A DNA stretch of 64,000 nt, taken from a virus. The translations under genes and the position numbers were made by a program. Location of the stretch: the IMG/VR virus record IMGVR_UViG_3300026274_000001; one strand, written 5' to 3'. The number at the start of each line of letters is the position of its first letter. Position 1 is the stretch's first letter. Of this stretch, positions 1 to 64,000 are shown piece after piece. The notes under the pieces were generated by a model. That model worked only from the letters and a program-made list of their open reading frames with translations, had not been told where the DNA came from and ran no database searches.

Positions 1-618
1 CAACAAGGTATTGAGCTTGCTAATGTTCGGATGGACGAGCTTTACGCCGAACGCAAATCGTGGGATAAAAAGTTTAATATCGCTCGGGCTAAACAAGAAC
101 GTTTTGTAAACGAAAAGGCGCGCCGCAACCACGAAGCTATGCTTGCCACCAATACGACAGATTGGGGTTTGTTGCTTACGTATGAAGCGTACGAACCTTA
201 CTATAAGATGCTCAACGATGCGCTATTGAAGCGATCGCCTGATCTAGGTGTTTCGCAAAACGGGTATTCTCCTGATGCTATGCAGTATTCGCTTCGAGTA
301 AAGTTTACTCGTGGTGATAAAGACGAAGTCACCAAAGCAGCCGCGTTGATCAGTGAAATTCTACCCGTCATGAAATCTACCGATGAAGATGGTCGGTATA
401 TCATGTTTGGTATTTTTGATCGAGGTTTGAGCGAATACGAAACTTACTACTTGGCTTACGAACTTGATAAAAAGCACTGGGTGGTAGGCTCACATCGAGC
501 ATTTAAAGGACGACGGGACTTCGATCATAAGCCGTTTAAGAAACTTGAGGATGCGTTGACGTGTGTTTCGAACAACTACTGGTATGAATTGCCAGAAAAC
601 GAAAGAGAGGATGACTGA
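1..618 (+). CDS. hypothetical protein, probably 5'-truncated by the window edge
   Basis: Frame is open from base 1 through the ATG at 31 to TGA at 618. Confidence 0.75.
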   Translation, partial: QQGIELANVRMDELYAERKSWDKKFNIARAKQERFVNEKARRNHEAMLATNTTDWGLLLTYEAYEPYYKMLNDALLKRSPDLGVSQNGYSPDAMQYSLRVKFTRGDKDEVTKAAALISEILPVMKSTDEDGRYIMFGIFDRGLSEYETYYLAYELDKKHWVVGSHRAFKGRRDFDHKPFKKLEDALTCVSNNYWYELPENEREDD

Positions 619-731
619 TGCATAGCGAAGATGGTAATGATATCGTAGTTCATAGCCGCAGAACTACTATACTGGAATATGTTGGATACGGCATTGCTGT
701 TGCTATTATGGCTTGGATTCTTTTGCATTAA
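618..731 (+). CDS. small membrane protein (37 aa)
   Basis: TGATG overlap with upstream stop; MHSEDGND...YVGYGIAVAIMAWILLH has a hydrophobic C-terminus; below ORF-track cutoff. Confidence 0.55.
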   Translation: MHSEDGNDIVVHSRRTTILEYVGYGIAVAIMAWILLH

Positions 732-763
732 GAACAATCCCTAGTAAACATATCGCTGATATA

Positions 764-797
764 GGGCTGATGCTTTAAAATGGCATCAGCTCCTTTT
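764..797 (+). terminator. putative intrinsic terminator
   Basis: GCTGATGC...GCATCAGC stem followed by TCCTTTT. Confidence 0.5.
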
Positions 798-810
798 CAT
801 TGGAATTTAA

Positions 811-1143
811 ATGCACCAAGAATATAAAGACGCCATCATCGCACAGTTGGATGGCTTGTTACACGACGACCTACGGGATAGTCCCAATTACGCAGTCATG
901 CTTATGGTTAGAGATGGACTTATCGCTAAAGGGCTTGAATCTGAAGTTGCTGAGCATATTGCCACTCGAGCACAAATTCAGATTCACCCAGATATTTGGT
1001 TGGACAAGGCGTTTATAGCCACGATCGTTGACAAATACACTACGATTGTAGTGAAGATTGTGAAGCATGCAACTGCAATCTTGAAACATGGTGAAAATGT
1101 GTATCACTTGGTTGAAGGAATGAATTTATTACTTGTTCCGTAA
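811..1143 (+). CDS. hypothetical protein
   Basis: 110-aa ORF co-oriented with neighbours. Confidence 0.65.
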   Translation: MHQEYKDAIIAQLDGLLHDDLRDSPNYAVMLMVRDGLIAKGLESEVAEHIATRAQIQIHPDIWLDKAFIATIVDKYTTIVVKIVKHATAILKHGENVYHLVEGMNLLLVP

Positions 1144-1187
1144 TGGCAACACTGCTATATTATGGCTAATATTATAAGAGAAAAGTC

Positions 1188-2078
1188 ATGTCAAGCGTAT
1201 TACAAAACTTACAAAAGCGTCAACTGATTAACGCCCCTGCTTACGTTGTTTCGAATATTCAATATGAAACAATCATGGGCTCGGAATCGTACGGCGTGGC
1301 AAATGATGATAGTGATCGGGACGTATACGGTTTTTGCTTTCCGCCAAAGGATATCATCTTTCCGCATTTGGATGGTCACATCAACGGATTCGGCCCAGAA
1401 CCGCAGAAATTTGAACAGTGGCAGCAGCATCACATCATTGACAAGGAATCCCGTAAGGAATATGATCTGTCGATCTACAGCATTGTGAAATATTTTTCAC
1501 TGCTGATGGAAAACAATCCGAACATGATCGACAGTATCTTCACCCCACGTCGTTGCGTGTTGCATTCGACCAAGGTTGCTGAAGTAGTTCGTGACCGACG
1601 CAAAGAATTCCTGCACAAGGGTTGCTGGCACAAGTTCAAGGGCTACTCGTTTGCACAATTGAGCAAAATCAAGAACAAGACCAACTCATCCAACCCAAAG
1701 CGGGCGGAATCGATTGCAAAGTTCGGTTACGATGTCAAGTTCGGCTATCACGTTATTCGTCTGTTGAACGAATGCGAGCAGATCTTGATGACTGGTGATC
1801 TTAATCTTGAACAGAATCGAGAACAATTGAAATCCGTTCGTCGTGGTGAATGGACGCTTTTGCAGATTGATGAATTCTTTGAGAGTAAGCAAAAGACACT
1901 TGAAAACTTGTATGCTTCAAGCACGTTGCAACATTCACCAGATGTGGCAGTATTGCGTGAACTGCTGTTGAACTGCATCGAAGAACATTACGGCAAAGTT
2001 AGTGCTGTGGTAGTACGTAACGATTCCATGGGTAACCTGATCGGTGACATGGAACAATTATTGGCAAAATACAAATAA
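1188..2078 (+). CDS. Pol-beta superfamily nucleotidyltransferase (RlaP/YcgL-like)
   Basis: GSESYG...DSDRDVYG signature, NNPN motif, C-terminal K-x-x-YHVIRLL. Confidence 0.85.
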   Translation: MSSVLQNLQKRQLINAPAYVVSNIQYETIMGSESYGVANDDSDRDVYGFCFPPKDIIFPHLDGHINGFGPEPQKFEQWQQHHIIDKESRKEYDLSIYSIVKYFSLLMENNPNMIDSIFTPRRCVLHSTKVAEVVRDRRKEFLHKGCWHKFKGYSFAQLSKIKNKTNSSNPKRAESIAKFGYDVKFGYHVIRLLNECEQILMTGDLNLEQNREQLKSVRRGEWTLLQIDEFFESKQKTLENLYASSTLQHSPDVAVLRELLLNCIEEHYGKVSAVVVRNDSMGNLIGDMEQLLAKYK

Positions 2079-2566
2079 TGAATGAATTGTATCTATACAC
2101 CCCAAAACCATATTGGAGTTTTGAGGTTAATAATATTGAAGAGCGCCGTAATTGTAAGTATGTAGGTGACTTTGCAATCAAAGATCGTAATGGTAATTGG
2201 GGTGAAGTGCCTTGTGCTATTTTCTGGCAGGAGCAACCACCAGTAGCTGGCTATTCACATTATTTTGCTGTGTTTGCGAAAGCTGGTGATAAGAATGCGT
2301 ATATCACCAGTGCTGCATCAATTGAAGATATGGTGATGACGGGAATGGTTGCTGATAACGGTGAAGTAATTTATAGTCGTTATCGTCATGACTGCGTTTA
2401 TAGTACTGATGGGACAGCAATGATCGACGGTGGGCGAGATTACGTTCGTTCGCTGTTTCCGTGCAGACCAGTAAACGTTAAGCTGGTAGGTCCCAATCTA
2501 GTGATCGAGGAGGTGCCTCTTGATGAACCAGGAACTGACGACCAAGTTATTCAACAAGTATCCTGA
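2078..2566 (+). CDS. conserved phage hypothetical protein
   Basis: TAATG coupling; YSRYRHD...IDGGRDY motif. Confidence 0.75.
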   Translation: MNELYLYTPKPYWSFEVNNIEERRNCKYVGDFAIKDRNGNWGEVPCAIFWQEQPPVAGYSHYFAVFAKAGDKNAYITSAASIEDMVMTGMVADNGEVIYSRYRHDCVYSTDGTAMIDGGRDYVRSLFPCRPVNVKLVGPNLVIEEVPLDEPGTDDQVIQQVS

Positions 2567-3038
2567 ACTGTTTGCAAGACATACTGATCCCAAGTCAGAT
2601 ATGTCACATGGTATCTTTTGTGATGACGGTTGGTATCAATTGATTGAAACCACGTGCAGAACGATTCAGAAATATATCAATACTGCTCATTTGTTTCAAA
2701 GCGGTCGGATCAATATGCCTGAGTCAGTAGCGCAAATTGAGTTTGACAGCGTAAAAGAGAAATTCGGGAAGTTGCGCTTTAGCGTGTGGGAATGTCCCGA
2801 TCCATCAATTCTCAATATGATGCAATTGATCGAAACACTGTCCGGTCATGTATGCGAAGTGACTGGTAATGTCGGTGAGACCTATTTGATCGATGGTCGG
2901 CAAGTGAAGACTCTTTGCAAAGAAGAGGCGGAAAAGCGTGGTGCGGTGTTGATGGAACACAGTCCGTTCCATGATGACTACGGGCTGGAAGCGCTTCGCC
3001 TAATTGCAGCCAATCCAGCTGACTATAAGAAAGATTAA
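2523..3038 (+). CDS. conserved phage hypothetical protein
   Basis: GW-x-x-L...VKEKFGKLRF...CEVTG pattern. Confidence 0.75.
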   Translation: MNQELTTKLFNKYPELFARHTDPKSDMSHGIFCDDGWYQLIETTCRTIQKYINTAHLFQSGRINMPESVAQIEFDSVKEKFGKLRFSVWECPDPSILNMMQLIETLSGHVCEVTGNVGETYLIDGRQVKTLCKEEAEKRGAVLMEHSPFHDDYGLEALRLIAANPADYKKD

Positions 3039-3128
3039 GAAACCAAGTTTTAAAAAGGCACAAGTCAAGGCTTGTGCCTTTCGCCATTCGAGTGTATCAT
3101 ATGAATAAGCTAAAACACCGGAGAATAT

Positions 3129-4355
3129 ATGAGCACGTTTGCCGTAAAAGTTCGCAAAATCAAACTGATGCCCCACCCGAAGGCTGACCGCCTAGATATC
3201 GCAGTAGTCGATGACTACCAATCGTGTGTTCGCAAGGGCGACTTTGCTGACGGCGATCTGGCGGTTTATATTCCAGAGGGCGCCGTTCTCCCCGACTACG
3301 TTCTCAAAGAAGTTGGTTTGTGGAACGAAGCAGAGAACAAGGGTATGGCTGCTGGCGAACTGGGCGACCGTATTCATGCTGTGCGACTCCGTGATGTGTT
3401 AAGTCAAGGTGTGCTGCTGAGCATTCCAGGTTTCTGGCGTGTGGGTGACGCACTCGAAAAACAAGACAAACTCACTGCTGAACAGATAGTTGATTTCAAC
3501 TTTTACCATCAAGCTGGTATGAAAGAAGGCGAAGACGTTCAGCATCTAATCAATGTGATCAAGTACCAGCCTGAACTGCCTCCCTTCATGGAAGGCGATA
3601 TTATGGAATTGTTTGATCATACACGACACTTTGATTTGGAAGATGAAAAGCGTTTTCCCAATGCGCTCATCCCCGGCGAAGAAGTAGTTATGACGGAAAA
3701 GCTGCATGGTTTATTCTGCCAGATTGGTGTTATTCCCAGTCTCAAAGATGAACGACTGCTTGATGGTCATATGTTCGCCACCAGCAAGGGCTTTGCTAAT
3801 GACGGTATCGTGTTCGAAAATACTGAACGCAATACCATCGTGAACGTGTACCACAAGACCCTTCTGCGTTTGCAAGATAAGTTCAAAGCGCTTGCGATGC
3901 GTGTGAGCAATATTGAAGTGCTCAAATTGATGCGTGATAGTGATACCATTGTTGAAGATCAGCAAGTGTTTATTCTTGGCGAAATCTTCGGCATGGGCTC
4001 TGGTCAGGATTTGCATTATGGTCTGACTGAAGTTGATTTCCGAGTATTCGACATTTACGTTGGTCCACCAACGCAAGGTCGATATCTTGATTACGATGAA
4101 GTTGTGGTGGGATGCAAAGACATTCTTGAAACTGTTCCGCTGCTATACCGAGGCCCGTACGATAAAGCTACTATTCTCAAACACCGGGAAGGTAAAACTA
4201 CGTTCGGTGCCGCTAATGTGCTGGAAGGTGGAGTAGTGAAGCCCACTACTGAACGGCGTGATCTAGAACTTGGTCGAGTAATTTTGAAGTTTATCAACCC
4301 AGACTATTTGACTCGTAAAGGTAAAAAGGGGCAGCAGGTAACTGAATTTACCTAA
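3129..4355 (+). CDS. ATP-dependent RNA ligase, DRB0094/Rnl5 family
   Basis: N-terminal HPKADRL OB-like module, motif I TEKLHG, GEIFG, FRVFDI, EGGVVK, LKFINPDYL; GGAG RBS. Confidence 0.9.
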   Translation: MSTFAVKVRKIKLMPHPKADRLDIAVVDDYQSCVRKGDFADGDLAVYIPEGAVLPDYVLKEVGLWNEAENKGMAAGELGDRIHAVRLRDVLSQGVLLSIPGFWRVGDALEKQDKLTAEQIVDFNFYHQAGMKEGEDVQHLINVIKYQPELPPFMEGDIMELFDHTRHFDLEDEKRFPNALIPGEEVVMTEKLHGLFCQIGVIPSLKDERLLDGHMFATSKGFANDGIVFENTERNTIVNVYHKTLLRLQDKFKALAMRVSNIEVLKLMRDSDTIVEDQQVFILGEIFGMGSGQDLHYGLTEVDFRVFDIYVGPPTQGRYLDYDEVVVGCKDILETVPLLYRGPYDKATILKHREGKTTFGAANVLEGGVVKPTTERRDLELGRVILKFINPDYLTRKGKKGQQVTEFT

Positions 4356-4420
4356 ACGCGTATAATCTGTAATTCTATACCGTAGATCATAAGGCAATTC
4401 CATTCTTTTTGGAGCATGCT

Positions 4421-4780
4421 ATGAACCACAGCCCGTATAAGATTACAGTTGTTACGAAGAAGGCGAAATCAAAGAAAGATGATTTGATGCATCACCTGGT
4501 TTATTCTGATCAACTTGAATCGTTAGCTACCACGGTTTATAGCACGCTGAAACAGTTTGAGATCTACGGTGGGAATGATGAAGAACTGTACGAGATCGGA
4601 AATATGCAGCCGGGTGCTCTTGCTGGCGAAGATTATGAAACACTAGAAGGTGATTGTAAGATTCGCAGTGAATGCTTTATTGATGACGTACACGTATTGT
4701 TGATTGATTTGATTTCAAAGGGTGAATTGCCCGCTGGTCAATATCATGTTCGAGTGAGGAAACCGCATCATGCAAGTTGA
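4421..4780 (+). CDS. hypothetical protein
   Basis: GGAG RBS before ATG 4421. Confidence 0.7.
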   Translation: MNHSPYKITVVTKKAKSKKDDLMHHLVYSDQLESLATTVYSTLKQFEIYGGNDEELYEIGNMQPGALAGEDYETLEGDCKIRSECFIDDVHVLLIDLISKGELPAGQYHVRVRKPHHAS

Positions 4781-5051
4781 CGACGATTCAGTTGACAGTT
4801 CCATTCTCACAGATCTGCGTAAAGCACAGCATCGAGAGTGGAAAGACGAAAACCTGGACGTGATACGATCGAGTCGTATTCCATATCGAAGCACTAACAA
4901 CGGTGAGTCATTGTTGTTTCGAGAACCAGGTAAACCGAAAGTTGATTTCTTTCCATCAACTGGGCGGTGGCGTGTAGTTAGCGGTAATGCAAGGACTATG
5001 GGCGGGCATGCCATGAAGTTTCTTGAGTGGTATGCTGAGCAAACGGTGTGA
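4770..5051 (+). CDS. hypothetical protein
   Basis: Overlap-coupled ORF; VDFFPSTGRW motif. Confidence 0.7.
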   Translation: MQVDDDSVDSSILTDLRKAQHREWKDENLDVIRSSRIPYRSTNNGESLLFREPGKPKVDFFPSTGRWRVVSGNARTMGGHAMKFLEWYAEQTV

Positions 5052-5332
5052 AGAAATTACTTAGTTATTCCATTCAACAGACTGATGATTGGATTTATGT
5101 CAATCTAATTGGGTACACGTTCAAAGACTTTTACTATTGCGAAGATCAATTAAATTGGCTCGCTGACTATTATGGTTCGCCAACTTACGAACAAGCAAAT
5201 ATGAAAGTGTTTGGTGGTAACTCGGCCTTCATCACACTAGTGGATGGAAAAACAAAAGAAGATGATCCCGTATATCGCTTTGGTTTCAAACAATCAGCTG
5301 ATGCGGTGAATTTCTATTTGACGTTCATGTAA
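5048..5332 (+). CDS. FKLxW-family small protein (singleton)
   Basis: NWLADYYG...FGFKQSADAVNFYLTF matches the family pattern. Confidence 0.65.
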   Translation: MKKLLSYSIQQTDDWIYVNLIGYTFKDFYYCEDQLNWLADYYGSPTYEQANMKVFGGNSAFITLVDGKTKEDDPVYRFGFKQSADAVNFYLTFM

Positions 5333-5423
5333 CTGATTAAAAATAGTTGTTGCCAGTTCACACAACTGGCAATTAGGTGCTACAATTGCGTTGCCGTAAA
5401 TACAAACCACAAAAGGCAATGAT

Positions 5424-5696
5424 ATGAGTATCCTAAAATATTGGCGTATTTTTGCAACAATTATTGTTATTGCTGCTGCTACGCTGGTAAGCAACATCGT
5501 AAGTGGCATTTCTGGCACGCTTTCTGGTGCTATCGCGGTAAATCAAATGAATGGTGGGAATGCAGGTTACATTGCTGCACGAGCGGCAAATGGCCCATCA
5601 TTCGCAATCGAACTCTTAGTTACGCTGATGGTAGTGTTGCTAATGATCGCAATCTGGGCCCCTGCTGTAAAGCGGTTGGTCAATAACTCAAAGTAA
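5424..5696 (+). CDS. two-TM membrane protein
   Basis: Two hydrophobic segments; directly upstream of SPFH gene. Confidence 0.7.
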   Translation: MSILKYWRIFATIIVIAAATLVSNIVSGISGTLSGAIAVNQMNGGNAGYIAARAANGPSFAIELLVTLMVVLLMIAIWAPAVKRLVNNSK

Positions 5697-5713
5697 AGGT
5701 ATCATCTAGCATC

Positions 5714-6709
5714 ATGAAAAAGCTTATCACGCTTTCGGTCGCACTCGCACTGCCATTCTTACTCGCTGCTTGTGGTCCCCCAAATCTTGAAGAAGTACAT
5801 GAAATCAAGCCGAACGAAACTGCATTTTTGATTCAATTGGAAGGCAATGCTAACCAGCAGAAACTCCCAAGCGAAGAAATGTTGCAGAAGAATATGGTTG
5901 CAGCAAAGCGTATTTCCATTCCACACCGAGAGTTGGTAACTGGTCGTGGTATGGGTTCCTACGAATGGATCCCAACAGCACGTTTGATCGTTGTTGATCG
6001 TTCGCCAATTACCCGTGAATGGACATCTACTGATCGCAGCGCAACTAAGCGAGATCAGATGATTGGTGTTGAATCGTCCGAAAGTATTGGTTGGCATATG
6101 GGTGTTACTATCACGGCTTCCATTCCAGAAGATATGGCAGCAAAGTTTTTGTATAACTTTGGTGGCAAAACTCTTCAAGATGTGGCTGATAACAACATTC
6201 GTAACTTTGTGCAGTCACAACTCAGTACTGAGTTTGGTGAGAATCCACTTGACTACGATACGAAGCACAAGAAAGAAGTGTTTGCCTCCGCGGAAGCTGC
6301 TACTAAGAAGTTCTTTGGTGATCGCGGTGTAGAGATTGATAATCTTGGCTATACGGAAGGTATGGTATACGACAACAAGAATATACAAGATTCTATCGAT
6401 GCAAACTTCCAGAAGGAAATGAGTATCACTGCTGCACAAAATGAAGCCAAAGCGCAAGATCAGCGCAATGGTATGAAAATTGCAATGGCAACGGCCGATC
6501 GACAAGCTGCTGAACAGTTTGCTCAAGCGCAAGCTGCTGGTGAAGCTAAGTTCGATATGGAAACTCGTCGTATGTATGCCCAAGCTGCTCTGAATATCTC
6601 AGAGAAATGGCAAGGTGGTGTACCACAATCCATCACAACTATGGGTGGACCAGGTGGTGGAGTAAATCCGCTGGCTATGTTCAATGTTAACCCACAAGCC
6701 AGTAAGTAA
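5714..6709 (+). CDS. SPFH/band-7 domain lipoprotein
   Basis: Lipobox LLAAC; band-7-like core with Ala/Glu/Gln-rich coiled coil and EKWQGGVP tail. Confidence 0.75.
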   Translation: MKKLITLSVALALPFLLAACGPPNLEEVHEIKPNETAFLIQLEGNANQQKLPSEEMLQKNMVAAKRISIPHRELVTGRGMGSYEWIPTARLIVVDRSPITREWTSTDRSATKRDQMIGVESSESIGWHMGVTITASIPEDMAAKFLYNFGGKTLQDVADNNIRNFVQSQLSTEFGENPLDYDTKHKKEVFASAEAATKKFFGDRGVEIDNLGYTEGMVYDNKNIQDSIDANFQKEMSITAAQNEAKAQDQRNGMKIAMATADRQAAEQFAQAQAAGEAKFDMETRRMYAQAALNISEKWQGGVPQSITTMGGPGGGVNPLAMFNVNPQASK

Positions 6710-6725
6710 TTTAGAGAAGTAAATA

Positions 6726-7262
6726 ATGATGGCTGCTAATAGCAGCCATCATTCATTCATAAAAATGCTAATCCACTTCATTCCCTTTTTCGTAATCGCT
6801 GCTGTCTTTGCATCATACTGGGGCGGTGTAAAGTATCGTCAACATTTATCCCATGTAAGACATACTGATTGTCAACACATTTTACTTAACGAAATAAATC
6901 ACGACACTACGGTCACCGTAGCTGCCAATAGTGGCATTGTCCTGATACTCGAAGATATTCCAAGCACTGGGTATCAATGGTTCATGGTCAATGCAGCCAG
7001 TTCTATTCTCACGTTGATGAATGATGGGCAACACACTCCATTGGAAGGTTCTGATCCATTTGGTGGTGAATTATCTGTTGGTGGTGGTGGCACAATGCTG
7101 TGGCGCTTCTGGGCGAACAACATTGGTGTCGAGACTCTTAAGCTACGTTACCGTCGGCCCTGGGAGTCTTTTGATCAAACACACACCGACTATAACGTGA
7201 CTATTGCAGTGGTACCTGAAGCAAAAGTAGCCAATAAAACTTTCAAGTTGAAAATTTGCTAA
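6726..7262 (+). CDS. membrane-anchored chagasin/I42-family cysteine peptidase inhibitor
   Basis: N-terminal TM; PSTGYQW, VGGGG and YRRPWE loops equivalent to I42 NPTTGY, GxGG, RPW motifs. Confidence 0.8.
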   Translation: MMAANSSHHSFIKMLIHFIPFFVIAAVFASYWGGVKYRQHLSHVRHTDCQHILLNEINHDTTVTVAANSGIVLILEDIPSTGYQWFMVNAASSILTLMNDGQHTPLEGSDPFGGELSVGGGGTMLWRFWANNIGVETLKLRYRRPWESFDQTHTDYNVTIAVVPEAKVANKTFKLKIC

Positions 7263-7357
7263 CTGGCAATATATTGTGCTTGTATATGTTGCCATATTGT
7301 GTAGAATTGGTTTGTGGCAAGTAACACATAAACCAACTACTCCGAAACTCAGGCACC

Positions 7358-8023
7358 ATGCAAGCACTCCAAGCAATTAACTTTTCGCAAGAAGTTTTCA
7401 AAACCATCGTTCAGTACGGCCCTATCAATTATGCGGCAATCGCAAGCCAACTCGAATCGACCTCTTCAGTAGTAAGTAAAACCGTGTATGAGCTGGTTAA
7501 ACGCGGGTACGTTGCACGCACTGAAGACACCTTCGGTAACATCACGTTTACCGCGCTTGTTGAAGAACAAGATGTGACGTTCTACGTCAAACGTAAGCCA
7601 GCTGCTACGTTGTTTGCTGGTCGTGCGCTTAAAGCAAAGCAGACTACCAATGCAGTGGCAACAGTAGCCAAGGCGCAAATCACGCCAGAGAAGAAAGTCA
7701 CACAACTTGAAGAAATTTTCAACTATATCGCAGACTTTGCCAAGCCCAGTCTGAACCCCACCGAAGTGCATGATGCATTTCCGGAATTTACATACAGTAT
7801 GGTTTCCAGTGCTATGTGGAAGCTAGTCAATAAGCACAAGTATCTGATCAACAATGACGGTCAATACTCGCTGGCTATCAAGAAAGCAGATGCGGTGTTT
7901 AGTAACGGCGGTCGGCCTGTAGGTTCATACAAGAATGTGATTAATGTGAACGGTCAGGAAATCAAGATCAAAGCCACGGAAGCTATTCGTCTGTTCAAGC
8001 AACTGAACAAGCATTACGGTTAA
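7358..8023 (+). CDS. putative winged-helix DNA-binding protein
   Basis: YAAIASQL...VVSKTVYELVKRGYV wHTH pattern; a second similar segment at aa 120-170. Confidence 0.6.
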   Translation: MQALQAINFSQEVFKTIVQYGPINYAAIASQLESTSSVVSKTVYELVKRGYVARTEDTFGNITFTALVEEQDVTFYVKRKPAATLFAGRALKAKQTTNAVATVAKAQITPEKKVTQLEEIFNYIADFAKPSLNPTEVHDAFPEFTYSMVSSAMWKLVNKHKYLINNDGQYSLAIKKADAVFSNGGRPVGSYKNVINVNGQEIKIKATEAIRLFKQLNKHYG

Positions 8024-8082
8024 TACTTGAACGTTATTTCTGGCGCTATACTGACAGGCAGACAAACCTCTCGGAGCGCCAG

Positions 8083-8313
8083 ATGTATACCATGGATGAA
8101 AGCACTTGGGTACGATGTGATCGAGTTCCCAATGAAGCTGGTTGGTATGAAGTGACTAGATTTTGCGAAGACGGAACTCGGTATAAAGTACAATGCAAGA
8201 AGCTTTATTGGTGTGTATCCGGTTGGTTTTATGATGAAGATTGTTGTGTACCTGCCGCAATGAATTCAGAAAACCAAGATTCCTGGCTGAGCAAAAATCG
8301 TCCATTCATGTGA
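8083..8313 (+). CDS. hypothetical protein
   Basis: GGAG RBS; P-x-x-x-GWYEV motif. Confidence 0.65.
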   Translation: MYTMDESTWVRCDRVPNEAGWYEVTRFCEDGTRYKVQCKKLYWCVSGWFYDEDCCVPAAMNSENQDSWLSKNRPFM

Positions 8314-8495
8314 CTTCGCTACCTGAAATAAACGCAATACTCACCCTAGTTGCATTCTCATTTGGAATGGGGATGCTGTTTGCCTCATGGTTAGTGTGGC
8401 GTTCATCTAGGTATGTCCCACACTTCGCATTCAATGCAGGGTTGCTGTTCGTCATCTATGCAGTAATTTCAATAATAGCATTTATTGCATCCTGA
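8310..8495 (+). CDS. small membrane protein
   Basis: GTGA overlap start; two hydrophobic segments. Confidence 0.55.
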   Translation: MTSLPEINAILTLVAFSFGMGMLFASWLVWRSSRYVPHFAFNAGLLFVIYAVISIIAFIAS

Positions 8496-8527
8496 TTTAC
8501 CCGCTTCACCAGTCAAAAATAATAATA

Positions 8528-9097
8528 ATGAAAACGGCTGAACTACGATACTCCAACGTCTACGATTCACTTGAATATAGAGCCATCAAGAATTTCTATG
8601 GCAAGCGAACTGCTGAACGTAGCCAAGTGCCCTTGATTCATCATATACTTGAAGGGTGTAGCATTATGCTTGCTATTGGTGCAGACAGTGATGCGTGTAA
8701 TGCATATATGCTACACCCCCTGTTTCAAGCTGATGCAGAACTCCATACAGTCGGTTACGACTATGCACGATATGCCACGAACGCAGTACCAGTCGCACTA
8801 GCGTTTGAGTATCGCATTTACGCAAATGCTTGGTTGTCAGATAAGGTGATCCGTCAAGGAGCCAGTCTGATGCAAATTGGAAAACCAACACCAGGTCCCA
8901 ATCCGTTGATCAAGCAAATGTTGATTGCTGATAAGGTTCAAAACAAGAAAGACTTTGATTTGTATCACAAAGGCAAGCATGCACGTTCGGATGAATTGGA
9001 ATGGTACTTCAATGAATGGTTGAATGTTCTAGATATCGACCAACAAAAATACAACGAATTGGTTGCCATTGCATCTGCGGTTACACCAGTTCTATAA
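8528..9097 (+). CDS. HD-fold-like hypothetical protein
   Basis: PLIHH...AYMLHP...LIADKVQN resembles Mesh1/SpoT-type HD hydrolases with HD changed to HP. Confidence 0.55.
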   Translation: MKTAELRYSNVYDSLEYRAIKNFYGKRTAERSQVPLIHHILEGCSIMLAIGADSDACNAYMLHPLFQADAELHTVGYDYARYATNAVPVALAFEYRIYANAWLSDKVIRQGASLMQIGKPTPGPNPLIKQMLIADKVQNKKDFDLYHKGKHARSDELEWYFNEWLNVLDIDQQKYNELVAIASAVTPVL

Positions 9098-9130
9098 AGT
9101 AAATTACAATAAGTCACTGGCAACTAATTC

Positions 9131-9808
9131 ATGCACACGATAACAAGCGGAAACGAAGGCATCATCAGGTCTTTTAACACAGCGATCTCAGAGTTGAGAG
9201 AGGTTTTAGAAGAGTCAGGAGAATTCATGCTTGCCAAATCAGTTGAAACTATTAATCTTACAATTGCTAATCTACAGAGAACAGTAACCAATTTAACTGG
9301 TGATGGATATATAGCTAATGATCGCATCGAAGATGTGTTGGATGCCTATGGCATGGCCGAAATGACCTTGGATGACATTAAGAATATGGCTGCTCGATAT
9401 TCTTACTCCTTTCCTGATGGTCAAATTAGGGCAATCCTGCATATCATTGGGCATTCCAGCACCATAGTCACAGTGCCACAAGGATGGATGGTGGTACCGG
9501 TTAGACTTAATCATGCAATGCGTACCGCAGCAGTAGAAGCAAGTGATGCAGATGACGGTATGGGTGACTTCTTCGATAGCGTCTACGAAGCAATGCTCGC
9601 AGCGAGTCCTAATCTGGGACAGCTGGTTGACAAACGATCAGCAGGCAAGATGGCTTTATTGGTAGGTGCCGAACCAGTGTATGATCTTACCGGAAACGGT
9701 CCCCAATCCAGTAACTCACGATTTCTCCCAATCGAATCAGTTACTTTTACCGCTAAGCAACTGGATTTCTTTGTTGATGCGGTGGTCGGGTTAGATCGTG
9801 TGAGTTGA
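9131..9808 (+). CDS. hypothetical protein
   Basis: 225-aa ORF with VPQGWMVVP...YEAMLAASP phage motif. Confidence 0.7.
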   Translation: MHTITSGNEGIIRSFNTAISELREVLEESGEFMLAKSVETINLTIANLQRTVTNLTGDGYIANDRIEDVLDAYGMAEMTLDDIKNMAARYSYSFPDGQIRAILHIIGHSSTIVTVPQGWMVVPVRLNHAMRTAAVEASDADDGMGDFFDSVYEAMLAASPNLGQLVDKRSAGKMALLVGAEPVYDLTGNGPQSSNSRFLPIESVTFTAKQLDFFVDAVVGLDRVS

Positions 9809-9999
9809 TGTTCAGAATACGATTATGGATACGTTGGTGGCAATGTGATCGAGCAATGGCAAAGTTGCTCCGAGATTATCCGTATGACAATGCAGAGACA
9901 GGTCTTGTTGAACTATATTACGTGCTTCACCGAAAAATGAATTTGATCGACGAATTGCTTGGTCGAGTGACAATAACAAAATACAAATACTGGGACTAA
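9805..9999 (+). CDS. hypothetical protein
   Basis: Overlap-coupled short ORF. Confidence 0.5.
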   Translation: MMFRIRLWIRWWQCDRAMAKLLRDYPYDNAETGLVELYYVLHRKMNLIDELLGRVTITKYKYWD

Positions 10000-10003
10000 T
10001 GCA

Positions 10004-10429
10004 ATGTTCGATAACAAACTGTTCAGCGTCAATGGGCGCGGTGTTGGTACCTTGGCAAAAGCCCTCGAACTTTCATTGTATCAGGAATTCGGTGATGACA
10101 AAAGCTACGGTGGTGGAAATCACACATTTACGGGCTTTAAGTTTAGCCCAACGGCAGGTCTTATACTTACGACTACGTTTCACCCAGATCCATCCAAGTA
10201 TAGTACCTTCAACACACCATTGAATTGTCAAGATACTGCAGAATTCATTCATCACTGGCTACATGGTGCAGATGCGAAATCAGTACCTTTGGGAAGTTGG
10301 GAAGATGATTGCGATCACGATGGTCATAACACAATCGGCTGGCGAGTTTATGTGGGCGATTGGGGACAAATTGATGACTGGCATGGATTCATTGCGGTCA
10401 AACGCGTCTACCTCTGGCATGGAAAATGA
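10004..10429 (+). CDS. conserved phage hypothetical protein
   Basis: DHDG-x-x-x-x-GW...W-x-GK motif. Confidence 0.75.
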   Translation: MFDNKLFSVNGRGVGTLAKALELSLYQEFGDDKSYGGGNHTFTGFKFSPTAGLILTTTFHPDPSKYSTFNTPLNCQDTAEFIHHWLHGADAKSVPLGSWEDDCDHDGHNTIGWRVYVGDWGQIDDWHGFIAVKRVYLWHGK

Positions 10430-10797
10430 ATATACCCTTTTACCTTATTGCAATTATTACATTCGCGGTGTTTTTCACATTAATGATGACACCAGTGATG
10501 TTCACCTCATGGGTCTGCAAGTACCACGAACGATTTAAGCTTGCAAAATTATGCTTTGATTGGTACTTTACCTATGAGCATCTGATTACCACCAAGACCG
10601 CAAGGATCATTGGTGCCGTTGGTATTGCTTTTGGTATATTGACTATGTTTGGAGCTAAAATTCAACAGTATTGTGGTGATACCACAGCAGTAATATTTGC
10701 TAGCTTGGGACTAGCTCTCATGACTATCTTTGCTGCAACCACTGCACTTGTCATGGCTCAAGCTGAATTAATAACCAAGCGTCGCCAAGGCTCTTGA
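10426..10797 (+). CDS. three-TM membrane protein
   Basis: ATGA overlap; three hydrophobic stretches. Confidence 0.7.
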   Translation: MNIPFYLIAIITFAVFFTLMMTPVMFTSWVCKYHERFKLAKLCFDWYFTYEHLITTKTARIIGAVGIAFGILTMFGAKIQQYCGDTTAVIFASLGLALMTIFAATTALVMAQAELITKRRQGS

Positions 10798-10998
10798 TAT
10801 TCAAATATAACTGCTAGTACTAAGTTAGGCTACCATCCTGCCAGAACGTCTAGTAGCCAGCGGTAACAATAAAAGGAGAGCGTAATAGTTCTCCTTTCTA
10901 CCAACCACCGTATGATAAATTCCTGGTAAGGTACTAACTCTATTCGTCTTCTTATAGATACAGTACAACTAACCACCTCATATCATCACGGAACAATT

Positions 10999-11475
10999 AT
11001 GTTCAAGAAGATCCTCCGCAAACTTACTAATCAACACGACGATAGAGTCGTAGATTACCTGACTTTACTGGTTAACAATAAACTAGCAGGACACAACCAC
11101 TTCTGCTTCGCCAATAACTGTAAAGTCTGCAAGAAATCAAATAAACTCGAATGGCCACTAAACCAACAAGCAACCCTGGAACTGGCAGCACAAACATTCG
11201 GCGGCATGGACCTGTACGAAACTGAACTCAACTTCAATAAGGACGAACCCAATACCATCACCACATTCAGATTGGTCGCCTTCGCAAATCTACTAGCCGT
11301 ACACCTACATGACACCATCCCGTCAGAAGAAATAGTACGTAAATCATATTCCAATCCACCAAATAACAACATAACGGATTTCCCCGAATACCAAGAAATG
11401 CTACAAAAAATCAAGAACTTAGAGGACGAAAACAAAGGCCTCCAGGTACTAATGGCATTGAATAAATCTAAATAG
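10999..11475 (+). CDS. hypothetical protein with A/C-rich coding strand
   Basis: 158-aa ORF; Cys/His cluster HNHFCFANNCKVC. Confidence 0.65.
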   Translation: MFKKILRKLTNQHDDRVVDYLTLLVNNKLAGHNHFCFANNCKVCKKSNKLEWPLNQQATLELAAQTFGGMDLYETELNFNKDEPNTITTFRLVAFANLLAVHLHDTIPSEEIVRKSYSNPPNNNITDFPEYQEMLQKIKNLEDENKGLQVLMALNKSK

Positions 11476-11621
11476 AAACCACACTTGGCAACAAGAAGAC
11501 GTTATAGTCGAGCCTATCAAGGATGTTCCATTGGTGGCTATTCCCCTAAGAACCAATTCCTCACGAAGTATTCAATGAGGTTATTAACTCTGGAAATAGC
11601 ACCGTGGACTCTGGCTGAGAG

Positions 11622-11645
11622 TGACGAAACCCAGAGAGAACTCTC
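11622..11645 (+). repeat. 24-nt intergenic motif, copy 1
   Basis: TGACGAAACCCAGAGAGAACTCTC, 22/24 identical to 48565-48588. Confidence 0.8.
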
Positions 11646-11674
11646 GATACTCAATTAACAGGAAAAGAAACAGG

Positions 11675-11968
11675 ATGAACAATATGATGAACCCAAAACG
11701 CTTTGACCCCGAAGTAACTGACGACGCTTTTGCCGCAATGGTCGAAGTCGATGCGGGCGAGTTTGTAAAGTACGAGACGTATGTTGAATTGGTTGCTCAT
11801 GCTATCGATGGTGCCGCTAATAAGGAATTCCTGGAAAAGCAAGTACCCGAGCTTAAGAAAGCCCTGGTGCAGATTCTGATGTTGGCCGCTACCGGAGAAC
11901 TTGCTGGTGATGGCAAGACTGCGTTTGCTGATATCGCTCACTTGGCCAGTAAGGCATTGTCAAAGTGA
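11675..11968 (+). CDS. hypothetical protein
   Basis: AGGA RBS; G-E-F-V-K-Y-E motif. Confidence 0.7.
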   Translation: MNNMMNPKRFDPEVTDDAFAAMVEVDAGEFVKYETYVELVAHAIDGAANKEFLEKQVPELKKALVQILMLAATGELAGDGKTAFADIAHLASKALSK

Positions 11969-12186
11969 GCGCGCCCGACGACTTCAAGAAGAACTGCGAT
12001 GATTTGCTTGATCGTCTGAAGTCGGGCAAACCACTTGAGATGAGTGAAGAAACTCGAGCATTGGCTAAAGAGGTAGTGGCATATCAAGCCACTCAGCAGA
12101 ACCTGTCGCTTGACGAGATCAAGGCCTGGGCTACGGGGTTGATTGATAGTATGTATGGTAAAGACGTTGACTCTAACGGTGAATGA
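11965..12186 (+). CDS. hypothetical protein
   Basis: GTGA overlap start. Confidence 0.65.
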   Translation: MSAPDDFKKNCDDLLDRLKSGKPLEMSEETRALAKEVVAYQATQQNLSLDEIKAWATGLIDSMYGKDVDSNGE

Positions 12187-12218
12187 ACTTACATTTGCAC
12201 ATTCTATCCGGAGACTGT

Positions 12219-12506
12219 ATGAATAAGCATCATGACTTGTTGATTGCCTTTTCTCAAGCACCAGAAGACCAGATTGATTCTAGAATTACCGAAATGCTGG
12301 CTGATATGGCAAAGCAGGATGTGGTGACTTCTGATGAAATGTTATCGATATTGGATCAATGTGCATTTGCTTCATTAGCCAGTGCATTTGCTATGGTGGC
12401 CATGAATCGTTTCTTCATGATGTTATGTGAGGACGAAGGTATCACTACTGAGCAAGCTTACCTTGCAGCTGAACCACGCCGTACTTCTTGGGATGCGGTA
12501 AAGTAA
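12219..12506 (+). CDS. hypothetical protein
   Basis: GGAG RBS before ATG 12219. Confidence 0.65.
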   Translation: MNKHHDLLIAFSQAPEDQIDSRITEMLADMAKQDVVTSDEMLSILDQCAFASLASAFAMVAMNRFFMMLCEDEGITTEQAYLAAEPRRTSWDAVK

Positions 12507-12582
12507 GACTTAGACTAAACGTTTTAAACTGGCAAAAAATGCTTGTGTGATAAAATGGCAACACGTAGAATAGGCAGAAACG

Positions 12583-12867
12583 ATGTTTCTGCCTTTTTAC
12601 CATAAGAACAAAATGAACGGTGTAAAAATAGAATGGTATCGCTTTGTCGATACTTACGATATGTTTCATAAGAACGGATTTCGATCGGGTCACAATTTTA
12701 TTATTTCGGTGGAAAAGGAAATAACAAAAGATTTGATTGTTCGTATGACCGACATTGCTCCAGACTTAAAGATTGTTGCCAAGCAGCCAGATTTCGATAA
12801 CAACCGACTATTCGTTTCTGTGGAAAGTGATGCTGAAGCGGTGGCATTGAAGATAGGGCTCGTATGA
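12583..12867 (+). CDS. FKLxW-family small protein (divergent)
   Basis: VSVESDAEAVALKI; start may be ATG 12613. Confidence 0.6.
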   Translation: MFLPFYHKNKMNGVKIEWYRFVDTYDMFHKNGFRSGHNFIISVEKEITKDLIVRMTDIAPDLKIVAKQPDFDNNRLFVSVESDAEAVALKIGLV

Positions 12868-12884
12868 GTTACATCATACCCAGT

Positions 12885-12928
12885 TGGAGTAAAATGATCT
12901 CAGGTGGAGTAAAATGATCTCAGGTGGA
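12885..12928 (+). repeat. 20-bp tandem duplication
   Basis: TGGAGTAAAATGATCTCAGG twice plus TGGA. Confidence 0.9.
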
Positions 12929-13270
12929 TTTCCTATTGGCATGATACCTATGCTTACCGCTGTTCAGGGTCGTCAGACGGGTAAAACATCAATGATGCGT
13001 GACTTCTGGGCTTACACTTTGAAAGAAAAATGGAATACTTTACGAAGGCAGAAAAACGGCACCTGGAAGATCACCATTTCTAATGACATCGAAGAAAAGA
13101 TCGAATGGTGTCGTAATGCTTTGGGTGATGGTGGTAACGGTAAGAAAAGCCTATGGCGTATCAACTGGATTGAATATAGGGCTCTCCAAGGCTATGAGGG
13201 AGAGTCGATTACACTTTGGCTTAAAGATGACGCGGCGGTGCTCTTTAAGCTTCGTTGGTGTGTAGGATGA
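12914..13270 (+). CDS. FKLxW-family protein with N-terminal Walker-A-like segment
   Basis: GGFPIG...GRQTGKTS then IEWC...DDAAVLFKLRW. Confidence 0.75.
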   Translation: MISGGFPIGMIPMLTAVQGRQTGKTSMMRDFWAYTLKEKWNTLRRQKNGTWKITISNDIEEKIEWCRNALGDGGNGKKSLWRINWIEYRALQGYEGESITLWLKDDAAVLFKLRWCVG

Positions 13271-13530
13271 GGTTGTATCAATACAAAGCAGCAGGTAGTA
13301 ACTGGTATGTCATAGCAACGTTCAATGTTATTAAACACGGTGACTATAGCGTTCAGGATATGATCGAGGCTTGGTGCACTGACACGTACGACGCAACCAC
13401 AAAAACCAAATGCTATGTTGGGATGGATGCTCCAGTTGAGAGCACTTGGGGTTTTGGTAGTGGTGACTATTATTTCAAAAACGAATCTGATGCATTTATG
13501 TTCGTACTTAGGTGGTCTGGTGAAAAGTAG
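13267..13530 (+). CDS. FKLxW-family small protein
   Basis: EAWC...NESDAFMFVLRW. Confidence 0.75.
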   Translation: MRLYQYKAAGSNWYVIATFNVIKHGDYSVQDMIEAWCTDTYDATTKTKCYVGMDAPVESTWGFGSGDYYFKNESDAFMFVLRWSGEK

Positions 13531-13828
13531 CTATAAAGTTGATGTGACCAACTATTTTTCTGTTGGGTGTAAGAACAAGAGTAATCGTATGGTTATTCGT
13601 CAAACGATAGTAGACTGGTTGGAAGCCCACGTTGGTTCAGTGGTTAAACGATTTGCAGACGGTACGCCCAACGCAGGTGATGGTTGGCAGTTTATCAGTA
13701 AGACTGAAATAGCTTCAATTGAATATGCAGATAACATTGGTCAAACCTACAAGGAAAAGCTCTATCTTGTATTTGATGATGACACCCAAGCAATGCATTT
13801 TAAACTGTCATGGAGTGAACGATTATGA
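13520..13828 (+). CDS. FKLxW-family small protein
   Basis: DWLEAHVG...GDGW...DTQAMHFKLSW; GTG start inferred. Confidence 0.75.
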   Translation: MKSSYKVDVTNYFSVGCKNKSNRMVIRQTIVDWLEAHVGSVVKRFADGTPNAGDGWQFISKTEIASIEYADNIGQTYKEKLYLVFDDDTQAMHFKLSWSERL

Positions 13829-14142
13829 ATGAAGAACAGGTGAAGTATAAATTTTGGGTCCCTATTTTCGCTGAAGATTCTACGCGTCTTGCCCTGCAAC
13901 GATGGTTGACTACTCATGTGGGTCCACTAGTCAGCAGCAACATGAAAACCCAGACCTATGAAGGTAATGGTTGGAGTATGACCGCAGTTGATGGTGATCA
14001 ACAATACGTAACTATGGATTGGATGTTTGAACATGACGAACCAGATCCTAGAGTGTTCGTTTCCGCATATGACGTCACTATCACACACTCTTCACACGCA
14101 CTACAGTTCAAACTAACGTGGGCGGATGCACGCGAAAGCTGA
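13825..14142 (+). CDS. FKLxW-family small protein
   Basis: RWLTTHVGP...GNGW...HALQFKLTW. Confidence 0.8.
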   Translation: MNEEQVKYKFWVPIFAEDSTRLALQRWLTTHVGPLVSSNMKTQTYEGNGWSMTAVDGDQQYVTMDWMFEHDEPDPRVFVSAYDVTITHSSHALQFKLTWADARES

Positions 14143-14189
14143 TAAACAAAGGCGAGGCGTAGAATTGCGGTGTTATCATATAGTATCAA

Positions 14190-14492
14190 ATGAAGAGGCC
14201 TATGATGATAGACATCACTGAAAATATTCTAGAAGCCCCCGCCCCCAATCAGGATCGACTGCAAGAGATACTTGATTGGTTAGAACAGTGCATTGGGCCG
14301 AAGTTATCAGATTCGATCGTAGTAGAGACGGGTACACAGCAACACAAGGGGATAGGATGGGAGTTGGGGTGTATGCGACCTCCCGGGAAATCCAAGCGGA
14401 ATACGCTGACGTTCTATGTCAAATTTGACGACGAACGAGATGAATTAATGTTCAAATTGATATGGTCGAACTCGACATCACAGATTACCTAG
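14190..14492 (+). CDS. FKLxW-family small protein
   Basis: DWLEQCIGP...GIGW...DELMFKLIW. Confidence 0.8.
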   Translation: MKRPMMIDITENILEAPAPNQDRLQEILDWLEQCIGPKLSDSIVVETGTQQHKGIGWELGCMRPPGKSKRNTLTFYVKFDDERDELMFKLIWSNSTSQIT

Positions 14493-14776
14493 ATGAAAAT
14501 GAAGGTAATATTAAAATAATAAAAGAGTGGTTGCAGGTAAATGTGGGTGGATTGGACTTAGATTGGTATCTCAAATTCGGCCAATCAGCACATGAGTCAG
14601 AAGGACGAGGTAAGGGTTGGCAAATATCATTTGCGATTGGTAAAACTTTTCGTGCTCATCGATATCCCCTTACATTACTCAGCTGGATATTAAAAATAGA
14701 AGATGATCTGGTTGCGGTACAATTCAAAATGATCTGGCCTGAATCACCAGTAATCACATCAACCGTCTCATCATAA
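14462..14776 (+). CDS. FKLxW-family small protein
   Basis: EWLQVNVGG...GKGW...VAVQFKMIW. Confidence 0.8.
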   Translation: MVELDITDYLDENEGNIKIIKEWLQVNVGGLDLDWYLKFGQSAHESEGRGKGWQISFAIGKTFRAHRYPLTLLSWILKIEDDLVAVQFKMIWPESPVITSTVSS

Positions 14777-14778
14777 TC

Positions 14779-15045
14779 ATGAAGTTTGATATTAAAGAAA
14801 CATGGAACACTTTCTTTTCTGGTAGGGCCGGAAAAGAAAAATGTCTAGACCTATTGGAATGGTTAGATGAATATGTTGGTTGGAGGATGTCAGATTCTAT
14901 TCACGTTTTGCCAATTATGGGTAGAGGATGGAGGATTGAATCTGGTATTGTTCAAAACCCAGATTCACAATATCCGTCATTCGGTGTATGGCTGGAGATC
15001 GACGATGATACTTGTGCTGTACAATACAAATTGGCATTTGAATAA
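14779..15045 (+). CDS. FKLxW-family small protein
   Basis: EWLDEYVG...GRGW...CAVQYKLAF. Confidence 0.8.
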   Translation: MKFDIKETWNTFFSGRAGKEKCLDLLEWLDEYVGWRMSDSIHVLPIMGRGWRIESGIVQNPDSQYPSFGVWLEIDDDTCAVQYKLAFE

Positions 15046-15359
15046 TGCAACGAATTAGAATTAATAATTTCCAGATGTTGCCAGAAATTATAGAATGGCT
15101 TGACGAGCATGTTGGTGACACTGTAGATATCACAAAGCGTTACGATGTGATACATGAAGCTATTGGTGAAGGTTGGTCGATAGTTAGAACGTTGATTAGT
15201 TATCCGGCATCAGACGCGGTATTGCGTGAAATTGGATTCAAAAATGTCAATGAAGTTAGCTCTGAATATCGTAATAATTTGTATCCAAAGGCTATTCATT
15301 ATTATATCAATTTCGATGACGATACACAAGCAGTTCAATTTAAACTAAGCTATGATTAA
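15045..15359 (+). CDS. FKLxW-family small protein
   Basis: EWLDEHVG...GEGW...QAVQFKLSY. Confidence 0.8.
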   Translation: MQRIRINNFQMLPEIIEWLDEHVGDTVDITKRYDVIHEAIGEGWSIVRTLISYPASDAVLREIGFKNVNEVSSEYRNNLYPKAIHYYINFDDDTQAVQFKLSYD

Positions 15360-15654
15360 CGTTGATAAGTACCTTTTTACCGGCAAGTACAAGGATTTGG
15401 TGCTGGAAGAATATTATCGTATGATCGATTGGTTGGCTGAAAATATTTCTGAGCCTGCACAGGGTTACGAATACGCTTACAACAAAACTGCTCTTGGTCG
15501 TCATGGTCCTGGTTGGGAATTGAGATTGCATTGGATCGGTGAAAAAAGCCCAAAACCCACCGACGGCTTTGGAGTGTCGCGTCGTTCTGTTGAATGGTGT
15601 ATATTTATTGACGATGACCAATATGCGGTAATGTTCAAATTGATGTGGCCATGA
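15352..15654 (+). CDS. FKLxW-family small protein
   Basis: DWLAENI...GPGW...YAVMFKLMW. Confidence 0.8.
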   Translation: MINVDKYLFTGKYKDLVLEEYYRMIDWLAENISEPAQGYEYAYNKTALGRHGPGWELRLHWIGEKSPKPTDGFGVSRRSVEWCIFIDDDQYAVMFKLMWP

Positions 15655-15896
15655 CGTTTGACATATCTGAATATATAGATAATCAGTATACCATGGAGTC
15701 GTTGTTTAAGCTCCGTGATATTTTGATCAATGAAGTTGGAATACAACATGAATATAAATCCCAGTATCAGTTATCTGGTGATGGCTGGTGGATTAGTGCT
15801 CAGAGCCGTAATCGGTTGGTTACTGACCCAATTAAATGGGAACTATATATACAGGATGATAACCTTGCATTGATGTTCAAATTAAAATGGCTATAG
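15651..15896 (+). CDS. FKLxW-family small protein
   Basis: NEVG...GDGW...LALMFKLKW. Confidence 0.8.
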   Translation: MTFDISEYIDNQYTMESLFKLRDILINEVGIQHEYKSQYQLSGDGWWISAQSRNRLVTDPIKWELYIQDDNLALMFKLKWL

Positions 15897-16123
15897 AAAT
15901 AACAAAAATTATAAACAAGCATATGGTGGGTCGTCCAGTCGATTCCATGCCATTGTGCATTAGTTGGCTTTACGACGTAATCGGTAAGCAACGAAAACCA
16001 GAAGCCAAACTCGAGGGAGTTTGGTGTGGCCGCGGTTGGGTTGTATACGAGCGTGATACTCGATACATTCTAGAATGTATCGAACCACACAGTGAACAGC
16101 GATTTTCTCTTATTTGGTTATGA
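15887..16123 (+). CDS. FKLxW-family small protein
   Basis: SWLYDVIG...GRGW...EQRFSLIW. Confidence 0.75.
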   Translation: MAIEITKIINKHMVGRPVDSMPLCISWLYDVIGKQRKPEAKLEGVWCGRGWVVYERDTRYILECIEPHSEQRFSLIWL

Positions 16124-16428
16124 CTCCCGTCGATGTAAAACGATGGACGCTGCGCGATTTTCCGATGATGCACAAGTATACGGAAGCAGTCATACTACAA
16201 GAAATAATAGACTGGCTATATGAATATATGGGTCCCGGCAAAAAGGGTCCATATCCTACCGACAACGGTCCTGACTATACAGTTGCTCACTATGGACCAG
16301 GCTGGTTCATGGAAGTTCGAGCATATCAGGGATATTGGTCGGATGGTACGTATCACCCTTGCTGTGCTCATTTTATACACTTCGACAGTGACGCACATGA
16401 AGTTATGTTCAGGTTGATATGGCGCTAG
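16120..16428 (+). CDS. FKLxW-family small protein
   Basis: DWLYEYMGP...GPGW...HEVMFRLIW. Confidence 0.8.
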   Translation: MTPVDVKRWTLRDFPMMHKYTEAVILQEIIDWLYEYMGPGKKGPYPTDNGPDYTVAHYGPGWFMEVRAYQGYWSDGTYHPCCAHFIHFDSDAHEVMFRLIWR

Positions 16429-16643
16429 ATATAACAAAGATGGGATTAGCTGGTATAGGTCTTGATGTAATAAAATGGCTATGCCAGAATGTAGGTGGCT
16501 TCCATAATCTCAAAAACACTTGGTTGTATGATCATGAAATGATGAAAGGCGATGGATGGAAAATTTACACCTATCACAAAACCACGTTCATCTCAATTGA
16601 TGATCCGCTACTTGAAATGCAATTTAAACTCGTATGGCTTTAG
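16419..16643 (+). CDS. FKLxW-family small protein
   Basis: KWLCQNVGG...GDGW...LEMQFKLVW. Confidence 0.8.
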   Translation: MALDITKMGLAGIGLDVIKWLCQNVGGFHNLKNTWLYDHEMMKGDGWKIYTYHKTTFISIDDPLLEMQFKLVWL

Positions 16644-16927
16644 AAATAGAAAAACTAACAAAGTGTGTTAGATCTCAAATGGGTGTCCCAACCGTAACTG
16701 GGATAATCATGAAGTTGCCAGACGATATACTATCTTGGTTAACGGGTCATATTGGACCAATTGAACGTGAACGTTCTGAACCATACAATAACGTGTGGAA
16801 GAATGTCGTTTATAAAGGTAATGGCTGGCGTACCTCAGCTCACGCCGAATTGTATTCAAGGTGCGGTTATTGGCTTTATATAGATGACGATGCATTGGCA
16901 CTACAGTTCAAATTAACATGGCTTTAG
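16634..16927 (+). CDS. FKLxW-family small protein
   Basis: SWLTGHIGP...GNGW...LALQFKLTW. Confidence 0.8.
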   Translation: MALEIEKLTKCVRSQMGVPTVTGIIMKLPDDILSWLTGHIGPIERERSEPYNNVWKNVVYKGNGWRTSAHAELYSRCGYWLYIDDDALALQFKLTWL

Positions 16928-17202
16928 ACATCAGTACCCTTTCAGAAGTTCGAGTCATTGACAAAGCGCGAGGTTTGCATGTACTCGAAATCAATAATAG
17001 GGTCATCAAATGGTTACATGATAATGTTGGTGATATGACTAGTGTAAAGGAAACTTACTATCTGACCCTTTGCCATACTATTCACTATCGTGGTGATGGT
17101 TGGCAAATTGAACCACCTGACAGCACACGATTGGAGAAAGGCTATCGAGTTACCATAATCAATGATACGCTTGCTCTACAATTTAAATTAACATGGCTAT
17201 AG
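16918..17202 (+). CDS. FKLxW-family small protein
   Basis: KWLHDNVG...GDGW...LALQFKLTW. Confidence 0.8.
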   Translation: MALDISTLSEVRVIDKARGLHVLEINNRVIKWLHDNVGDMTSVKETYYLTLCHTIHYRGDGWQIEPPDSTRLEKGYRVTIINDTLALQFKLTWL

Positions 17203-17546
17203 ACATAACGTACAAAATCCTTGGTGAAGTGTTTCGAGGATCGAAATTGAGTGATGACGACACTAGCATAATTAAATGGCTAGTCAAGAACGTTGGACCT
17301 ACTACAGAGCAGCCAGATATGGAAGTAGTTCCTACTGGTACTGAACATCGTATCTATAATTGTGGCGTGGGTTGGGTGATTGACTATCAGAATATTAGGA
17401 TTGATAATCCTTCCAAACGAGAAGAACATAATGTTGGACTATGTGCACCCTTGGGGCCGTGGCAACCAACTATTACTATTTCACAATACCGCTTGCATAT
17501 AGCGGATGAAACATTAGCAGTACAATTTAAACTTCGGTGGATGTAA
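17193..17546 (+). CDS. FKLxW-family small protein
   Basis: KWLVKNVGP...GVGW...LAVQFKLRW. Confidence 0.8.
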   Translation: MAIDITYKILGEVFRGSKLSDDDTSIIKWLVKNVGPTTEQPDMEVVPTGTEHRIYNCGVGWVIDYQNIRIDNPSKREEHNVGLCAPLGPWQPTITISQYRLHIADETLAVQFKLRWM

Positions 17547-17800
17547 TGAGTGACACAAAGACGGTAGTTGAGATCACGAAATATATTGTTCAAACTGATA
17601 ATCAACTAAGTGCAATTCGAGATTGGCTATTAGAAAACGTTGGGCCTTCTGAGACGGCAGGTTCGCCAGTATGTCGTGAGGGTGAAGGATGGCGTATTGA
17701 ATACAAGAGTGAGATGGTTGGGGTCGCCTATACCTATCACATCTTGGTTGAATTTGCAAGAGCAGACGAAGCGGTGATGTTCAAGTTAATGTGGCCATGA
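17546..17800 (+). CDS. FKLxW-family small protein
   Basis: DWLLENVGP...GEGW...EAVMFKLMW. Confidence 0.8.
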   Translation: MSDTKTVVEITKYIVQTDNQLSAIRDWLLENVGPSETAGSPVCREGEGWRIEYKSEMVGVAYTYHILVEFARADEAVMFKLMWP

Positions 17801-18063
17801 AAAAACAAACGCGATTCAACCTTACCAAAAAGATTGCAATACACGATCCGATAGTAGAAGAAATTTATCAATGGTTGAATCAGCAAGTTGGCTTAGAAAC
17901 AGCGAAACCCAGATTGTCAAGTGGTTATGACTATGTGGGTTTAGGATGGAAGATATACATATCTCCACTAGCTCACGGTAGCTTTAAACCCCAATACTAC
18001 CTAGTGTTTGATGATTCCAATCAAGCGCTAATGTTCAAATTACGATGGTCAGCGTTAATCTAA
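17797..18063 (+). CDS. FKLxW-family small protein
   Basis: QWLNQQVG...GLGW...QALMFKLRW. Confidence 0.8.
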   Translation: MKKQTRFNLTKKIAIHDPIVEEIYQWLNQQVGLETAKPRLSSGYDYVGLGWKIYISPLAHGSFKPQYYLVFDDSNQALMFKLRWSALI

Positions 18064-18296
18064 ATATTCTCTCGCGAGATGTCCCCCTACATAAACGAAT
18101 AGAACATCGAAACGAGATGCGTGCTTGGCTGGCCATGAATGTGGGGCCGCGCGGGGTTACACCTTATGGACAGGATCTACACAATTCTGGTGCCGGTTGG
18201 CATATACGATGCGATCATGAAGTAACACCAATCACTTGGTATGCTGATATTGACGACGAGCAATTGGCATTAATGTTCAAACTATGTTTTTCTTGA
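18045..18296 (+). CDS. FKLxW-family small protein
   Basis: AWLAMNVGP...GAGW...LALMFKLCF. Confidence 0.8.
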   Translation: MVSVNLNILSRDVPLHKRIEHRNEMRAWLAMNVGPRGVTPYGQDLHNSGAGWHIRCDHEVTPITWYADIDDEQLALMFKLCFS

Positions 18297-18298
18297 TT

Positions 18299-18532
18299 AT
18301 GATAGATCTCACACGTCACCTTAGCTGTGTCAACTTTTCCGAACGATTGTACAACGTCGTGAGCTGGCTCATTACCAATATTGGACCTATGAAGTTTGAT
18401 AAGCTTGGGCACACGCAAGGTCACGGATGGCTACTAATTAGTAAGACTGACACCGAGTATTCATATTACGAGTACAAGTTATATTTTGATGAACCAAATG
18501 ATGAACTTATGTTTAAGCTAGCCTGCTTATGA
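18299..18532 (+). CDS. FKLxW-family small protein
   Basis: SWLITNIGP...GHGW...DELMFKLAC. Confidence 0.8.
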   Translation: MIDLTRHLSCVNFSERLYNVVSWLITNIGPMKFDKLGHTQGHGWLLISKTDTEYSYYEYKLYFDEPNDELMFKLACL

Positions 18533-18789
18533 CATCATCCGTTTATCGACTTACTGATATCAATCAAATTATCAACCCTAGTCCAATGCTTTCATGGCTT
18601 GATGCCAATGTTGGCCCCCTTACCTTCCAATACAAAACACTGCTGGATAACGATATTGCGGCTGAGGGTATCAATTGGCGCGTAGTGAAATTGTATCAAC
18701 GTATTGGCGATGGTTCATATCAATATTCAATATTCATTGAATTTCAAAACTCCACCGATCTTATTCACTTCAAACTTGTATGGGGATAA
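18529..18789 (+). CDS. FKLxW-family small protein
   Basis: SWLDANVGP...GINW...DLIHFKLVW. Confidence 0.8.
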   Translation: MTSSVYRLTDINQIINPSPMLSWLDANVGPLTFQYKTLLDNDIAAEGINWRVVKLYQRIGDGSYQYSIFIEFQNSTDLIHFKLVWG

Positions 18790-19067
18790 TCGATGTCACC
18801 AATATGTTTTATGATGGACTGTACAGCCCCAAATACGATACGATGCTTGCATGGTTGGAAGAGTGTTGTGGTCCTAGAATATTCGGAAAACGAGAGCCAA
18901 ATGCAAGTGGCATAATTCCAGTGTGCCAAAGTAGCAATTGGCGGCTATTTGCTATATCATACCCCTTACGTAGAGCATACCCCGATATACAATTTCGATC
19001 ATCTGGATGGGTCATTGAGTTTGATAACGATAGTGACCTTCTGATGTTTACGCTTAGATGGAAATGA
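18780..19067 (+). CDS. FKLxW-family small protein
   Basis: AWLEECCGP...DLLMFTLRW. Confidence 0.8.
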   Translation: MGIIDVTNMFYDGLYSPKYDTMLAWLEECCGPRIFGKREPNASGIIPVCQSSNWRLFAISYPLRRAYPDIQFRSSGWVIEFDNDSDLLMFTLRWK

Positions 19068-19074
19068 TAGACGC

Positions 19075-19416
19075 ATGTACGCAATTGATGTTAGTGATAG
19101 GACTGATGGGCGAGCCGATGCATTTATTAAAATGCTTGATTGGTTGAACGAGGTAGTCGGCCCTCTTATATCGGAAGATCAGAGAACGGCAGAAATTAAC
19201 GACAATGGTTCAAAACGTTTTTTCAAAATTGAAGGTACCGGTTGGTATTATGAGTACTGTTCAATACGTATTGGCGCCAATGATACTCGTGAATTTAAAC
19301 TTCCAAAATTCTTCCATGACGCTGGTCAACGTGCAGGTGGTAGCACCCTATATACATCTAAAGTCATGTACATAGAAGACCCTATTCATGCTGTGGCATT
19401 CAAATTGACATGGTAA
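19075..19416 (+). CDS. FKLxW-family small protein
   Basis: DWLNEVVGP...GTGW...HAVAFKLTW. Confidence 0.8.
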   Translation: MYAIDVSDRTDGRADAFIKMLDWLNEVVGPLISEDQRTAEINDNGSKRFFKIEGTGWYYEYCSIRIGANDTREFKLPKFFHDAGQRAGGSTLYTSKVMYIEDPIHAVAFKLTW

Positions 19417-19754
19417 GAATAGATCTACATGGCATACGCACCCAGACTAGTCTTGAATGCTGGTTCGAGTGGCTAGATCATAATATTGCGCCGCGAACGG
19501 TCACCAATCATGATCCTAACGAGTCATTACCTAGCGATGTTGTCGATCATCATTTTTACACCGGTGGTCCTGGGTGGCAATTTCATTATGTAATGACGAC
19601 ATTGGCACCAGCAGATTGTGATAGAAATCTTTATGAATGTGTTTTTGCTGCAGAGGAACGCGGACCAGCAGAATTACATTATGTTGCCATGTATTTTGAA
19701 TTCGAAAATGATGCAGAAGCCGTTATGTTTAAACTAATAATGAACGAGATCTGA
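19410..19754 (+). CDS. FKLxW-family small protein
   Basis: EWLDHNIAP...GPGW...EAVMFKLIM. Confidence 0.8.
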   Translation: MVRIDLHGIRTQTSLECWFEWLDHNIAPRTVTNHDPNESLPSDVVDHHFYTGGPGWQFHYVMTTLAPADCDRNLYECVFAAEERGPAELHYVAMYFEFENDAEAVMFKLIMNEI

Positions 19755-19756
19755 CC

Positions 19757-20086
19757 ATGCATGTCTTTAATGCATTCTTGCTTGGTGACGTAACAACTTT
19801 GTTTGATTGGCTTGAAAGTAACGTAGGTGACTTTGAATATGAAAGCCCCAAACACCCACCAGAGCCGCATTCATACTACTTTGAACGTCGTGGTGCTGGA
19901 TGGCGATTTAAGTACATTACCACCTTGAATCATATGGACATTTACCCAGACGATTTTGCACATAAGCAATGGCATGTTGTGGGTGCCGAATCGTTTGATG
20001 TTCGCCATTATGCAGTAGTAGAACTTGATAGTGATGCCGATGCAGTTATGTTTAAACTTCGGTGGACCGGCCATGCATCTATTTAA
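19757..20086 (+). CDS. FKLxW-family small protein
   Basis: DWLESNVG...GAGW...DAVMFKLRW. Confidence 0.8.
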   Translation: MHVFNAFLLGDVTTLFDWLESNVGDFEYESPKHPPEPHSYYFERRGAGWRFKYITTLNHMDIYPDDFAHKQWHVVGAESFDVRHYAVVELDSDADAVMFKLRWTGHASI

Positions 20087-20339
20087 TGTAACTAAATGGG
20101 CTAGAGAGTACGATTGGTTTACGTTCGAGAATTGGCTAAACGATAATATTGGTCCTAGAACTGCTCTCACGATGCAAAGCAAGCGCCGCTTCATGACTTA
20201 TATTGGCGACGGTTGGCAGATGAAAGTCGTTTATGGTACACGACCACAACGAGAACGATGGAATATAGTACAGGCTATTGTTAAAATAGGCGAAGAGTAT
20301 GATGCGGCTGCTGTGATGTTTAAACTTCAATGGATGTGA
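20073..20339 (+). CDS. FKLxW-family small protein
   Basis: NWLNDNIGP...GDGW...AAVMFKLQW. Confidence 0.8.
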   Translation: MHLFNVTKWAREYDWFTFENWLNDNIGPRTALTMQSKRRFMTYIGDGWQMKVVYGTRPQRERWNIVQAIVKIGEEYDAAAVMFKLQWM

Positions 20340-20340
20340 A

Positions 20341-20598
20341 ATGGCGACGTTTGAAAACTTCATTGATGGATGGGACATTGCAAAGGCCGAGATGGTCAAG
20401 GCATGGTTGATTCAAAACATTGGTCCGCAGCTTGAAAAAGTTAAAGGATATGAATCAGTTGGTGCTGGTTGGAGTTTGACTGCATCTTCTCCTGGGTTCG
20501 TGCATAATAACCATACCCTTGACTTCGTTGCTCCATTGTGGATACTATCTATCGAAGATGATGTATTAGCATTGCAATTCAAGCTAACCTGGCTGTAA
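20341..20598 (+). CDS. FKLxW-family small protein
   Basis: AWLIQNIGP...GAGW...LALQFKLTW. Confidence 0.8.
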   Translation: MATFENFIDGWDIAKAEMVKAWLIQNIGPQLEKVKGYESVGAGWSLTASSPGFVHNNHTLDFVAPLWILSIEDDVLALQFKLTWL

Positions 20599-20613
20599 TT
20601 AGTTAGAAACAAG

Positions 20614-20638
20614 AAAGCCACCCGAAGGTGGCTTTTTT
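20614..20638. terminator. bidirectional intrinsic terminator
   Basis: AAAGCCACC-CGAA-GGTGGCTTTTTT between convergent genes. Confidence 0.85.
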
Positions 20639-20652
20639 ACAACTAGACGGGT

Positions 20653-20778
20653 TTATTGACCCTTGTATACAGCAGCTGGTGTGTTTGTGTCTACTGGAGT
20701 AGCTTTAACGTGCACCATTACGTATACCAGACCGACCACCAAAACAGCAGCAACGATCATAGCGATTTTCTTCATCAT
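20653..20778 (-). CDS. small membrane/secreted protein (41 aa)
   Basis: MMKKIAMIVAAVLVVGLVYVMVHVKATPVDTNTPAAVYKGQ; TAAATA upstream on the minus strand. Confidence 0.65.
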   Translation of the reverse strand: MMKKIAMIVAAVLVVGLVYVMVHVKATPVDTNTPAAVYKGQ

Positions 20779-20876
20779 GATGAAATTCTTTTAGAAGTTT
20801 GAGGGCCAAAATTAGCTCTCCTTCTATTTAAGGTGAAAATCGAGTAGGTAAAATCATTATTTTATATTGTAACCAA

Positions 20877-21152
20877 ATGGCAACAATTGACATATCTGAG
20901 TTGGCGACATCAGATATACATAAGTACTACGATTTGCTAGATTGGCTTGAAACTGAAGTAGGTCAGCATGTAAAGAAGGGTAACAACCATGCTATTTGTA
21001 TTTTTGAATCAAAAGACTATTCGATTCAAAGATCATTTGGTATTGGCTGGCATCTTGATTACATCGTTAACGAGGATATGACCCATCGTGTCCTAACGGT
21101 GTATGACGAATTGAAAGCATTGATGGTTAAATTGATTTTTTGCGGCGCATGA
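20877..21152 (+). CDS. FKLxW-family small protein
   Basis: DWLETEVG...GIGW...KALMVKLIF. Confidence 0.8.
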   Translation: MATIDISELATSDIHKYYDLLDWLETEVGQHVKKGNNHAICIFESKDYSIQRSFGIGWHLDYIVNEDMTHRVLTVYDELKALMVKLIFCGA

Positions 21153-21436
21153 CTACTACTTTACCTATAAAGATAACAAATTCGATAGCATTAATTCCGT
21201 TCACTATGCATTGTGATAGGAATAATCCTAATCGAGTAAACAAGTTTGGAAGAGAATTGCTTGAGGGTGGTTGGACTATTGTGCCGGCCCTTCGACACAA
21301 TTTTCTGGTGTTAACTGATTGGTGTGCCGCCAATTTTGATCATGCTGACTTTGGTTACAATCTAGTAGTGCGAGCGTTCATCTTCAAGCATATAGCCGAG
21401 GCAGTCCAGTTCAAGCTTGCTTGCTTGGGGTCTTAG
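21149..21436 (+). CDS. FKLxW-family small protein
   Basis: DWC...FIFKHIAEAVQFKLAC. Confidence 0.75.
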   Translation: MTTTLPIKITNSIALIPFTMHCDRNNPNRVNKFGRELLEGGWTIVPALRHNFLVLTDWCAANFDHADFGYNLVVRAFIFKHIAEAVQFKLACLGS

Positions 21437-21445
21437 TGCTATCAT

Positions 21446-21715
21446 ATGAGCATGGCACACCAAATAGATAATTTCATGAGTGACTGGCTAACTGATTTCA
21501 TTACAAATCAGGGTGGAGTTCCAATTCATGCGGATATGGTTGAGGCTGGTTGGGTATCAGTTGAAGTTGCTGGTGGTATTCGATGTATTGAAGCAGAGGT
21601 ACTTGCGGTTAGATTGTTTGGAACTACTGGATTCATAATGTGTCGTATGACTCGACATTTTTGGTTTGATACTGATGCCGACGCATTGATGTTCACCTTA
21701 GCTTTTGGAAAGTAA
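21446..21715 (+). CDS. FKLxW-family small protein
   Basis: FWFDTDADALMFTLAF. Confidence 0.75.
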   Translation: MSMAHQIDNFMSDWLTDFITNQGGVPIHADMVEAGWVSVEVAGGIRCIEAEVLAVRLFGTTGFIMCRMTRHFWFDTDADALMFTLAFGK

Positions 21716-21716
21716 C

Positions 21717-21956
21717 ATGACGGTTTCGATTACCGATTACTATTTGAGCAACGTAGGTGATCCGACTAAGGTGAGCACTGCTGGACTTAACGCGGCGGGC
21801 TATTCTTACTGTAAGCTTCCACGTGATTTTGACTTTAGGCGCGCCTATGTGACTGCGCTGAATCTAGTTGGTAGTAAGAACTTTCTTACCATGGATGCAA
21901 ATATGTTCTGGTTTGACACCGCAGCCCTTGCGGTTCAATTCAGGTTGATGCTGTGA
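21717..21956 (+). CDS. FKLxW-family small protein
   Basis: FWFDTAALAVQFRLML. Confidence 0.75.
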   Translation: MTVSITDYYLSNVGDPTKVSTAGLNAAGYSYCKLPRDFDFRRAYVTALNLVGSKNFLTMDANMFWFDTAALAVQFRLML

Positions 21957-21975
21957 TGCACAGAAAAGACCAATT

Positions 21976-22278
21976 ATGTTTGTAGAACCAGCTATGCTGT
22001 GGGGACTCAGGAATATCGTCTTGAATGATTCAATTACTGAACAACGAGAACATTGGATCCAAGAGGCTGAGCGACATGGATATTTTCTGTGGGTGAATGA
22101 GTTTCCCGGCACTAGACTCGATTATCAACGTCTTCAGTTGACGTATGATGTCCTGATTCAGATGTTTGACTCCGATCAATACCTAGTCGAAGTTAGAGAT
22201 GACATGCAGTACGTATTATTTGATTCAGCATCAAATGCGATCTTATTTCGCTTCGAGATGGCGGAGCAAACGGCGTAA
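21976..22278 (+). CDS. FKLxW-family small protein
   Basis: VLFDSASNAILFRF. Confidence 0.7.
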   Translation: MFVEPAMLWGLRNIVLNDSITEQREHWIQEAERHGYFLWVNEFPGTRLDYQRLQLTYDVLIQMFDSDQYLVEVRDDMQYVLFDSASNAILFRFEMAEQTA

Positions 22279-22338
22279 CGGCAGTGTACAAAAGTGATCT
22301 CACGCGTGCTAAACTAGGCTGTACGATATGAGGAACAT

Positions 22339-22536
22339 ATGAGCAAAGAACAGAGTAAAGCTGCCATTGTAGAAAGTTATGCAGAGCGAGGCGTGTTCAC
22401 TGTAGCAAGACAGTGGATTATGCAAAGGGAATGCACATATAACGGAATAACAATAAGGGATTTCCTTAACGACAAGCTAGATATACACAGTTCTGTCGTT
22501 GAAATTAATGGTGAATTTTTTGCAACAGACGATTAA
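22339..22536 (+). CDS. hypothetical protein (not a family member)
   Basis: GAGG RBS; lacks family motif. Confidence 0.65.
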   Translation: MSKEQSKAAIVESYAERGVFTVARQWIMQRECTYNGITIRDFLNDKLDIHSSVVEINGEFFATDD

Positions 22537-22801
22537 ACAGCCAGAAAATCTGTATTCTTGGATGCAAGAAATGGTCGAACGCAAGCCAGCTTCATTATCA
22601 GTAGAAGCTCAAGCCGTTGGTTTGTCCATTGTGGAAATTCCGATAGAACAAGTTGTGGATAAGTGGACGGCAATATACAACTGGTGTTGTGAACACGGCG
22701 TCCCTCAACAAGATTTCCAAATGTATTGGCATGAACGAATCTTAACCGGATTTTTCAAGTCCGTACAGTTGGCACTCATGTACAAGTTGCGATGGGGATG
22801 A
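22508..22801 (+). CDS. FKLxW-family small protein
   Basis: NWC...LALMYKLRW. Confidence 0.75.
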   Translation: MVNFLQQTIKQPENLYSWMQEMVERKPASLSVEAQAVGLSIVEIPIEQVVDKWTAIYNWCCEHGVPQQDFQMYWHERILTGFFKSVQLALMYKLRWG

Positions 22802-22802
22802 T

Positions 22803-23063
22803 ATGAACGTTCGAGAGTACTTTAGGACTGAAGTGTATAGTGTCAGTGAAAGTAATAAAGAACGAAAGCGATTGATGGAAAATGCGGGGTTTGTTCAATT
22901 ACCGTGCCCGCAAAAGGTTAGAGTATCAAGCATCGCCAAATGGTGCGACGAAGTAATAGGACATGCGAATTTTGTTATTTGTCAGAACCTAATATTCTTC
23001 CAAGATGTCGATTGCGCCTTAAAATATAAAATCATGTTTGAACTCAATAGTAATTTGCAATAA
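22803..23063 (+). CDS. FKLxW-family small protein
   Basis: KWC...FFQDVDCALKYKIMF. Confidence 0.75.
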   Translation: MNVREYFRTEVYSVSESNKERKRLMENAGFVQLPCPQKVRVSSIAKWCDEVIGHANFVICQNLIFFQDVDCALKYKIMFELNSNLQ

Positions 23064-23314
23064 TGACGTTAACTGAATTTTGCGTTCGACAAGGTCCATC
23101 CAAAGCAGGAAAAATGGTGTTGCCTGATTTGCAAGTTCAATTTCCAATTGAAATTCAGATACCACCAGCATTGCATAGCGAAGCTGTATATGAGGCCGCA
23201 GCAGCTTGGGCAGATAATGCGTTCGGCAGTACATGCTTTGTTGAAGTAGCGTACCGGTTCTTCTTTACGACTGATAGTAACGCAATGCAGTTCAAACTTG
23301 CTTGGTGTTTATGA
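23063..23314 (+). CDS. FKLxW-family small protein
   Basis: AWA...SNAMQFKLAW. Confidence 0.75.
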   Translation: MTLTEFCVRQGPSKAGKMVLPDLQVQFPIEIQIPPALHSEAVYEAAAAWADNAFGSTCFVEVAYRFFFTTDSNAMQFKLAWCL

Positions 23315-23553
23315 TGTATATAAGTGACGTCATGAAGATCAGTGATGGCAGTAATCATTTCGAATTCACGCTGCAACATTACAAATGGATGATTGACCTC
23401 AATAATCGTCCTGATCTCAGTATGGATCATTTCCGTGATGCAGATCAATGGTGTGTCACAAATCTCCCAGACGATGATTTTGTAATTGCCCCACGCAAAT
23501 TCTTCTTCCGTTATCTAACGGATGCCACACTCTTCCGGTTAATATTCAGTTAG
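23311..23553 (+). CDS. FKLxW-family small protein
   Basis: QWC...TDATLFRLIF. Confidence 0.75.
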   Translation: MMYISDVMKISDGSNHFEFTLQHYKWMIDLNNRPDLSMDHFRDADQWCVTNLPDDDFVIAPRKFFFRYLTDATLFRLIFS

Positions 23554-23615
23554 GCAAATTGTTCTGAATACCAAGTTGTTGTAGACTTGCCATATGCAAT
23601 GTGGCAAGGAGACCT

Positions 23616-23888
23616 ATGACGACACGCTTTTACCTTGATGTAGACTACAATGAAGCATTAGAAATTGAACGATGGCTAAATGTGAATATTGGCCCTCAAG
23701 TAAAAGAAGTCATCCCCAAGAAAAATATCAAAATAATGAATTGGGAATCAAGGTTTCAATTTAGTGCAGACTGGGAAACTAGACAATTGATGGTAGAAAT
23801 ACTTGATGACCGCGATGCGGTCGTATTCAAGTTGACTTGGACCGAACAGATTCTACGAAACAAAACGGTAAAGTTAGATTGGAAATGA
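23616..23888 (+). CDS. FKLxW-family small protein
   Basis: AAGGAG RBS; RWLNVNIGP...RDAVVFKLTW. Confidence 0.8.
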   Translation: MTTRFYLDVDYNEALEIERWLNVNIGPQVKEVIPKKNIKIMNWESRFQFSADWETRQLMVEILDDRDAVVFKLTWTEQILRNKTVKLDWK

Positions 23889-24166
23889 ATAGAACAACAA
23901 TAAATGACATTTCGTTCACAAGTAAACAATACGATAAAATTCGTATGTGGCTTCGTGATCATATCAGTCCACAAGATCTAGATATTCACCTAGAAGAACG
24001 ATGGGATAGTTTTGGTCCAGCTTTTGATAATTCGGTGGTATTTGGTGGCATTGGCTGGCGACTTTATATATCAATCGATACCAATCACAAGACAGGAACT
24101 GCTACCGTTGATATCGAGGACGACACTATGGCAGTAATGTTTGCCCTGATGGCTAGGGATTTGTGA
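23885..24166 (+). CDS. FKLxW-family small protein
   Basis: MWLRDHISP...GIGW...MAVMFAL. Confidence 0.8.
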   Translation: MNRTTINDISFTSKQYDKIRMWLRDHISPQDLDIHLEERWDSFGPAFDNSVVFGGIGWRLYISIDTNHKTGTATVDIEDDTMAVMFALMARDL

Positions 24167-24435
24167 TGGCGCATTTCACAGTAGTAAAAGATATGCTGGC
24201 TATCGATATTGTTGACTATCGCCGTAAAGTCTTAGAATGGCTAGCTGCTCGTGCAGGTAGTTATCTGAAACATGAGAATCAAGAGTTATTCAGTGAAACT
24301 TATACTGCTGACACCTGGTCTGTAGAAGTGCTTTCATTCCTTGGTAAGTTTCATAATTGGCGTATGGAATATGAAATTGAAATCGCCGATGATATCGTGG
24401 CTGTTGAGTTTGCACTGATAAAAGATTCGCTGTAA
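24166..24435 (+). CDS. FKLxW-family small protein
   Basis: EWL...DDIVAVEFAL. Confidence 0.75.
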   Translation: MAHFTVVKDMLAIDIVDYRRKVLEWLAARAGSYLKHENQELFSETYTADTWSVEVLSFLGKFHNWRMEYEIEIADDIVAVEFALIKDSL

Positions 24436-24512
24436 CAAATTGGTAAAACATCTTTAGTAGTTGCCAGTCTTTGTTTATAATTGCTTCTGGCATTTAGAAC
24501 TGGCGCCCATCG

Positions 24513-24779
24513 ATGAGTATAATAAAAACACGCTTTACCGCAATCGAGCAGCGGAACGAAGCTTTCACATGGTTACGTCAGAAAGAAATTCATTACGCCG
24601 TCCATTCTATAAATTCTCAGAGAACACATTTGGCTCCCCATGCGGATGCCTACTTCACTATAAGTGATAAACTGGTTGCTCTGGAGTTCATGCTTAGATT
24701 CGACGGCGTTTTGGTGCCGGAAGATGAATACAACCACATATTGGCCGTCTTTCACGCCGGCGGCCTTATTTCACGCTAA
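24513..24779 (+). CDS. FKLxW-family small protein
   Basis: TWL...DKLVALEFMLRF. Confidence 0.75.
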   Translation: MSIIKTRFTAIEQRNEAFTWLRQKEIHYAVHSINSQRTHLAPHADAYFTISDKLVALEFMLRFDGVLVPEDEYNHILAVFHAGGLISR

Positions 24780-24792
24780 AACTGGAGCTTAT

Positions 24793-25077
24793 ATGATTTA
24801 TGAACGACAAGCTTTTCTTAGGAACTTTTCAGATGTATCGAAGGATATCTTATTGATTCCCGAGTATGATCCAGCTTTTGGCACTCCATGTAAGTGTCAA
24901 TTTTTTACAAATAGATCCCCATTAGAATGGGATGAACCTGGATTCAAGAGTCAATTCTGGGCTTGGGTGGATGCCAATATGCGCGGTGAAGTTCGAGTAT
25001 TTTCTAGTGGTGACGAAGCCGAATGGATTGGGTTCACCAATTACAAAGACGCTTTCGAATTTGTTTTATCGTGGTAA
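24793..25077 (+). CDS. FKLxW-family small protein
   Basis: GGAG RBS; AWV...GFTNYKDAFEFVLSW. Confidence 0.75.
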   Translation: MIYERQAFLRNFSDVSKDILLIPEYDPAFGTPCKCQFFTNRSPLEWDEPGFKSQFWAWVDANMRGEVRVFSSGDEAEWIGFTNYKDAFEFVLSW

Positions 25078-25343
25078 CAAACAAGTTTCGTATTACTCAT
25101 TTGGTAAAAGATCGTACCTTACCAACAACCTCTATCATAAACGGTTGTGTGTACGTTAACCTGATGTCGACTGATGCTCAAATACTAGCCATTCAAGAAT
25201 GGGTAGACGACAACGTTGAATACGATAATATTACGGTGACGACTGATACTATCTATTCCACGACTGGTGGATGGATACAAAATTACTATGTGGAGTTTGA
25301 CAATGATGTCGATGCTCTTATGTTTAAACTGAAATGGCTCTAA
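25071..25343 (+). CDS. FKLxW-family small protein
   Basis: EWV...VEFDNDVDALMFKLKW; GTG start overlapping upstream Trp codon inferred. Confidence 0.75.
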   Translation: MVTNKFRITHLVKDRTLPTTSIINGCVYVNLMSTDAQILAIQEWVDDNVEYDNITVTTDTIYSTTGGWIQNYYVEFDNDVDALMFKLKWL

Positions 25344-25624
25344 AATTAAAATACGAATTCGAGTCAAATTCGTGGCATCGATATCCACATTTAGTTTCGT
25401 GGAGAGAAGCAGACTCCAAACCCAAACTAACTGATCCGAATGAAAATCTAGTGGGTGAAATGGCGGCATTCTTGCGCCATTCAAATATCGACCATAGTCG
25501 ATTGATGTTGAATGAATACAATATTCATACTTACAAAATGCCATATAAGATTATGTCAGGTTTTCGTTTCTTAAATGAAAACGAAGCTATGATATTTTGG
25601 TTGAAATACCAAGGTATTGAATAA
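25334..25624 (+). CDS. FKLxW-family small protein
   Basis: YPHLVSW...SGFRFLNENEAMIFWLKY. Confidence 0.75.
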   Translation: MALKLKYEFESNSWHRYPHLVSWREADSKPKLTDPNENLVGEMAAFLRHSNIDHSRLMLNEYNIHTYKMPYKIMSGFRFLNENEAMIFWLKYQGIE

Positions 25625-25926
25625 TGCCATTAGTACTCAGACATCTTAAAGAATGGCACCCAGAAGATCCATTTCCTTATCGAGTATATTGGGAAAAAAA
25701 GGATGAACGATTCCCATATGGTAATAGACCGCATACCATGTTATTAAATGAAATGGAAAATTTCATTAGGGATCAAGAATGGAAATTGGAATCTTATTGG
25801 GAATCAAAATCGAATGACTATTATAAAAGTTGGAATACAACATTCCATAGTGGCTTTAGATTTAAATGTCAGGAAGATTCTATGTTGTTTTGGCTCCGAT
25901 TCAATGGAGATGCAAACGACAAATGA
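25624..25926 (+). CDS. FKLxW-family small protein
   Basis: FPYRVYW...SGFRFKCQEDSMLFWLRF. Confidence 0.75.
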   Translation: MPLVLRHLKEWHPEDPFPYRVYWEKKDERFPYGNRPHTMLLNEMENFIRDQEWKLESYWESKSNDYYKSWNTTFHSGFRFKCQEDSMLFWLRFNGDANDK

Positions 25927-26189
25927 TTGTACATAATGAACCACATTGGCATCACTCTCACAAATGGTGGGTGACCTGGAACAATCATAGTTCACATGGA
26001 ACGCAACTAATTGCGTGCGCTCAGCTTTCTCTTAGTGTCGATTTTAGAGAATGGCTTGAAGCAGCGAAAATTAACTTTGTTGTAGATAATAACAAGCAAG
26101 GCAGAGCTGGATATGGTTTTAAAACTAGAGAAGATGCCTTACTCTTTTATCTGCGTTGGCAAGATGATGCCTTGGGTGTATTCTATTGA
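25923..26189 (+). CDS. FKLxW-family small protein
   Basis: WWVTW...EWL...YGFKTREDALLFYLRW. Confidence 0.75.
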   Translation: MIVHNEPHWHHSHKWWVTWNNHSSHGTQLIACAQLSLSVDFREWLEAAKINFVVDNNKQGRAGYGFKTREDALLFYLRWQDDALGVFY

Positions 26190-26428
26190 ACATAACGTAT
26201 GATACCAACATCCCAGAATTCAATTGGTGGGTAATTTGGCCTAACACTCATGCGTATTATGAGCAATACGAGTTCAATCGTAAAGTAAGAGCATGGGCCG
26301 AAGAACGTGAAATGCCATTTAGAGGGCGAAGCATTTACCATCTTGATACCACTAAGCGATACTTTGGATTCAAGACTGAATATGATGCATTAACTTTTAT
26401 TTTGGTATGGTCGAGTGATTTGATATGA
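26186..26428 (+). CDS. FKLxW-family small protein
   Basis: WWVIW...FGFKTEYDALTFILVW. Confidence 0.75.
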   Translation: MNITYDTNIPEFNWWVIWPNTHAYYEQYEFNRKVRAWAEEREMPFRGRSIYHLDTTKRYFGFKTEYDALTFILVWSSDLI

Positions 26429-26709
26429 GTTTAGAACTAGTAGAAACCCCCAACGAAGAATATTGGAAAGCTCGAGTATATTGGACACCTACGAAATATG
26501 ATAGCTTCATGGCTGATAATGCCTATTCTACGTATTTGGCTAATCAAATACTTCTTCGAATGGAAGTGATTGATTGGTGTAAAGAACAAGAAGGCGATTC
26601 TATGATGTTACCAACCCTATGTGGTAATTCTGGCGTAGCGTTCACGAACATTGCTGATGCCACAGCATTTGCTTTGGTATGGTCAGCTAGAATATCAGAG
26701 ACGGCGTAA
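26425..26709 (+). CDS. FKLxW-family small protein
   Basis: RVYW...DWC...ADATAFALVW. Confidence 0.75.
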   Translation: MSLELVETPNEEYWKARVYWTPTKYDSFMADNAYSTYLANQILLRMEVIDWCKEQEGDSMMLPTLCGNSGVAFTNIADATAFALVWSARISETA

Positions 26710-26792
26710 TAGCAGCAAAATTTACACCAGGTATTTGTTAAATTGGCAACATGCAGTAGAATATATTTCCACAAAAACAAAAAGAGACACAA

Positions 26793-26963
26793 ATGACGCA
26801 AGCATTAGCAGCAACTTTTTTCGATGAAATCTCCGGCGAATTGATGGTTGATGTGCCACAAGAGATCATGGACGAAGTGGGTATCACACCTGGTGATGTG
26901 ATTGTTTGGAACATCGACGAAGACGGTCGAGTTACTATTACGAAAAAGACCGAAGAAGAATAA
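26793..26963 (+). CDS. AbrB/MazE/SpoVT-like swapped-hairpin DNA-binding protein (56 aa)
   Basis: GELMVDVPQEIMDEVGITPGDVIVWNIDEDGRVTITK; below ORF-track cutoff. Confidence 0.75.
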   Translation: MTQALAATFFDEISGELMVDVPQEIMDEVGITPGDVIVWNIDEDGRVTITKKTEEE

Positions 26964-27008
26964 AGTATGATGTTACCATATGAAATTATGGTAACCGGGG
27001 AGAACTGA

Positions 27009-27359
27009 ATGTTTAATCTGTTTCGCAAGAAGGAAGTACCGCAACCAGTCTTGAAGTCAAACTTTAAGAAGGGCGACTTCGTTTATGGCCCGGGTGACTA
27101 TCCCCGTTTCCCAAAAATCGTGTACTCGATTATTACGAGTGGTCATGTTATGGCTGCCGAATTTATGGTCACACGTAATGCACAGCGTGGATTGAACGTT
27201 CAGTTTGTCAGAAATGTTTGCGAGGAACCTGATCGTTTGAGTATCAAGGAAAATGAAAAAGAGGTGGAAGACTTTCTCATTGCTTCGCAAAAGCATCACC
27301 TAGCAACTCATGAATTCATCGAAGACCTGCAGTTGCATGAATATGTAAACGCCGTATAA
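27009..27359 (+). CDS. hypothetical protein
   Basis: GGGGAG RBS. Confidence 0.7.
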   Translation: MFNLFRKKEVPQPVLKSNFKKGDFVYGPGDYPRFPKIVYSIITSGHVMAAEFMVTRNAQRGLNVQFVRNVCEEPDRLSIKENEKEVEDFLIASQKHHLATHEFIEDLQLHEYVNAV

Positions 27360-27365
27360 AAACAA

Positions 27366-27394
27366 TTGACTAGCCGGTTGCCATTTAGTATATT
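27366..27394 (+). promoter_or_regulatory. sigma70-like promoter with TTGCCA box in the spacer
   Basis: TTGACT-17 nt-TATATT. Confidence 0.65.
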
Positions 27395-27424
27395 GGCATA
27401 CTGGCAATTAGGGGAGGAGACACC

Positions 27425-27616
27425 GTGGACCAAATTCTCGTAACGTGTGAACAGACGAAGAAGTCTCTCAAGGCGGACGTGCTTAGTAGTGGCAAGAACA
27501 CTATGAAAGTGGCGATCGTGGGATCAAACCTAGTGCTGGAGTTACACCGGCAGGGTAAAGTATTTGAAGGTCGAGCTGCCGGCCTGACCTTCGAGAGCAA
27601 CGGGGATATTATTTAA
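27425..27616 (+). CDS. hypothetical protein
   Basis: GGAGGAG RBS before GTG. Confidence 0.7.
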   Translation: MDQILVTCEQTKKSLKADVLSSGKNTMKVAIVGSNLVLELHRQGKVFEGRAAGLTFESNGDII

Positions 27617-27788
27617 TACCCTTAGCCCCTTTGTTTCAATATGGCGTCGTTATATGAAAGCTGTTCGTGACACATTGATTTGTGTATTGATCATCTACGT
27701 GATGATTTGTTTAAGCGATCAGTTTACGATGGGCTTGAGTTACTTACAAATCAGTCTCGAAAACAATATTAATTGGTAAGGTTGTAAA

Positions 27789-28304
27789 ATGCAGAAACAT
27801 GTTTTTTCAGATGGCGATGGGGTACTTGCAGACTTCGATACAGGTTTCGAGCAACGTTTCGGCGTCGGCATGAAAGGCCTCAAAGTAGAAGTCTGGCAAG
27901 ACATGATTTTGCAAACTCAAGGTCAGTTCTTTGAAGAGCTGCCACTGATGCCCCAATGGGAATATTATTGGGGTTCGATCCTTCAGTATAAGCCACTTAT
28001 ACTGACGGGTTGTCCAAGAATCGGCTATGACTTGGCTGCTGAAGCCAAGTATGCTTATTACATGAAGCATTGTAACCCATCATATAGAGAGCTTCACGGC
28101 GAAGATATGACGATCATTACGTGTTTGAGTAAAGAGAAGCCAATTCACATGAAGGCACCGGGTGACATCCTGATTGACGATATGGTACATAACTTGAAAA
28201 AGTGGGAAAAGGCGGGTGGTAAAACCATCTACTTTAAGACTGCCAAACAAGCTATACATTTCTTCAAGCAGGCGATCGAAGAAGATCCGATCAAAGCTGC
28301 GTAA
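27789..28304 (+). CDS. HAD-family 5'(3')-deoxyribonucleotidase-like protein
   Basis: DGDGVLADF motif I, ILTG motif II, K...ILIDD motif IV. Confidence 0.85.
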   Translation: MQKHVFSDGDGVLADFDTGFEQRFGVGMKGLKVEVWQDMILQTQGQFFEELPLMPQWEYYWGSILQYKPLILTGCPRIGYDLAAEAKYAYYMKHCNPSYRELHGEDMTIITCLSKEKPIHMKAPGDILIDDMVHNLKKWEKAGGKTIYFKTAKQAIHFFKQAIEEDPIKAA

Positions 28305-28322
28305 ACCACATGCGCAAGCAAA

Positions 28323-28348
28323 TGAAGGGGAACGAAAGTTCCCCTTCA
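28323..28348 (+). terminator. hairpin/terminator
   Basis: TGAAGGGGAAC-GAAA-GTTCCCCTTCA. Confidence 0.6.
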
Positions 28349-28424
28349 CCATGAGTGGCAAGTAAATGTTGCAAATTGGCAAGCCATTCTGTATTCTGCT
28401 CCTATTAAGGAGTTTCCAGCAATT

Positions 28425-29687
28425 ATGCAAATCATCCAAGAAGAAAAACTCGATTTCTCATCAGTGCTCATCCGTCCGGAAAGAAGTACTCTTGGTAGTC
28501 GAAAAGATGTGGTTCTCAGCCGCACATTCCAATTCAAACATACCAACGCCAAGTGGACCGGAGTGCCGATTATTGCGGCAAACATGGACACAACTGGCAC
28601 TATTGAAATGTTTAAGGCATTGAGTCAACACACGATGTTGACTGCGCTACACAAGCATCACGATGCTCAGACTCTGGTCGATCATTATATGGCTGGTACA
28701 GACCCAGAAAAGGTTGTTCAACATTTTAATGAACAAGCCGAATGGGCGAATAAGTTTGGTGACGATGCTGATGGCAAAGCAGATCGAGAAGATGACGACG
28801 AGCGTGGTATCGAACGTCACGAACCATATCTGCATGGGGTACAGCGCCAATTTATTCAAACATTGGCAAGTAAATTCAGCTTCTACAGTATGGGCATTAC
28901 CAATACTGATATGGAGAAGTTCCGCAATCTATACACTCACCTAAGCAATCTTTGCTATAACTTTGATCCTTCTCACTCTCATGGCACAGCTCATCAGGCG
29001 CATCCTATTCGCATGGTTTGTGTTGATGTGGCAAATGGTTACACTGACACCTTCGACACGTTTATCAAACAACTGCGGAAAAACTACCCGCACTTGATTA
29101 TTATGGCTGGTAATGTAGTTACGGCCAACATGACTGAGCAATTGATCATGTCAGGTGCTGATATTGTCAAGGTTGGTATTGGTCCTGGTAGCGTGTGTAC
29201 CACCCGTAAGATGACTGGCGTTGGCTATCCCCAACTGTCAGCAGTTATTGAATGTGCATCCGCTGCTCACGGCGTGGGTGGTTTGGTTTGTAGCGATGGT
29301 GGATGCACGGTTCCCGGTGACGTCGCCAAAGCTTTTGGCGGAGGTGCCGACTTTGTGATGCTAGGTGGTATGTTGGCAGGTACGACCGAAGCTGCAGGTG
29401 CCATAGTAACCGACGATGACGGCAATATGTTTAAAGAGTTCTATGGCATGAGTTCTGCTACTGCCATGGGGAAGTATGCTGGTGGTGTAGCGAAGTATCG
29501 TGCTAGTGAAGGAAAGACCGTACAGATCCCCTACAAGGGTCCTGTAGACACTGTGGTGCAAGATGTATTGGGTGGATTGCGAAGCACCTGTACCTATGTG
29601 GGCGCAAGCAAGCTTAAAGAACTAACAAAACGAACTACTTTCATTAAAGTAGCAAATCAAATTAACAATGTATTTGGCAAATCATGA
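28425..29687 (+). CDS. guaC: GMP reductase
   Basis: [56 protein letters not shown]; carries an acidic insertion. Confidence 0.93.
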
Positions 29688-30181
29688 AATTAAAGAAAAT
29701 TCTCAAACTGTTTGACTACCGAATTAGTGAAGGTAGCGAATTCATGTGGAAGTGTTTTGGTCCAAATGCTCGCTATTTGGATTTCATCAGTCCTGACTCC
29801 ATTCAAAATTCAGTTAGCGTGGTATATGATACCCTGACAACTAAGATCTATGCGATGGATTTCTGTTGTGAAACTGTCGATGGCGTCTATAGTTGGGTTG
29901 ATCCCAAGTATGAAGTCGCTCACGCTCGTGAATGCAAGGAACATAACGTTGATCGGAGAAATCAATGTTTCAGTAAGCAGTCGTTTTTGACCATGGCAGT
30001 TGATGCTTATGCAGGTCGAACACCTGATGTTGATTTGGCTTTGGATGTTGATCTTGATTTGGAGCCTAGTGTTGTTCACCAACTACACTTGATGGCTGCT
30101 GCGAAAGGTATTACATTTGATGAATTAGTTAACCTAGCGATCTCTCAAGAACTTGCAATCCTACAAAATAAGAAAGAATGA
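29684..30181 (+). CDS. conserved phage protein with C-terminal RHH-like segment
   Basis: [19 protein letters not shown]-terminal [17 protein letters not shown]. Confidence 0.7.
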
Positions 30182-30316
30182 ACAGAATCAAGTTACACGA
30201 TGCGTTAATCGATGTATATGAATATGCTCTGAATCATGACATGGAGTTTCAACTCCTTGTCTTAGTTACAGTGGTGTATGCTAGGTACTTCATCTAAGGC
30301 ATCCCAAGTAGAAATG

Positions 30317-30345
30317 AAAAAAGCGACGCAATGCGTCGCTTTTTT
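30317..30345. terminator. bidirectional intrinsic terminator
   Basis: AAAAAAGCGACGCAATGCGTCGCTTTTTT. Confidence 0.85.
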
Positions 30346-30353
30346 GCCTAGAT

Positions 30354-30716
30354 TTAATGCTTCTTGAGATACACCACATAGCTGCCGCCGTTGCTTTGAA
30401 CCCGAGAGTATCGAACATACTGGGACAATGCTGGGTTGTCTAACCAACCTTCAAATTCACGTCGGATCTGTCCGCTTTTGCCGGTGACGATCGTGATTGC
30501 ATTTATGTGATAATTGAAAGCTCGAGCACACAGCTTGACGGTATGCTCAAATGCTTGTTGAACCGTCATACCATGTAAGTCGTAACCCAAGACTTCTTTT
30601 GGTGGGGAGGAATAGATGGGGCGATCTTTCATGGATATCGTTTGTTTGACATCCAGGGGCTGAACTCCCGCTACTGCTTGCTTCCACGCATCTTGATCTT
30701 CGTTGTTAGTGTCCAT
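30354..30716 (-). CDS. Smr-domain protein
   Basis: W-x-x-AVAGVQPL, DLHGMTVQQA, IVTGKSG, GGSYVVYL. Confidence 0.85.
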   Translation of the reverse strand: MDTNNEDQDAWKQAVAGVQPLDVKQTISMKDRPIYSSPPKEVLGYDLHGMTVQQAFEHTVKLCARAFNYHINAITIVTGKSGQIRREFEGWLDNPALSQYVRYSRVQSNGGSYVVYLKKH

Positions 30717-30732
30717 AATTTTTAGCCATAAA

Positions 30733-30757
30733 GAAAGCCCTATACTACAGGGCTTTC
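30733..30757 (-). terminator. putative terminator
   Basis: GAAAGCCC...GGGCTTTC stem. Confidence 0.55.
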
Positions 30758-30886
30758 TCATTACTTGCTAATATCATCCATGGCTGCAGGTGTTGATGTC
30801 GTTAAAATATCACGCATTATAGATGCAAACTTTGAACCAAAGTCAAACGTGCTATGAGCTTCGCCTGCTGCAATTATGACTATTGA

Positions 30887-31519
30887 TTATACTGTGATCG
30901 ACTGGAATACTTGCGTGATAGCACTGCCCGAGCTATCTTTAATAATAAAGCCTAAAGTATGGGTGCCAGAACTAAGTGTTAATGCAAAATTTGCTGGTGC
31001 ACCATCCAGTACAGCGAAAGATGTAATTGGTGTATTAATCACACTTCCATCAGTTACGTAACAAGTGTATTGTTTAGATGTGGTTGAACCAGAAACACTT
31101 ATCAATGTTCCAGTATATTGGCCATTAGATAAATTGGTATTCGTAAGATACGCACCAGAGCTTGCGGTGAAAGTACTAGCAATGGAAGTTGCCGGATTAT
31201 CCAGACTTAAAGTTACATTGAACAGTTGACCAAGTGTTGGATAATAAGTATTTGGCAAAACCAATGTAACTTGACCGTCATTTACGTTGGTTTGTTGATA
31301 TGTACCAACGCCATCTACGGAAAAAGTAAGAACACTAGCGTTAGTTCCAGTGTATTTTGAAAATTGTGCTGTAAAATTACCATTGAAATTCAAATATGGA
31401 ACATTAATAGGTGGTGCAACTTCACCTACAATCGTAGTTAGCTTGACTACCATAGCTGCTAAGTCTTCAAGAGTAATGGATTGAGTGCTATTTGTTGGTA
31501 TAACTGAAATATTAGCCAT
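30887..31519 (-). CDS. putative virion structural protein (beta-rich, Ig-like)
   Basis: Thr/Ser/Asn-rich, next to fibre gene; LSSGTHTL-type strand motif. Confidence 0.6.
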   Translation of the reverse strand: MANISVIPTNSTQSITLEDLAAMVVKLTTIVGEVAPPINVPYLNFNGNFTAQFSKYTGTNASVLTFSVDGVGTYQQTNVNDGQVTLVLPNTYYPTLGQLFNVTLSLDNPATSIASTFTASSGAYLTNTNLSNGQYTGTLISVSGSTTSKQYTCYVTDGSVINTPITSFAVLDGAPANFALTLSSGTHTLGFIIKDSSGSAITQVFQSITV

Positions 31520-31602
31520 TTGTAATTTCCTGTATTAAATATTTTATTAATTTATGAAGGCATGGAAAGTGTTATGTTTTCCATGCCTTGTTTACTTACT
31601 AA

Positions 31603-32136
31603 TTACGTTGCTGACATCAAACCCGCATTGATTAGCTTGGTCAACAATGCGTTGAAAGATCCTTGTGCTGATGCATCTGTCCAGCCTGAACCTTGTGACT
31701 GCAATGCTGCCATCTTAACAACACCTACTGTTGAAGTAGTTGCTGCTGGAGTTGCTGGAATAGCTGCGATAGCTGCTGCAACGAATGCTGTTGAAGCTGC
31801 GCCAGTTGTGCTGTTACCAAGAGTCAATGTTGGTACTGTTACTGTACCTGTGAATGTTGGTGATGCCAATGGTGCTGCACCAGTTACGTCAGCGATGGTC
31901 AGAACAACCGCACCTGAACGACCAGCAACTGATGTAACACCAGATCCACCTGTTGGTGCTGTTGCTACGTATGCCAGTGATGCCCATGCTGTTGCGCCGT
32001 CACCAATCTTTGACTTGCCTGAGTCGGTTTCAACGCCGATTTCACCGTTTGCCAAAATTGTGTTTTCTGCTGTCCAATCTGCGGCTGTACCTGCACGACG
32101 CAGTGCTTGAACTCGATAAATGCCTGTAAGTGCCAT
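31603..32136 (-). CDS. fibre/decoration protein with Mtd_N-like N-terminal domain
   Basis: RRAGTAADW...LANGEIGVETDSGKSKIGDG; VTSVAGRSGAV and APLASPTFTGT fibre motifs; FNALLTKL-x-x-AG head-fibre-like end; GGAG RBS. Confidence 0.8.
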   Translation of the reverse strand: MALTGIYRVQALRRAGTAADWTAENTILANGEIGVETDSGKSKIGDGATAWASLAYVATAPTGGSGVTSVAGRSGAVVLTIADVTGAAPLASPTFTGTVTVPTLTLGNSTTGAASTAFVAAAIAAIPATPAATTSTVGVVKMAALQSQGSGWTDASAQGSFNALLTKLINAGLMSAT

Positions 32137-32248
32137 TTTAAATCTCCGCATATTTGAGTAAAACCATTTTTACCCATACAATGCTTCTATTATTTACCTT
32201 TACTTAGCATATGGTAAAAAGAGGACTTTCCTCTGGTTTCAAAATACA

Positions 32249-32959
32249 ATGAAAACTAACGCATTTTTATATAAATGGACACAGCTTACCACTGGAAAAT
32301 GGTATATAGGTTCAAGAACTAGAAAGGGTTGCCACCCAAATGATGGTTACTTGTGTTCTAGTAAAACAGTAAAACCGTTGATTGTATCCCATCCTGAAGA
32401 ATGGAAAAGAGATATTCTGGTTGTTGGAAATCCGATTTATATTAGAGAAATAGAAACGACTTATTTGGTTAAGTTTGATGCGGCCAAGGATACTAATAGT
32501 TTTAATTTATCCAATTCTCATGGCAAATATTCTTTTACTGGACAAACTCATTCTGAAAAAACGAAATTAGCTATAAGTTTAGGTAATAAAGGAATAAAAC
32601 GACCTGGTAGCGGTAATCGAACCTCTAATAGAGGAAGTAGCGAAAATAGAGGAAATAAAAAATGTCACAAAGGCAAAAATAATCCTTGCTACGGTCGCAC
32701 GGGCAAACTAAATCCGATGTTTAATAAAAAACATCCACCAGAAATGAAAAAGGTGCTATCCGATATCAAAATGGGTGGCAAGAATCCAAATTCTAAACGA
32801 GTACTAACACCCTTTGGCCATTATGACACTCTGAAAGAAGCAGCACTTGCTTACAAAGTTTCGTCAAACACAATTAAGTATTGGATTACTACTAGTAGAC
32901 TTGGATTCAGTTTTATAAATTTAGAAAAGAATAAAGAAGAACAGAGAAATGACAGATAA
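32249..32959 (+). CDS. GIY-YIG homing endonuclease with NUMOD3-like repeats
   Basis: FLYKW...WYIGSR, HSEKTK, NPMFNKKH; AT-rich relative to neighbours. Confidence 0.8.
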   Translation: MKTNAFLYKWTQLTTGKWYIGSRTRKGCHPNDGYLCSSKTVKPLIVSHPEEWKRDILVVGNPIYIREIETTYLVKFDAAKDTNSFNLSNSHGKYSFTGQTHSEKTKLAISLGNKGIKRPGSGNRTSNRGSSENRGNKKCHKGKNNPCYGRTGKLNPMFNKKHPPEMKKVLSDIKMGGKNPNSKRVLTPFGHYDTLKEAALAYKVSSNTIKYWITTSRLGFSFINLEKNKEEQRNDR

Positions 32960-33719
32960 TACCAAGAAAACAGGTATGACAATTACAGTATCCGATGAAT
33001 TGGTTGCTGACCTGAAGACCCTGCATGGCATTGATGCCGTTACCGAAATTGTTAATTCGGTAACATCAGAGCTTGAATTGGAATTAGAACAACCAAAAGA
33101 ACCAGAACGTCGTGTGTTTTCTATCGATGTTGGTAATATGACTCCTGAACAAGCCAAGGAAGCAATCACCGCAATTCAAAACAAATATGCCGCGCTTGAT
33201 AGTGCATATAACCCCATGACTATGGGCGAAGACTACTTTTTTGCACCTGCGCCAAAGAAGAAGTTTATGTCTACTAAGACATTTAATACTGATCGCGGAT
33301 TGAGCTGCTGTTTCCGTCAATGGCGTGCCACCCATTCACATTGCTCAACACTGCACGGCTATTCAATCGGTGTGAAGTTTGTATTTGAATGTGAAGAACT
33401 GGACGAACGCAACTGGGTATTCGACTTTGGTGGTCTGAAGGATATTAAGAAATGGCTTGAGCATATGTTTGACCATACATGCTGTGTTGCAGAAGACGAT
33501 CCATTGTTGGAACAATTTAAGGCATTTGCAGCAACTGGCGTTATGGACTTGCGGATTGTCCCAGGTGTAGGCTGTGAACGTTTTGCCGAAATGATTTTTG
33601 ATCATGTCACTAAGGTGTTAGATGATTCCCGCGATACTATGTTGAACAAGACTGCACGACTTAAGTCAGTCGAAGTCTTCGAACATGGTGCTAATTCGGC
33701 GATCGTTGAACGCGACTAA
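32949..33719 (+). CDS. queD: 6-carboxy-tetrahydropterin synthase (QueD/PTPS) with N-terminal capsid-like and portal-like segments
   Basis: SHCSTLHGY, WVFDFGGLK, FDH, GCERFA, VEVFEH in the C-terminal 150 aa. Confidence 0.85.
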   Translation: MTDNTKKTGMTITVSDELVADLKTLHGIDAVTEIVNSVTSELELELEQPKEPERRVFSIDVGNMTPEQAKEAITAIQNKYAALDSAYNPMTMGEDYFFAPAPKKKFMSTKTFNTDRGLSCCFRQWRATHSHCSTLHGYSIGVKFVFECEELDERNWVFDFGGLKDIKKWLEHMFDHTCCVAEDDPLLEQFKAFAATGVMDLRIVPGVGCERFAEMIFDHVTKVLDDSRDTMLNKTARLKSVEVFEHGANSAIVERD

Positions 33720-33732
33720 TTCCAAATAGTAC

Positions 33733-33761
33733 TTGACTGCCATACTAGATGAACCTAGTAT
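33733..33761 (+). promoter_or_regulatory. sigma70-like promoter overlapped by an inverted repeat
   Basis: TTGACT-17 nt-TAGTAT; TGCCATACTAG...CTAGTATGGCA. Confidence 0.55.
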
Positions 33762-33799
33762 GGCATCGTTACACACAAACTAACTGAGGAGAAAACAAA

Positions 33800-34492
33800 A
33801 TGGGCTTTAGCCTTACTGCTTCATCCGTAAACTCGGCAATGATCCGTGTTTACAACTATGTCTTTGCTGCTCTGGTTCTCACTGGTGCGGTTGCATTCGG
33901 CGTAGCAAGTCAGCCGGCGTTTCTGAAGGTGTTGATGACCGGCGCCGCACAGATCGGTCTGATCGTACTGACGTTTGTATTACTGTTCAGTATCTCGTCG
34001 GTCCGTGAGTCAGAAAACGCGGTTGCTGCGAAGGTGATGTTTGGTGCATTTGCTGTTGTATGGGGACTTTTGTTCTCTGGCATTTTCGCCGCATATACGA
34101 CTGCAAGTATTTTCGCTGCTTTGTTCTCTGCTGCGGTATTATTCCTGACTATGTCCGGATACGGTTACTTCACCAAACGTGACATCACGTCGTTCGGTCA
34201 ATACTTGTTTATTGGCTTGATTGCAATCATTATCGCAAGTGTCGTTAACTTGTTTGTCGGTAGCAATACTGCATCATTGGTGATTTCAGGTTTTACTATC
34301 CTGTTGTTTATCGGTATCACCGCATGGGATGCGCAAACGATTCGTGATTCTTTGATGGCAGCTGAATCGCAAGCCAATCTTGATTACGTTGTTGTCAACG
34401 GTGCGATGTCCCTGTACTTGGACTTCTTGAACTTGTTCTTGAGTTTCCTGCGCTTTATGGGTGTTCCAGTTCCTTCGTCAAGTAACGATTGA
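33800..34492 (+). CDS. Bax inhibitor-1/YccA family membrane protein
   Basis: Seven TM segments, YGYFTKRD, TAWDAQ, A-x-SLYLDFLNLF. Confidence 0.9.
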   Translation: MGFSLTASSVNSAMIRVYNYVFAALVLTGAVAFGVASQPAFLKVLMTGAAQIGLIVLTFVLLFSISSVRESENAVAAKVMFGAFAVVWGLLFSGIFAAYTTASIFAALFSAAVLFLTMSGYGYFTKRDITSFGQYLFIGLIAIIIASVVNLFVGSNTASLVISGFTILLFIGITAWDAQTIRDSLMAAESQANLDYVVVNGAMSLYLDFLNLFLSFLRFMGVPVPSSSND

Positions 34493-34772
34493 TACAAAAG
34501 TAACACGGTAACAACTGGCATGGCCCCCTAGGGGGCCATCATACCATTCAGCTACTGGGTACTGAACTAATATCACCAGAGTAACCATGAGGGTTTGCTG
34601 ACTTCTAATATATTCCAATATGGCAACAAAAACTATTGCATAGTTGCCACATATCTGTAGAATACGATTTAAGGTGCAGACATGCACTAAGCAACTGGCA
34701 AGTAAGCGCTCCGCGGCCAAGTTGTATCCTAAAAAGTGAGCGTTAGCAGTAACTGAGTAATTTTTAAAACAA

Positions 34773-35060
34773 ATGGCAACAAAGCAATCTACCCGTAGTG
34801 ATCTGGAAAACTTCCTGGCTGGTCTTGACCTCGCAAACAAGCCTGTCATCCATGTAAATGGTAAGGAACACCCAACCGCAGTAGTCGTAGTTGACTTCGG
34901 TTCACCCCTCACGCAAGTCAAACTCTCCCCTGAGCAAAACCAAGAACTCGCAGGCAAGCTGCGCAAGTTCGCCCGTGAACTAGTCAACAAGGATGCAAAC
35001 CTGCGCATCTCGTCGGACAACTACTTGGGCTTGATCTTCTGGGCGTCATCAGCACACTAA
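34773..35060 (+). CDS. hypothetical protein
   Basis: 95-aa ORF followed by terminator. Confidence 0.7.
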   Translation: MATKQSTRSDLENFLAGLDLANKPVIHVNGKEHPTAVVVVDFGSPLTQVKLSPEQNQELAGKLRKFARELVNKDANLRISSDNYLGLIFWASSAH

Positions 35061-35081
35061 GCTGAAGATAGCAACGATAAG

Positions 35082-35104
35082 AAACGCACTACGGTGCGTT
35101 TTTT
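35082..35104. terminator. bidirectional intrinsic terminator
   Basis: AAACGCAC-TACG-GTGCGTTTTTT. Confidence 0.8.
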
Positions 35105-35390
35105 AATGAGCCAATGAATCACAAAAGGTGAGTTTGAACATGACAGCATAGCTGATGCTACGAAAGCGATATTCGATCTTGTTTTGATTTGATATAGATG
35201 TGATGACGTTACAGTCATCAGTGTGGACGGTGAACTTGTAATCCACCCATACGTCATACTTGCCTACGTTCTCGTCAATCCAATCAGCAATCGTAGCTTG
35301 AACTTCAGGCAGGTTAGTAACCGTGACTGAATGTCGCCATACGTGCTTGGCGACATAGTTGGCGAAACGATTGCTAGATTTGCGAATCAT
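35103..35390 (-). CDS. FKLxW-family small protein (array B)
   Basis: DWIDENVG...YAVMFKLTF. Confidence 0.75.
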   Translation of the reverse strand: MIRKSSNRFANYVAKHVWRHSVTVTNLPEVQATIADWIDENVGKYDVWVDYKFTVHTDDCNVITSISNQNKIEYRFRSISYAVMFKLTFCDSLAH

Positions 35391-35422
35391 CAGAGCGGAT
35401 ACACAATAATACTACAGTATAG

Positions 35423-35665
35423 TTACTTTTGATCAGACCATGACAGTCTAAACATCATACCGCTAGCATCGGACTCGAACTTAACGTAGAACTTCATTTC
35501 TTCAGGCTCAACGTCTACTTCATAGTCGGTGATGTTGTGCTCACTAGCCCAGGTCTTGAACGTGTCATTGAGTATTACTGTAACATTCAACAGATCGCTT
35601 GCCTCTTCAACTGGATCCAATTGAATGCGATATAACGAATCGGGTATAAGAAATTTCATGACCAT
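35423..35665 (-). CDS. FKLxW-family small protein (array B)
   Basis: TWA...VKFESDASGMMFRLSW. Confidence 0.75.
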   Translation of the reverse strand: MVMKFLIPDSLYRIQLDPVEEASDLLNVTVILNDTFKTWASEHNITDYEVDVEPEEMKFYVKFESDASGMMFRLSWSDQK

Positions 35666-35913
35666 GTTAATTTGAACCTGATGGCTTCGGTTGCATCGTT
35701 AAAGTAAACATCTATAGCATGACTCCCAGACTTCGATACTTCCCAGTCCCAGTCAACCCATTGTGCCCCAACAAGTTCTTCAAGCTCAGGCCTTATAATT
35801 TCATTTGGATCAGAAGTCACAAATTCATTATCATTATCATCCTGTATTATACGCTCGCTTGGCCACGGCACGGTAACTGAATATGAATAGGCAGTAAATT
35901 CTTTTAATTTCAT
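35656..35913 (-). CDS. FKLxW-family small protein (array B)
   Basis: LEELVG...TEAIRFKLTW. Confidence 0.75.
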   Translation of the reverse strand: MKLKEFTAYSYSVTVPWPSERIIQDDNDNEFVTSDPNEIIRPELEELVGAQWVDWDWEVSKSGSHAIDVYFNDATEAIRFKLTWS

Positions 35914-36575
35914 TGTATGATTGGCTTGACTCTTGCTCGATCGTTCCAAGCAAGCTTGAACATTAAAGCCTCGTTTTCACTCTCAAATTCCGCGGTGAGA
36001 CCAACATGAAACGTATTTATGGCATATTTTGAATCTAGCCGTTCAGTACACCATTCTTTTATTTCTTTGACAAAGGCATCCCACTCAATCCGTTCATTTT
36101 TGGTATCGAATGGGTACATCACCTCCATTTTTAATCCCCTGGGGGCAAACCACCAGATCCTGAACGCCTCGTAGTCTTCCAAGTCCACAAACGTTAGGGT
36201 CCAGCATGAGTTTACTTGAGTTTGGGCAAATACGACATTCTTGCATTCAGTCTCAAACCAGGTATCAAACTCAGCACGTCGCCATACTCGATAGCCTTCA
36301 ATCTCGCTAATTTGAAATGTTAGCTGTCGATCGTAAAACGCTGTCCTTCCGTACCAAGCCATATGATCTATTAATGGATCATATATCGCATAATAATTAT
36401 GCTGGTTATGGGTAATATTACCCATAACAGGAAGATGCACTCCGTCAGTAGACATTACGAATAAGTTTGACGGACTATGACTATATGACTTAATAGGAAC
36501 ATGCGAGCCATTAACCATAATGGCATCCTGAGAGAAGTGCAGTGACCCAGGAATGATAGTAAGCTTGCTTGCCAT
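35910..36575 (-). CDS. FKLxW-family protein with two tandem family domains
   Basis: TWF...DLEDYEAFRIWW then EWC...ENEALMFKLAW. Confidence 0.75.
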   Translation of the reverse strand: MASKLTIIPGSLHFSQDAIMVNGSHVPIKSYSHSPSNLFVMSTDGVHLPVMGNITHNQHNYYAIYDPLIDHMAWYGRTAFYDRQLTFQISEIEGYRVWRRAEFDTWFETECKNVVFAQTQVNSCWTLTFVDLEDYEAFRIWWFAPRGLKMEVMYPFDTKNERIEWDAFVKEIKEWCTERLDSKYAINTFHVGLTAEFESENEALMFKLAWNDRARVKPIIQ

Positions 36576-36937
36576 TATCCGTGCGTCAATTTAAATTTGA
36601 TAGCATCCGTATCATCCATAATCAGTCGATGAGATGACATCTGGAAAGGAATCTTACCATCCGTGATCCAATTCGGATCATCACCAATAGCCCTAACTCC
36701 CTTTTGGTATTGCAGTGAAGGATATTCTTCCTTCAATTCTGCATAGACTGGGGCGGTCCAATCGAATGTTTCAGTAGTCATGTTGCGTGGATATGGCCGA
36801 ATGATCCAAACCGTGAACGGATCAATATCAACTTGCACGAAGTGATGAAGGCGATCACCCAAATAGTAATTCTTGTTTTGATGGTAGTCGTTTTCATTTT
36901 TGTAGACAACCAACTCATATTCTCTAATCAGTTTCAT
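36575..36937 (-). CDS. FKLxW-family small protein (array B)
   Basis: DDTDAIKFKLT; start moved to MKLIR, which overlaps the upstream stop. Confidence 0.7.
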   Translation of the reverse strand: MKLIREYELVVYKNENDYHQNKNYYLGDRLHHFVQVDIDPFTVWIIRPYPRNMTTETFDWTAPVYAELKEEYPSLQYQKGVRAIGDDPNWITDGKIPFQMSSHRLIMDDTDAIKFKLTHG

Positions 36938-37337
36938 AATTGGTATTGGATAAAAGGAATTGAACTTGTTCGGCCTCGTCATGAATTTCCACATGAAGAT
37001 ATTCACCGTCGTATGCATATTCAACACTGGTGTAATGACCGAACAGTAGTTTGCATATTTCACTATTCTCAAAGTCATGACATTTTTTCCATAGAGTCTT
37101 GTTGCGTATGACTTCTACTTTGGAATGCTTGATCACTTGGAACCGCAGTGGCGCACCATCAAGATGCGGGCAAACTTGAATAACTGTTGGAGTTGCCTCG
37201 ATTTCCCAAGCAGGTATACCACGAAATAGATAGCTATAGCTGGAACCTTGATGCATGGGAACATACGGATGCATTATCAGCAGACTGTGATGCTCTGGGA
37301 AACTTATTATTTTTCTTTTCATATCATAACGATGCAC
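36924..37337 (-). CDS. FKLxW-family small protein (array B, divergent)
   Basis: VEIHDEAEQVQFLL. Confidence 0.6.
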   Translation of the reverse strand: MHRYDMKRKIISFPEHHSLLIMHPYVPMHQGSSYSYLFRGIPAWEIEATPTVIQVCPHLDGAPLRFQVIKHSKVEVIRNKTLWKKCHDFENSEICKLLFGHYTSVEYAYDGEYLHVEIHDEAEQVQFLLSNTNYETD

Positions 37338-37386
37338 GTTTGTACCATTATGACATAGATGGCAAGTAATGTCTAGCCAGTTGTGA

Positions 37387-37743
37387 CTAGCAATACTTTA
37401 ATTTGAAGTGAAGCGCCTCGGTATCATCTTTGAATACCAAGTAATCATTGACTTCGCCCTCTAAGTAGGGAGCGTCTGGGTACAGATGCCGTTCTATTGT
37501 GATGCTAGGGAAATCTTCTTTGAAAAATGCAATGAGGGAAGATTCATTAATTGGTTGATATCTGGATTTGACCACAATCAACCGAAATTCAATCTGCTCC
37601 TCAAGCCGCAACACCAGTTCGGCATGATTCATCATTGCTCGCGAAATTGGTTCCACTTCTGACATTATCAGAACCGAATTGCCAAATTCCCTAAACATAT
37701 GCAGCATGTCAGCTCCATCGTAATCGAAACAATACTGCTTCAT
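37387..37743 (-). CDS. FKLxW-family small protein (array B)
   Basis: LVFKDDTEALHFKLKY. Confidence 0.75.
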   Translation of the reverse strand: MKQYCFDYDGADMLHMFREFGNSVLIMSEVEPISRAMMNHAELVLRLEEQIEFRLIVVKSRYQPINESSLIAFFKEDFPSITIERHLYPDAPYLEGEVNDYLVFKDDTEALHFKLKYC

Positions 37744-37960
37744 TTTCCTGTGGTAGCTCTATGCGGATCCGTATAGAGCCGATAATTGCGAATGGATTCA
37801 CGTACTCAAAAAGAATGCGATATTCAATCGCATTCTCCTGTAACCACTGGTGAACTAATGGGAATTTATCCAATAGCCATGAATCACCAGGGTCACCTTT
37901 GTACGATCTATCCCAAAACGCGTCTTCATCTACGGTTGCTAGGATAAAGTTATTGCTCAT
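37709..37960 (-). CDS. FKLxW-family small protein (array B)
   Basis: QWLQEN...NEAVLFRLRW. Confidence 0.75.
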   Translation of the reverse strand: MSNNFILATVDEDAFWDRSYKGDPGDSWLLDKFPLVHQWLQENAIEYRILFEYVNPFAIIGSIRIRIELPQENEAVLFRLRWS

Positions 37961-39322
37961 TTACTTAATTTTCTTCAAGTCGTCTAATTCAGTCTTGTAG
38001 ATTTCACGCAAACGCGCAGGAGACTTCAAGATCGCTTTGTGTTCCTTGATATTACCTTGCAAGCGAGCAATGTTTTCCTTTGTAACACCAAGGAAGTCAG
38101 TAGCCCATTTGAAAGTTGGCAAACTCACAATCTTATCAATCTGTGATGCATCAAGACCAATCTTCGATGTCAACATATCAACATCACTTTCCACTTCAGC
38201 CTTGTTTGCTTTCTTGCTCAACCGTTCTGGTAGCTTACCATCAAAGCAAGCCTTGATACCTTGCCAATACTTGAGTTCGTAGCTGTCATCGTCCAACATC
38301 TTTGCATAACGGGTCGTGTACCACTTCAGACGCCATTCCACAAATTCTTTGACTAGCGTTTCTGCACTGGTGTATTGACGAATACTTGTGCCATTCCAAT
38401 CAATAACCACTATACGCTCAGTTGCACGTTGGCGCAACTTAAAGAATTCAATTACGTCCTGTTCCGTCCAGCCCTTCAACTCGCCACGCTTGAATGTGAT
38501 TCGAATATCAATAACTTTGGTACTGTCATCCACGAAAGTAACAATCTTATCCTCTTCTTCCATCTTGACTAGACGCTTACGGAAAGCTTCTAGGGCTAAG
38601 TTTGGAGGAAGTTCCGTAATCTTAACCAATGACGTGTTGACAATCTCAACCTTACCAGTAAACTCCCAGACATTTGGCTCGAGGTTCTTGACTGATACGT
38701 CCAAGTAATCGAAACTTGGTTCCAAACCCTTTGGTTCCTTACCATCAAGTGCTTGCTGTGTGGCTGCAACCAATTTCTTGAGGTTACGGGGTAGAATATC
38801 AGTAGACCAACCCACAGCAATACCACTAACGCCGTTCAACAGAACTAACGGGATGAGTGGCAGAAAGTGTTCTGGCTGTTTCGTTGAACCGTCATAGTTG
38901 TCCTTTACTGGGACAATATCCAAGTCCTTGTAAAGCAACATGTCACTTGACTTGTTCTTCTTTACATAGGTATAACGTGGGGCACCGATGCCTTCCACTG
39001 GAGCAACACGCGTACCAAATGCACCAATGCCATCAAGCAGTGTTACATTGTTGACGTATGGTGCAGCCAACATACTGATGGCCATTGCAGCTGAAGTGTC
39101 ACCAGCCAGATATAGACCACCGGAAATCATTTCACCAGCTAGTGAAATTGTCTTAATCTTTTCTGATTTATTTCTAATAGTCCAAAGTGCCTTTCTTTGA
39201 CTGTCTTTTAGACCGTCAGATACGTTTGGAATGGCGCGCTGTTCGCACACATAGATAGAATAATCTCTTGAAGTGTCTTTGATGTAGTCACTAGTGGTAG
39301 GGATTTTTATTTTAGTTGTCAT
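37961..39322 (-). CDS. type IIA DNA topoisomerase, breakage-reunion subunit (T4 gp52/GyrA/ParC-like)
   Basis: RAIPNVSDGLKDSQRK, GAPRY active-site Tyr, LLNGVSGIAVGW, ITELP. Confidence 0.93.
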   Translation of the reverse strand: MTTKIKIPTTSDYIKDTSRDYSIYVCEQRAIPNVSDGLKDSQRKALWTIRNKSEKIKTISLAGEMISGGLYLAGDTSAAMAISMLAAPYVNNVTLLDGIGAFGTRVAPVEGIGAPRYTYVKKNKSSDMLLYKDLDIVPVKDNYDGSTKQPEHFLPLIPLVLLNGVSGIAVGWSTDILPRNLKKLVAATQQALDGKEPKGLEPSFDYLDVSVKNLEPNVWEFTGKVEIVNTSLVKITELPPNLALEAFRKRLVKMEEEDKIVTFVDDSTKVIDIRITFKRGELKGWTEQDVIEFFKLRQRATERIVVIDWNGTSIRQYTSAETLVKEFVEWRLKWYTTRYAKMLDDDSYELKYWQGIKACFDGKLPERLSKKANKAEVESDVDMLTSKIGLDASQIDKIVSLPTFKWATDFLGVTKENIARLQGNIKEHKAILKSPARLREIYKTELDDLKKIK

Positions 39323-39350
39323 AATACCTATTATAATTGTTTTATTTTGG

Positions 39351-39731
39351 TTAACAGTACTTTAATTTGAACATTATTGCGTCTTCTACATTCTGAAATG
39401 ACCAATAGCGATTCAATAAATTACCTTGAATCTTGGTTGCGATATGACCTGGAAAATTGGCATTCATCCAATAACCAGAACAATGTTCAGCACACCAAGC
39501 GCTGAACTCTCTAGTCATATTTCCCAGCTCTAACAGATTGTTATTCTTAATTCCTCGATTGGACACATCTATAATACAAAGATGCGGACAGACCTCGAAA
39601 AAGGCTTTACATATCGTCTCATAACCTAAAGTGGCATAAAGCTTATTATCAACCGCGTAACGAGAAGATAGACGAAATTTCAGATACTTGTCTTCAAACA
39701 GACTGGCATCAAATGTTACGATGTTGCTCAT
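39351..39731 (-). CDS. FKLxW-family small protein
   Basis: AWCAEHC...WSFQNVEDAIMFKLKY. Confidence 0.75.
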   Translation of the reverse strand: MSNIVTFDASLFEDKYLKFRLSSRYAVDNKLYATLGYETICKAFFEVCPHLCIIDVSNRGIKNNNLLELGNMTREFSAWCAEHCSGYWMNANFPGHIATKIQGNLLNRYWSFQNVEDAIMFKLKYC

Positions 39732-40117
39732 AATGAGATTATTGGTGGTAACTTGTCATATGTAAGTGCGGTTAAAACGGCATCAATGTCATTATCGCAA
39801 TGTACGATAATTGATATTTGATTCTTTGCTGGAGTCATGGGTACAGAAACTACAGTTACCCAAGCTGGTTCTTGCAATGAGCGCTTAACCCATAGATTGA
39901 TGTCATGTACGGCGGCAACTAATTCCAATACGATGTCACCAATACGACTCATTGAAGTTGACCAATATGAAACACCATAACGTGCCACGGTAAAAGCGTG
40001 TTTACCGGTGCGTTCTGGCGTTCCAGTGTTAATGTCAACCAAACAATTACTGATCATTACGTCGTAAAGCATATCTAAGTCCATGTTTACACCCAATCTG
40101 TTAAGAGGAGTTGTCAC
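39728..40117 (-). CDS. hypothetical protein, probable divergent FKLxW-family member
   Basis: LWV...VHCDNDIDAVLTALTY. Confidence 0.6.
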   Translation of the reverse strand: MTTPLNRLGVNMDLDMLYDVMISNCLVDINTGTPERTGKHAFTVARYGVSYWSTSMSRIGDIVLELVAAVHDINLWVKRSLQEPAWVTVVSVPMTPAKNQISIIVHCDNDIDAVLTALTYDKLPPIISL

Positions 40118-40167
40118 TCCTCTTACTTACACAGCCAAATTCTGGAATATCTGGTGACGATCTTCAA

Positions 40168-40653
40168 TCAGAGTTCATATACTTTGTGACTATTCGATTG
40201 CATACCATTTAGCTTCATATACATGCCAATCATATCCAAATCATCCTGTGTATCAACATGAATTGAGAGAGTTAATTCGTAAGGAGTAACTTGTGTTTTC
40301 TGATCAATCTCAAAAAACAAATGGAATTTACCCATTACGTTCCCTTCTGCTATTTCCCATATTGGCATACAATCTTGCAGCAATTCAATATCCACAGCGT
40401 CATAGTCAATGTCGCCATAGGGATTGTTTATGTTAAACGCTGACATCGAATCCACCGATGCAGTTAAGAACACAAGCGAAAATTTACGAACTACCGTGAA
40501 TGTTGTGAACTTGTGCAATCTAGGGAATGGATGTTTACCCTGTTGCACCAGCTTTCGATTTTGTTCTTGTGATTGAATAGTCAGATAATACTTTTCTGCC
40601 GCACTTTTACGCCATTGTTCTTCGAAAAATGCGTCTTGCGCCGCTCTATCCAT
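40168..40653 (-). CDS. hypothetical protein, possible divergent FKLxW-family member
   Basis: IHVDTQDDLDMIGMYMKL. Confidence 0.6.
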   Translation of the reverse strand: MDRAAQDAFFEEQWRKSAAEKYYLTIQSQEQNRKLVQQGKHPFPRLHKFTTFTVVRKFSLVFLTASVDSMSAFNINNPYGDIDYDAVDIELLQDCMPIWEIAEGNVMGKFHLFFEIDQKTQVTPYELTLSIHVDTQDDLDMIGMYMKLNGMQSNSHKVYEL

Positions 40654-40654
40654 C

Positions 40655-42535
40655 TTACAATCCGATCCAAGCTTTACGATCATCTGATCTCTTGGAATTA
40701 AAAATCAAATCCAATGTTTCTTTCATATCGCCGTTTTCATCAGTCAACGCCATAAGCTTTGGTTCAGCAAGAGAATATGACCAGTCATCTTCAGTCAATG
40801 TTCCCAATCCCTTAGCTCGGGTAATACCCCAGCCCTTGTATTGCTCTGAATCGAAATCCAAGTGGTTATCACTGTACCAATACTTTCTAGTCTTACCCTT
40901 TTCAGCAATAATAAACGGAGTCATAAAAATATGAACTACCGGTTCCTGCTTGGGGTCGTACAATTCTGGCCAGTACGTGAAGAAAAAGTTATTCAATAAC
41001 GCACCAATATTCAGACCGTCTGGATCCATGTCATGAGCGATATAAATCTTACCAAAGCGCAGATTTTCACGCTTTGCTTTCTGACCTGGAATCAGACCAA
41101 CCGCATTCATGATATCCTTCAATGCGCCATCTTCCAGAACGTCCTTGATTGCTGCTCCATGAACATTCATAACTTTACCCTTCAATCCCAAGCCCCCGTG
41201 GATCTTTGGATCGCGTACCGATGCCATACCACTGATAGCTGACAATCCTTCGGCCAGGAACAAGATGCACTTTGTACGATCGGTACCGCTTGCATCCATC
41301 AGACCAGCTACCTTGCTGCGCAGAACTTGCTTAACTAGCTTATTGGTATCAGCCGCATCTTTCTTCATCGTGCGTTCAGCACAGCGAGCATAGATTGCGT
41401 CTATCCAATCGCCATACTTCTTGATAATGTTCTTGAAGAAGTCAGGATCCTCTAATGCTTTACGCACGTGAGTGGAAGTTTCTTCGTTATTCAGTCGAGT
41501 CTTGGCTTGAGAGTTAAAGTTTGGCGCATCCATGGTTGTGATGTTATACATCAAGAGACCATCGGCTAAGTCACTTCGGTTTGGTTGCAACTTACGCTTC
41601 TTGCTTTCACGCTCTAAGGCAGATAACAACCCGGAGAAGAAGTAACGCTTGAAAGTGTCCATGTGGACACCACCGTCAAATGCTGGAATGGAGTTGACTA
41701 GTGAATGTTGATGCTCACCATCTTCAAAGAAATGTGGGATCAACCAAAAGTCACTAGTGAAAGAACCTTCCTGTACACCAATATGAATTGGCTTAAAGCC
41801 TGGGAACAAATTCTTTTCAAGACCTGGCTTAACTTTAACCTTAGTGCCGTTATAGTAAATGCTGATTTTTGGATTACACAGAGCGGCTTCGTAGATACGA
41901 GCTTGCAAGAATTCTTCAGGCAATGTCATATCTGGGAATACTTTTGATGACAGTTTAAATGTCACCATAGTGCCTGTTGCTTTGGCAGTATTCTTTTTCT
42001 TGATTACTGGGGCCTCGACGATTAGATCTGAATCTAATTCGGCACCTTCAGTAAATTCTTGACGGAAATGTTGATTATCGCGTTCTACATCTAGATGAAA
42101 CCACTCTGAACAGAAGTTCACCACAGACGCACCAATGCCGTTTGTGCCTCGAAGCTGTCCACGTTCACCGAAGTTACGACCAGCCCTGGCATGGCTCAAT
42201 GCCAGCGTCGCAGCATGTACGCCGTGCTCTTCGTTAAAGTCGATTGGAATACCACGACCATTATCAGCAACGCTGAAGATCATAGTGGTTGGATCATATG
42301 TGATATCAATTCGATCGCCATGACCATGACCTGCAACTTCGTCAAGCGAATTATCTAAGATTTCACGGAATGCAACGAATACTGACGGAATCCACGTTTG
42401 TTCGGTGGCGTAGGGTGCACCATTTTCATACTGTAGAACTATTTGTGTATGAGGATCACGAGAACCCAAATACATCTCAGTTCGAACCCGTGCGTGTCCT
42501 GCTTCTGTTAGCTTAACAATTGTGTCGTTTGCCAT
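40655..42535 (-). CDS. type IIA DNA topoisomerase, ATPase/TOPRIM subunit (T4 gp39+gp60/GyrB/ParE-like)
   Basis: EILDNSLDE, DNGRGIP, GTNGIG, AEGLSA, LKGK, DMDPDG, KGLG. Confidence 0.93.
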   Translation of the reverse strand: MANDTIVKLTEAGHARVRTEMYLGSRDPHTQIVLQYENGAPYATEQTWIPSVFVAFREILDNSLDEVAGHGHGDRIDITYDPTTMIFSVADNGRGIPIDFNEEHGVHAATLALSHARAGRNFGERGQLRGTNGIGASVVNFCSEWFHLDVERDNQHFRQEFTEGAELDSDLIVEAPVIKKKNTAKATGTMVTFKLSSKVFPDMTLPEEFLQARIYEAALCNPKISIYYNGTKVKVKPGLEKNLFPGFKPIHIGVQEGSFTSDFWLIPHFFEDGEHQHSLVNSIPAFDGGVHMDTFKRYFFSGLLSALERESKKRKLQPNRSDLADGLLMYNITTMDAPNFNSQAKTRLNNEETSTHVRKALEDPDFFKNIIKKYGDWIDAIYARCAERTMKKDAADTNKLVKQVLRSKVAGLMDASGTDRTKCILFLAEGLSAISGMASVRDPKIHGGLGLKGKVMNVHGAAIKDVLEDGALKDIMNAVGLIPGQKAKRENLRFGKIYIAHDMDPDGLNIGALLNNFFFTYWPELYDPKQEPVVHIFMTPFIIAEKGKTRKYWYSDNHLDFDSEQYKGWGITRAKGLGTLTEDDWSYSLAEPKLMALTDENGDMKETLDLIFNSKRSDDRKAWIGL

Positions 42536-42672
42536 ATTTGCTCTCAATTAAAGGTTGTATTTGTAACATTGATTAGTTAAAGGTGTCAAAATGCCATTTA
42601 GGCATGGCTAATATTACTTTTCACCATTCCATTTATACCGCGGCATAATATTATTTACTTTGGCGCTTTAGT

Positions 42673-42680
42673 CATAAATA
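42673..42680 (+). promoter_or_regulatory. T4-like late promoter
   Basis: CATAAATA 27 nt before a gene with AGGAG RBS. Confidence 0.55.
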
Positions 42681-42706
42681 ATCTGATTACGGATTAGGAG
42701 TCCTAT

Positions 42707-43264
42707 ATGCAAACAATTTACAATGTATCAATTGCGGCCTTTACTGGTATGTCAACTCAGGCTACGCTGGGATTTGTTGACAACACTACGGTTGCACAAT
42801 ATTTGGCATTAAGTCCTGCCCCAACCAATTTTACTCTGGGACAATCAGAAGCTAAAACGCAAGGCAACTGGCGCTGGAAATATATTCTGCAATCGCTAGC
42901 TCTAATGGCAAACCCATATGTGATGAATATGATCGCTACTGGTGGTGCAGCGAACACAGATCCAACGAACTTTAGTTTTGACGTTTATTTCGAACGCGAT
43001 TCAGCTGTTACTACGGTTGACAATAATGGCAATATTTTGGTTGGTGCCCCAGCGGTGCAATTTGTGGTGGCTAGCGCATTATCTGTTACGCAATCACCAG
43101 TCCTTGAATATTATGACCCAACATTGTCAACTACCGTACAAGATGACTTAACTACTGGCCCTTGGGATTATGATGATCAACGTGTTGGTACCTTGGTTAT
43201 CGGTGCCCTTGCTGCCAATGCTGCTGCGGCATTGTCAAATATTACAGTTACTGTGATCGCGTGA
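42707..43264 (+). CDS. hypothetical protein, probably virion-associated
   Basis: Late-type promoter; Thr/Ala/Asn-rich. Confidence 0.7.
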   Translation: MQTIYNVSIAAFTGMSTQATLGFVDNTTVAQYLALSPAPTNFTLGQSEAKTQGNWRWKYILQSLALMANPYVMNMIATGGAANTDPTNFSFDVYFERDSAVTTVDNNGNILVGAPAVQFVVASALSVTQSPVLEYYDPTLSTTVQDDLTTGPWDYDDQRVGTLVIGALAANAAAALSNITVTVIA

Positions 43265-43428
43265 AGACCTTTCATACACTCACGAAGATTTACGAAGTCG
43301 CAAAAGAATTATTCGAACGCGGCATCATTGATCGAGACAAATTACGTGAGTTTTATGAATTGGTTTATCTAAATCAACTTAACGTCGTCCGCGAAGCTTA
43401 TAAGGCCAAGCGTGACGCACGTAAGTAA
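43261..43428 (+). CDS. small protein resembling the N-terminus of HigA/YiaG-type antitoxins
   Basis: GTGA overlap; IYEVAKELFERGIIDRDKLREFYEL; below ORF-track cutoff. Confidence 0.5.
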   Translation: MKTFHTLTKIYEVAKELFERGIIDRDKLREFYELVYLNQLNVVREAYKAKRDARK

Positions 43429-43518
43429 CCAAATTGCCAGTTTCAGCTACGATAAATATTTTATGCTGGTGCACACACTCGCTTTATACTCTATCTAAAC
43501 TAAAACAAGAACAAAATA

Positions 43519-44967
43519 ATGAAACTCTTTTCTGGCATAATTACAATACTTTTTGCATTACTCATATCGGCAACTGCCGCATGGTTTTCCGTAGCTGGTC
43601 TTATTGCTTTGTTTGCAGCGACCGCTATTCCGGTTATGATCATGGGTACCGTTCTCGAGACTAGTAAGCTCGTAGCCGCAGGCTGGCTACACGCTAATTG
43701 GAAAAACCGTAATGTCAATTTTCTACACAAGTCATATCTAACATTGGCCGTACTTGCTTTGATGTTAATTACATCTATTGGTATATATGGCTTTCTGTCA
43801 AAGGGTCACTTGGAACAATCTGCTCCAGTTGCTGGTATTGAACTACAAGTCAATGCAAAGCAACAACAGATACAAATGTTGACCGATACAAATGCACGAT
43901 TGACTACTGAGCTTAAACAGCTTGATGCAAGCGTTGATTTGTTCCTTCAAAGTGGCAAAGCTACCGCTGGGCTTCGTGCCCGTAAAACCCAAACATCAGA
44001 ACGTGCTGACATTCAGAAACAGATGAATGACAACAATGATCAGATCTCAAAACTGAGTGCCGATATACTGCCACTCAAGCAACAGACTGCAGAAGTCGAA
44101 GCTAAGTTGGGTCCAGTCAAGTACGTTGCACAGTTGTTTGGATGGCAGGATACCGACAAGGCAGTCCGTTTGGTTATTATGGTCATTATGTTCGCATTTG
44201 ACCCATTAGCCGTTATTTTACTTTTGAGTGCCACAATTTCTTTTGCTGAATATGTAGAAGAGAAAGCGGCAAAGAGAGAAAAAATGGCCAAGGAGCCCTT
44301 GCCATCAAACGAAGACATGCGAGTGGTATCACCAAGTATGGCGTATTCATCAGAATATCGATTGTCAAAAGGTCAACTTATTGATCCAGTCCTTAACAGT
44401 AACAGTGTTACTGTAACAGAACCTGGTTTTGATATTACTGGCAATCAAGCAATCACACCTGATCCGAGTTCTCAGGATGAGGTGGCAACAAACGAAAACA
44501 ATGTTGAAGTAAAGAACGCAAGTGAAAATACTATAACATCAATTCGTCACGACCTAGAAGATTTACAAGGTCGTATTGAACCCACTTTCGGTACTCCTAC
44601 AACAGTAGTTGATACCGAAGAGCCAGTCTTCCAACAAGAAGAACCAGCGCAAATTCACGAAGATAAGCTCGCGGAATTGCGTGCGACTGACCAAATGTCT
44701 CCAGAAGTTGGAACTATTGACGAGGTTGCCCCAGAGACTGCGCCAGAAGCTCACCAAGAGCCCACTGTCGTATTCACTACTCCTGTTGTTGAACTGGCAC
44801 CTAATGATAAGGAACGTCTTATCGAGATCCTCGAGAAACGTCCTGAAATTCTCCAAGACTTAATTGACGTGATTAGTTCACATCGTCAACAAGAAGAAAC
44901 AACGGTTGCGAAAGCTCCAGTTGTTAATGCTCCAGTGGTTAATCAGCCAAAGCCTTGGATTAGCTAA
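43519..44967 (+). CDS. membrane protein with coiled coil and acidic tail
   Basis: Three N-terminal TMs, coiled coil, fourth TM with FDPLA, Glu/Pro-rich tail. Confidence 0.8.
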   Translation: MKLFSGIITILFALLISATAAWFSVAGLIALFAATAIPVMIMGTVLETSKLVAAGWLHANWKNRNVNFLHKSYLTLAVLALMLITSIGIYGFLSKGHLEQSAPVAGIELQVNAKQQQIQMLTDTNARLTTELKQLDASVDLFLQSGKATAGLRARKTQTSERADIQKQMNDNNDQISKLSADILPLKQQTAEVEAKLGPVKYVAQLFGWQDTDKAVRLVIMVIMFAFDPLAVILLLSATISFAEYVEEKAAKREKMAKEPLPSNEDMRVVSPSMAYSSEYRLSKGQLIDPVLNSNSVTVTEPGFDITGNQAITPDPSSQDEVATNENNVEVKNASENTITSIRHDLEDLQGRIEPTFGTPTTVVDTEEPVFQQEEPAQIHEDKLAELRATDQMSPEVGTIDEVAPETAPEAHQEPTVVFTTPVVELAPNDKERLIEILEKRPEILQDLIDVISSHRQQEETTVAKAPVVNAPVVNQPKPWIS

Positions 44968-45015
44968 TCGTTAGGACTACATAAATACCTTTACAGGACT
45001 TTTAAGGGAATTTTG

Positions 45016-46278
45016 ATGTCAGACGTCGACCAAAATCTACATTGCTCTTTTTGTAAAAAAGGAGCCCAAGAAGTAAAGAAGCTTATCGCTGGCCCAGAGT
45101 CAGTTCACATTTGTGACGAATGCGTATCATTGTGCTACAGTATTCTTAATGATACAGAACAGGCCTCATCTAAGCCAGCAGAAACGAAAACAGATTTGGG
45201 CGATATTCCAAGTCCGGCAAAAATCAAAGGGTTCCTTGACCAATATGTTATTGGTCAAGATTACGCTAAGATGGTTATTTCAGTTGCCGTTCATAATCAT
45301 TATATGCGTCTCCAAAACCCCATCATTGATGAGGTTGAAATCGAGAAGAGTAATATCCTGGTGCTTGGTCCGACCGGGTCAGGTAAGACATTACTTGCGC
45401 AGTCAATTGCTCGTTGTTTGAGCGTTCCGTTTGCTATCGCGGACTCAACTGGCCTCACAGAAGCTGGTTATGTTGGTGATGACGTGGAAAGTATTGTCAG
45501 TCGTTTGTTACAGAACGCTGGTGGTGATGTGAAGAAAGCTGAACAGGGTATCATTTACCTTGACGAAATCGACAAGAAGAGCAAGAAGGATTCAGCTTCT
45601 GGCTCACGTGACGTTTCCGGCGAAGGGGTACAGCAAGCACTGCTGAAGATTATTGAAGGTTCTGATATTATGGTATCGGCGGGTGGCAAGAAAGGGCCAA
45701 ATGCTGAACAAGTTAAAATCAATACTAGAAATATTTTGTTTATCGTTGGTGGTGCATTCGTGGGTGTTGAGAAGGTAGTTGAGAAAGCTTTGAACAAAAA
45801 CAAGGGTCTTGGATTTGGTGCAAACTTGAACGACCAGAAGATTGACATAAATGATTTACTGCGTAAAGTTGAACCATCACATTTGATGAACTACGGTATA
45901 ATTCCTGAACTTATTGGCCGTTTGCCAGTTATTGCTCCTTTGCAAGAATTGTCAACAGATCAAATGGTTCGTGTATTGACTGAACCCAAAAATGCAATTG
46001 TCAAACAATTTGCAAAAATGTTTAAACTTGAAGGCGTCGAACTTGAAATCACACCAGAGGCCCTGGCTGAGATATCAGAAATCGCAATCAAGCGCAAGAC
46101 TGGTGCTCGTGGATTACGTTCCATCCTCGAAAATAACCTGATTGCAACACAATTTAAGTTGCCAGATCTAGTTGCTGCGGGCGCGACTAAAATTCTAGTA
46201 ACTCTTGAAACAATCCGTGAAGGGAAAGAGCCGCAAATCCTTTATGGCAATGATAACAAATCAATTGCGACTCAATAA
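45016..46278 (+). CDS. clpX: ATP-dependent Clp protease ATP-binding subunit ClpX
   Basis: CSFC...C-x-x-C zinc domain, GPTGSGKT, TEAGYVG, DEIDK, RDVSGEGVQQALLK, LGF loop, TGARGLR. Confidence 0.95.
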   Translation: MSDVDQNLHCSFCKKGAQEVKKLIAGPESVHICDECVSLCYSILNDTEQASSKPAETKTDLGDIPSPAKIKGFLDQYVIGQDYAKMVISVAVHNHYMRLQNPIIDEVEIEKSNILVLGPTGSGKTLLAQSIARCLSVPFAIADSTGLTEAGYVGDDVESIVSRLLQNAGGDVKKAEQGIIYLDEIDKKSKKDSASGSRDVSGEGVQQALLKIIEGSDIMVSAGGKKGPNAEQVKINTRNILFIVGGAFVGVEKVVEKALNKNKGLGFGANLNDQKIDINDLLRKVEPSHLMNYGIIPELIGRLPVIAPLQELSTDQMVRVLTEPKNAIVKQFAKMFKLEGVELEITPEALAEISEIAIKRKTGARGLRSILENNLIATQFKLPDLVAAGATKILVTLETIREGKEPQILYGNDNKSIATQ

Positions 46279-46288
46279 CGAGGAAATA

Positions 46289-46825
46289 GTGACACCAAAA
46301 TTGGAAATGAACGAGCGAATCACAAGTCAAAAGGTTCGCTTGATTGACGCACAAGGCGTTCAAAAGGGCGTAGTCAGCATTCGAGACGCCCTGTATCAAG
46401 CACGACAAGCTAATCTGGATCTGGTGAAGATTGCAGAAGCAAACCCGCCCGTTTGTAAGATTGTCGACGCTGGTAAATACGTCTATGAGCAAGACAAGGC
46501 AAAGAAAGAACTTGCGAAGAAGCAGCGTGCAAATGCTGTGGAACTCAAAGAGGTTCAGTTGCGTCCAACCACCGACCTGAATGACATCAAAATCAAGGCA
46601 CGTAAAGCACGTGAATTTTTGGAAGATGGCGATAAGGTGAAAGTTGTCATGCGTTTCCGTGGTCGAGAAATCACCCACAAAGAAGTTGGCCAAGCAGTCA
46701 TCAACCAATTCATCAAAGAACTTGGTGAAGTGCGTATGGAGCAGCCTGTCACCCAGCAGGGCAACCAAATTACGGCGCTAATCGCCCCGGCAAAGAAAGA
46801 AGCCAAACAGGAAAAGGCAGCTTAA
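46289..46825 (+). CDS. infC: translation initiation factor IF-3
   Basis: NERI...VRLID, LDLVKI, PPVCKI, KEVQL, FLEDGDKVKV-x-MRFRGRE; start inferred from GAGG RBS. Confidence 0.93.
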   Translation: MTPKLEMNERITSQKVRLIDAQGVQKGVVSIRDALYQARQANLDLVKIAEANPPVCKIVDAGKYVYEQDKAKKELAKKQRANAVELKEVQLRPTTDLNDIKIKARKAREFLEDGDKVKVVMRFRGREITHKEVGQAVINQFIKELGEVRMEQPVTQQGNQITALIAPAKKEAKQEKAA

Positions 46826-46961
46826 CCAACTTTTAGCTGTACAAACAACCTGGAATTGCTTACCGTTAACTCTGTAGGTATTTCCAGGTTGTTTTCATTT
46901 GTGGCTTTACTTCTAGACTAGATGAACATATCATCTAGTATCATTGCATAGGGAGTGAGTT

Positions 46962-47330
46962 ATGGTTGTTAAAATGATCATTAAGGAAATCGAGAAACGC
47001 GACGTGCTGGAACTAGCACCTGATGAACTATCTGACGCGTTCGCTAACCGTTATGTGAATGATTTGTATAACGGTCGACATCTGAGAATCACATGTGAGG
47101 AAGCTGTCGATACCTTCATCTATGTTTCCGAAACCGCCCACCCGAAAAGCAGAAATTCAATCTCCGACGACCACCGTCTGAAACTCATTTACGATCTCGA
47201 GAGCAACCTCAAATCTGGGCTGCTCAGCAACGGAATCGAAGGAGCAAGCAATTCAATCTATCATACAATTTCAATGGTCGCTCGCGCGGTCTTGTCAACC
47301 GAACGCAAATTGAAGGTAGTTAGGCGCTGA
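46962..47330 (+). CDS. hypothetical protein
   Basis: GGGAG RBS. Confidence 0.65.
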   Translation: MVVKMIIKEIEKRDVLELAPDELSDAFANRYVNDLYNGRHLRITCEEAVDTFIYVSETAHPKSRNSISDDHRLKLIYDLESNLKSGLLSNGIEGASNSIYHTISMVARAVLSTERKLKVVRR

Positions 47331-47332
47331 AT

Positions 47333-47713
47333 ATGACCATCCCGTTCACCCACAAAGCTTTCGAGGATCTCCTTATGGAAGATTCCGAACGAGGTATGAA
47401 GGCCGTGGGTAGAGCATTGATAGCGCTGACCGAACTGCAAACTGAATACGAACGACGAACCAATCAATCGGTTAATCACAACCATAAAGGGTTCAATGCA
47501 GTTGACGCTAGGATAGGGATGGACAATGCAGATCACTTCAGACGCTTTGGTTTCCTGCAACCCGTGCAACTTCGGTACTGGCGAAAACAAGATAAATTCG
47601 GAAATGTAAGAATTTGTAAATACATTGAACAGCTCATAATAATCGCAAAAAGAAAAGCTGGCTATGTGGAAAAGCAGGAACCACAGGCTGTTCAATTGAG
47701 CTTACCGTTGTAA
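47333..47713 (+). CDS. conserved phage hypothetical protein
   Basis: QTEYE...N-x-KGFNAVDA motif. Confidence 0.7.
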   Translation: MTIPFTHKAFEDLLMEDSERGMKAVGRALIALTELQTEYERRTNQSVNHNHKGFNAVDARIGMDNADHFRRFGFLQPVQLRYWRKQDKFGNVRICKYIEQLIIIAKRKAGYVEKQEPQAVQLSLPL

Positions 47714-47737
47714 CCAGACATACTACCGGGGACTATA

Positions 47738-47938
47738 ATGACAACAGTACAGAAAAGCCTTGACTCAAGTGAAGATTCATCTTACATTGACTACATGGCA
47801 GCAGAAATTTACGGTGATGCAAGCTTGTTAGGAAGAGCAGACATCATCTACAGTAACGGACATGCAACAGAACAGCTTGATATGCGCGAACGTGTTGATA
47901 TTTTTGCAACACCACACGACAATCTCAAGAATCTTTAA
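47738..47938 (+). CDS. hypothetical protein
   Basis: Short ORF with GGGA RBS. Confidence 0.5.
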   Translation: MTTVQKSLDSSEDSSYIDYMAAEIYGDASLLGRADIIYSNGHATEQLDMRERVDIFATPHDNLKNL

Positions 47939-47962
47939 TTCCGAAAGGAGCAGCAAACGGAG

Positions 47963-48424
47963 GTGCGTATCATGGGTGAACGATTGGGTGCGGAAATTGC
48001 AGGTGGTGTGGTCGGCGGCGCCGTGTTCTTCGCTGGATGGGGCCTGGCAAAACTGCTTACCGCTCCCTTCCGTCATTCCCATAACGCAATGAAGAACGAA
48101 ATCCACGCTAGTCAAGAACGAGTGTCCCAAACTCGAACAGTGACGAAGACATGTTTCTTCTTCCAAGCAACGCAAAACACCCAAGAGTACGACGAATACG
48201 ATATCGGTAATATGATCGAAGCAGATCAGAAATGGAAAGCTGATGCACCCCGTCGTCAAGCAGATGCAGAACTCAACATGGTGTTCGCCCATGCAAGAGA
48301 ACAACAAATCCAAGCAGAAGGCGGATACCCGTGGCAACGTCAAGCAGCTTGGGATGCTGAAAAGGCAAGAAAACAAGCAATCAGGAAAGAAAAAGGCTGG
48401 ATCGTAGCACTGTTCGCAAAGTAA
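47963..48424 (+). CDS. hypothetical protein with N-terminal TM
   Basis: Gly-rich hydrophobic segment then charged helix. Confidence 0.65.
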   Translation: MRIMGERLGAEIAGGVVGGAVFFAGWGLAKLLTAPFRHSHNAMKNEIHASQERVSQTRTVTKTCFFFQATQNTQEYDEYDIGNMIEADQKWKADAPRRQADAELNMVFAHAREQQIQAEGGYPWQRQAAWDAEKARKQAIRKEKGWIVALFAK

Positions 48425-48564
48425 TTCGTAGCATCGAAGACCTCCTAGCTTCCGGACCATTACGGATTACTCAGGAGGTCTTCACCATTCAATCCACCCT
48501 CACTAAAATCTTTCACGAATCCTTCAGGAACATTCATGGAGGTTAATGATAGCTCTCTTTACTA

Positions 48565-48588
48565 TGACGAAACCCAGGGAGAACTATC
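48565..48588 (+). repeat. 24-nt intergenic motif, copy 2
   Basis: TGACGAAACCCAGGGAGAACTATC, 22/24 identical to 11622-11645. Confidence 0.8.
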
Positions 48589-48674
48589 AATTCTGGTCGA
48601 CATAAACTATGTGTTCTCTCATACGCCATAAGCCATAAATATCCGTTGGGAGATTGTAACCCTCAGGAGAACAT

Positions 48675-49031
48675 ATGGAAGCAGGAACTACACTAGACAA
48701 CCTCGTTGCCACCGAAGTATTTGGCTATGTGGTTGTTATCGATACCCAAAGTGGCGAGAATTATATCATGGGAAAAGATCACGTCAAGATTGATCTGCCC
48801 AAGTACAGTGAAGATATTGAACAGGCTTATAAGATAACTGAACATCTTTATAAGTCTGGTTGGAATCTAAGTGTTAAGAACGAAATCATAGAAGGCCACA
48901 ATCGCTGGCTAACAGCCTTCGTGAAGCAAGATGGTCGCCAGTACTTGCCCAGCTTGGCAGACAGCCTAGCAGTCGCCATATGCAAGGCAGGGGTAGCCGC
49001 AGCGATAGGACAGAACATTCGTAAAAGCTAA
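48675..49031 (+). CDS. phage ABA-sandwich-like domain protein
   Basis: LDNLVATEVFG...PKYSEDIEQA...LAVAICKA; AGGAG RBS. Confidence 0.7.
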   Translation: MEAGTTLDNLVATEVFGYVVVIDTQSGENYIMGKDHVKIDLPKYSEDIEQAYKITEHLYKSGWNLSVKNEIIEGHNRWLTAFVKQDGRQYLPSLADSLAVAICKAGVAAAIGQNIRKS

Positions 49032-49038
49032 GTCATAG

Positions 49039-49068
49039 AAAGAGCGAGACCATGGTCTCGCTCTTTTC
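49039..49068. terminator. bidirectional intrinsic terminator
   Basis: AAAGAGCGAGACCATGGTCTCGCTCTTTT. Confidence 0.85.
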
Positions 49069-49536
49069 TTATTCAGCGTCGTCTATGTCATCCCCACAAC
49101 ACAGCCGCTCGATCAGAAGATAATTCTCATATGCTTCCTTGAGTGCCGGATAGTGTTCATGTTTGTCTAGTGCTGGTTCCAATATACACATACGGCGTTT
49201 CATGATCTTCATGAATTCAACCGCATCCACGACTTCATCTACCGAAACCTTTTTCGTCCCAGCAGCATTATTGAATGTAATTTGGCCACTCATGGCATTA
49301 TTGACATATTGAGTAGTAGCAATTTGCGTACCAGTAAAAACAGGATTTGCGAGATATGAGCCACTCGATGCCAGTGGTACCCATCTGGTTCCATCCCATA
49401 CTTCTTGATTGCCATTATTGTAATAGATGTCACCCGCTCGTGGATTAGATGATCGAGCACTTGTTGATGCTCCTGATCCAGCCATTCCTGAGAAACCACC
49501 TTGAGTCATTGGATTAATATTATAGTTTGTCGACAT
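49069..49536 (-). CDS. hypothetical protein with fibre-like motifs
   Basis: GDIYYN...VWDGTRW, LANPVFTG, C-terminal YPALKEAYENY. Confidence 0.7.
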   Translation of the reverse strand: MSTNYNINPMTQGGFSGMAGSGASTSARSSNPRAGDIYYNNGNQEVWDGTRWVPLASSGSYLANPVFTGTQIATTQYVNNAMSGQITFNNAAGTKKVSVDEVVDAVEFMKIMKRRMCILEPALDKHEHYPALKEAYENYLLIERLCCGDDIDDAE

Positions 49537-49649
49537 ATTTTGCCTTCCTTGTTGATAATGTTATTGTACACATCATAAGCAGAAAGCAGTAATTGTGGCG
49601 CCGTATAAATCAGGTGACTAACAATAAGAATAAAAACAAAGATAGCTCA

Positions 49650-50162
49650 ATGAATACAACAATCATTTCCAGTAGCCTGAGAAAGACATCAAGCTCGAAC
49701 AAACTGGCATTCTATATAAACTTACGTGGTGAGCATATTGAAGCTCTAAATCTCAAAGAGAACAGAAACGTAGAAGTAACTAAAAATGGCGACCGATATA
49801 AGGTACGATTTCTAGCAAAGCCAACAGCACGATCTAGGGCACTACAATTCAAGACCGACCAGGGTGCATCTGTATATTTTGCACCAGAACTGTTCAAACT
49901 TAATCACACTGAGCAAGTGGCTGCCTTCCGTATGGAAGCAGAATATGTGGAGAACAGTATTGAATTTTTATTTGATCAAGAAGAATTCTTTAAACCACGA
50001 GCCACAGTTGCCGAGACTAAAAAGATTACTACTCCAGAAGAGAAAGCAGCCGCAACCTTTAAGGTGGATACAGCTTGGGCGGTAAAGGTGCAAGCTGAAA
50101 TTGACGAGAAGATCGATGCATTAATTGCCAGTTCAATGAAGAAGAAATTTGAAGGTCGTTAA
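49650..50162 (+). CDS. hypothetical protein
   Basis: ORF coupled (TAATG) to next gene. Confidence 0.65.
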   Translation: MNTTIISSSLRKTSSSNKLAFYINLRGEHIEALNLKENRNVEVTKNGDRYKVRFLAKPTARSRALQFKTDQGASVYFAPELFKLNHTEQVAAFRMEAEYVENSIEFLFDQEEFFKPRATVAETKKITTPEEKAAATFKVDTAWAVKVQAEIDEKIDALIASSMKKKFEGR

Positions 50163-50878
50163 TGCCATCATCAGAACAACTTCAATCTATCGCTCAACAA
50201 GTAGCAGTACATGCCAAGTACATCACCGACTTCCAACGCACGTTTGATTACGGTGAAGTTAAATTATATTCCGAGACTGCTGGTAAATTAGTAAGTCCTC
50301 CTGATAAGCTTCGAAGACTTAACGATTTCCTTGCCGCCGCGTATGCCCACGCAATCGCCATATATGCAGATAGTGGTGACGATTGTATCGATCAATTTGG
50401 CAATGCAATCGAATTGAAACTCGCCTTTATCAAGGGTAAGGACATGCGAATGGGTAACAGTGGTAAAGCAATTGTTACCGGAGCGGGATCAGTCAGCTTC
50501 ACTCATGCAGTCAATGCCAAATTTCGAGTCTACAGTGGTACCGACAAGCAACATCATAACAAAGACACCGCACTGGTGTTGATGAGCTTAGACCATAATT
50601 GTTTCATCTCTGGGTTTATGCTTCCTGGTGAAGTCATTACTGACTTAGTTCATAGTGACACGAAAAATACGGTGCAACGTGATGTCTCTCTCAATTCTTT
50701 CATAAAATATGGTTATGAATTTGCCAGTAGTGTTCCCCATATTGGTTGGGGTGAATACTATGAAGCACTGCGCAACTTTATCAATGCGAAAGAAAAGAGA
50801 TCACCAGAAGATGAGTGGGCCGCTGCCTATGCGAAATGGGTTAGTTTTGCGGACGAACGTAATTTGAAGCGTTTGTGA
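50162..50878 (+). CDS. hypothetical protein, possible PD-(D/E)xK nuclease
   Basis: GDDCIDQFGNAIELK resembles a D...ExK core. Confidence 0.5.
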   Translation: MPSSEQLQSIAQQVAVHAKYITDFQRTFDYGEVKLYSETAGKLVSPPDKLRRLNDFLAAAYAHAIAIYADSGDDCIDQFGNAIELKLAFIKGKDMRMGNSGKAIVTGAGSVSFTHAVNAKFRVYSGTDKQHHNKDTALVLMSLDHNCFISGFMLPGEVITDLVHSDTKNTVQRDVSLNSFIKYGYEFASSVPHIGWGEYYEALRNFINAKEKRSPEDEWAAAYAKWVSFADERNLKRL

Positions 50879-50886
50879 CTCTGTGT

Positions 50887-50894
50887 TATAAATA
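50887..50894 (+). promoter_or_regulatory. T4-like late promoter
   Basis: Exact TATAAATA about 95 nt upstream of hsp20. Confidence 0.65.
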
Positions 50895-50897
50895 GAT

Positions 50898-50989
50898 TTG
50901 TAGGCGCTCACGATGAGTCCTACAACTGGCAGCCCAATGTGGTGCCAAATTTAACATAATAAAACTCGCTTAATTAAGGAGCATATATG
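50898..50989 (+). promoter_or_regulatory. ROSE-like RNA thermometer 5'UTR
   Basis: Two upstream hairpins, then CTCGCTT-AATT-AAGGAG pairing over the SD. Confidence 0.6.
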
Positions 50990-51394
50990 CCTTCAGATCT
51001 ATTCGATCGTCTTTTCCGTTCAACTATTGGTTTTGATTCATTAACCAACTTCGTCTCAACTCTCGACGTCTCCAACTATCCTCCGTACAACATTGAAAAG
51101 GTTGATGACCAACCGTTGTATGTAGTCACTATGGCAGTAGCAGGCTTTAGTAAGACTGAACTAGAGGTATCACTAGTTGATAATTTGCTAGTGATCAAGG
51201 GTGAAAAGAAAGCAACGCCGGAAGTAAAAAAAGAAATGCTACATCACGGATTGGCTTTCCGTAATTTCAAACGTGAATGGCAACTTGGTAAGAACGTCGA
51301 AGTAGAAAACGTATCACTTGTTGATGGCTTACTGGTAGTCGTCATCAAAGAGAACGAACCTGAGTACAAAACGAAGAAATTCGATATCAATTAA
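50987..51394 (+). CDS. small heat shock protein Hsp20 (IbpA-like)
   Basis: IGFD, NYPPYNIEK, MAVAGF, HHGLAFRNF, LVDGLL. Confidence 0.93.
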   Translation: MPSDLFDRLFRSTIGFDSLTNFVSTLDVSNYPPYNIEKVDDQPLYVVTMAVAGFSKTELEVSLVDNLLVIKGEKKATPEVKKEMLHHGLAFRNFKREWQLGKNVEVENVSLVDGLLVVVIKENEPEYKTKKFDIN

Positions 51395-51413
51395 TTGATA
51401 GTTTGACTCAAAA

Positions 51414-51439
51414 GAAACCCCGGTCTTTACTGGGGTTTC
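51414..51439 (+). terminator. putative terminator
   Basis: GAAACCCC...GGGGTTTC stem. Confidence 0.6.
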
Positions 51440-51507
51440 GTTATTTCTACGATACTTATTGCGATATGGCAATGCCATAGTTAGACTTGGCATAGGAGAT
51501 TTTAACT

Positions 51508-52080
51508 ATGCATCGCATCTGTTTTATTGGCAACGCGGGTTCTGGCAAGACTACCCTAACTGCTGATGTATTCGTAGCACTGAAAAAGCAACATAAGAAC
51601 GCTGAACAAGTTCCTGAATTCATTCGATCAGACATTCAAAAGAATGGTCCTATGCGTAGCATTTGGGAACAGTATCGAACACGTAGCAAGCAAAAAGAGC
51701 TTGAGGACAACACGCCAGAAGTTGACTTCATGGTTACTGATAGTGGCATTCTGACGCCATACTTCTACGCTTGTCTGTATTCAGATAAGGCTGATCCACG
51801 TTCACGTCTTGTATTGTGCGACATGCACAATTATCTGCTGGAAGATTTGTACAACCGCAGATATTCCCATATCTTCTATTTGCCAATGGCAGAAACCTAT
51901 GCCAAGAATCCAAAGATTCTGCAGGATGGTACTCGCTATCAAACAGTAGAAGAAATTCAAGCACTTGAGGCACACTTCAGCCTTGTATTCACTCAACACC
52001 ACAACCTTGACAACATCTATGTTCTTGACTGTCCCTTGGAAGACAGACTGAACACAGTACTGGAAATAATCACAAAATGA
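51508..52080 (+). CDS. P-loop ATPase/kinase, NadR/Ttd14 (AAA_28)-like
   Basis: GNAGSGKTT, VPEFIR, VTDS, QDGTR. Confidence 0.8.
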   Translation: MHRICFIGNAGSGKTTLTADVFVALKKQHKNAEQVPEFIRSDIQKNGPMRSIWEQYRTRSKQKELEDNTPEVDFMVTDSGILTPYFYACLYSDKADPRSRLVLCDMHNYLLEDLYNRRYSHIFYLPMAETYAKNPKILQDGTRYQTVEEIQALEAHFSLVFTQHHNLDNIYVLDCPLEDRLNTVLEIITK

Positions 52081-52406
52081 GTTACAACCTTTTCATCGAC
52101 CCAACCAAAGAACCACAACGCGACGGCAAAAAGTGGCAAACGGCTCGAAGCACAATTGCTGCTGAAAATATTATGAAGCAACTGGGTGCCCCACTGGCAA
52201 TCTCAGTCAACTACGATCTTGGTAAGAACGAACCATATGGTGCTGAAATTGCTCGTTGGTTGGTACAACTGGATCTAAATTACAGCATTCTTAGCCATGA
52301 TCTTGATATTGAAATTCATGGTGGTAGCGTAGTTGACGCAACGAATATGAAGACCATTCTGCGCAACTACTTGAAGTTTAAGTTCAAGGAAAAAGTAACT
52401 GCTTGA
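52077..52406 (+). CDS. cyclic-phosphate processing receiver-like domain protein (degenerate)
   Basis: LFIDP...W-x-x-ARS...ISVNYDLG...G-x-x-IARWL...IH. Confidence 0.6.
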   Translation: MSYNLFIDPTKEPQRDGKKWQTARSTIAAENIMKQLGAPLAISVNYDLGKNEPYGAEIARWLVQLDLNYSILSHDLDIEIHGGSVVDATNMKTILRNYLKFKFKEKVTA

Positions 52407-52431
52407 CAGGTTGCCATATAGGCAATAAACT
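52403..52431 (+). promoter_or_regulatory. sigma70-like promoter with TTGCC...GGCAA palindrome in the spacer
   Basis: TTGACA-GGTTGCCATATAGGCAA-TAAACT (17-nt spacer). Confidence 0.75.
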
Positions 52432-52457
52432 GGCGACTTTAGTACACCAAATTCAAT

Positions 52458-52751
52458 ATGACTACAGCAACGAAAACCACAACCAAGACTCGTTTCAAAG
52501 AGATTTCAATGTTCCAAGTGCTATTGCACAATGATGACTATACTCCTATGGAGTTCGTGTCTGAGGTGCTGATGCAATTCTTTGGCAAGAACAAAGATGA
52601 TGCTGATGCGATCATGCTTACGATCCATGAAAAAGGTATGGGTGTTGCTGGTGTGTACACGAAGGAGATTGCAATGCAGAAAGCAACCGAGACAATGAAG
52701 ACTGCAAAAATGTATGGCCACCCGTTGAAGGCTTCCGTTAAAGAAGCTTAA
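52458..52751 (+). CDS. clpS: ATP-dependent Clp protease adaptor ClpS
   Basis: VLLHNDDYTPMEFV, IMLTIHEKG, GVYTKEIA, HPL. Confidence 0.93.
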   Translation: MTTATKTTTKTRFKEISMFQVLLHNDDYTPMEFVSEVLMQFFGKNKDDADAIMLTIHEKGMGVAGVYTKEIAMQKATETMKTAKMYGHPLKASVKEA

Positions 52752-52770
52752 ACAAATCGAGCCTAAATAA

Positions 52771-52802
52771 AAGAGCTGAATATTTAGTTATTCAGCTCTT
52801 TT
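52771..52802 (+). terminator. intrinsic terminator
   Basis: AAGAGCTGAATA...TATTCAGCTCTTTT. Confidence 0.8.
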
Positions 52803-52865
52803 ACATTTTGCGTATTAAACGGGATACGACTATAATAAAGAAATTACCGTTGGATAATAAAAATA

Positions 52866-54374
52866 ATGATAAAACACCCGAAAGGATATGCCGCGTTTAC
52901 TCCGAGCATATCCCAGATGTATGTATTGGCGCATGCTAAAGAATGGCCCCGTCAACCCCTACCTTTTGGTCCCTTGGATTTCCTAGATCCGAAAAATGCC
53001 GATCTCTTTCACCATCAGTTTGCTCTTTATTCTGCTGGCCACGCTTATTTGGATCCAGCAAAAAGCGATGAGAAAGAACCTATGGTGCAATTGCGCGACC
53101 GTTCAAAGACCGTAATGGTCGGTGATTCGGGTGGGTTCCAGGCAGCAACTGGCGTTCTAGACTTTGATTGGAAAAATCCACTCGGTGAGAAAGCAAATGA
53201 GCAGCGTCTCGCATTGATGAATTGGCTTGAGCATACAGCTGATTACAGTATGATTCTAGACTGGCCAGCATGGGCGATTACTGCTGGTAAGGCACTATTG
53301 CCTGAACAATTATTCCACTTTGACCCCTCGACTGGTGAACCAAGTCAAGACGTGTTCAGGAACTGTCTGAATGGTACAGTATGGAATAATGAATTCTTCA
53401 TGAAGCATAGAACACCAGGTAAGACAAAGTTCCTGAATGTTTTGCAAGGTCGCAGCATTGAGGAAACTAATATTTGGTTTGATGCTGTTACACCATTCAG
53501 TGACACCAAGAAGTACGGCGATCGCGCATTCGAGGGCTGGGCACTTGGAGGTTCAACGGGAGGCGATCCAGCGGTCACCATGCGTCTGCTGATTAAGTTG
53601 CGGGATAAGGGACTACTTGACGGTGACGATCGCTGGATTCACGTCCTAGGGCGTTCACGTCTTACAACTGCTGCTTACTTGACTTCAGTCAATCGCGCAC
53701 TGACGGAATTTGTCAATCCAAATATTCAAGTAAGTTATGATGCAGCCAGTGCATTTTTGTATGCAGTGAATGGCAATTATGTTGTAGATTGGCAAGTCAA
53801 TGATAAGAGCTTGAATCTTATCAGTACTGAATTCCCAATGCATGAGAAATATATTGGTAGCGATACTCCATTCATCTATAACGGCGTGAAGTCAGATCGA
53901 TTGCATTCAGCAGAACACTATAAGAGTCCAATCAGCAAGCAATTGAAGATGGGTGATTTTATTCTTCAAGCAGAACCTGATGCAAAGAAGAAATATCGTA
54001 TGGATACTGCCAGCTATTTTTACATCATGGCGCACAATGTTCAAATGCAAATTGCCGCTATCAATGATGTATCGGAAAAGATGGCTAGTCCTGATGCAGC
54101 AAATCACGTACCGACAATCTTTATTGAATTTGATGAATTTGTACGTGAGTTGTTTGTGACCGAAAAGCCATTCGAATTAATTGATAAGCATGCAAATAAA
54201 TTCAGTAACTTGATTTCTGGTGAGCGTCCTGGCGTTAGCGCAATGGAAGACCCTATTTTGTTCCCTAAAGAACTAAAGACCATGGAAGAGATTGAAGATC
54301 GAGTTCGACGCAAGAAACCAGTTAAGGTAGTTCCAAAGAAGATGGAAAGTTTGTTGAGTAACATTCTCAAGTAA
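52866..54374 (+). CDS. tRNA-guanine transglycosylase/DpdA-like protein
   Basis: GDSGGFQ, LDWP, LNVLQG, GWALGG, HVLG, SYDAAS, HN motifs of the TGT fold. Confidence 0.8.
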   Translation: MIKHPKGYAAFTPSISQMYVLAHAKEWPRQPLPFGPLDFLDPKNADLFHHQFALYSAGHAYLDPAKSDEKEPMVQLRDRSKTVMVGDSGGFQAATGVLDFDWKNPLGEKANEQRLALMNWLEHTADYSMILDWPAWAITAGKALLPEQLFHFDPSTGEPSQDVFRNCLNGTVWNNEFFMKHRTPGKTKFLNVLQGRSIEETNIWFDAVTPFSDTKKYGDRAFEGWALGGSTGGDPAVTMRLLIKLRDKGLLDGDDRWIHVLGRSRLTTAAYLTSVNRALTEFVNPNIQVSYDAASAFLYAVNGNYVVDWQVNDKSLNLISTEFPMHEKYIGSDTPFIYNGVKSDRLHSAEHYKSPISKQLKMGDFILQAEPDAKKKYRMDTASYFYIMAHNVQMQIAAINDVSEKMASPDAANHVPTIFIEFDEFVRELFVTEKPFELIDKHANKFSNLISGERPGVSAMEDPILFPKELKTMEEIEDRVRRKKPVKVVPKKMESLLSNILK

Positions 54375-54706
54375 TGTTCAAATTCAACATTACGAGCAAG
54401 GAGACAAACTACGGTGAATTATCGTCGTGGTTTGCCGCCAGAGACGCCAAATATGAATTTGCTTTTATTGATGTCAATGATTGGATGCATCATAAAAGCT
54501 ATCAGCTTTATGATATTGCCATTTATGATGAGCATGTGGCAGTTGAATTTAGGCTCACGTTTGGTGCTAATGTGGGCGAATCTCACAGACATCGAGCACT
54601 TGATTTGGAAGCCGAAATGACTGCTGCACTTTCAGTTGACCTTGCTAACGCAATTGATGAAGAAATTTATCAAGAATTACTGGCTGCTTGTGCAAAGAAA
54701 CAGTAA
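54374..54706 (+). CDS. FKLxW-family protein (array C) with C-terminal capsid-like helix
   Basis: SWF...HVAVEFRLTF then LDLEAEMTAALSVDLANAIDEEI. Confidence 0.75.
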   Translation: MFKFNITSKETNYGELSSWFAARDAKYEFAFIDVNDWMHHKSYQLYDIAIYDEHVAVEFRLTFGANVGESHRHRALDLEAEMTAALSVDLANAIDEEIYQELLAACAKKQ

Positions 54707-54951
54707 TGGCTGAATTTTTTATTGCCAAAGCCAATTACGACAATACCGCCATTGTTACTTGGTTGGAAGAGCAAGGATGTTCCCACTATGCTCTATTGTT
54801 GGAAGCGACCTGGGCAACGGAGAGTACAGTTTACGGCTTTAATTCATACAGCTTGAGATCGGGGGTGGTGGTCGGTATTTACGACCCCACGATAGCGATG
54901 ATGTTCAAGCTGAGATTTGATGCCAAAGAAAGAGCATCATTAAACAATTAA
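54706..54951 (+). CDS. FKLxW-family small protein (array C)
   Basis: TWL...TIAMMFKLRF. Confidence 0.75.
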   Translation: MAEFFIAKANYDNTAIVTWLEEQGCSHYALLLEATWATESTVYGFNSYSLRSGVVVGIYDPTIAMMFKLRFDAKERASLNN

Positions 54952-55229
54952 TGTGGCCAACACATATGATTTCTTTCTACTCCATCCCAGGTAGTAGATA
55001 TGACGAATTTGGTATGTTTGCTTGGTTAAATGCAAACTGCGATAAGAAAGATTGGCAATGTTATGGCATGCAATTGCTTGGCATCTATCCGCAAGCTAGT
55101 GTGAACATACCCATTCATGCTTGGACTTTACACGATGACGATGTGGCATTGATGTTCAAGATCGTATTCAGTGCACTTCTGCATACCACACCTGAATCCA
55201 TTCACGATGCATATGTGAATCATTACTGA
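54951..55229 (+). CDS. FKLxW-family small protein (array C)
   Basis: AWL...DVALMFKIVF. Confidence 0.75.
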   Translation: MWPTHMISFYSIPGSRYDEFGMFAWLNANCDKKDWQCYGMQLLGIYPQASVNIPIHAWTLHDDDVALMFKIVFSALLHTTPESIHDAYVNHY

Positions 55230-55230
55230 T

Positions 55231-55509
55231 ATGAATAAATTTTACTGTATGGCGCGTGGCCAATCTCAAGTACTTGAGGACTGGTTGATTGACAATGGCA
55301 CTGGTTATGATTGGAGTATTCATCAAACTATGATATCGAATATTGTTGATGATTCTGACATTCCAAACAACTTTGCGAATGTGTATATGATAGCCGACGA
55401 TCAATTTGCTATGATGTTCAAGATCATGTTTGCTGATGTAGTGTATGACACTCCTAAAGCATTTGGTGACTTCATTGTGCAAAAACGGCTATTAATGAAT
55501 ATTGTATGA
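55231..55509 (+). CDS. FKLxW-family small protein (array C)
   Basis: DWL...QFAMMFKIMF. Confidence 0.75.
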   Translation: MNKFYCMARGQSQVLEDWLIDNGTGYDWSIHQTMISNIVDDSDIPNNFANVYMIADDQFAMMFKIMFADVVYDTPKAFGDFIVQKRLLMNIV

Positions 55510-55751
55510 ACCGCGTAAACGTTTATACCCCTTTGACTGATGGTAAAGAACTTGCGATTGATCAATGGATGGCTGAGCGTCAATGTGTCAATTATATAAT
55601 CACGTCCAAATTCGCTGGGTGGCATGGCTCGCGTACTGGAGTAATACTTGAATTATGGGTAGTAATGCCACCAGAACATGTGTTGGATTTCCTACTGACA
55701 TTTGAATCTAGGTTGGCAACACCAAAACGTCGTGATTTAGAAATTCTTTGA
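55506..55751 (+). CDS. FKLxW-family small protein (array C, divergent)
   Basis: QWM...EHVLDFLLTF. Confidence 0.65.
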   Translation: MNRVNVYTPLTDGKELAIDQWMAERQCVNYIITSKFAGWHGSRTGVILELWVVMPPEHVLDFLLTFESRLATPKRRDLEIL

Positions 55752-55815
55752 CTATCAGTTAACAAATAGATTTTTGACCAATATCACTTATAATACGAAC
55801 AACTAAGGAAAAGAA

Positions 55816-56079
55816 ATGGCATTTATGTACAAAGGTGCACCAGGACAACAACAACATGTCAAACCTGGTGTTGAAATTCAAGCATTCGAATTGCACAAGC
55901 GCTACACTGAACTAGGGTGGCAAATCTTGGACAGTTCGTATTCAGCTGCTCGTCGAATCATGACTTTCTCGTTTGAAGGGAAAGAATTGGTACACATCAC
56001 TGATGAAGACCAGAACAGTTTTACCATGTTTACCTGGCCGGGTTGGTATCTCGTCGGCGCACCACACGCAACCAAGTAA
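55816..56079 (+). CDS. hypothetical protein (not a family member)
   Basis: AAGGA RBS. Confidence 0.65.
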   Translation: MAFMYKGAPGQQQHVKPGVEIQAFELHKRYTELGWQILDSSYSAARRIMTFSFEGKELVHITDEDQNSFTMFTWPGWYLVGAPHATK

Positions 56080-56083
56080 AGCT

Positions 56084-56350
56084 ATGGCTCCTTGGGAAGA
56101 AGGGCTGTATGTCATGCGACTGGATGCTGGTGAGACTCGCAACAGTAGGGCTCTGCATGCCTCTGTGGATCGGTGGTTTACTGATAATGAGGTGAATCAA
56201 TGGTTTTTAACGGTAGTATCAAAACCCACTGATGCACCAAACTATTCACGCCATCGAGCATACGAATTGGAAGTATCAGTTTATTATGAAGAAGAAGCAC
56301 TGAAATTTATGTTAGCCTTTGGTGCCAAATTACATAGGACGCCCCTGTGA
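56084..56350 (+). CDS. FKLxW-family small protein (array C)
   Basis: RWF...EEALKFMLAF. Confidence 0.75.
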   Translation: MAPWEEGLYVMRLDAGETRNSRALHASVDRWFTDNEVNQWFLTVVSKPTDAPNYSRHRAYELEVSVYYEEEALKFMLAFGAKLHRTPL

Positions 56351-56607
56351 CCTCGTTCTTCACTCTCGATTTCAAGTTTGGTAAATTTGATAATGAATTT
56401 CAAGATAAGCTAACTGAGATTCGTGAATGGTTTGTAACCAGTAATATGCCCGAAACCATTTGGGGATATTCCACAGTACAGCATCCGGGTACTTTTTATA
56501 TTCACTTACAAATTATAGTTGATGCCGAACTTGCTGCTTTGCAGTTCAAGCTTGCTTGGGCTGATTATATATTACCAGATTTCATGAGAACTTCCAGTGA
56601 TGCATAA
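56347..56607 (+). CDS. FKLxW-family small protein (array C)
   Basis: EWF...LAALQFKLAW. Confidence 0.75.
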   Translation: MTSFFTLDFKFGKFDNEFQDKLTEIREWFVTSNMPETIWGYSTVQHPGTFYIHLQIIVDAELAALQFKLAWADYILPDFMRTSSDA

Positions 56608-56830
56608 ATTCAGAATGCGACTTGATCCGGTCTATGATCAAGACTATGTTACTCGTAACGATCAAATCACCACTTGGTTTCGAGAGCGGAATGTGACTAT
56701 TGATCAATGGCGTGGTGGAATGATCGTTGATCCCAAGACATTCGCAGTAGTAATGACGGTCTTTATCAACGATGACTTACTGGCAATGCAATTCAAGCTT
56801 ACTTGGTCTGAAGACCTAATTACTGATTGA
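56600..56830 (+). CDS. FKLxW-family small protein (array C)
   Basis: TWF...LLAMQFKLTW. Confidence 0.75.
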   Translation: MHKFRMRLDPVYDQDYVTRNDQITTWFRERNVTIDQWRGGMIVDPKTFAVVMTVFINDDLLAMQFKLTWSEDLITD

Positions 56831-57126
56831 TGCTACCTGCTGATATGACCGTGCTGTATTCACATAGGTTAATACGTCGACTTATGATAGTTGATTGGCT
56901 ACTTGAACATGCTGATACAAAATCGTGGGATTGGAACTCGGTCGCACTTATTGATGTCTATCCAGACAGTGTGCTCGAATCACGGATGATTTACGTTTGG
57001 TGTATTGACGACAATAATATTGCTATGCAAGTGAAACTTATCTTCAGCGACGAATTGTTCTCCCAACCAAAAAGTGTTCATGATCAACTAGTCAGTATCC
57101 GCAGAGCCGCTGGATTCCCTTGGTAA
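56830..57126 (+). CDS. FKLxW-family small protein (array C)
   Basis: DWL...NIAMQVKLIF; closest to 54951-55229. Confidence 0.75.
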   Translation: MLPADMTVLYSHRLIRRLMIVDWLLEHADTKSWDWNSVALIDVYPDSVLESRMIYVWCIDDNNIAMQVKLIFSDELFSQPKSVHDQLVSIRRAAGFPW

Positions 57127-57130
57127 CATA

Positions 57131-57370
57131 ATGTCAAGTAAGTTCTATTTTGAACTAGAACACCAAGATTCTGGTTACCACGTAGTTACCGAAGTAAAAG
57201 ATTGGATACTCGAACAGGTATGGGCTAAGTGGTATAGATGCGAACATCAATACAAATGCTATGATGGTTATTTGAGTTATTGGCAAAGCGTCGTATTATA
57301 CGATGTAACACTGGCCGTACATTTCAAATTGCGGTGGTCTGATAGCATAATTAAAGAATTTCATTCTTGA
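57131..57370 (+). CDS. FKLxW-family small protein (array C)
   Basis: DWI...TLAVHFKLRW. Confidence 0.75.
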   Translation: MSSKFYFELEHQDSGYHVVTEVKDWILEQVWAKWYRCEHQYKCYDGYLSYWQSVVLYDVTLAVHFKLRWSDSIIKEFHS

Positions 57371-57471
57371 GTAGCATTGATTCAAGAAATATCGAACATA
57401 CGAGTCAACACATAGATTTTTGGTTGACATCGTTTACAATACAAAATCACTAACACATAGGAATACACAAA

Positions 57472-57990
57472 ATGGATCGCACACAACCAGTTCGTTTCTT
57501 CAAGGGTCTCGAAATTGAAGCAACGAATCATTTTTTACAACCAACAATGATTGCACCTGGTCAATACGACTATGATGAATGCAAGCAAATGACACTTGAT
57601 CATAAGTGTACCCACATCCTCATCGGTTTTATGTACGACCCTGCTGGCAATCCACTCGATATGGATATTCCACGCGCATTCGAAACTGCAAACAAGCTTA
57701 TGGCTGACGGTATCCGCGTTACACTGGAAATCCGCCCAGACCAACTGACTGACGAATTTGTGGCTGCTTGCCCAGATCCAGAAGGTGCATTTGGTAAGCT
57801 GTTCGTTATCCTTATTGGTACGCGCTTTCCAAACATGCCAAAGATTGGACCATACACAACACTGAAGCTCCACAGCGATTTCGACAACACAGAAAACGGT
57901 GGCGTTTGGTGTGTTAAGGCTGAAGAATTCAAGAAGGCTGGAATTTTTACTCCCTGGATTGCCTATCAAGAAGATATTCACCTAAAGTGA
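57472..57990 (+). CDS. conserved phage hypothetical protein
   Basis: FFKGLEIE...DF-x-x-x-x-NGGVWC...FTPW-x-x-Y-x-x-D. Confidence 0.75.
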   Translation: MDRTQPVRFFKGLEIEATNHFLQPTMIAPGQYDYDECKQMTLDHKCTHILIGFMYDPAGNPLDMDIPRAFETANKLMADGIRVTLEIRPDQLTDEFVAACPDPEGAFGKLFVILIGTRFPNMPKIGPYTTLKLHSDFDNTENGGVWCVKAEEFKKAGIFTPWIAYQEDIHLK

Positions 57991-58005
57991 AATTGACGAT
58001 ATAAT

Positions 58006-58031
58006 AAAGGGGAGCAATTGCTCCCCTTTTT
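58006..58031. terminator. bidirectional intrinsic terminator
   Basis: AAAGGGGAGCAATTGCTCCCCTTTTT. Confidence 0.85.
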
Positions 58032-58315
58032 CATTTAAAAACAAACTTGATCATGCTGCACGATCCATCTTCATTGTTCAATTCATACTGATCAACAAAG
58101 CCCATAGCCTTCCAGAACAAAGTTGATTCTTGGCTCTTAGACCACAGCTCAACTCTTGTCACTGTATCAGGAAGCGATCCTTCCCATTCACGGTATTTTG
58201 CACTTCCGCGTCCTTTACGACGTTCTCCATGCACAACCAAGCGCAGTACTTTTGCGACATTGCCTTCGATTACAAAGGAGAACTCAATGCCGTCATCAGG
58301 AATAGGGGGAGTAAT
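58031..58315 (-). CDS. GNAT-like acetyltransferase, start uncertain
   Basis: RRKGRGS motif A and FWKAMGF; frame open upstream to an ATT 9 nt after AAGGAG. Confidence 0.55.
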   Translation of the reverse strand: MTPPIPDDGIEFSFVIEGNVAKVLRLVVHGERRKGRGSAKYREWEGSLPDTVTRVELWSKSQESTLFWKAMGFVDQYELNNEDGSCSMIKFVFK

Positions 58316-58344
58316 GAAGTCGTTCTCCTTGAATCAGTGATGCG

Positions 58345-58611
58345 TTAAGATTGATATTCTTTCGCTTTGCGACGAACAATTCCAGCCACCAGGTAATCGT
58401 CATCTTTCATATCATCAGGAATATCGATTACCAAATCGTACTCTTCGGTGTCATGGGGAATGCTCGTCCAGAATCCTAGCCAATCTTCAATTTCTCCGTC
58501 TTCTTCCTTTGTTAGTGACCCGGCACCATATCCGTCAGAGATTGATCGTGCACAGTCAATGATAGCATCATGCATCGATGCACCTTCACTCAACGTAATT
58601 GCAATTTTCAT
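58345..58611 (-). CDS. hypothetical acidic protein
   Basis: ATG just after upstream stop. Confidence 0.65.
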   Translation of the reverse strand: MKIAITLSEGASMHDAIIDCARSISDGYGAGSLTKEEDGEIEDWLGFWTSIPHDTEEYDLVIDIPDDMKDDDYLVAGIVRRKAKEYQS

Positions 58612-58612
58612 T

Positions 58613-58867
58613 TTATTGATTGTGGGTGAGAACGATGAAGTCCGTGTAATCACCTGCATCGTACAGATCGTAATAGATGCAATGCGTGTGAATCTTTTCG
58701 GAAGTGATTTCGATGTTTTCCAGTGTAGCATCGGGCCACTTAATCTTTGCTAGAATCAACAACTCAGCAAGTGAATGACCATTACTTGAGTGAAGGTACA
58801 TGACTGTTTCGGTATCATCAGGTGAGAAGTCGGTGATCTCAGTACCGGGTCGTTTCTTGTAGCCCAT
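58613..58867 (-). CDS. conserved phage hypothetical protein
   Basis: AGGAG RBS; PDD...KW...E-x-IHT-x-CIYYDLYD. Confidence 0.75.
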   Translation of the reverse strand: MGYKKRPGTEITDFSPDDTETVMYLHSSNGHSLAELLILAKIKWPDATLENIEITSEKIHTHCIYYDLYDAGDYTDFIVLTHNQ

Positions 58868-58986
58868 GATGTTCTCCTGTTATTTGATGTATGTAGTATG
58901 TGTTCATTTGACTGTGAGGTCAAGTGTTGATGAATATATCAAACAAGTATATCATATGGCTACTGGTAAATTCAAACGGGGAAATA

Positions 58987-59739
58987 ATGGAAGACTTTGT
59001 TTCGATGCACAAGGATAATAAGACCTATGGTCTTGACGGTATGGCATTCCAGGCGATGGATAGATTGCTTGATGAAGCGGTAAAAGCCCCTACCCCTCAG
59101 GAAGGTCGAGATGTTCTTAAGTATATAGAAGACTGGAAAGTCCTAGATGCATTTACGGACAAGTATGGTACGCGAGAACGTATGCAAGCTGCCTTGGATG
59201 ATTATCATATCTACTTGACCCCTGAAACGACCGATCAAATTGAGCGTTTGCAATTCCTCTGCGCGCACTATGGATTGACTGTTGAAGAAACGAAAGGCAA
59301 CAGAAAAAAACGCGATCTGGTGACTTGCGGTTACGACGATGTACCGTACAGCCTAGCTCTTTGGGATGGCCATGGTGGTATCAATCCTAGTAAGATTCGC
59401 CATAGCGTTCTACATTATCATCTCATGATCGAAAGACACCATACGCAAATCAAAGGCGTCTATGAGCACCTTGTGAAGAACCACGGCGACACCGTGGGTG
59501 ATGTTTGGGTGATGTGCGGGGGTGGTGGTCAAATGCAAGCATTCTTTGGTAACCATACGGGGTACTTGGGTATCTTGTACTTGACCTTGGAAAATATGAA
59601 AGATCAAAAACGACTAACCGAAAACGGTTACTTGGCCGCTTGTGGCAACAAGCGCTTTACTCTGGTGGCAAATTGGGAAAAGAACAACCCGCTATTTGCT
59701 AACATGAAAGTAAAAGGTGTTAAGTTTCAAAAGAGCTGA
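58987..59739 (+). CDS. hypothetical protein
   Basis: GGGGA RBS before ATG 58987. Confidence 0.7.
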   Translation: MEDFVSMHKDNKTYGLDGMAFQAMDRLLDEAVKAPTPQEGRDVLKYIEDWKVLDAFTDKYGTRERMQAALDDYHIYLTPETTDQIERLQFLCAHYGLTVEETKGNRKKRDLVTCGYDDVPYSLALWDGHGGINPSKIRHSVLHYHLMIERHHTQIKGVYEHLVKNHGDTVGDVWVMCGGGGQMQAFFGNHTGYLGILYLTLENMKDQKRLTENGYLAACGNKRFTLVANWEKNNPLFANMKVKGVKFQKS

Positions 59740-59754
59740 TACCTTATATTGAAT

Positions 59755-59782
59755 AAAAAGGGGAGCAGTTGCTCCCCTTTTT
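59755..59782. terminator. bidirectional intrinsic terminator
   Basis: AAAAAGGGGAGCAGTTGCTCCCCTTTTT. Confidence 0.85.
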
Positions 59783-60444
59783 CATTTTGCTTTGGCTTGG
59801 AAGTAGATCCAATTCTTTTCACCAGTAGACCATTCAAACTTTACACCAGGATATTGCTTGGAATAGTCATTAACTATACTCTGCAATTTGGCGCCGGACT
59901 CATCCGACAGTTCTTCCCAGTCATAGTCCTCATAAGCTTCATCTGAAGGATCAGCATCGGCTGGAAGTTGCCATTTACCCCAGTTACGAATTTCAGCAGT
60001 CCATTCATTATTGCCTTGTTCTGGTCCACGGGCATCGTAACTTCCCCACATGTCCCGTGGTTTGATTGATGCCACATATCTAAGCAAATCACGCAATGCT
60101 TCTTGAACGTCAACTGCTCGAGGTGCTGGCTTAGGTGCGGCCTTTGGCAACACTACCGTTTTAGTGGACTTTTTCTTGAGACTCTTGATCATTTGATCAT
60201 TTGTCATGACTCTAGAAAGCAGGAAGCTAGTCACATAATTGGAAGCAGTGTTCACTTCAGCATTGAGATCAAAACCAGGTTTGGTCGCTAGAAATGCCTT
60301 GATTGCCTGGTAATTGGCAACTCCACCCAATAGTGCAAGGGGTACTTCAAGTACCCCTGTGTAGCCCTGACCACGAAGGCGATCATTCAACCCGTTCTGG
60401 TAACTAGAATCACTTGCTTCGGTGACAAGTTCGTTGTATCTCAT
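59782..60444 (-). CDS. hypothetical protein, possibly late/head-associated
   Basis: GAGG RBS, TAAATA upstream, MRYNELVTEA N-terminus. Confidence 0.7.
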   Translation of the reverse strand: MRYNELVTEASDSSYQNGLNDRLRGQGYTGVLEVPLALLGGVANYQAIKAFLATKPGFDLNAEVNTASNYVTSFLLSRVMTNDQMIKSLKKKSTKTVVLPKAAPKPAPRAVDVQEALRDLLRYVASIKPRDMWGSYDARGPEQGNNEWTAEIRNWGKWQLPADADPSDEAYEDYDWEELSDESGAKLQSIVNDYSKQYPGVKFEWSTGEKNWIYFQAKAK

Positions 60445-60553
60445 TTGGAAACCTCAAATAGTATATGTTTATTTAACAAATAAGAAGTGGCTTTTTATTT
60501 GGCTATAAGATTGCCAGTTGTGTTAGACTTAGTTTTTAATTGGAAACATTGGC

Positions 60554-60781
60554 ATGATTCATATCCGTTTTAATCAGATCAATTCACTTAGCAACAAAGA
60601 TGAGGATACATTCATTATGCGTGGCAAGTGTGAATATGTACCTTCTATTGGTGAAGTTGTTAGTTTGAAAGGTGAGCCATATATCGTTCATGAGCGTTCA
60701 TGGGCATTTGGTGATGAAGCAGAAGTTTTGAACCAGCACTGTTACATCAGAGTGCTACCGCGCCCCAGTACCCAACGATAG
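60554..60781 (+). CDS. hypothetical protein
   Basis: VPSIGEVV motif; follows a TTGCCA-TAGACT promoter. Confidence 0.65.
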   Translation: MIHIRFNQINSLSNKDEDTFIMRGKCEYVPSIGEVVSLKGEPYIVHERSWAFGDEAEVLNQHCYIRVLPRPSTQR

Positions 60782-60799
60782 TATAACCAGAGCATAATA

Positions 60800-61105
60800 A
60801 TGGCACGAGTAAAAGCAGGTGACTTGGCATATTTGGTCCGAGCAACCAACCCAGCAAATATCGGTAGAGTAGTTGAAGTACTATATCAAATTGATTTCAT
60901 CTTGAGTGATGTGCCCGGTACTCATTGGAAAATTCGTTCAGCAGCACCAATGATGGGAACCCGTTCCTTTACTGGTTCTACAGTATATGCAATGGAATTT
61001 GATTGTCCTGAAAGCTGGTTAGTTCCAATCGCTGGTCCATCAATTGCTGAAATGATTGATGACGAAATTGATATCACGGATGTTCTACCCGCCGAAGTAG
61101 AGTAA
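60800..61105 (+). CDS. hypothetical protein
   Basis: GDLAYLV...NIGRVVEV...L-x-PI motif. Confidence 0.7.
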   Translation: MARVKAGDLAYLVRATNPANIGRVVEVLYQIDFILSDVPGTHWKIRSAAPMMGTRSFTGSTVYAMEFDCPESWLVPIAGPSIAEMIDDEIDITDVLPAEVE

Positions 61106-61172
61106 GCCATTTGTTGATTGTGTTCATTATGAAAGCTATACTGAGTACCTCAATTATCAACAAGGATTAATT

Positions 61173-61565
61173 ATGATGAATATTCGTCAACGTTCAGTTA
61201 ACGTAAAGCGTAGTGAATTGCTTACCGCATTGCGAGCAAATCTGGAGACACACAAGGAAGAATATAAGCAAGCGCTGATTGACTTCAAGCTGCGTCTGTT
61301 GGAAGACCTTCAAGCTGGTGTTGAAAAGGTGAATGCTTCTGAACCCAAGGATCTTGCAAAGTTCAATGTGCAAGTCATGTTCCCGCAGAACCATGAAAAG
61401 GACTTCATGGAAGTTATCGAGATGCTTGATATGTCCGTTGATGACAACATCAATCTTGATGCGGAATCGTTCCGTGCGTACTTCAAGAATGAATGGTCAT
61501 GGACCGTTGGCTTCCGGTCACTCACTGAAAGCTACAAGGCAGCTGGTTCATTCCTAAGTAACTAA
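61173..61565 (+). CDS. conserved phage hypothetical protein
   Basis: AAGGA RBS; LL-x-x-L-x-x-N...H...Y...MS-x-D...F...W. Confidence 0.75.
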   Translation: MMNIRQRSVNVKRSELLTALRANLETHKEEYKQALIDFKLRLLEDLQAGVEKVNASEPKDLAKFNVQVMFPQNHEKDFMEVIEMLDMSVDDNINLDAESFRAYFKNEWSWTVGFRSLTESYKAAGSFLSN

Positions 61566-61730
61566 CCAATATGGCTACATTTTTAAATTGGTGGTTGGTT
61601 CCTTTCCACTGTGCATGTGTAGCCTTTGGCTTGATGATAGTATGTGGAATTGGTGCTATTATTCAAATGAATAAGATGGAAAAGAACTCCAAAGTGTTGC
61701 ATAAGCTGCTCACTGAATCTAAGTAATTGA

Positions 61731-61752
61731 AAAAGCCACTTAGTGGCTTTTT
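61731..61752 (+). terminator. intrinsic terminator
   Basis: AAAAGCCACTTAGTGGCTTTTT. Confidence 0.8.
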
Positions 61753-61825
61753 CTACGTGTCACACAAACTGGCAATCTTCTGTTATACTGTGGATAGTAG
61801 CTAACTACCATAAAAAACTAACCAC

Positions 61826-62068
61826 ATGTCAGACGACTATCTAAAAGCCCAACGCGAAAAGAGTCTTGCCGATTCTTCCAAAATTTCCGAAGCAGAACTG
61901 CATACCGATAATGATGGCATCAAGGATGGCTGGCAAGCTATTCAAGATATCCGTCGCAAGATTGCAACCGCAAAACAAGAAGCGATCAAGAAGGTCGATG
62001 CTGAATTCAAGGATGAATTGAAAGATGCTGAAGACAATTATGCTCTTCTTATAACGCTCACGAGATAA
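61826..62068 (+). CDS. hypothetical protein
   Basis: Helical 80-aa ORF. Confidence 0.65.
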   Translation: MSDDYLKAQREKSLADSSKISEAELHTDNDGIKDGWQAIQDIRRKIATAKQEAIKKVDAEFKDELKDAEDNYALLITLTR

Positions 62069-62070
62069 TT

Positions 62071-63312
62071 ATGCTTTCAACAATTAAAATTCCAGAGAAG
62101 GTTTACGTTGGCTTCCAAGGTCGTCGTAGTGAAGATGAAGTACCGCTTGGCTTTATGACGCCATACACAACGGATCAGGCCGGAATCAAACGCCGGGCAT
62201 CTGTTGATAAGTGGGCTAAGGGTTATTACAGTAACACTGAGAAGACGTTTAACAGCGTCATACTTGATAACAAGCCCATGATTGGCTTCAAGATTGGTCG
62301 TGACATCCGTCGCAGTGGTGGTTGGAATGGTAGCGGCGCCAGTTATGTTCGAGTAGCGGATCCGCGTGGATTTGAACTTGAGATCACGATCGAAAACCTA
62401 GTGATGTGTATGAGTGCGAATCTAGTCGATAATGGTGAAATCATTCAAGAATGTGTATGGGGTCGTGATGGCAATCGTAATATCCTGTTGCCAACCAATA
62501 GCGAACCATTCAAGGACTCTATTCAGACTAAGGCCAAGCTTGATACCGTTATTTCATTGCGTCAAGTTAAGCCTGGTGATGAAATTGCATTGATTACTGG
62601 TGAGACTGGTATCTATTTTGGATCGATGTTCTCGATCAACATTGATCGGTGGCGCCGTCCTAGAAAGTTTGCAGTTGGTGAAGACAAACGTTATGTGATC
62701 AAAATCACAGATCGAAATGGTATCAGGTTTGAAGGCCTGCGAACCATGAAGGTCACCGAGATCATCAAGGCAGCAGAAAAGAAGATGACTCCCAATGAGA
62801 TCGAACAAGAAATCATTGCTGGACTTGCTATCAATCCAAATTGCTGTAACGATACCAAGGGTAGTTATTCGTTACGCACTTGCGCTTGGTTAACTGGTAA
62901 TAGCTACACGGTCGTCAGCAAGGCTGAAAACAATCATACTGACTCGGAAATCAAGAGCAATCCTGATTACTTTGAGAACGTTGGTATATATGCAGAAGAC
63001 GATAAGAACCAATTCTTGGAATTGTCATATAACTTCCGTGAAAACTTTGTGTCTGATCGATATAGAACAGATCGGTATTATGATGATGGTTCGCAATCAC
63101 GGTACCATTCAGGTTATAACTACAATCAAAACTACAAGAACGCCTACGTGTATACGAGTGGTCTGATTGGTCAATCAGTAAGTATTGGTGATTATGTTAC
63201 TAGCAATAGTGATAAAACCACGCACTTTGAAGAAGCCAATGTGAAGCGGTACTTCTCAATGGTGTTTGAATTGAAGACAAAGGCTGGTGAAATCATGAAG
63301 TGTGCTCTGTGA
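62071..63312 (+). CDS. conserved phage hypothetical protein
   Basis: IP-x-x-x-YVGFQ, LGFMTPY, DPRGFELEIT-x-x-NL, CVW. Confidence 0.8.
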   Translation: MLSTIKIPEKVYVGFQGRRSEDEVPLGFMTPYTTDQAGIKRRASVDKWAKGYYSNTEKTFNSVILDNKPMIGFKIGRDIRRSGGWNGSGASYVRVADPRGFELEITIENLVMCMSANLVDNGEIIQECVWGRDGNRNILLPTNSEPFKDSIQTKAKLDTVISLRQVKPGDEIALITGETGIYFGSMFSINIDRWRRPRKFAVGEDKRYVIKITDRNGIRFEGLRTMKVTEIIKAAEKKMTPNEIEQEIIAGLAINPNCCNDTKGSYSLRTCAWLTGNSYTVVSKAENNHTDSEIKSNPDYFENVGIYAEDDKNQFLELSYNFRENFVSDRYRTDRYYDDGSQSRYHSGYNYNQNYKNAYVYTSGLIGQSVSIGDYVTSNSDKTTHFEEANVKRYFSMVFELKTKAGEIMKCAL

Positions 63313-63330
63313 TCACAGAAGCATCGTAAT

Positions 63331-63356
63331 AAAAAAGCCATCGAAAGGTGGCTTTT
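63331..63356 (+). terminator. intrinsic terminator
   Basis: AAAAGCCATC-GAAA-GGTGGCTTTT. Confidence 0.8.
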
Positions 63357-63435
63357 CGTTGACTAGCATATTGCCATATGTGTTAAACTGCGGTTCTGCA
63401 ATATTCCTTCAACATTCATTCTAGTAGAGATCAAA

Positions 63436-63666
63436 ATGAGCAAGACACTTGTGTATTACTTCATTGAAGATGGTCAAGACGGTTCCGCCTCCCTCGAACT
63501 GTTTGCTTCCAAGGAAGCACGTGATATGGCAATGGAGCTGTCGATGGACAAGTATGGAATTAGCGAACTTGCTTCTGGTCTTATTGATCAAGATGACCTT
63601 GACAACGCCACAACACTTGACGAAGTTCAAGCTGAACGTACTGCTTATGATGAAGAAAACGCTTAG
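63436..63666 (+). CDS. hypothetical acidic protein
   Basis: D-G-x-DGSAS motif. Confidence 0.65.
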   Translation: MSKTLVYYFIEDGQDGSASLELFASKEARDMAMELSMDKYGISELASGLIDQDDLDNATTLDEVQAERTAYDEENA

Positions 63667-63674
63667 GACGAATA

Positions 63675-63929
63675 ATGAAAAGAACAACGGTTGTTTCTCC
63701 GCACGAGCTTTGTGAATTTGCTGAAGAACACTATGGTATCAGCAATATGAAAGCAGATCGTTTGGTTAGTTGGGTCCGCCCGGAATGCGAAGTCAAGACC
63801 TACGATTATGAATTGGTATATTTGGAAGATCCTGAGGACGATTCATACACCGATCACGTGGAAGCTCGGCAACTGCTTATCGACTTCATGAAGCATAACA
63901 AGTTGAAAAAATTTACGCTCACACAATGA
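63675..63929 (+). CDS. hypothetical protein
   Basis: AGGA RBS. Confidence 0.65.
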   Translation: MKRTTVVSPHELCEFAEEHYGISNMKADRLVSWVRPECEVKTYDYELVYLEDPEDDSYTDHVEARQLLIDFMKHNKLKKFTLTQ

Positions 63930-64000
63930 CTGTGATAGCCTAACGGAGAAATAATTATGAGACGTTCTGTAGTTTTGGTAGAATTTTCAGACCTTCTTGG

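Follow-up and report, generated by a model that had tools for sequence, protein, structure and literature searches.

A soil jumbo phage codes for a QueD-like protein whose leader joins an excerpt of a T4-superfamily capsid protein to an excerpt of a portal clip, and this fusion is real and conserved, with constraint at the protein level. The leader itself is real and selected, and no earlier description of such a fusion was found in the literature searched (mainly open papers). Its function we infer; the reading that we tentatively favor is that it is a selected mimic, a fast-evolving in-frame mosaic of capsid and portal motifs that would act as a putative bait for a host factor.

Modules of the fusion and their genomic setting

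The window, which is the whole 64,000-nucleotide stretch of DNA analyzed here, belongs to a soil jumbo phage whose topoisomerase subunit is nearest, among cultured phages, to those of Sinorhizobium phage Phosso (59%) and Agrobacterium phage Atu_ph07 (52%). The fusion, its modules, and the gene upstream are as follows:

32249..32959, + strand: GIY-YIG-type/NUMOD3 homing endonuclease gene, overlapping the fusion start by 11 bases; an optional neighbor
32949..33719, + strand: fusion ORF, 256 aa, comprising capsid excerpt, portal-clip excerpt, and QueD-like domain, a layout shared by homologues
32985..33092, + strand: capsid excerpt, aa 13-48, aligned to T4 gp23 P-domain residues 269-304
33102..33245, + strand: portal-clip excerpt, aa 52-99, aligned to T4 gp20 at about 280-336
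33258..33719, + strand: QueD-like (PTPS family) domain with motif C132-x3-H136-G-Y138; Pfam PF01242, E 6e-17

The sequence-only reading had placed a major-capsid-like and a portal-like segment ahead of a QueD domain that starts at about aa 105. Its residues and coordinates are exact, with E17 starting at 32997, P52 at 33102, and EDYFF ending at 33242, all in one frame; Pfam, PHROG, and T4 gp20/gp23 matches and a shuffle test bear out both segment identities, and the profile match puts the start of the QueD-like domain at about aa 104.

The portal segment (aa 52-99) passes the Pfam Portal_T4 (PF07230) cut-off of 22.9 with 34 bits (E 1.7e-8) and matches PHROG 213 (E 1.8e-8), and the leader profile matches T4 gp20 at 277-338 with E 3e-7 to 1e-6. 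This match spans model positions 204-261 of 433 alone. The segment shares the strand-helix and ED(Y/F)F motifs of the T4 gp20 clip but is unlike gp20 in comprising ~48 of >500 residues, with no full stem/wing/crown architecture, a 13-residue internal deletion relative to jumbo-phage portals, and an acidic helix start. The capsid segment (aa 13-47) is weaker, scoring 19 bits against Pfam Gp23 (PF07068), below the cut-off of 24.4 (E 0.001), with E 0.009 against PHROG 138 and E 0.7 against T4 gp23 267-304 in the PDB. It corresponds to a short helix plus the start of the long helix of gp23, with H26-G27-I28 aligned to His282-Gly283-Met284; unlike gp23, it has ~35 residues, spans model positions 153-187 of 376 alone, and is unable to form a whole HK97 fold. 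A tblastn search with a 43-aa capsid piece gave matches in 623 of the 50,697 phage records (E<=10), and among the 60 matches listed, 57 are annotated as capsid or head, two are hypothetical, and one is unannotated. With custom broad profiles, none of 2000 shuffles reached the real score for either segment (21.6 bits against a shuffle maximum of 4.1 in one case, and 55.9 against 5.5 in the other); the capsid profile contains seven proteins chosen as matches of the capsid segment itself, which tilts the test toward homology.

The C-terminal 152 aa match the QueD/PTPS family, with PHROG 2389 at E 2e-40 and QueD2 (7V0F) as the best structure match. Unlike QueD, the fusion adds a 100-residue leader that is absent from the listed cultured-phage homologues, and it scores 39 bits against TIGR03367, below the equivalog cut-off of 89.25; Tyr138 presumably stands where canonical QueD has His. 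The AlphaFold model (mean pLDDT 66.8, pTM 0.51) is of low confidence in the leader, with helices predicted in the capsid excerpt at aa 16-26 and 30-47 (pLDDT 53-69), and a fold search with it gave PTPS-type proteins only as top matches. Co-folding of three leader copies scored 0.00, which counts neither way, and an ESM Atlas search gave no usable match. By family tests, then, the fusion protein is neither a portal, a capsid protein, nor a canonical QueD, and since such fusions exceed the Pfam portal cut-off, they risk being misannotated as portals.

The main capsid and portal genes of this phage were not found within the 64-kb window, and the syntenic relatives G001 and G002 serve as stand-ins for them. 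Both lack the GIY-YIG/NUMOD3 gene at the queD locus, which rules out the homing endonuclease as a requirement for the leader, and both, like the window (33800-34492), have a gene for a Bax inhibitor-1 family membrane protein immediately downstream of queD. Of the queuosine-pathway genes, folE occurs in G001 and G002, and QueC is matched in part in G002 alone. In the window, a 502-aa ORF (52866-54374, + strand) has transglycosylase-like motifs and no Pfam, NCBIfam, or PHROG match; it is probably a divergent DpdA/TGT from the deazaguanine pathway. Other host-like genes in the window are ClpX, IF3, and ClpS (45013-46825, 52458-52751), and dozens of ~100-aa paralogues that share an F-x-L-x-W/F motif at the C-terminus lie at about 12900-27000, 35100-37960, and 54400-57400. 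A promoter and terminator scan gave results at chance level.

Conservation and exchange of the leader

An assembly chimera, a concern raised by the sequence-only reading, is ruled out. Two other assemblies, L225 (100% identical) and L226 (99%), carry the same fusion, and contigs from seven of eight runs bridge the module junctions, although one of these runs (X5) may be the source of the window and the 2017 soil runs may represent one campaign; the eighth run has a different allele. Six of the nine best-matching runs are RNA libraries, but the matches are to contigs and are therefore silent on transcription.

The same reading had asked whether relatives conserve the fusion. Among the best 120 of 5,174 homologues, 11 clusters carry the leader and 109 have no full-length match; most QueD homologues are leaderless. 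Eight of the 11 have both modules; P0009 has just the capsid module, P0004 has just the portal module, and P0010 starts within the portal module. A tree of 59 QueD domains places all 11 leader-bearing rows inside a 13-row clade that includes two leaderless rows (support 89/84) and has sister lineages without the leader; this is compatible with a single gain and a loss but is no proof of them. Of the 108 cultured phage records that match, none covers 80% of the fusion, and the viral-contig searches returned 22 loci without the leader, with L025 inspected from 80 further loci. The leader alone as query matched no viral contig, and a database search of proteins up to 448 aa for stand-alone leader forms of 36-195 aa gave two matches, both damaged copies of the fusion.

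The leader diverges far more than the enzyme that it precedes, with 48-55% identity between the window and its three nearest relatives compared to 93-94% for QueD, and with leaders overall spanning 31-55% identity to the window's own. Nonetheless, R54, V56, F57, D60, Y96, and F97 are unchanged in nine of nine leaders, and LHGI is kept in seven. The capsid modules of G001 and G002 (49 codons) differ with a dS of 1.06 and a dN of 0.09, giving a dN/dS of about 0.09, a sign of purifying selection, for this single pair, which includes the most diverged capsid module and not the window's own allele. The window and L226 are separated by only two synonymous and two non-synonymous changes.

Larger differences arise by replacement of a defined tract:

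32966..33218, + strand: swapped tract, 253 bases replaced in frame by 256 others with shared flanks, in a co-occurring allele

This second allele is seen in five of seven soil runs, as a joint in X1, X4, and X6 and as a loose end in X3 and X8, and is absent from X5 and X7. It was not found in the collected loci or viral contigs and is known from two 30-letter ends, which, read by hand, are in frame, stop-free, and like other leaders. A third, patchwork allele from a peat run shares 33034-33119 with the window and replaces 133 bases by 136, and all 18 of its listed point differences are at third codon positions. Every leader swap and indel that we observed preserves the frame. Given the in-frame swaps and third-position differences, the leader thus acts like an exchangeable cassette that keeps the reading frame of a conserved enzyme. 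At the queD locus of G001 and G002 (L025 and L195), capsids are 99% identical, QueD synonymous sites are saturated, and module content differs, which suggests recombination at this locus.

Capsid and portal excerpts beyond queD

A further capsid excerpt lies elsewhere in the window:

54590..54688, + strand: second excerpt of the capsid spine helix, C-terminal in the 110-aa ORF 54374-54706; E 7e-5

The ORF follows directly after the TGT/DpdA-like gene, and G002 has a counterpart. It is a member of the small-paralogue family, and at the same place in G002 both genes bear capsid pieces. In G002, a relative with a complete genome, four capsid matches and two portal matches lie outside the real genes; one of the six may not be an excerpt but a diverged paralogue.

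We surveyed 16 genomes for such excerpts (11 uncultured jumbo phages, two cultured jumbo phages, and three smaller T4-like phages) with a method that detects conserved motifs only. There are 13 extra capsid or portal matches in seven genomes, all of them uncultured jumbo records; none was found in the two cultured jumbo phages or the three smaller T4-like records. Custom profiles confirm 12 of the 13, with the G010 match unconfirmed, and 11 span no more than 60 model positions (eight capsid and three portal). Short excerpts of sheath, prohead protease, terminase, and polymerase were not found, using control profiles that are weaker than the T4-specific ones. Self-versus-self BLAST in G002 recovers one of the six excerpts and is too blunt for an enrichment test.

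Three genomes (G001, G002, and G011) carry excerpts of gp23 94-127, the Gol region; the Gol peptide we take to be gp23 residues 94-122. The N-terminal gp23 94-127 copies in L100:1486-2016 (G001), G002 256462-256956, and L343 (G011) are fused to unrelated domains. The Gol peptide is described as acting as a short linear trigger, binding EF-Tu and activating Lit (PMC3014915).

A profile-based search of 1.84 billion representatives gave 336 matches. Among the 148 new matches listed, 86 are near-full portals, 25 are truncated portal pieces, and 37 are clip-only; removal of three false matches, one intein-split portal, and two seemingly damaged portals from the last group leaves about 30 clusters, with no cultured phage identified as carrying a clip-only gene. 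Many of these clusters have tandem clip repeats, and three also have capsid pieces. P0179 is a stand-alone 89-aa protein with the exact two-excerpt layout and order of the leader and no QueD. One to three portal-clip repeats occur in P0123, P0125, P0134, P0154, P0175, P0190, P0221, P0244, P0254, P0264, and P0215, and the three of these tested (P0125, P0134, and P0215) also match PHROGs 12349 and 23805, both of unknown function. In P0227 and P0261, inteins in portal genes adjoin the clip, and the intein-like sequence of P0227 begins a few residues past the motif at which the leader's excerpt ends.

Possible functions of the leader

Both excerpts copy parts of the head that make contacts during assembly. 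The capsid excerpt covers the T4 gp23 His282/Met284 region and keeps its His-Gly-hydrophobic motif, and these two residues are described as anchoring the portal whisker to the capsid (PMC7136217). The clip is described as the docking site for terminase and later the neck protein (PMC9958956), with T4 gp20 R295/K296 among the residues reported to bind the neck protein gp13 (PMC12929587). The four residues after the clip G-N-M are 1.44 acidic and 0.11 basic in nine leaders, versus 0.22 acidic and 1.09 basic at the same positions in 54 portal motifs. As judged from these alignments, the clip excerpt has lost the basic neck-docking residues and lacks a basic clip helix. The portal piece is closest to own-clade portals (mean score 110 versus 68), whereas the window's capsid piece has a mean of 79 against classical T4-like capsids and a mean of 54 (maximum 64) against 76 own-clade capsids; across nine leaders, six lean toward T4-type, one is a tie, and two lean the opposite way, all measured against a small T4-type set of seven drawn from matches of the same segment.

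For the putative bait, at which our confidence falls somewhat short of even, we envisage that the leader motifs, whose sources are capsid and portal genes of the T4 superfamily, would bind a host factor that recognizes them. QueD would be produced earlier than the late head proteins, a timing suggested by general knowledge of the pathway. Other PTPS/QueD enzymes are hexameric, and QueD, if it too is a hexamer, would display several leader copies. A sensor or co-factor would thus be occupied without being activated, with QueD as the carrier only, as P0179 lacks QueD and other excerpts are on unrelated small proteins. We favor a bait because the conserved motifs are the ones that a pattern receptor could be expected to recognize, because the leader diversifies and swaps like conflict genes, because the clip copy has lost its assembly-docking charge, and because relatives excerpt the Gol region, a short host-binding trigger documented in the T4 Gol/Lit account (PMC3014915).

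The sequence-only reading had likewise suggested decoys, for immune sensors such as Avs4 and CapRel; a decoy would fit the fast in-frame reshuffling and lost assembly-binding charges, while the named sensors fit poorly. Avs7, Avs8, and Avs10 are reported to bind the capsid A-domain via large shape-complementary surfaces (bioRxiv 10.64898/2026.01.04.697583), whereas the leader has a P-domain helix, and CapRel sensing was reported for another phage's capsid. More generally, and against a bait, the characterized Avs sensors in that account engage whole folds, with Avs7 burying 3,700 square angstroms (bioRxiv 10.64898/2026.01.04.697583), so that a 35-aa helix pair may fail to bind, and a leader fragment able to bind could trigger defence instead of blocking it. 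Also counting against a bait, Thoeris escape is described as mapping to the E-loop and P-loop (PMC12578639). A role in binding RelA/SpoT is ruled out, as in T7 the clip can be dispensed with and the ring must be intact (PMC13483052).

Among known systems, T4 Gol/Lit is similar in that a short capsid segment suffices to engage a host protein (PMC3014915), but Gol acts within gp23 and triggers defence, whereas the QueD leader has another capsid segment on a separate product. Like the anti-defence proteins of EVADES (PMC13728456), a putative decoy would shield the phage from pattern-sensing immunity; unlike it, those considered here are enzymes, sponges, and effector blockers (ORF55, ORF83, and Nip), none an excerpt of a sensed protein. 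The leader would work like viral mimicry but has no counterpart among the anti-defence proteins considered.

It is unlikely that the leader is tolerated recombination debris, in which in-frame head-gene pieces at the start of QueD have no partner and are harmless or aid expression. Such debris would account for leaders only 31-55% identical to the window's, the loss of modules in P0004 and P0009, and the lack of a full-length match in 109 of the 120 best homologues and in all 108 cultured records; moreover, the acidic helix-start residues could merely stabilize a free helix, a homing endonuclease adjoins the gene, and P0227 has an intein just past the same portal motif. A dN/dS of about 0.09 is not expected of debris, however, and nor are swaps and indels that are all in frame, six residues that are invariant in all nine leaders with LHGI in seven, the recurrence of both excerpts, in unchanged order, in the unrelated P0179, and about 30 clip-only clusters, many tandem.

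Quite unlikely is a dominant-negative poison of co-infecting T4-like phages, in which the capsid piece would occupy portal or capsid contacts and the clip would enter competitor portal rings. The higher score of the window's capsid excerpt against T4-like capsids (79 versus 54) would suit this, but the seven T4-like capsids were picked from the segment's own matches and the phage's own capsid gene lies outside the comparison. Retention of the portal-anchoring motif (PMC7136217) and the role of the clip as the docking place of terminase and neck (PMC9958956) also agree with a poison, but the clip excerpt is own-clade-like, with a risk of self-poisoning, and its basic docking residues are gone. 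The sequence-only reading had also raised tags that bring the enzyme to assembling proheads, and this idea is the least supported: a tag or regulator of the phage's own head assembly, with QueD brought to proheads or portal nucleation tuned, is very unlikely, even though both pieces are from portal-vertex interfaces and the clip piece is nearest the clade's own portal. The docking charges are reversed, with an acidic clip versus basic portals; the modules are lost separately, and 99% identical capsids accompany different modules (capsid only in G001, both in G002); most QueD proteins are leaderless; and similar excerpts are on unrelated small proteins. QueD-type enzymes make a soluble precursor, and have no evident role at proheads.

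The putative bait would extend, in a broader proposal that we consider doubtful, to a distributed decoy program of jumbo T4-superfamily phages, with their most conserved capsid and portal motifs carried on early enzymes and small proteins as in-frame alleles that would saturate host receptors for virion proteins ahead of the genuine proteins. If this is true, the catalogue of excerpts would map the epitopes that bacterial sensors read. Bacterial receptors sense capsid and portal because phages cannot easily alter these proteins, and diversifying excerpts of conserved motifs, if they are decoys, would be an undescribed way past that constraint. Interference with rival phages, if true, would also be a new design. 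The excerpts would mark sensed or assembly-critical epitopes, testable as short peptides.
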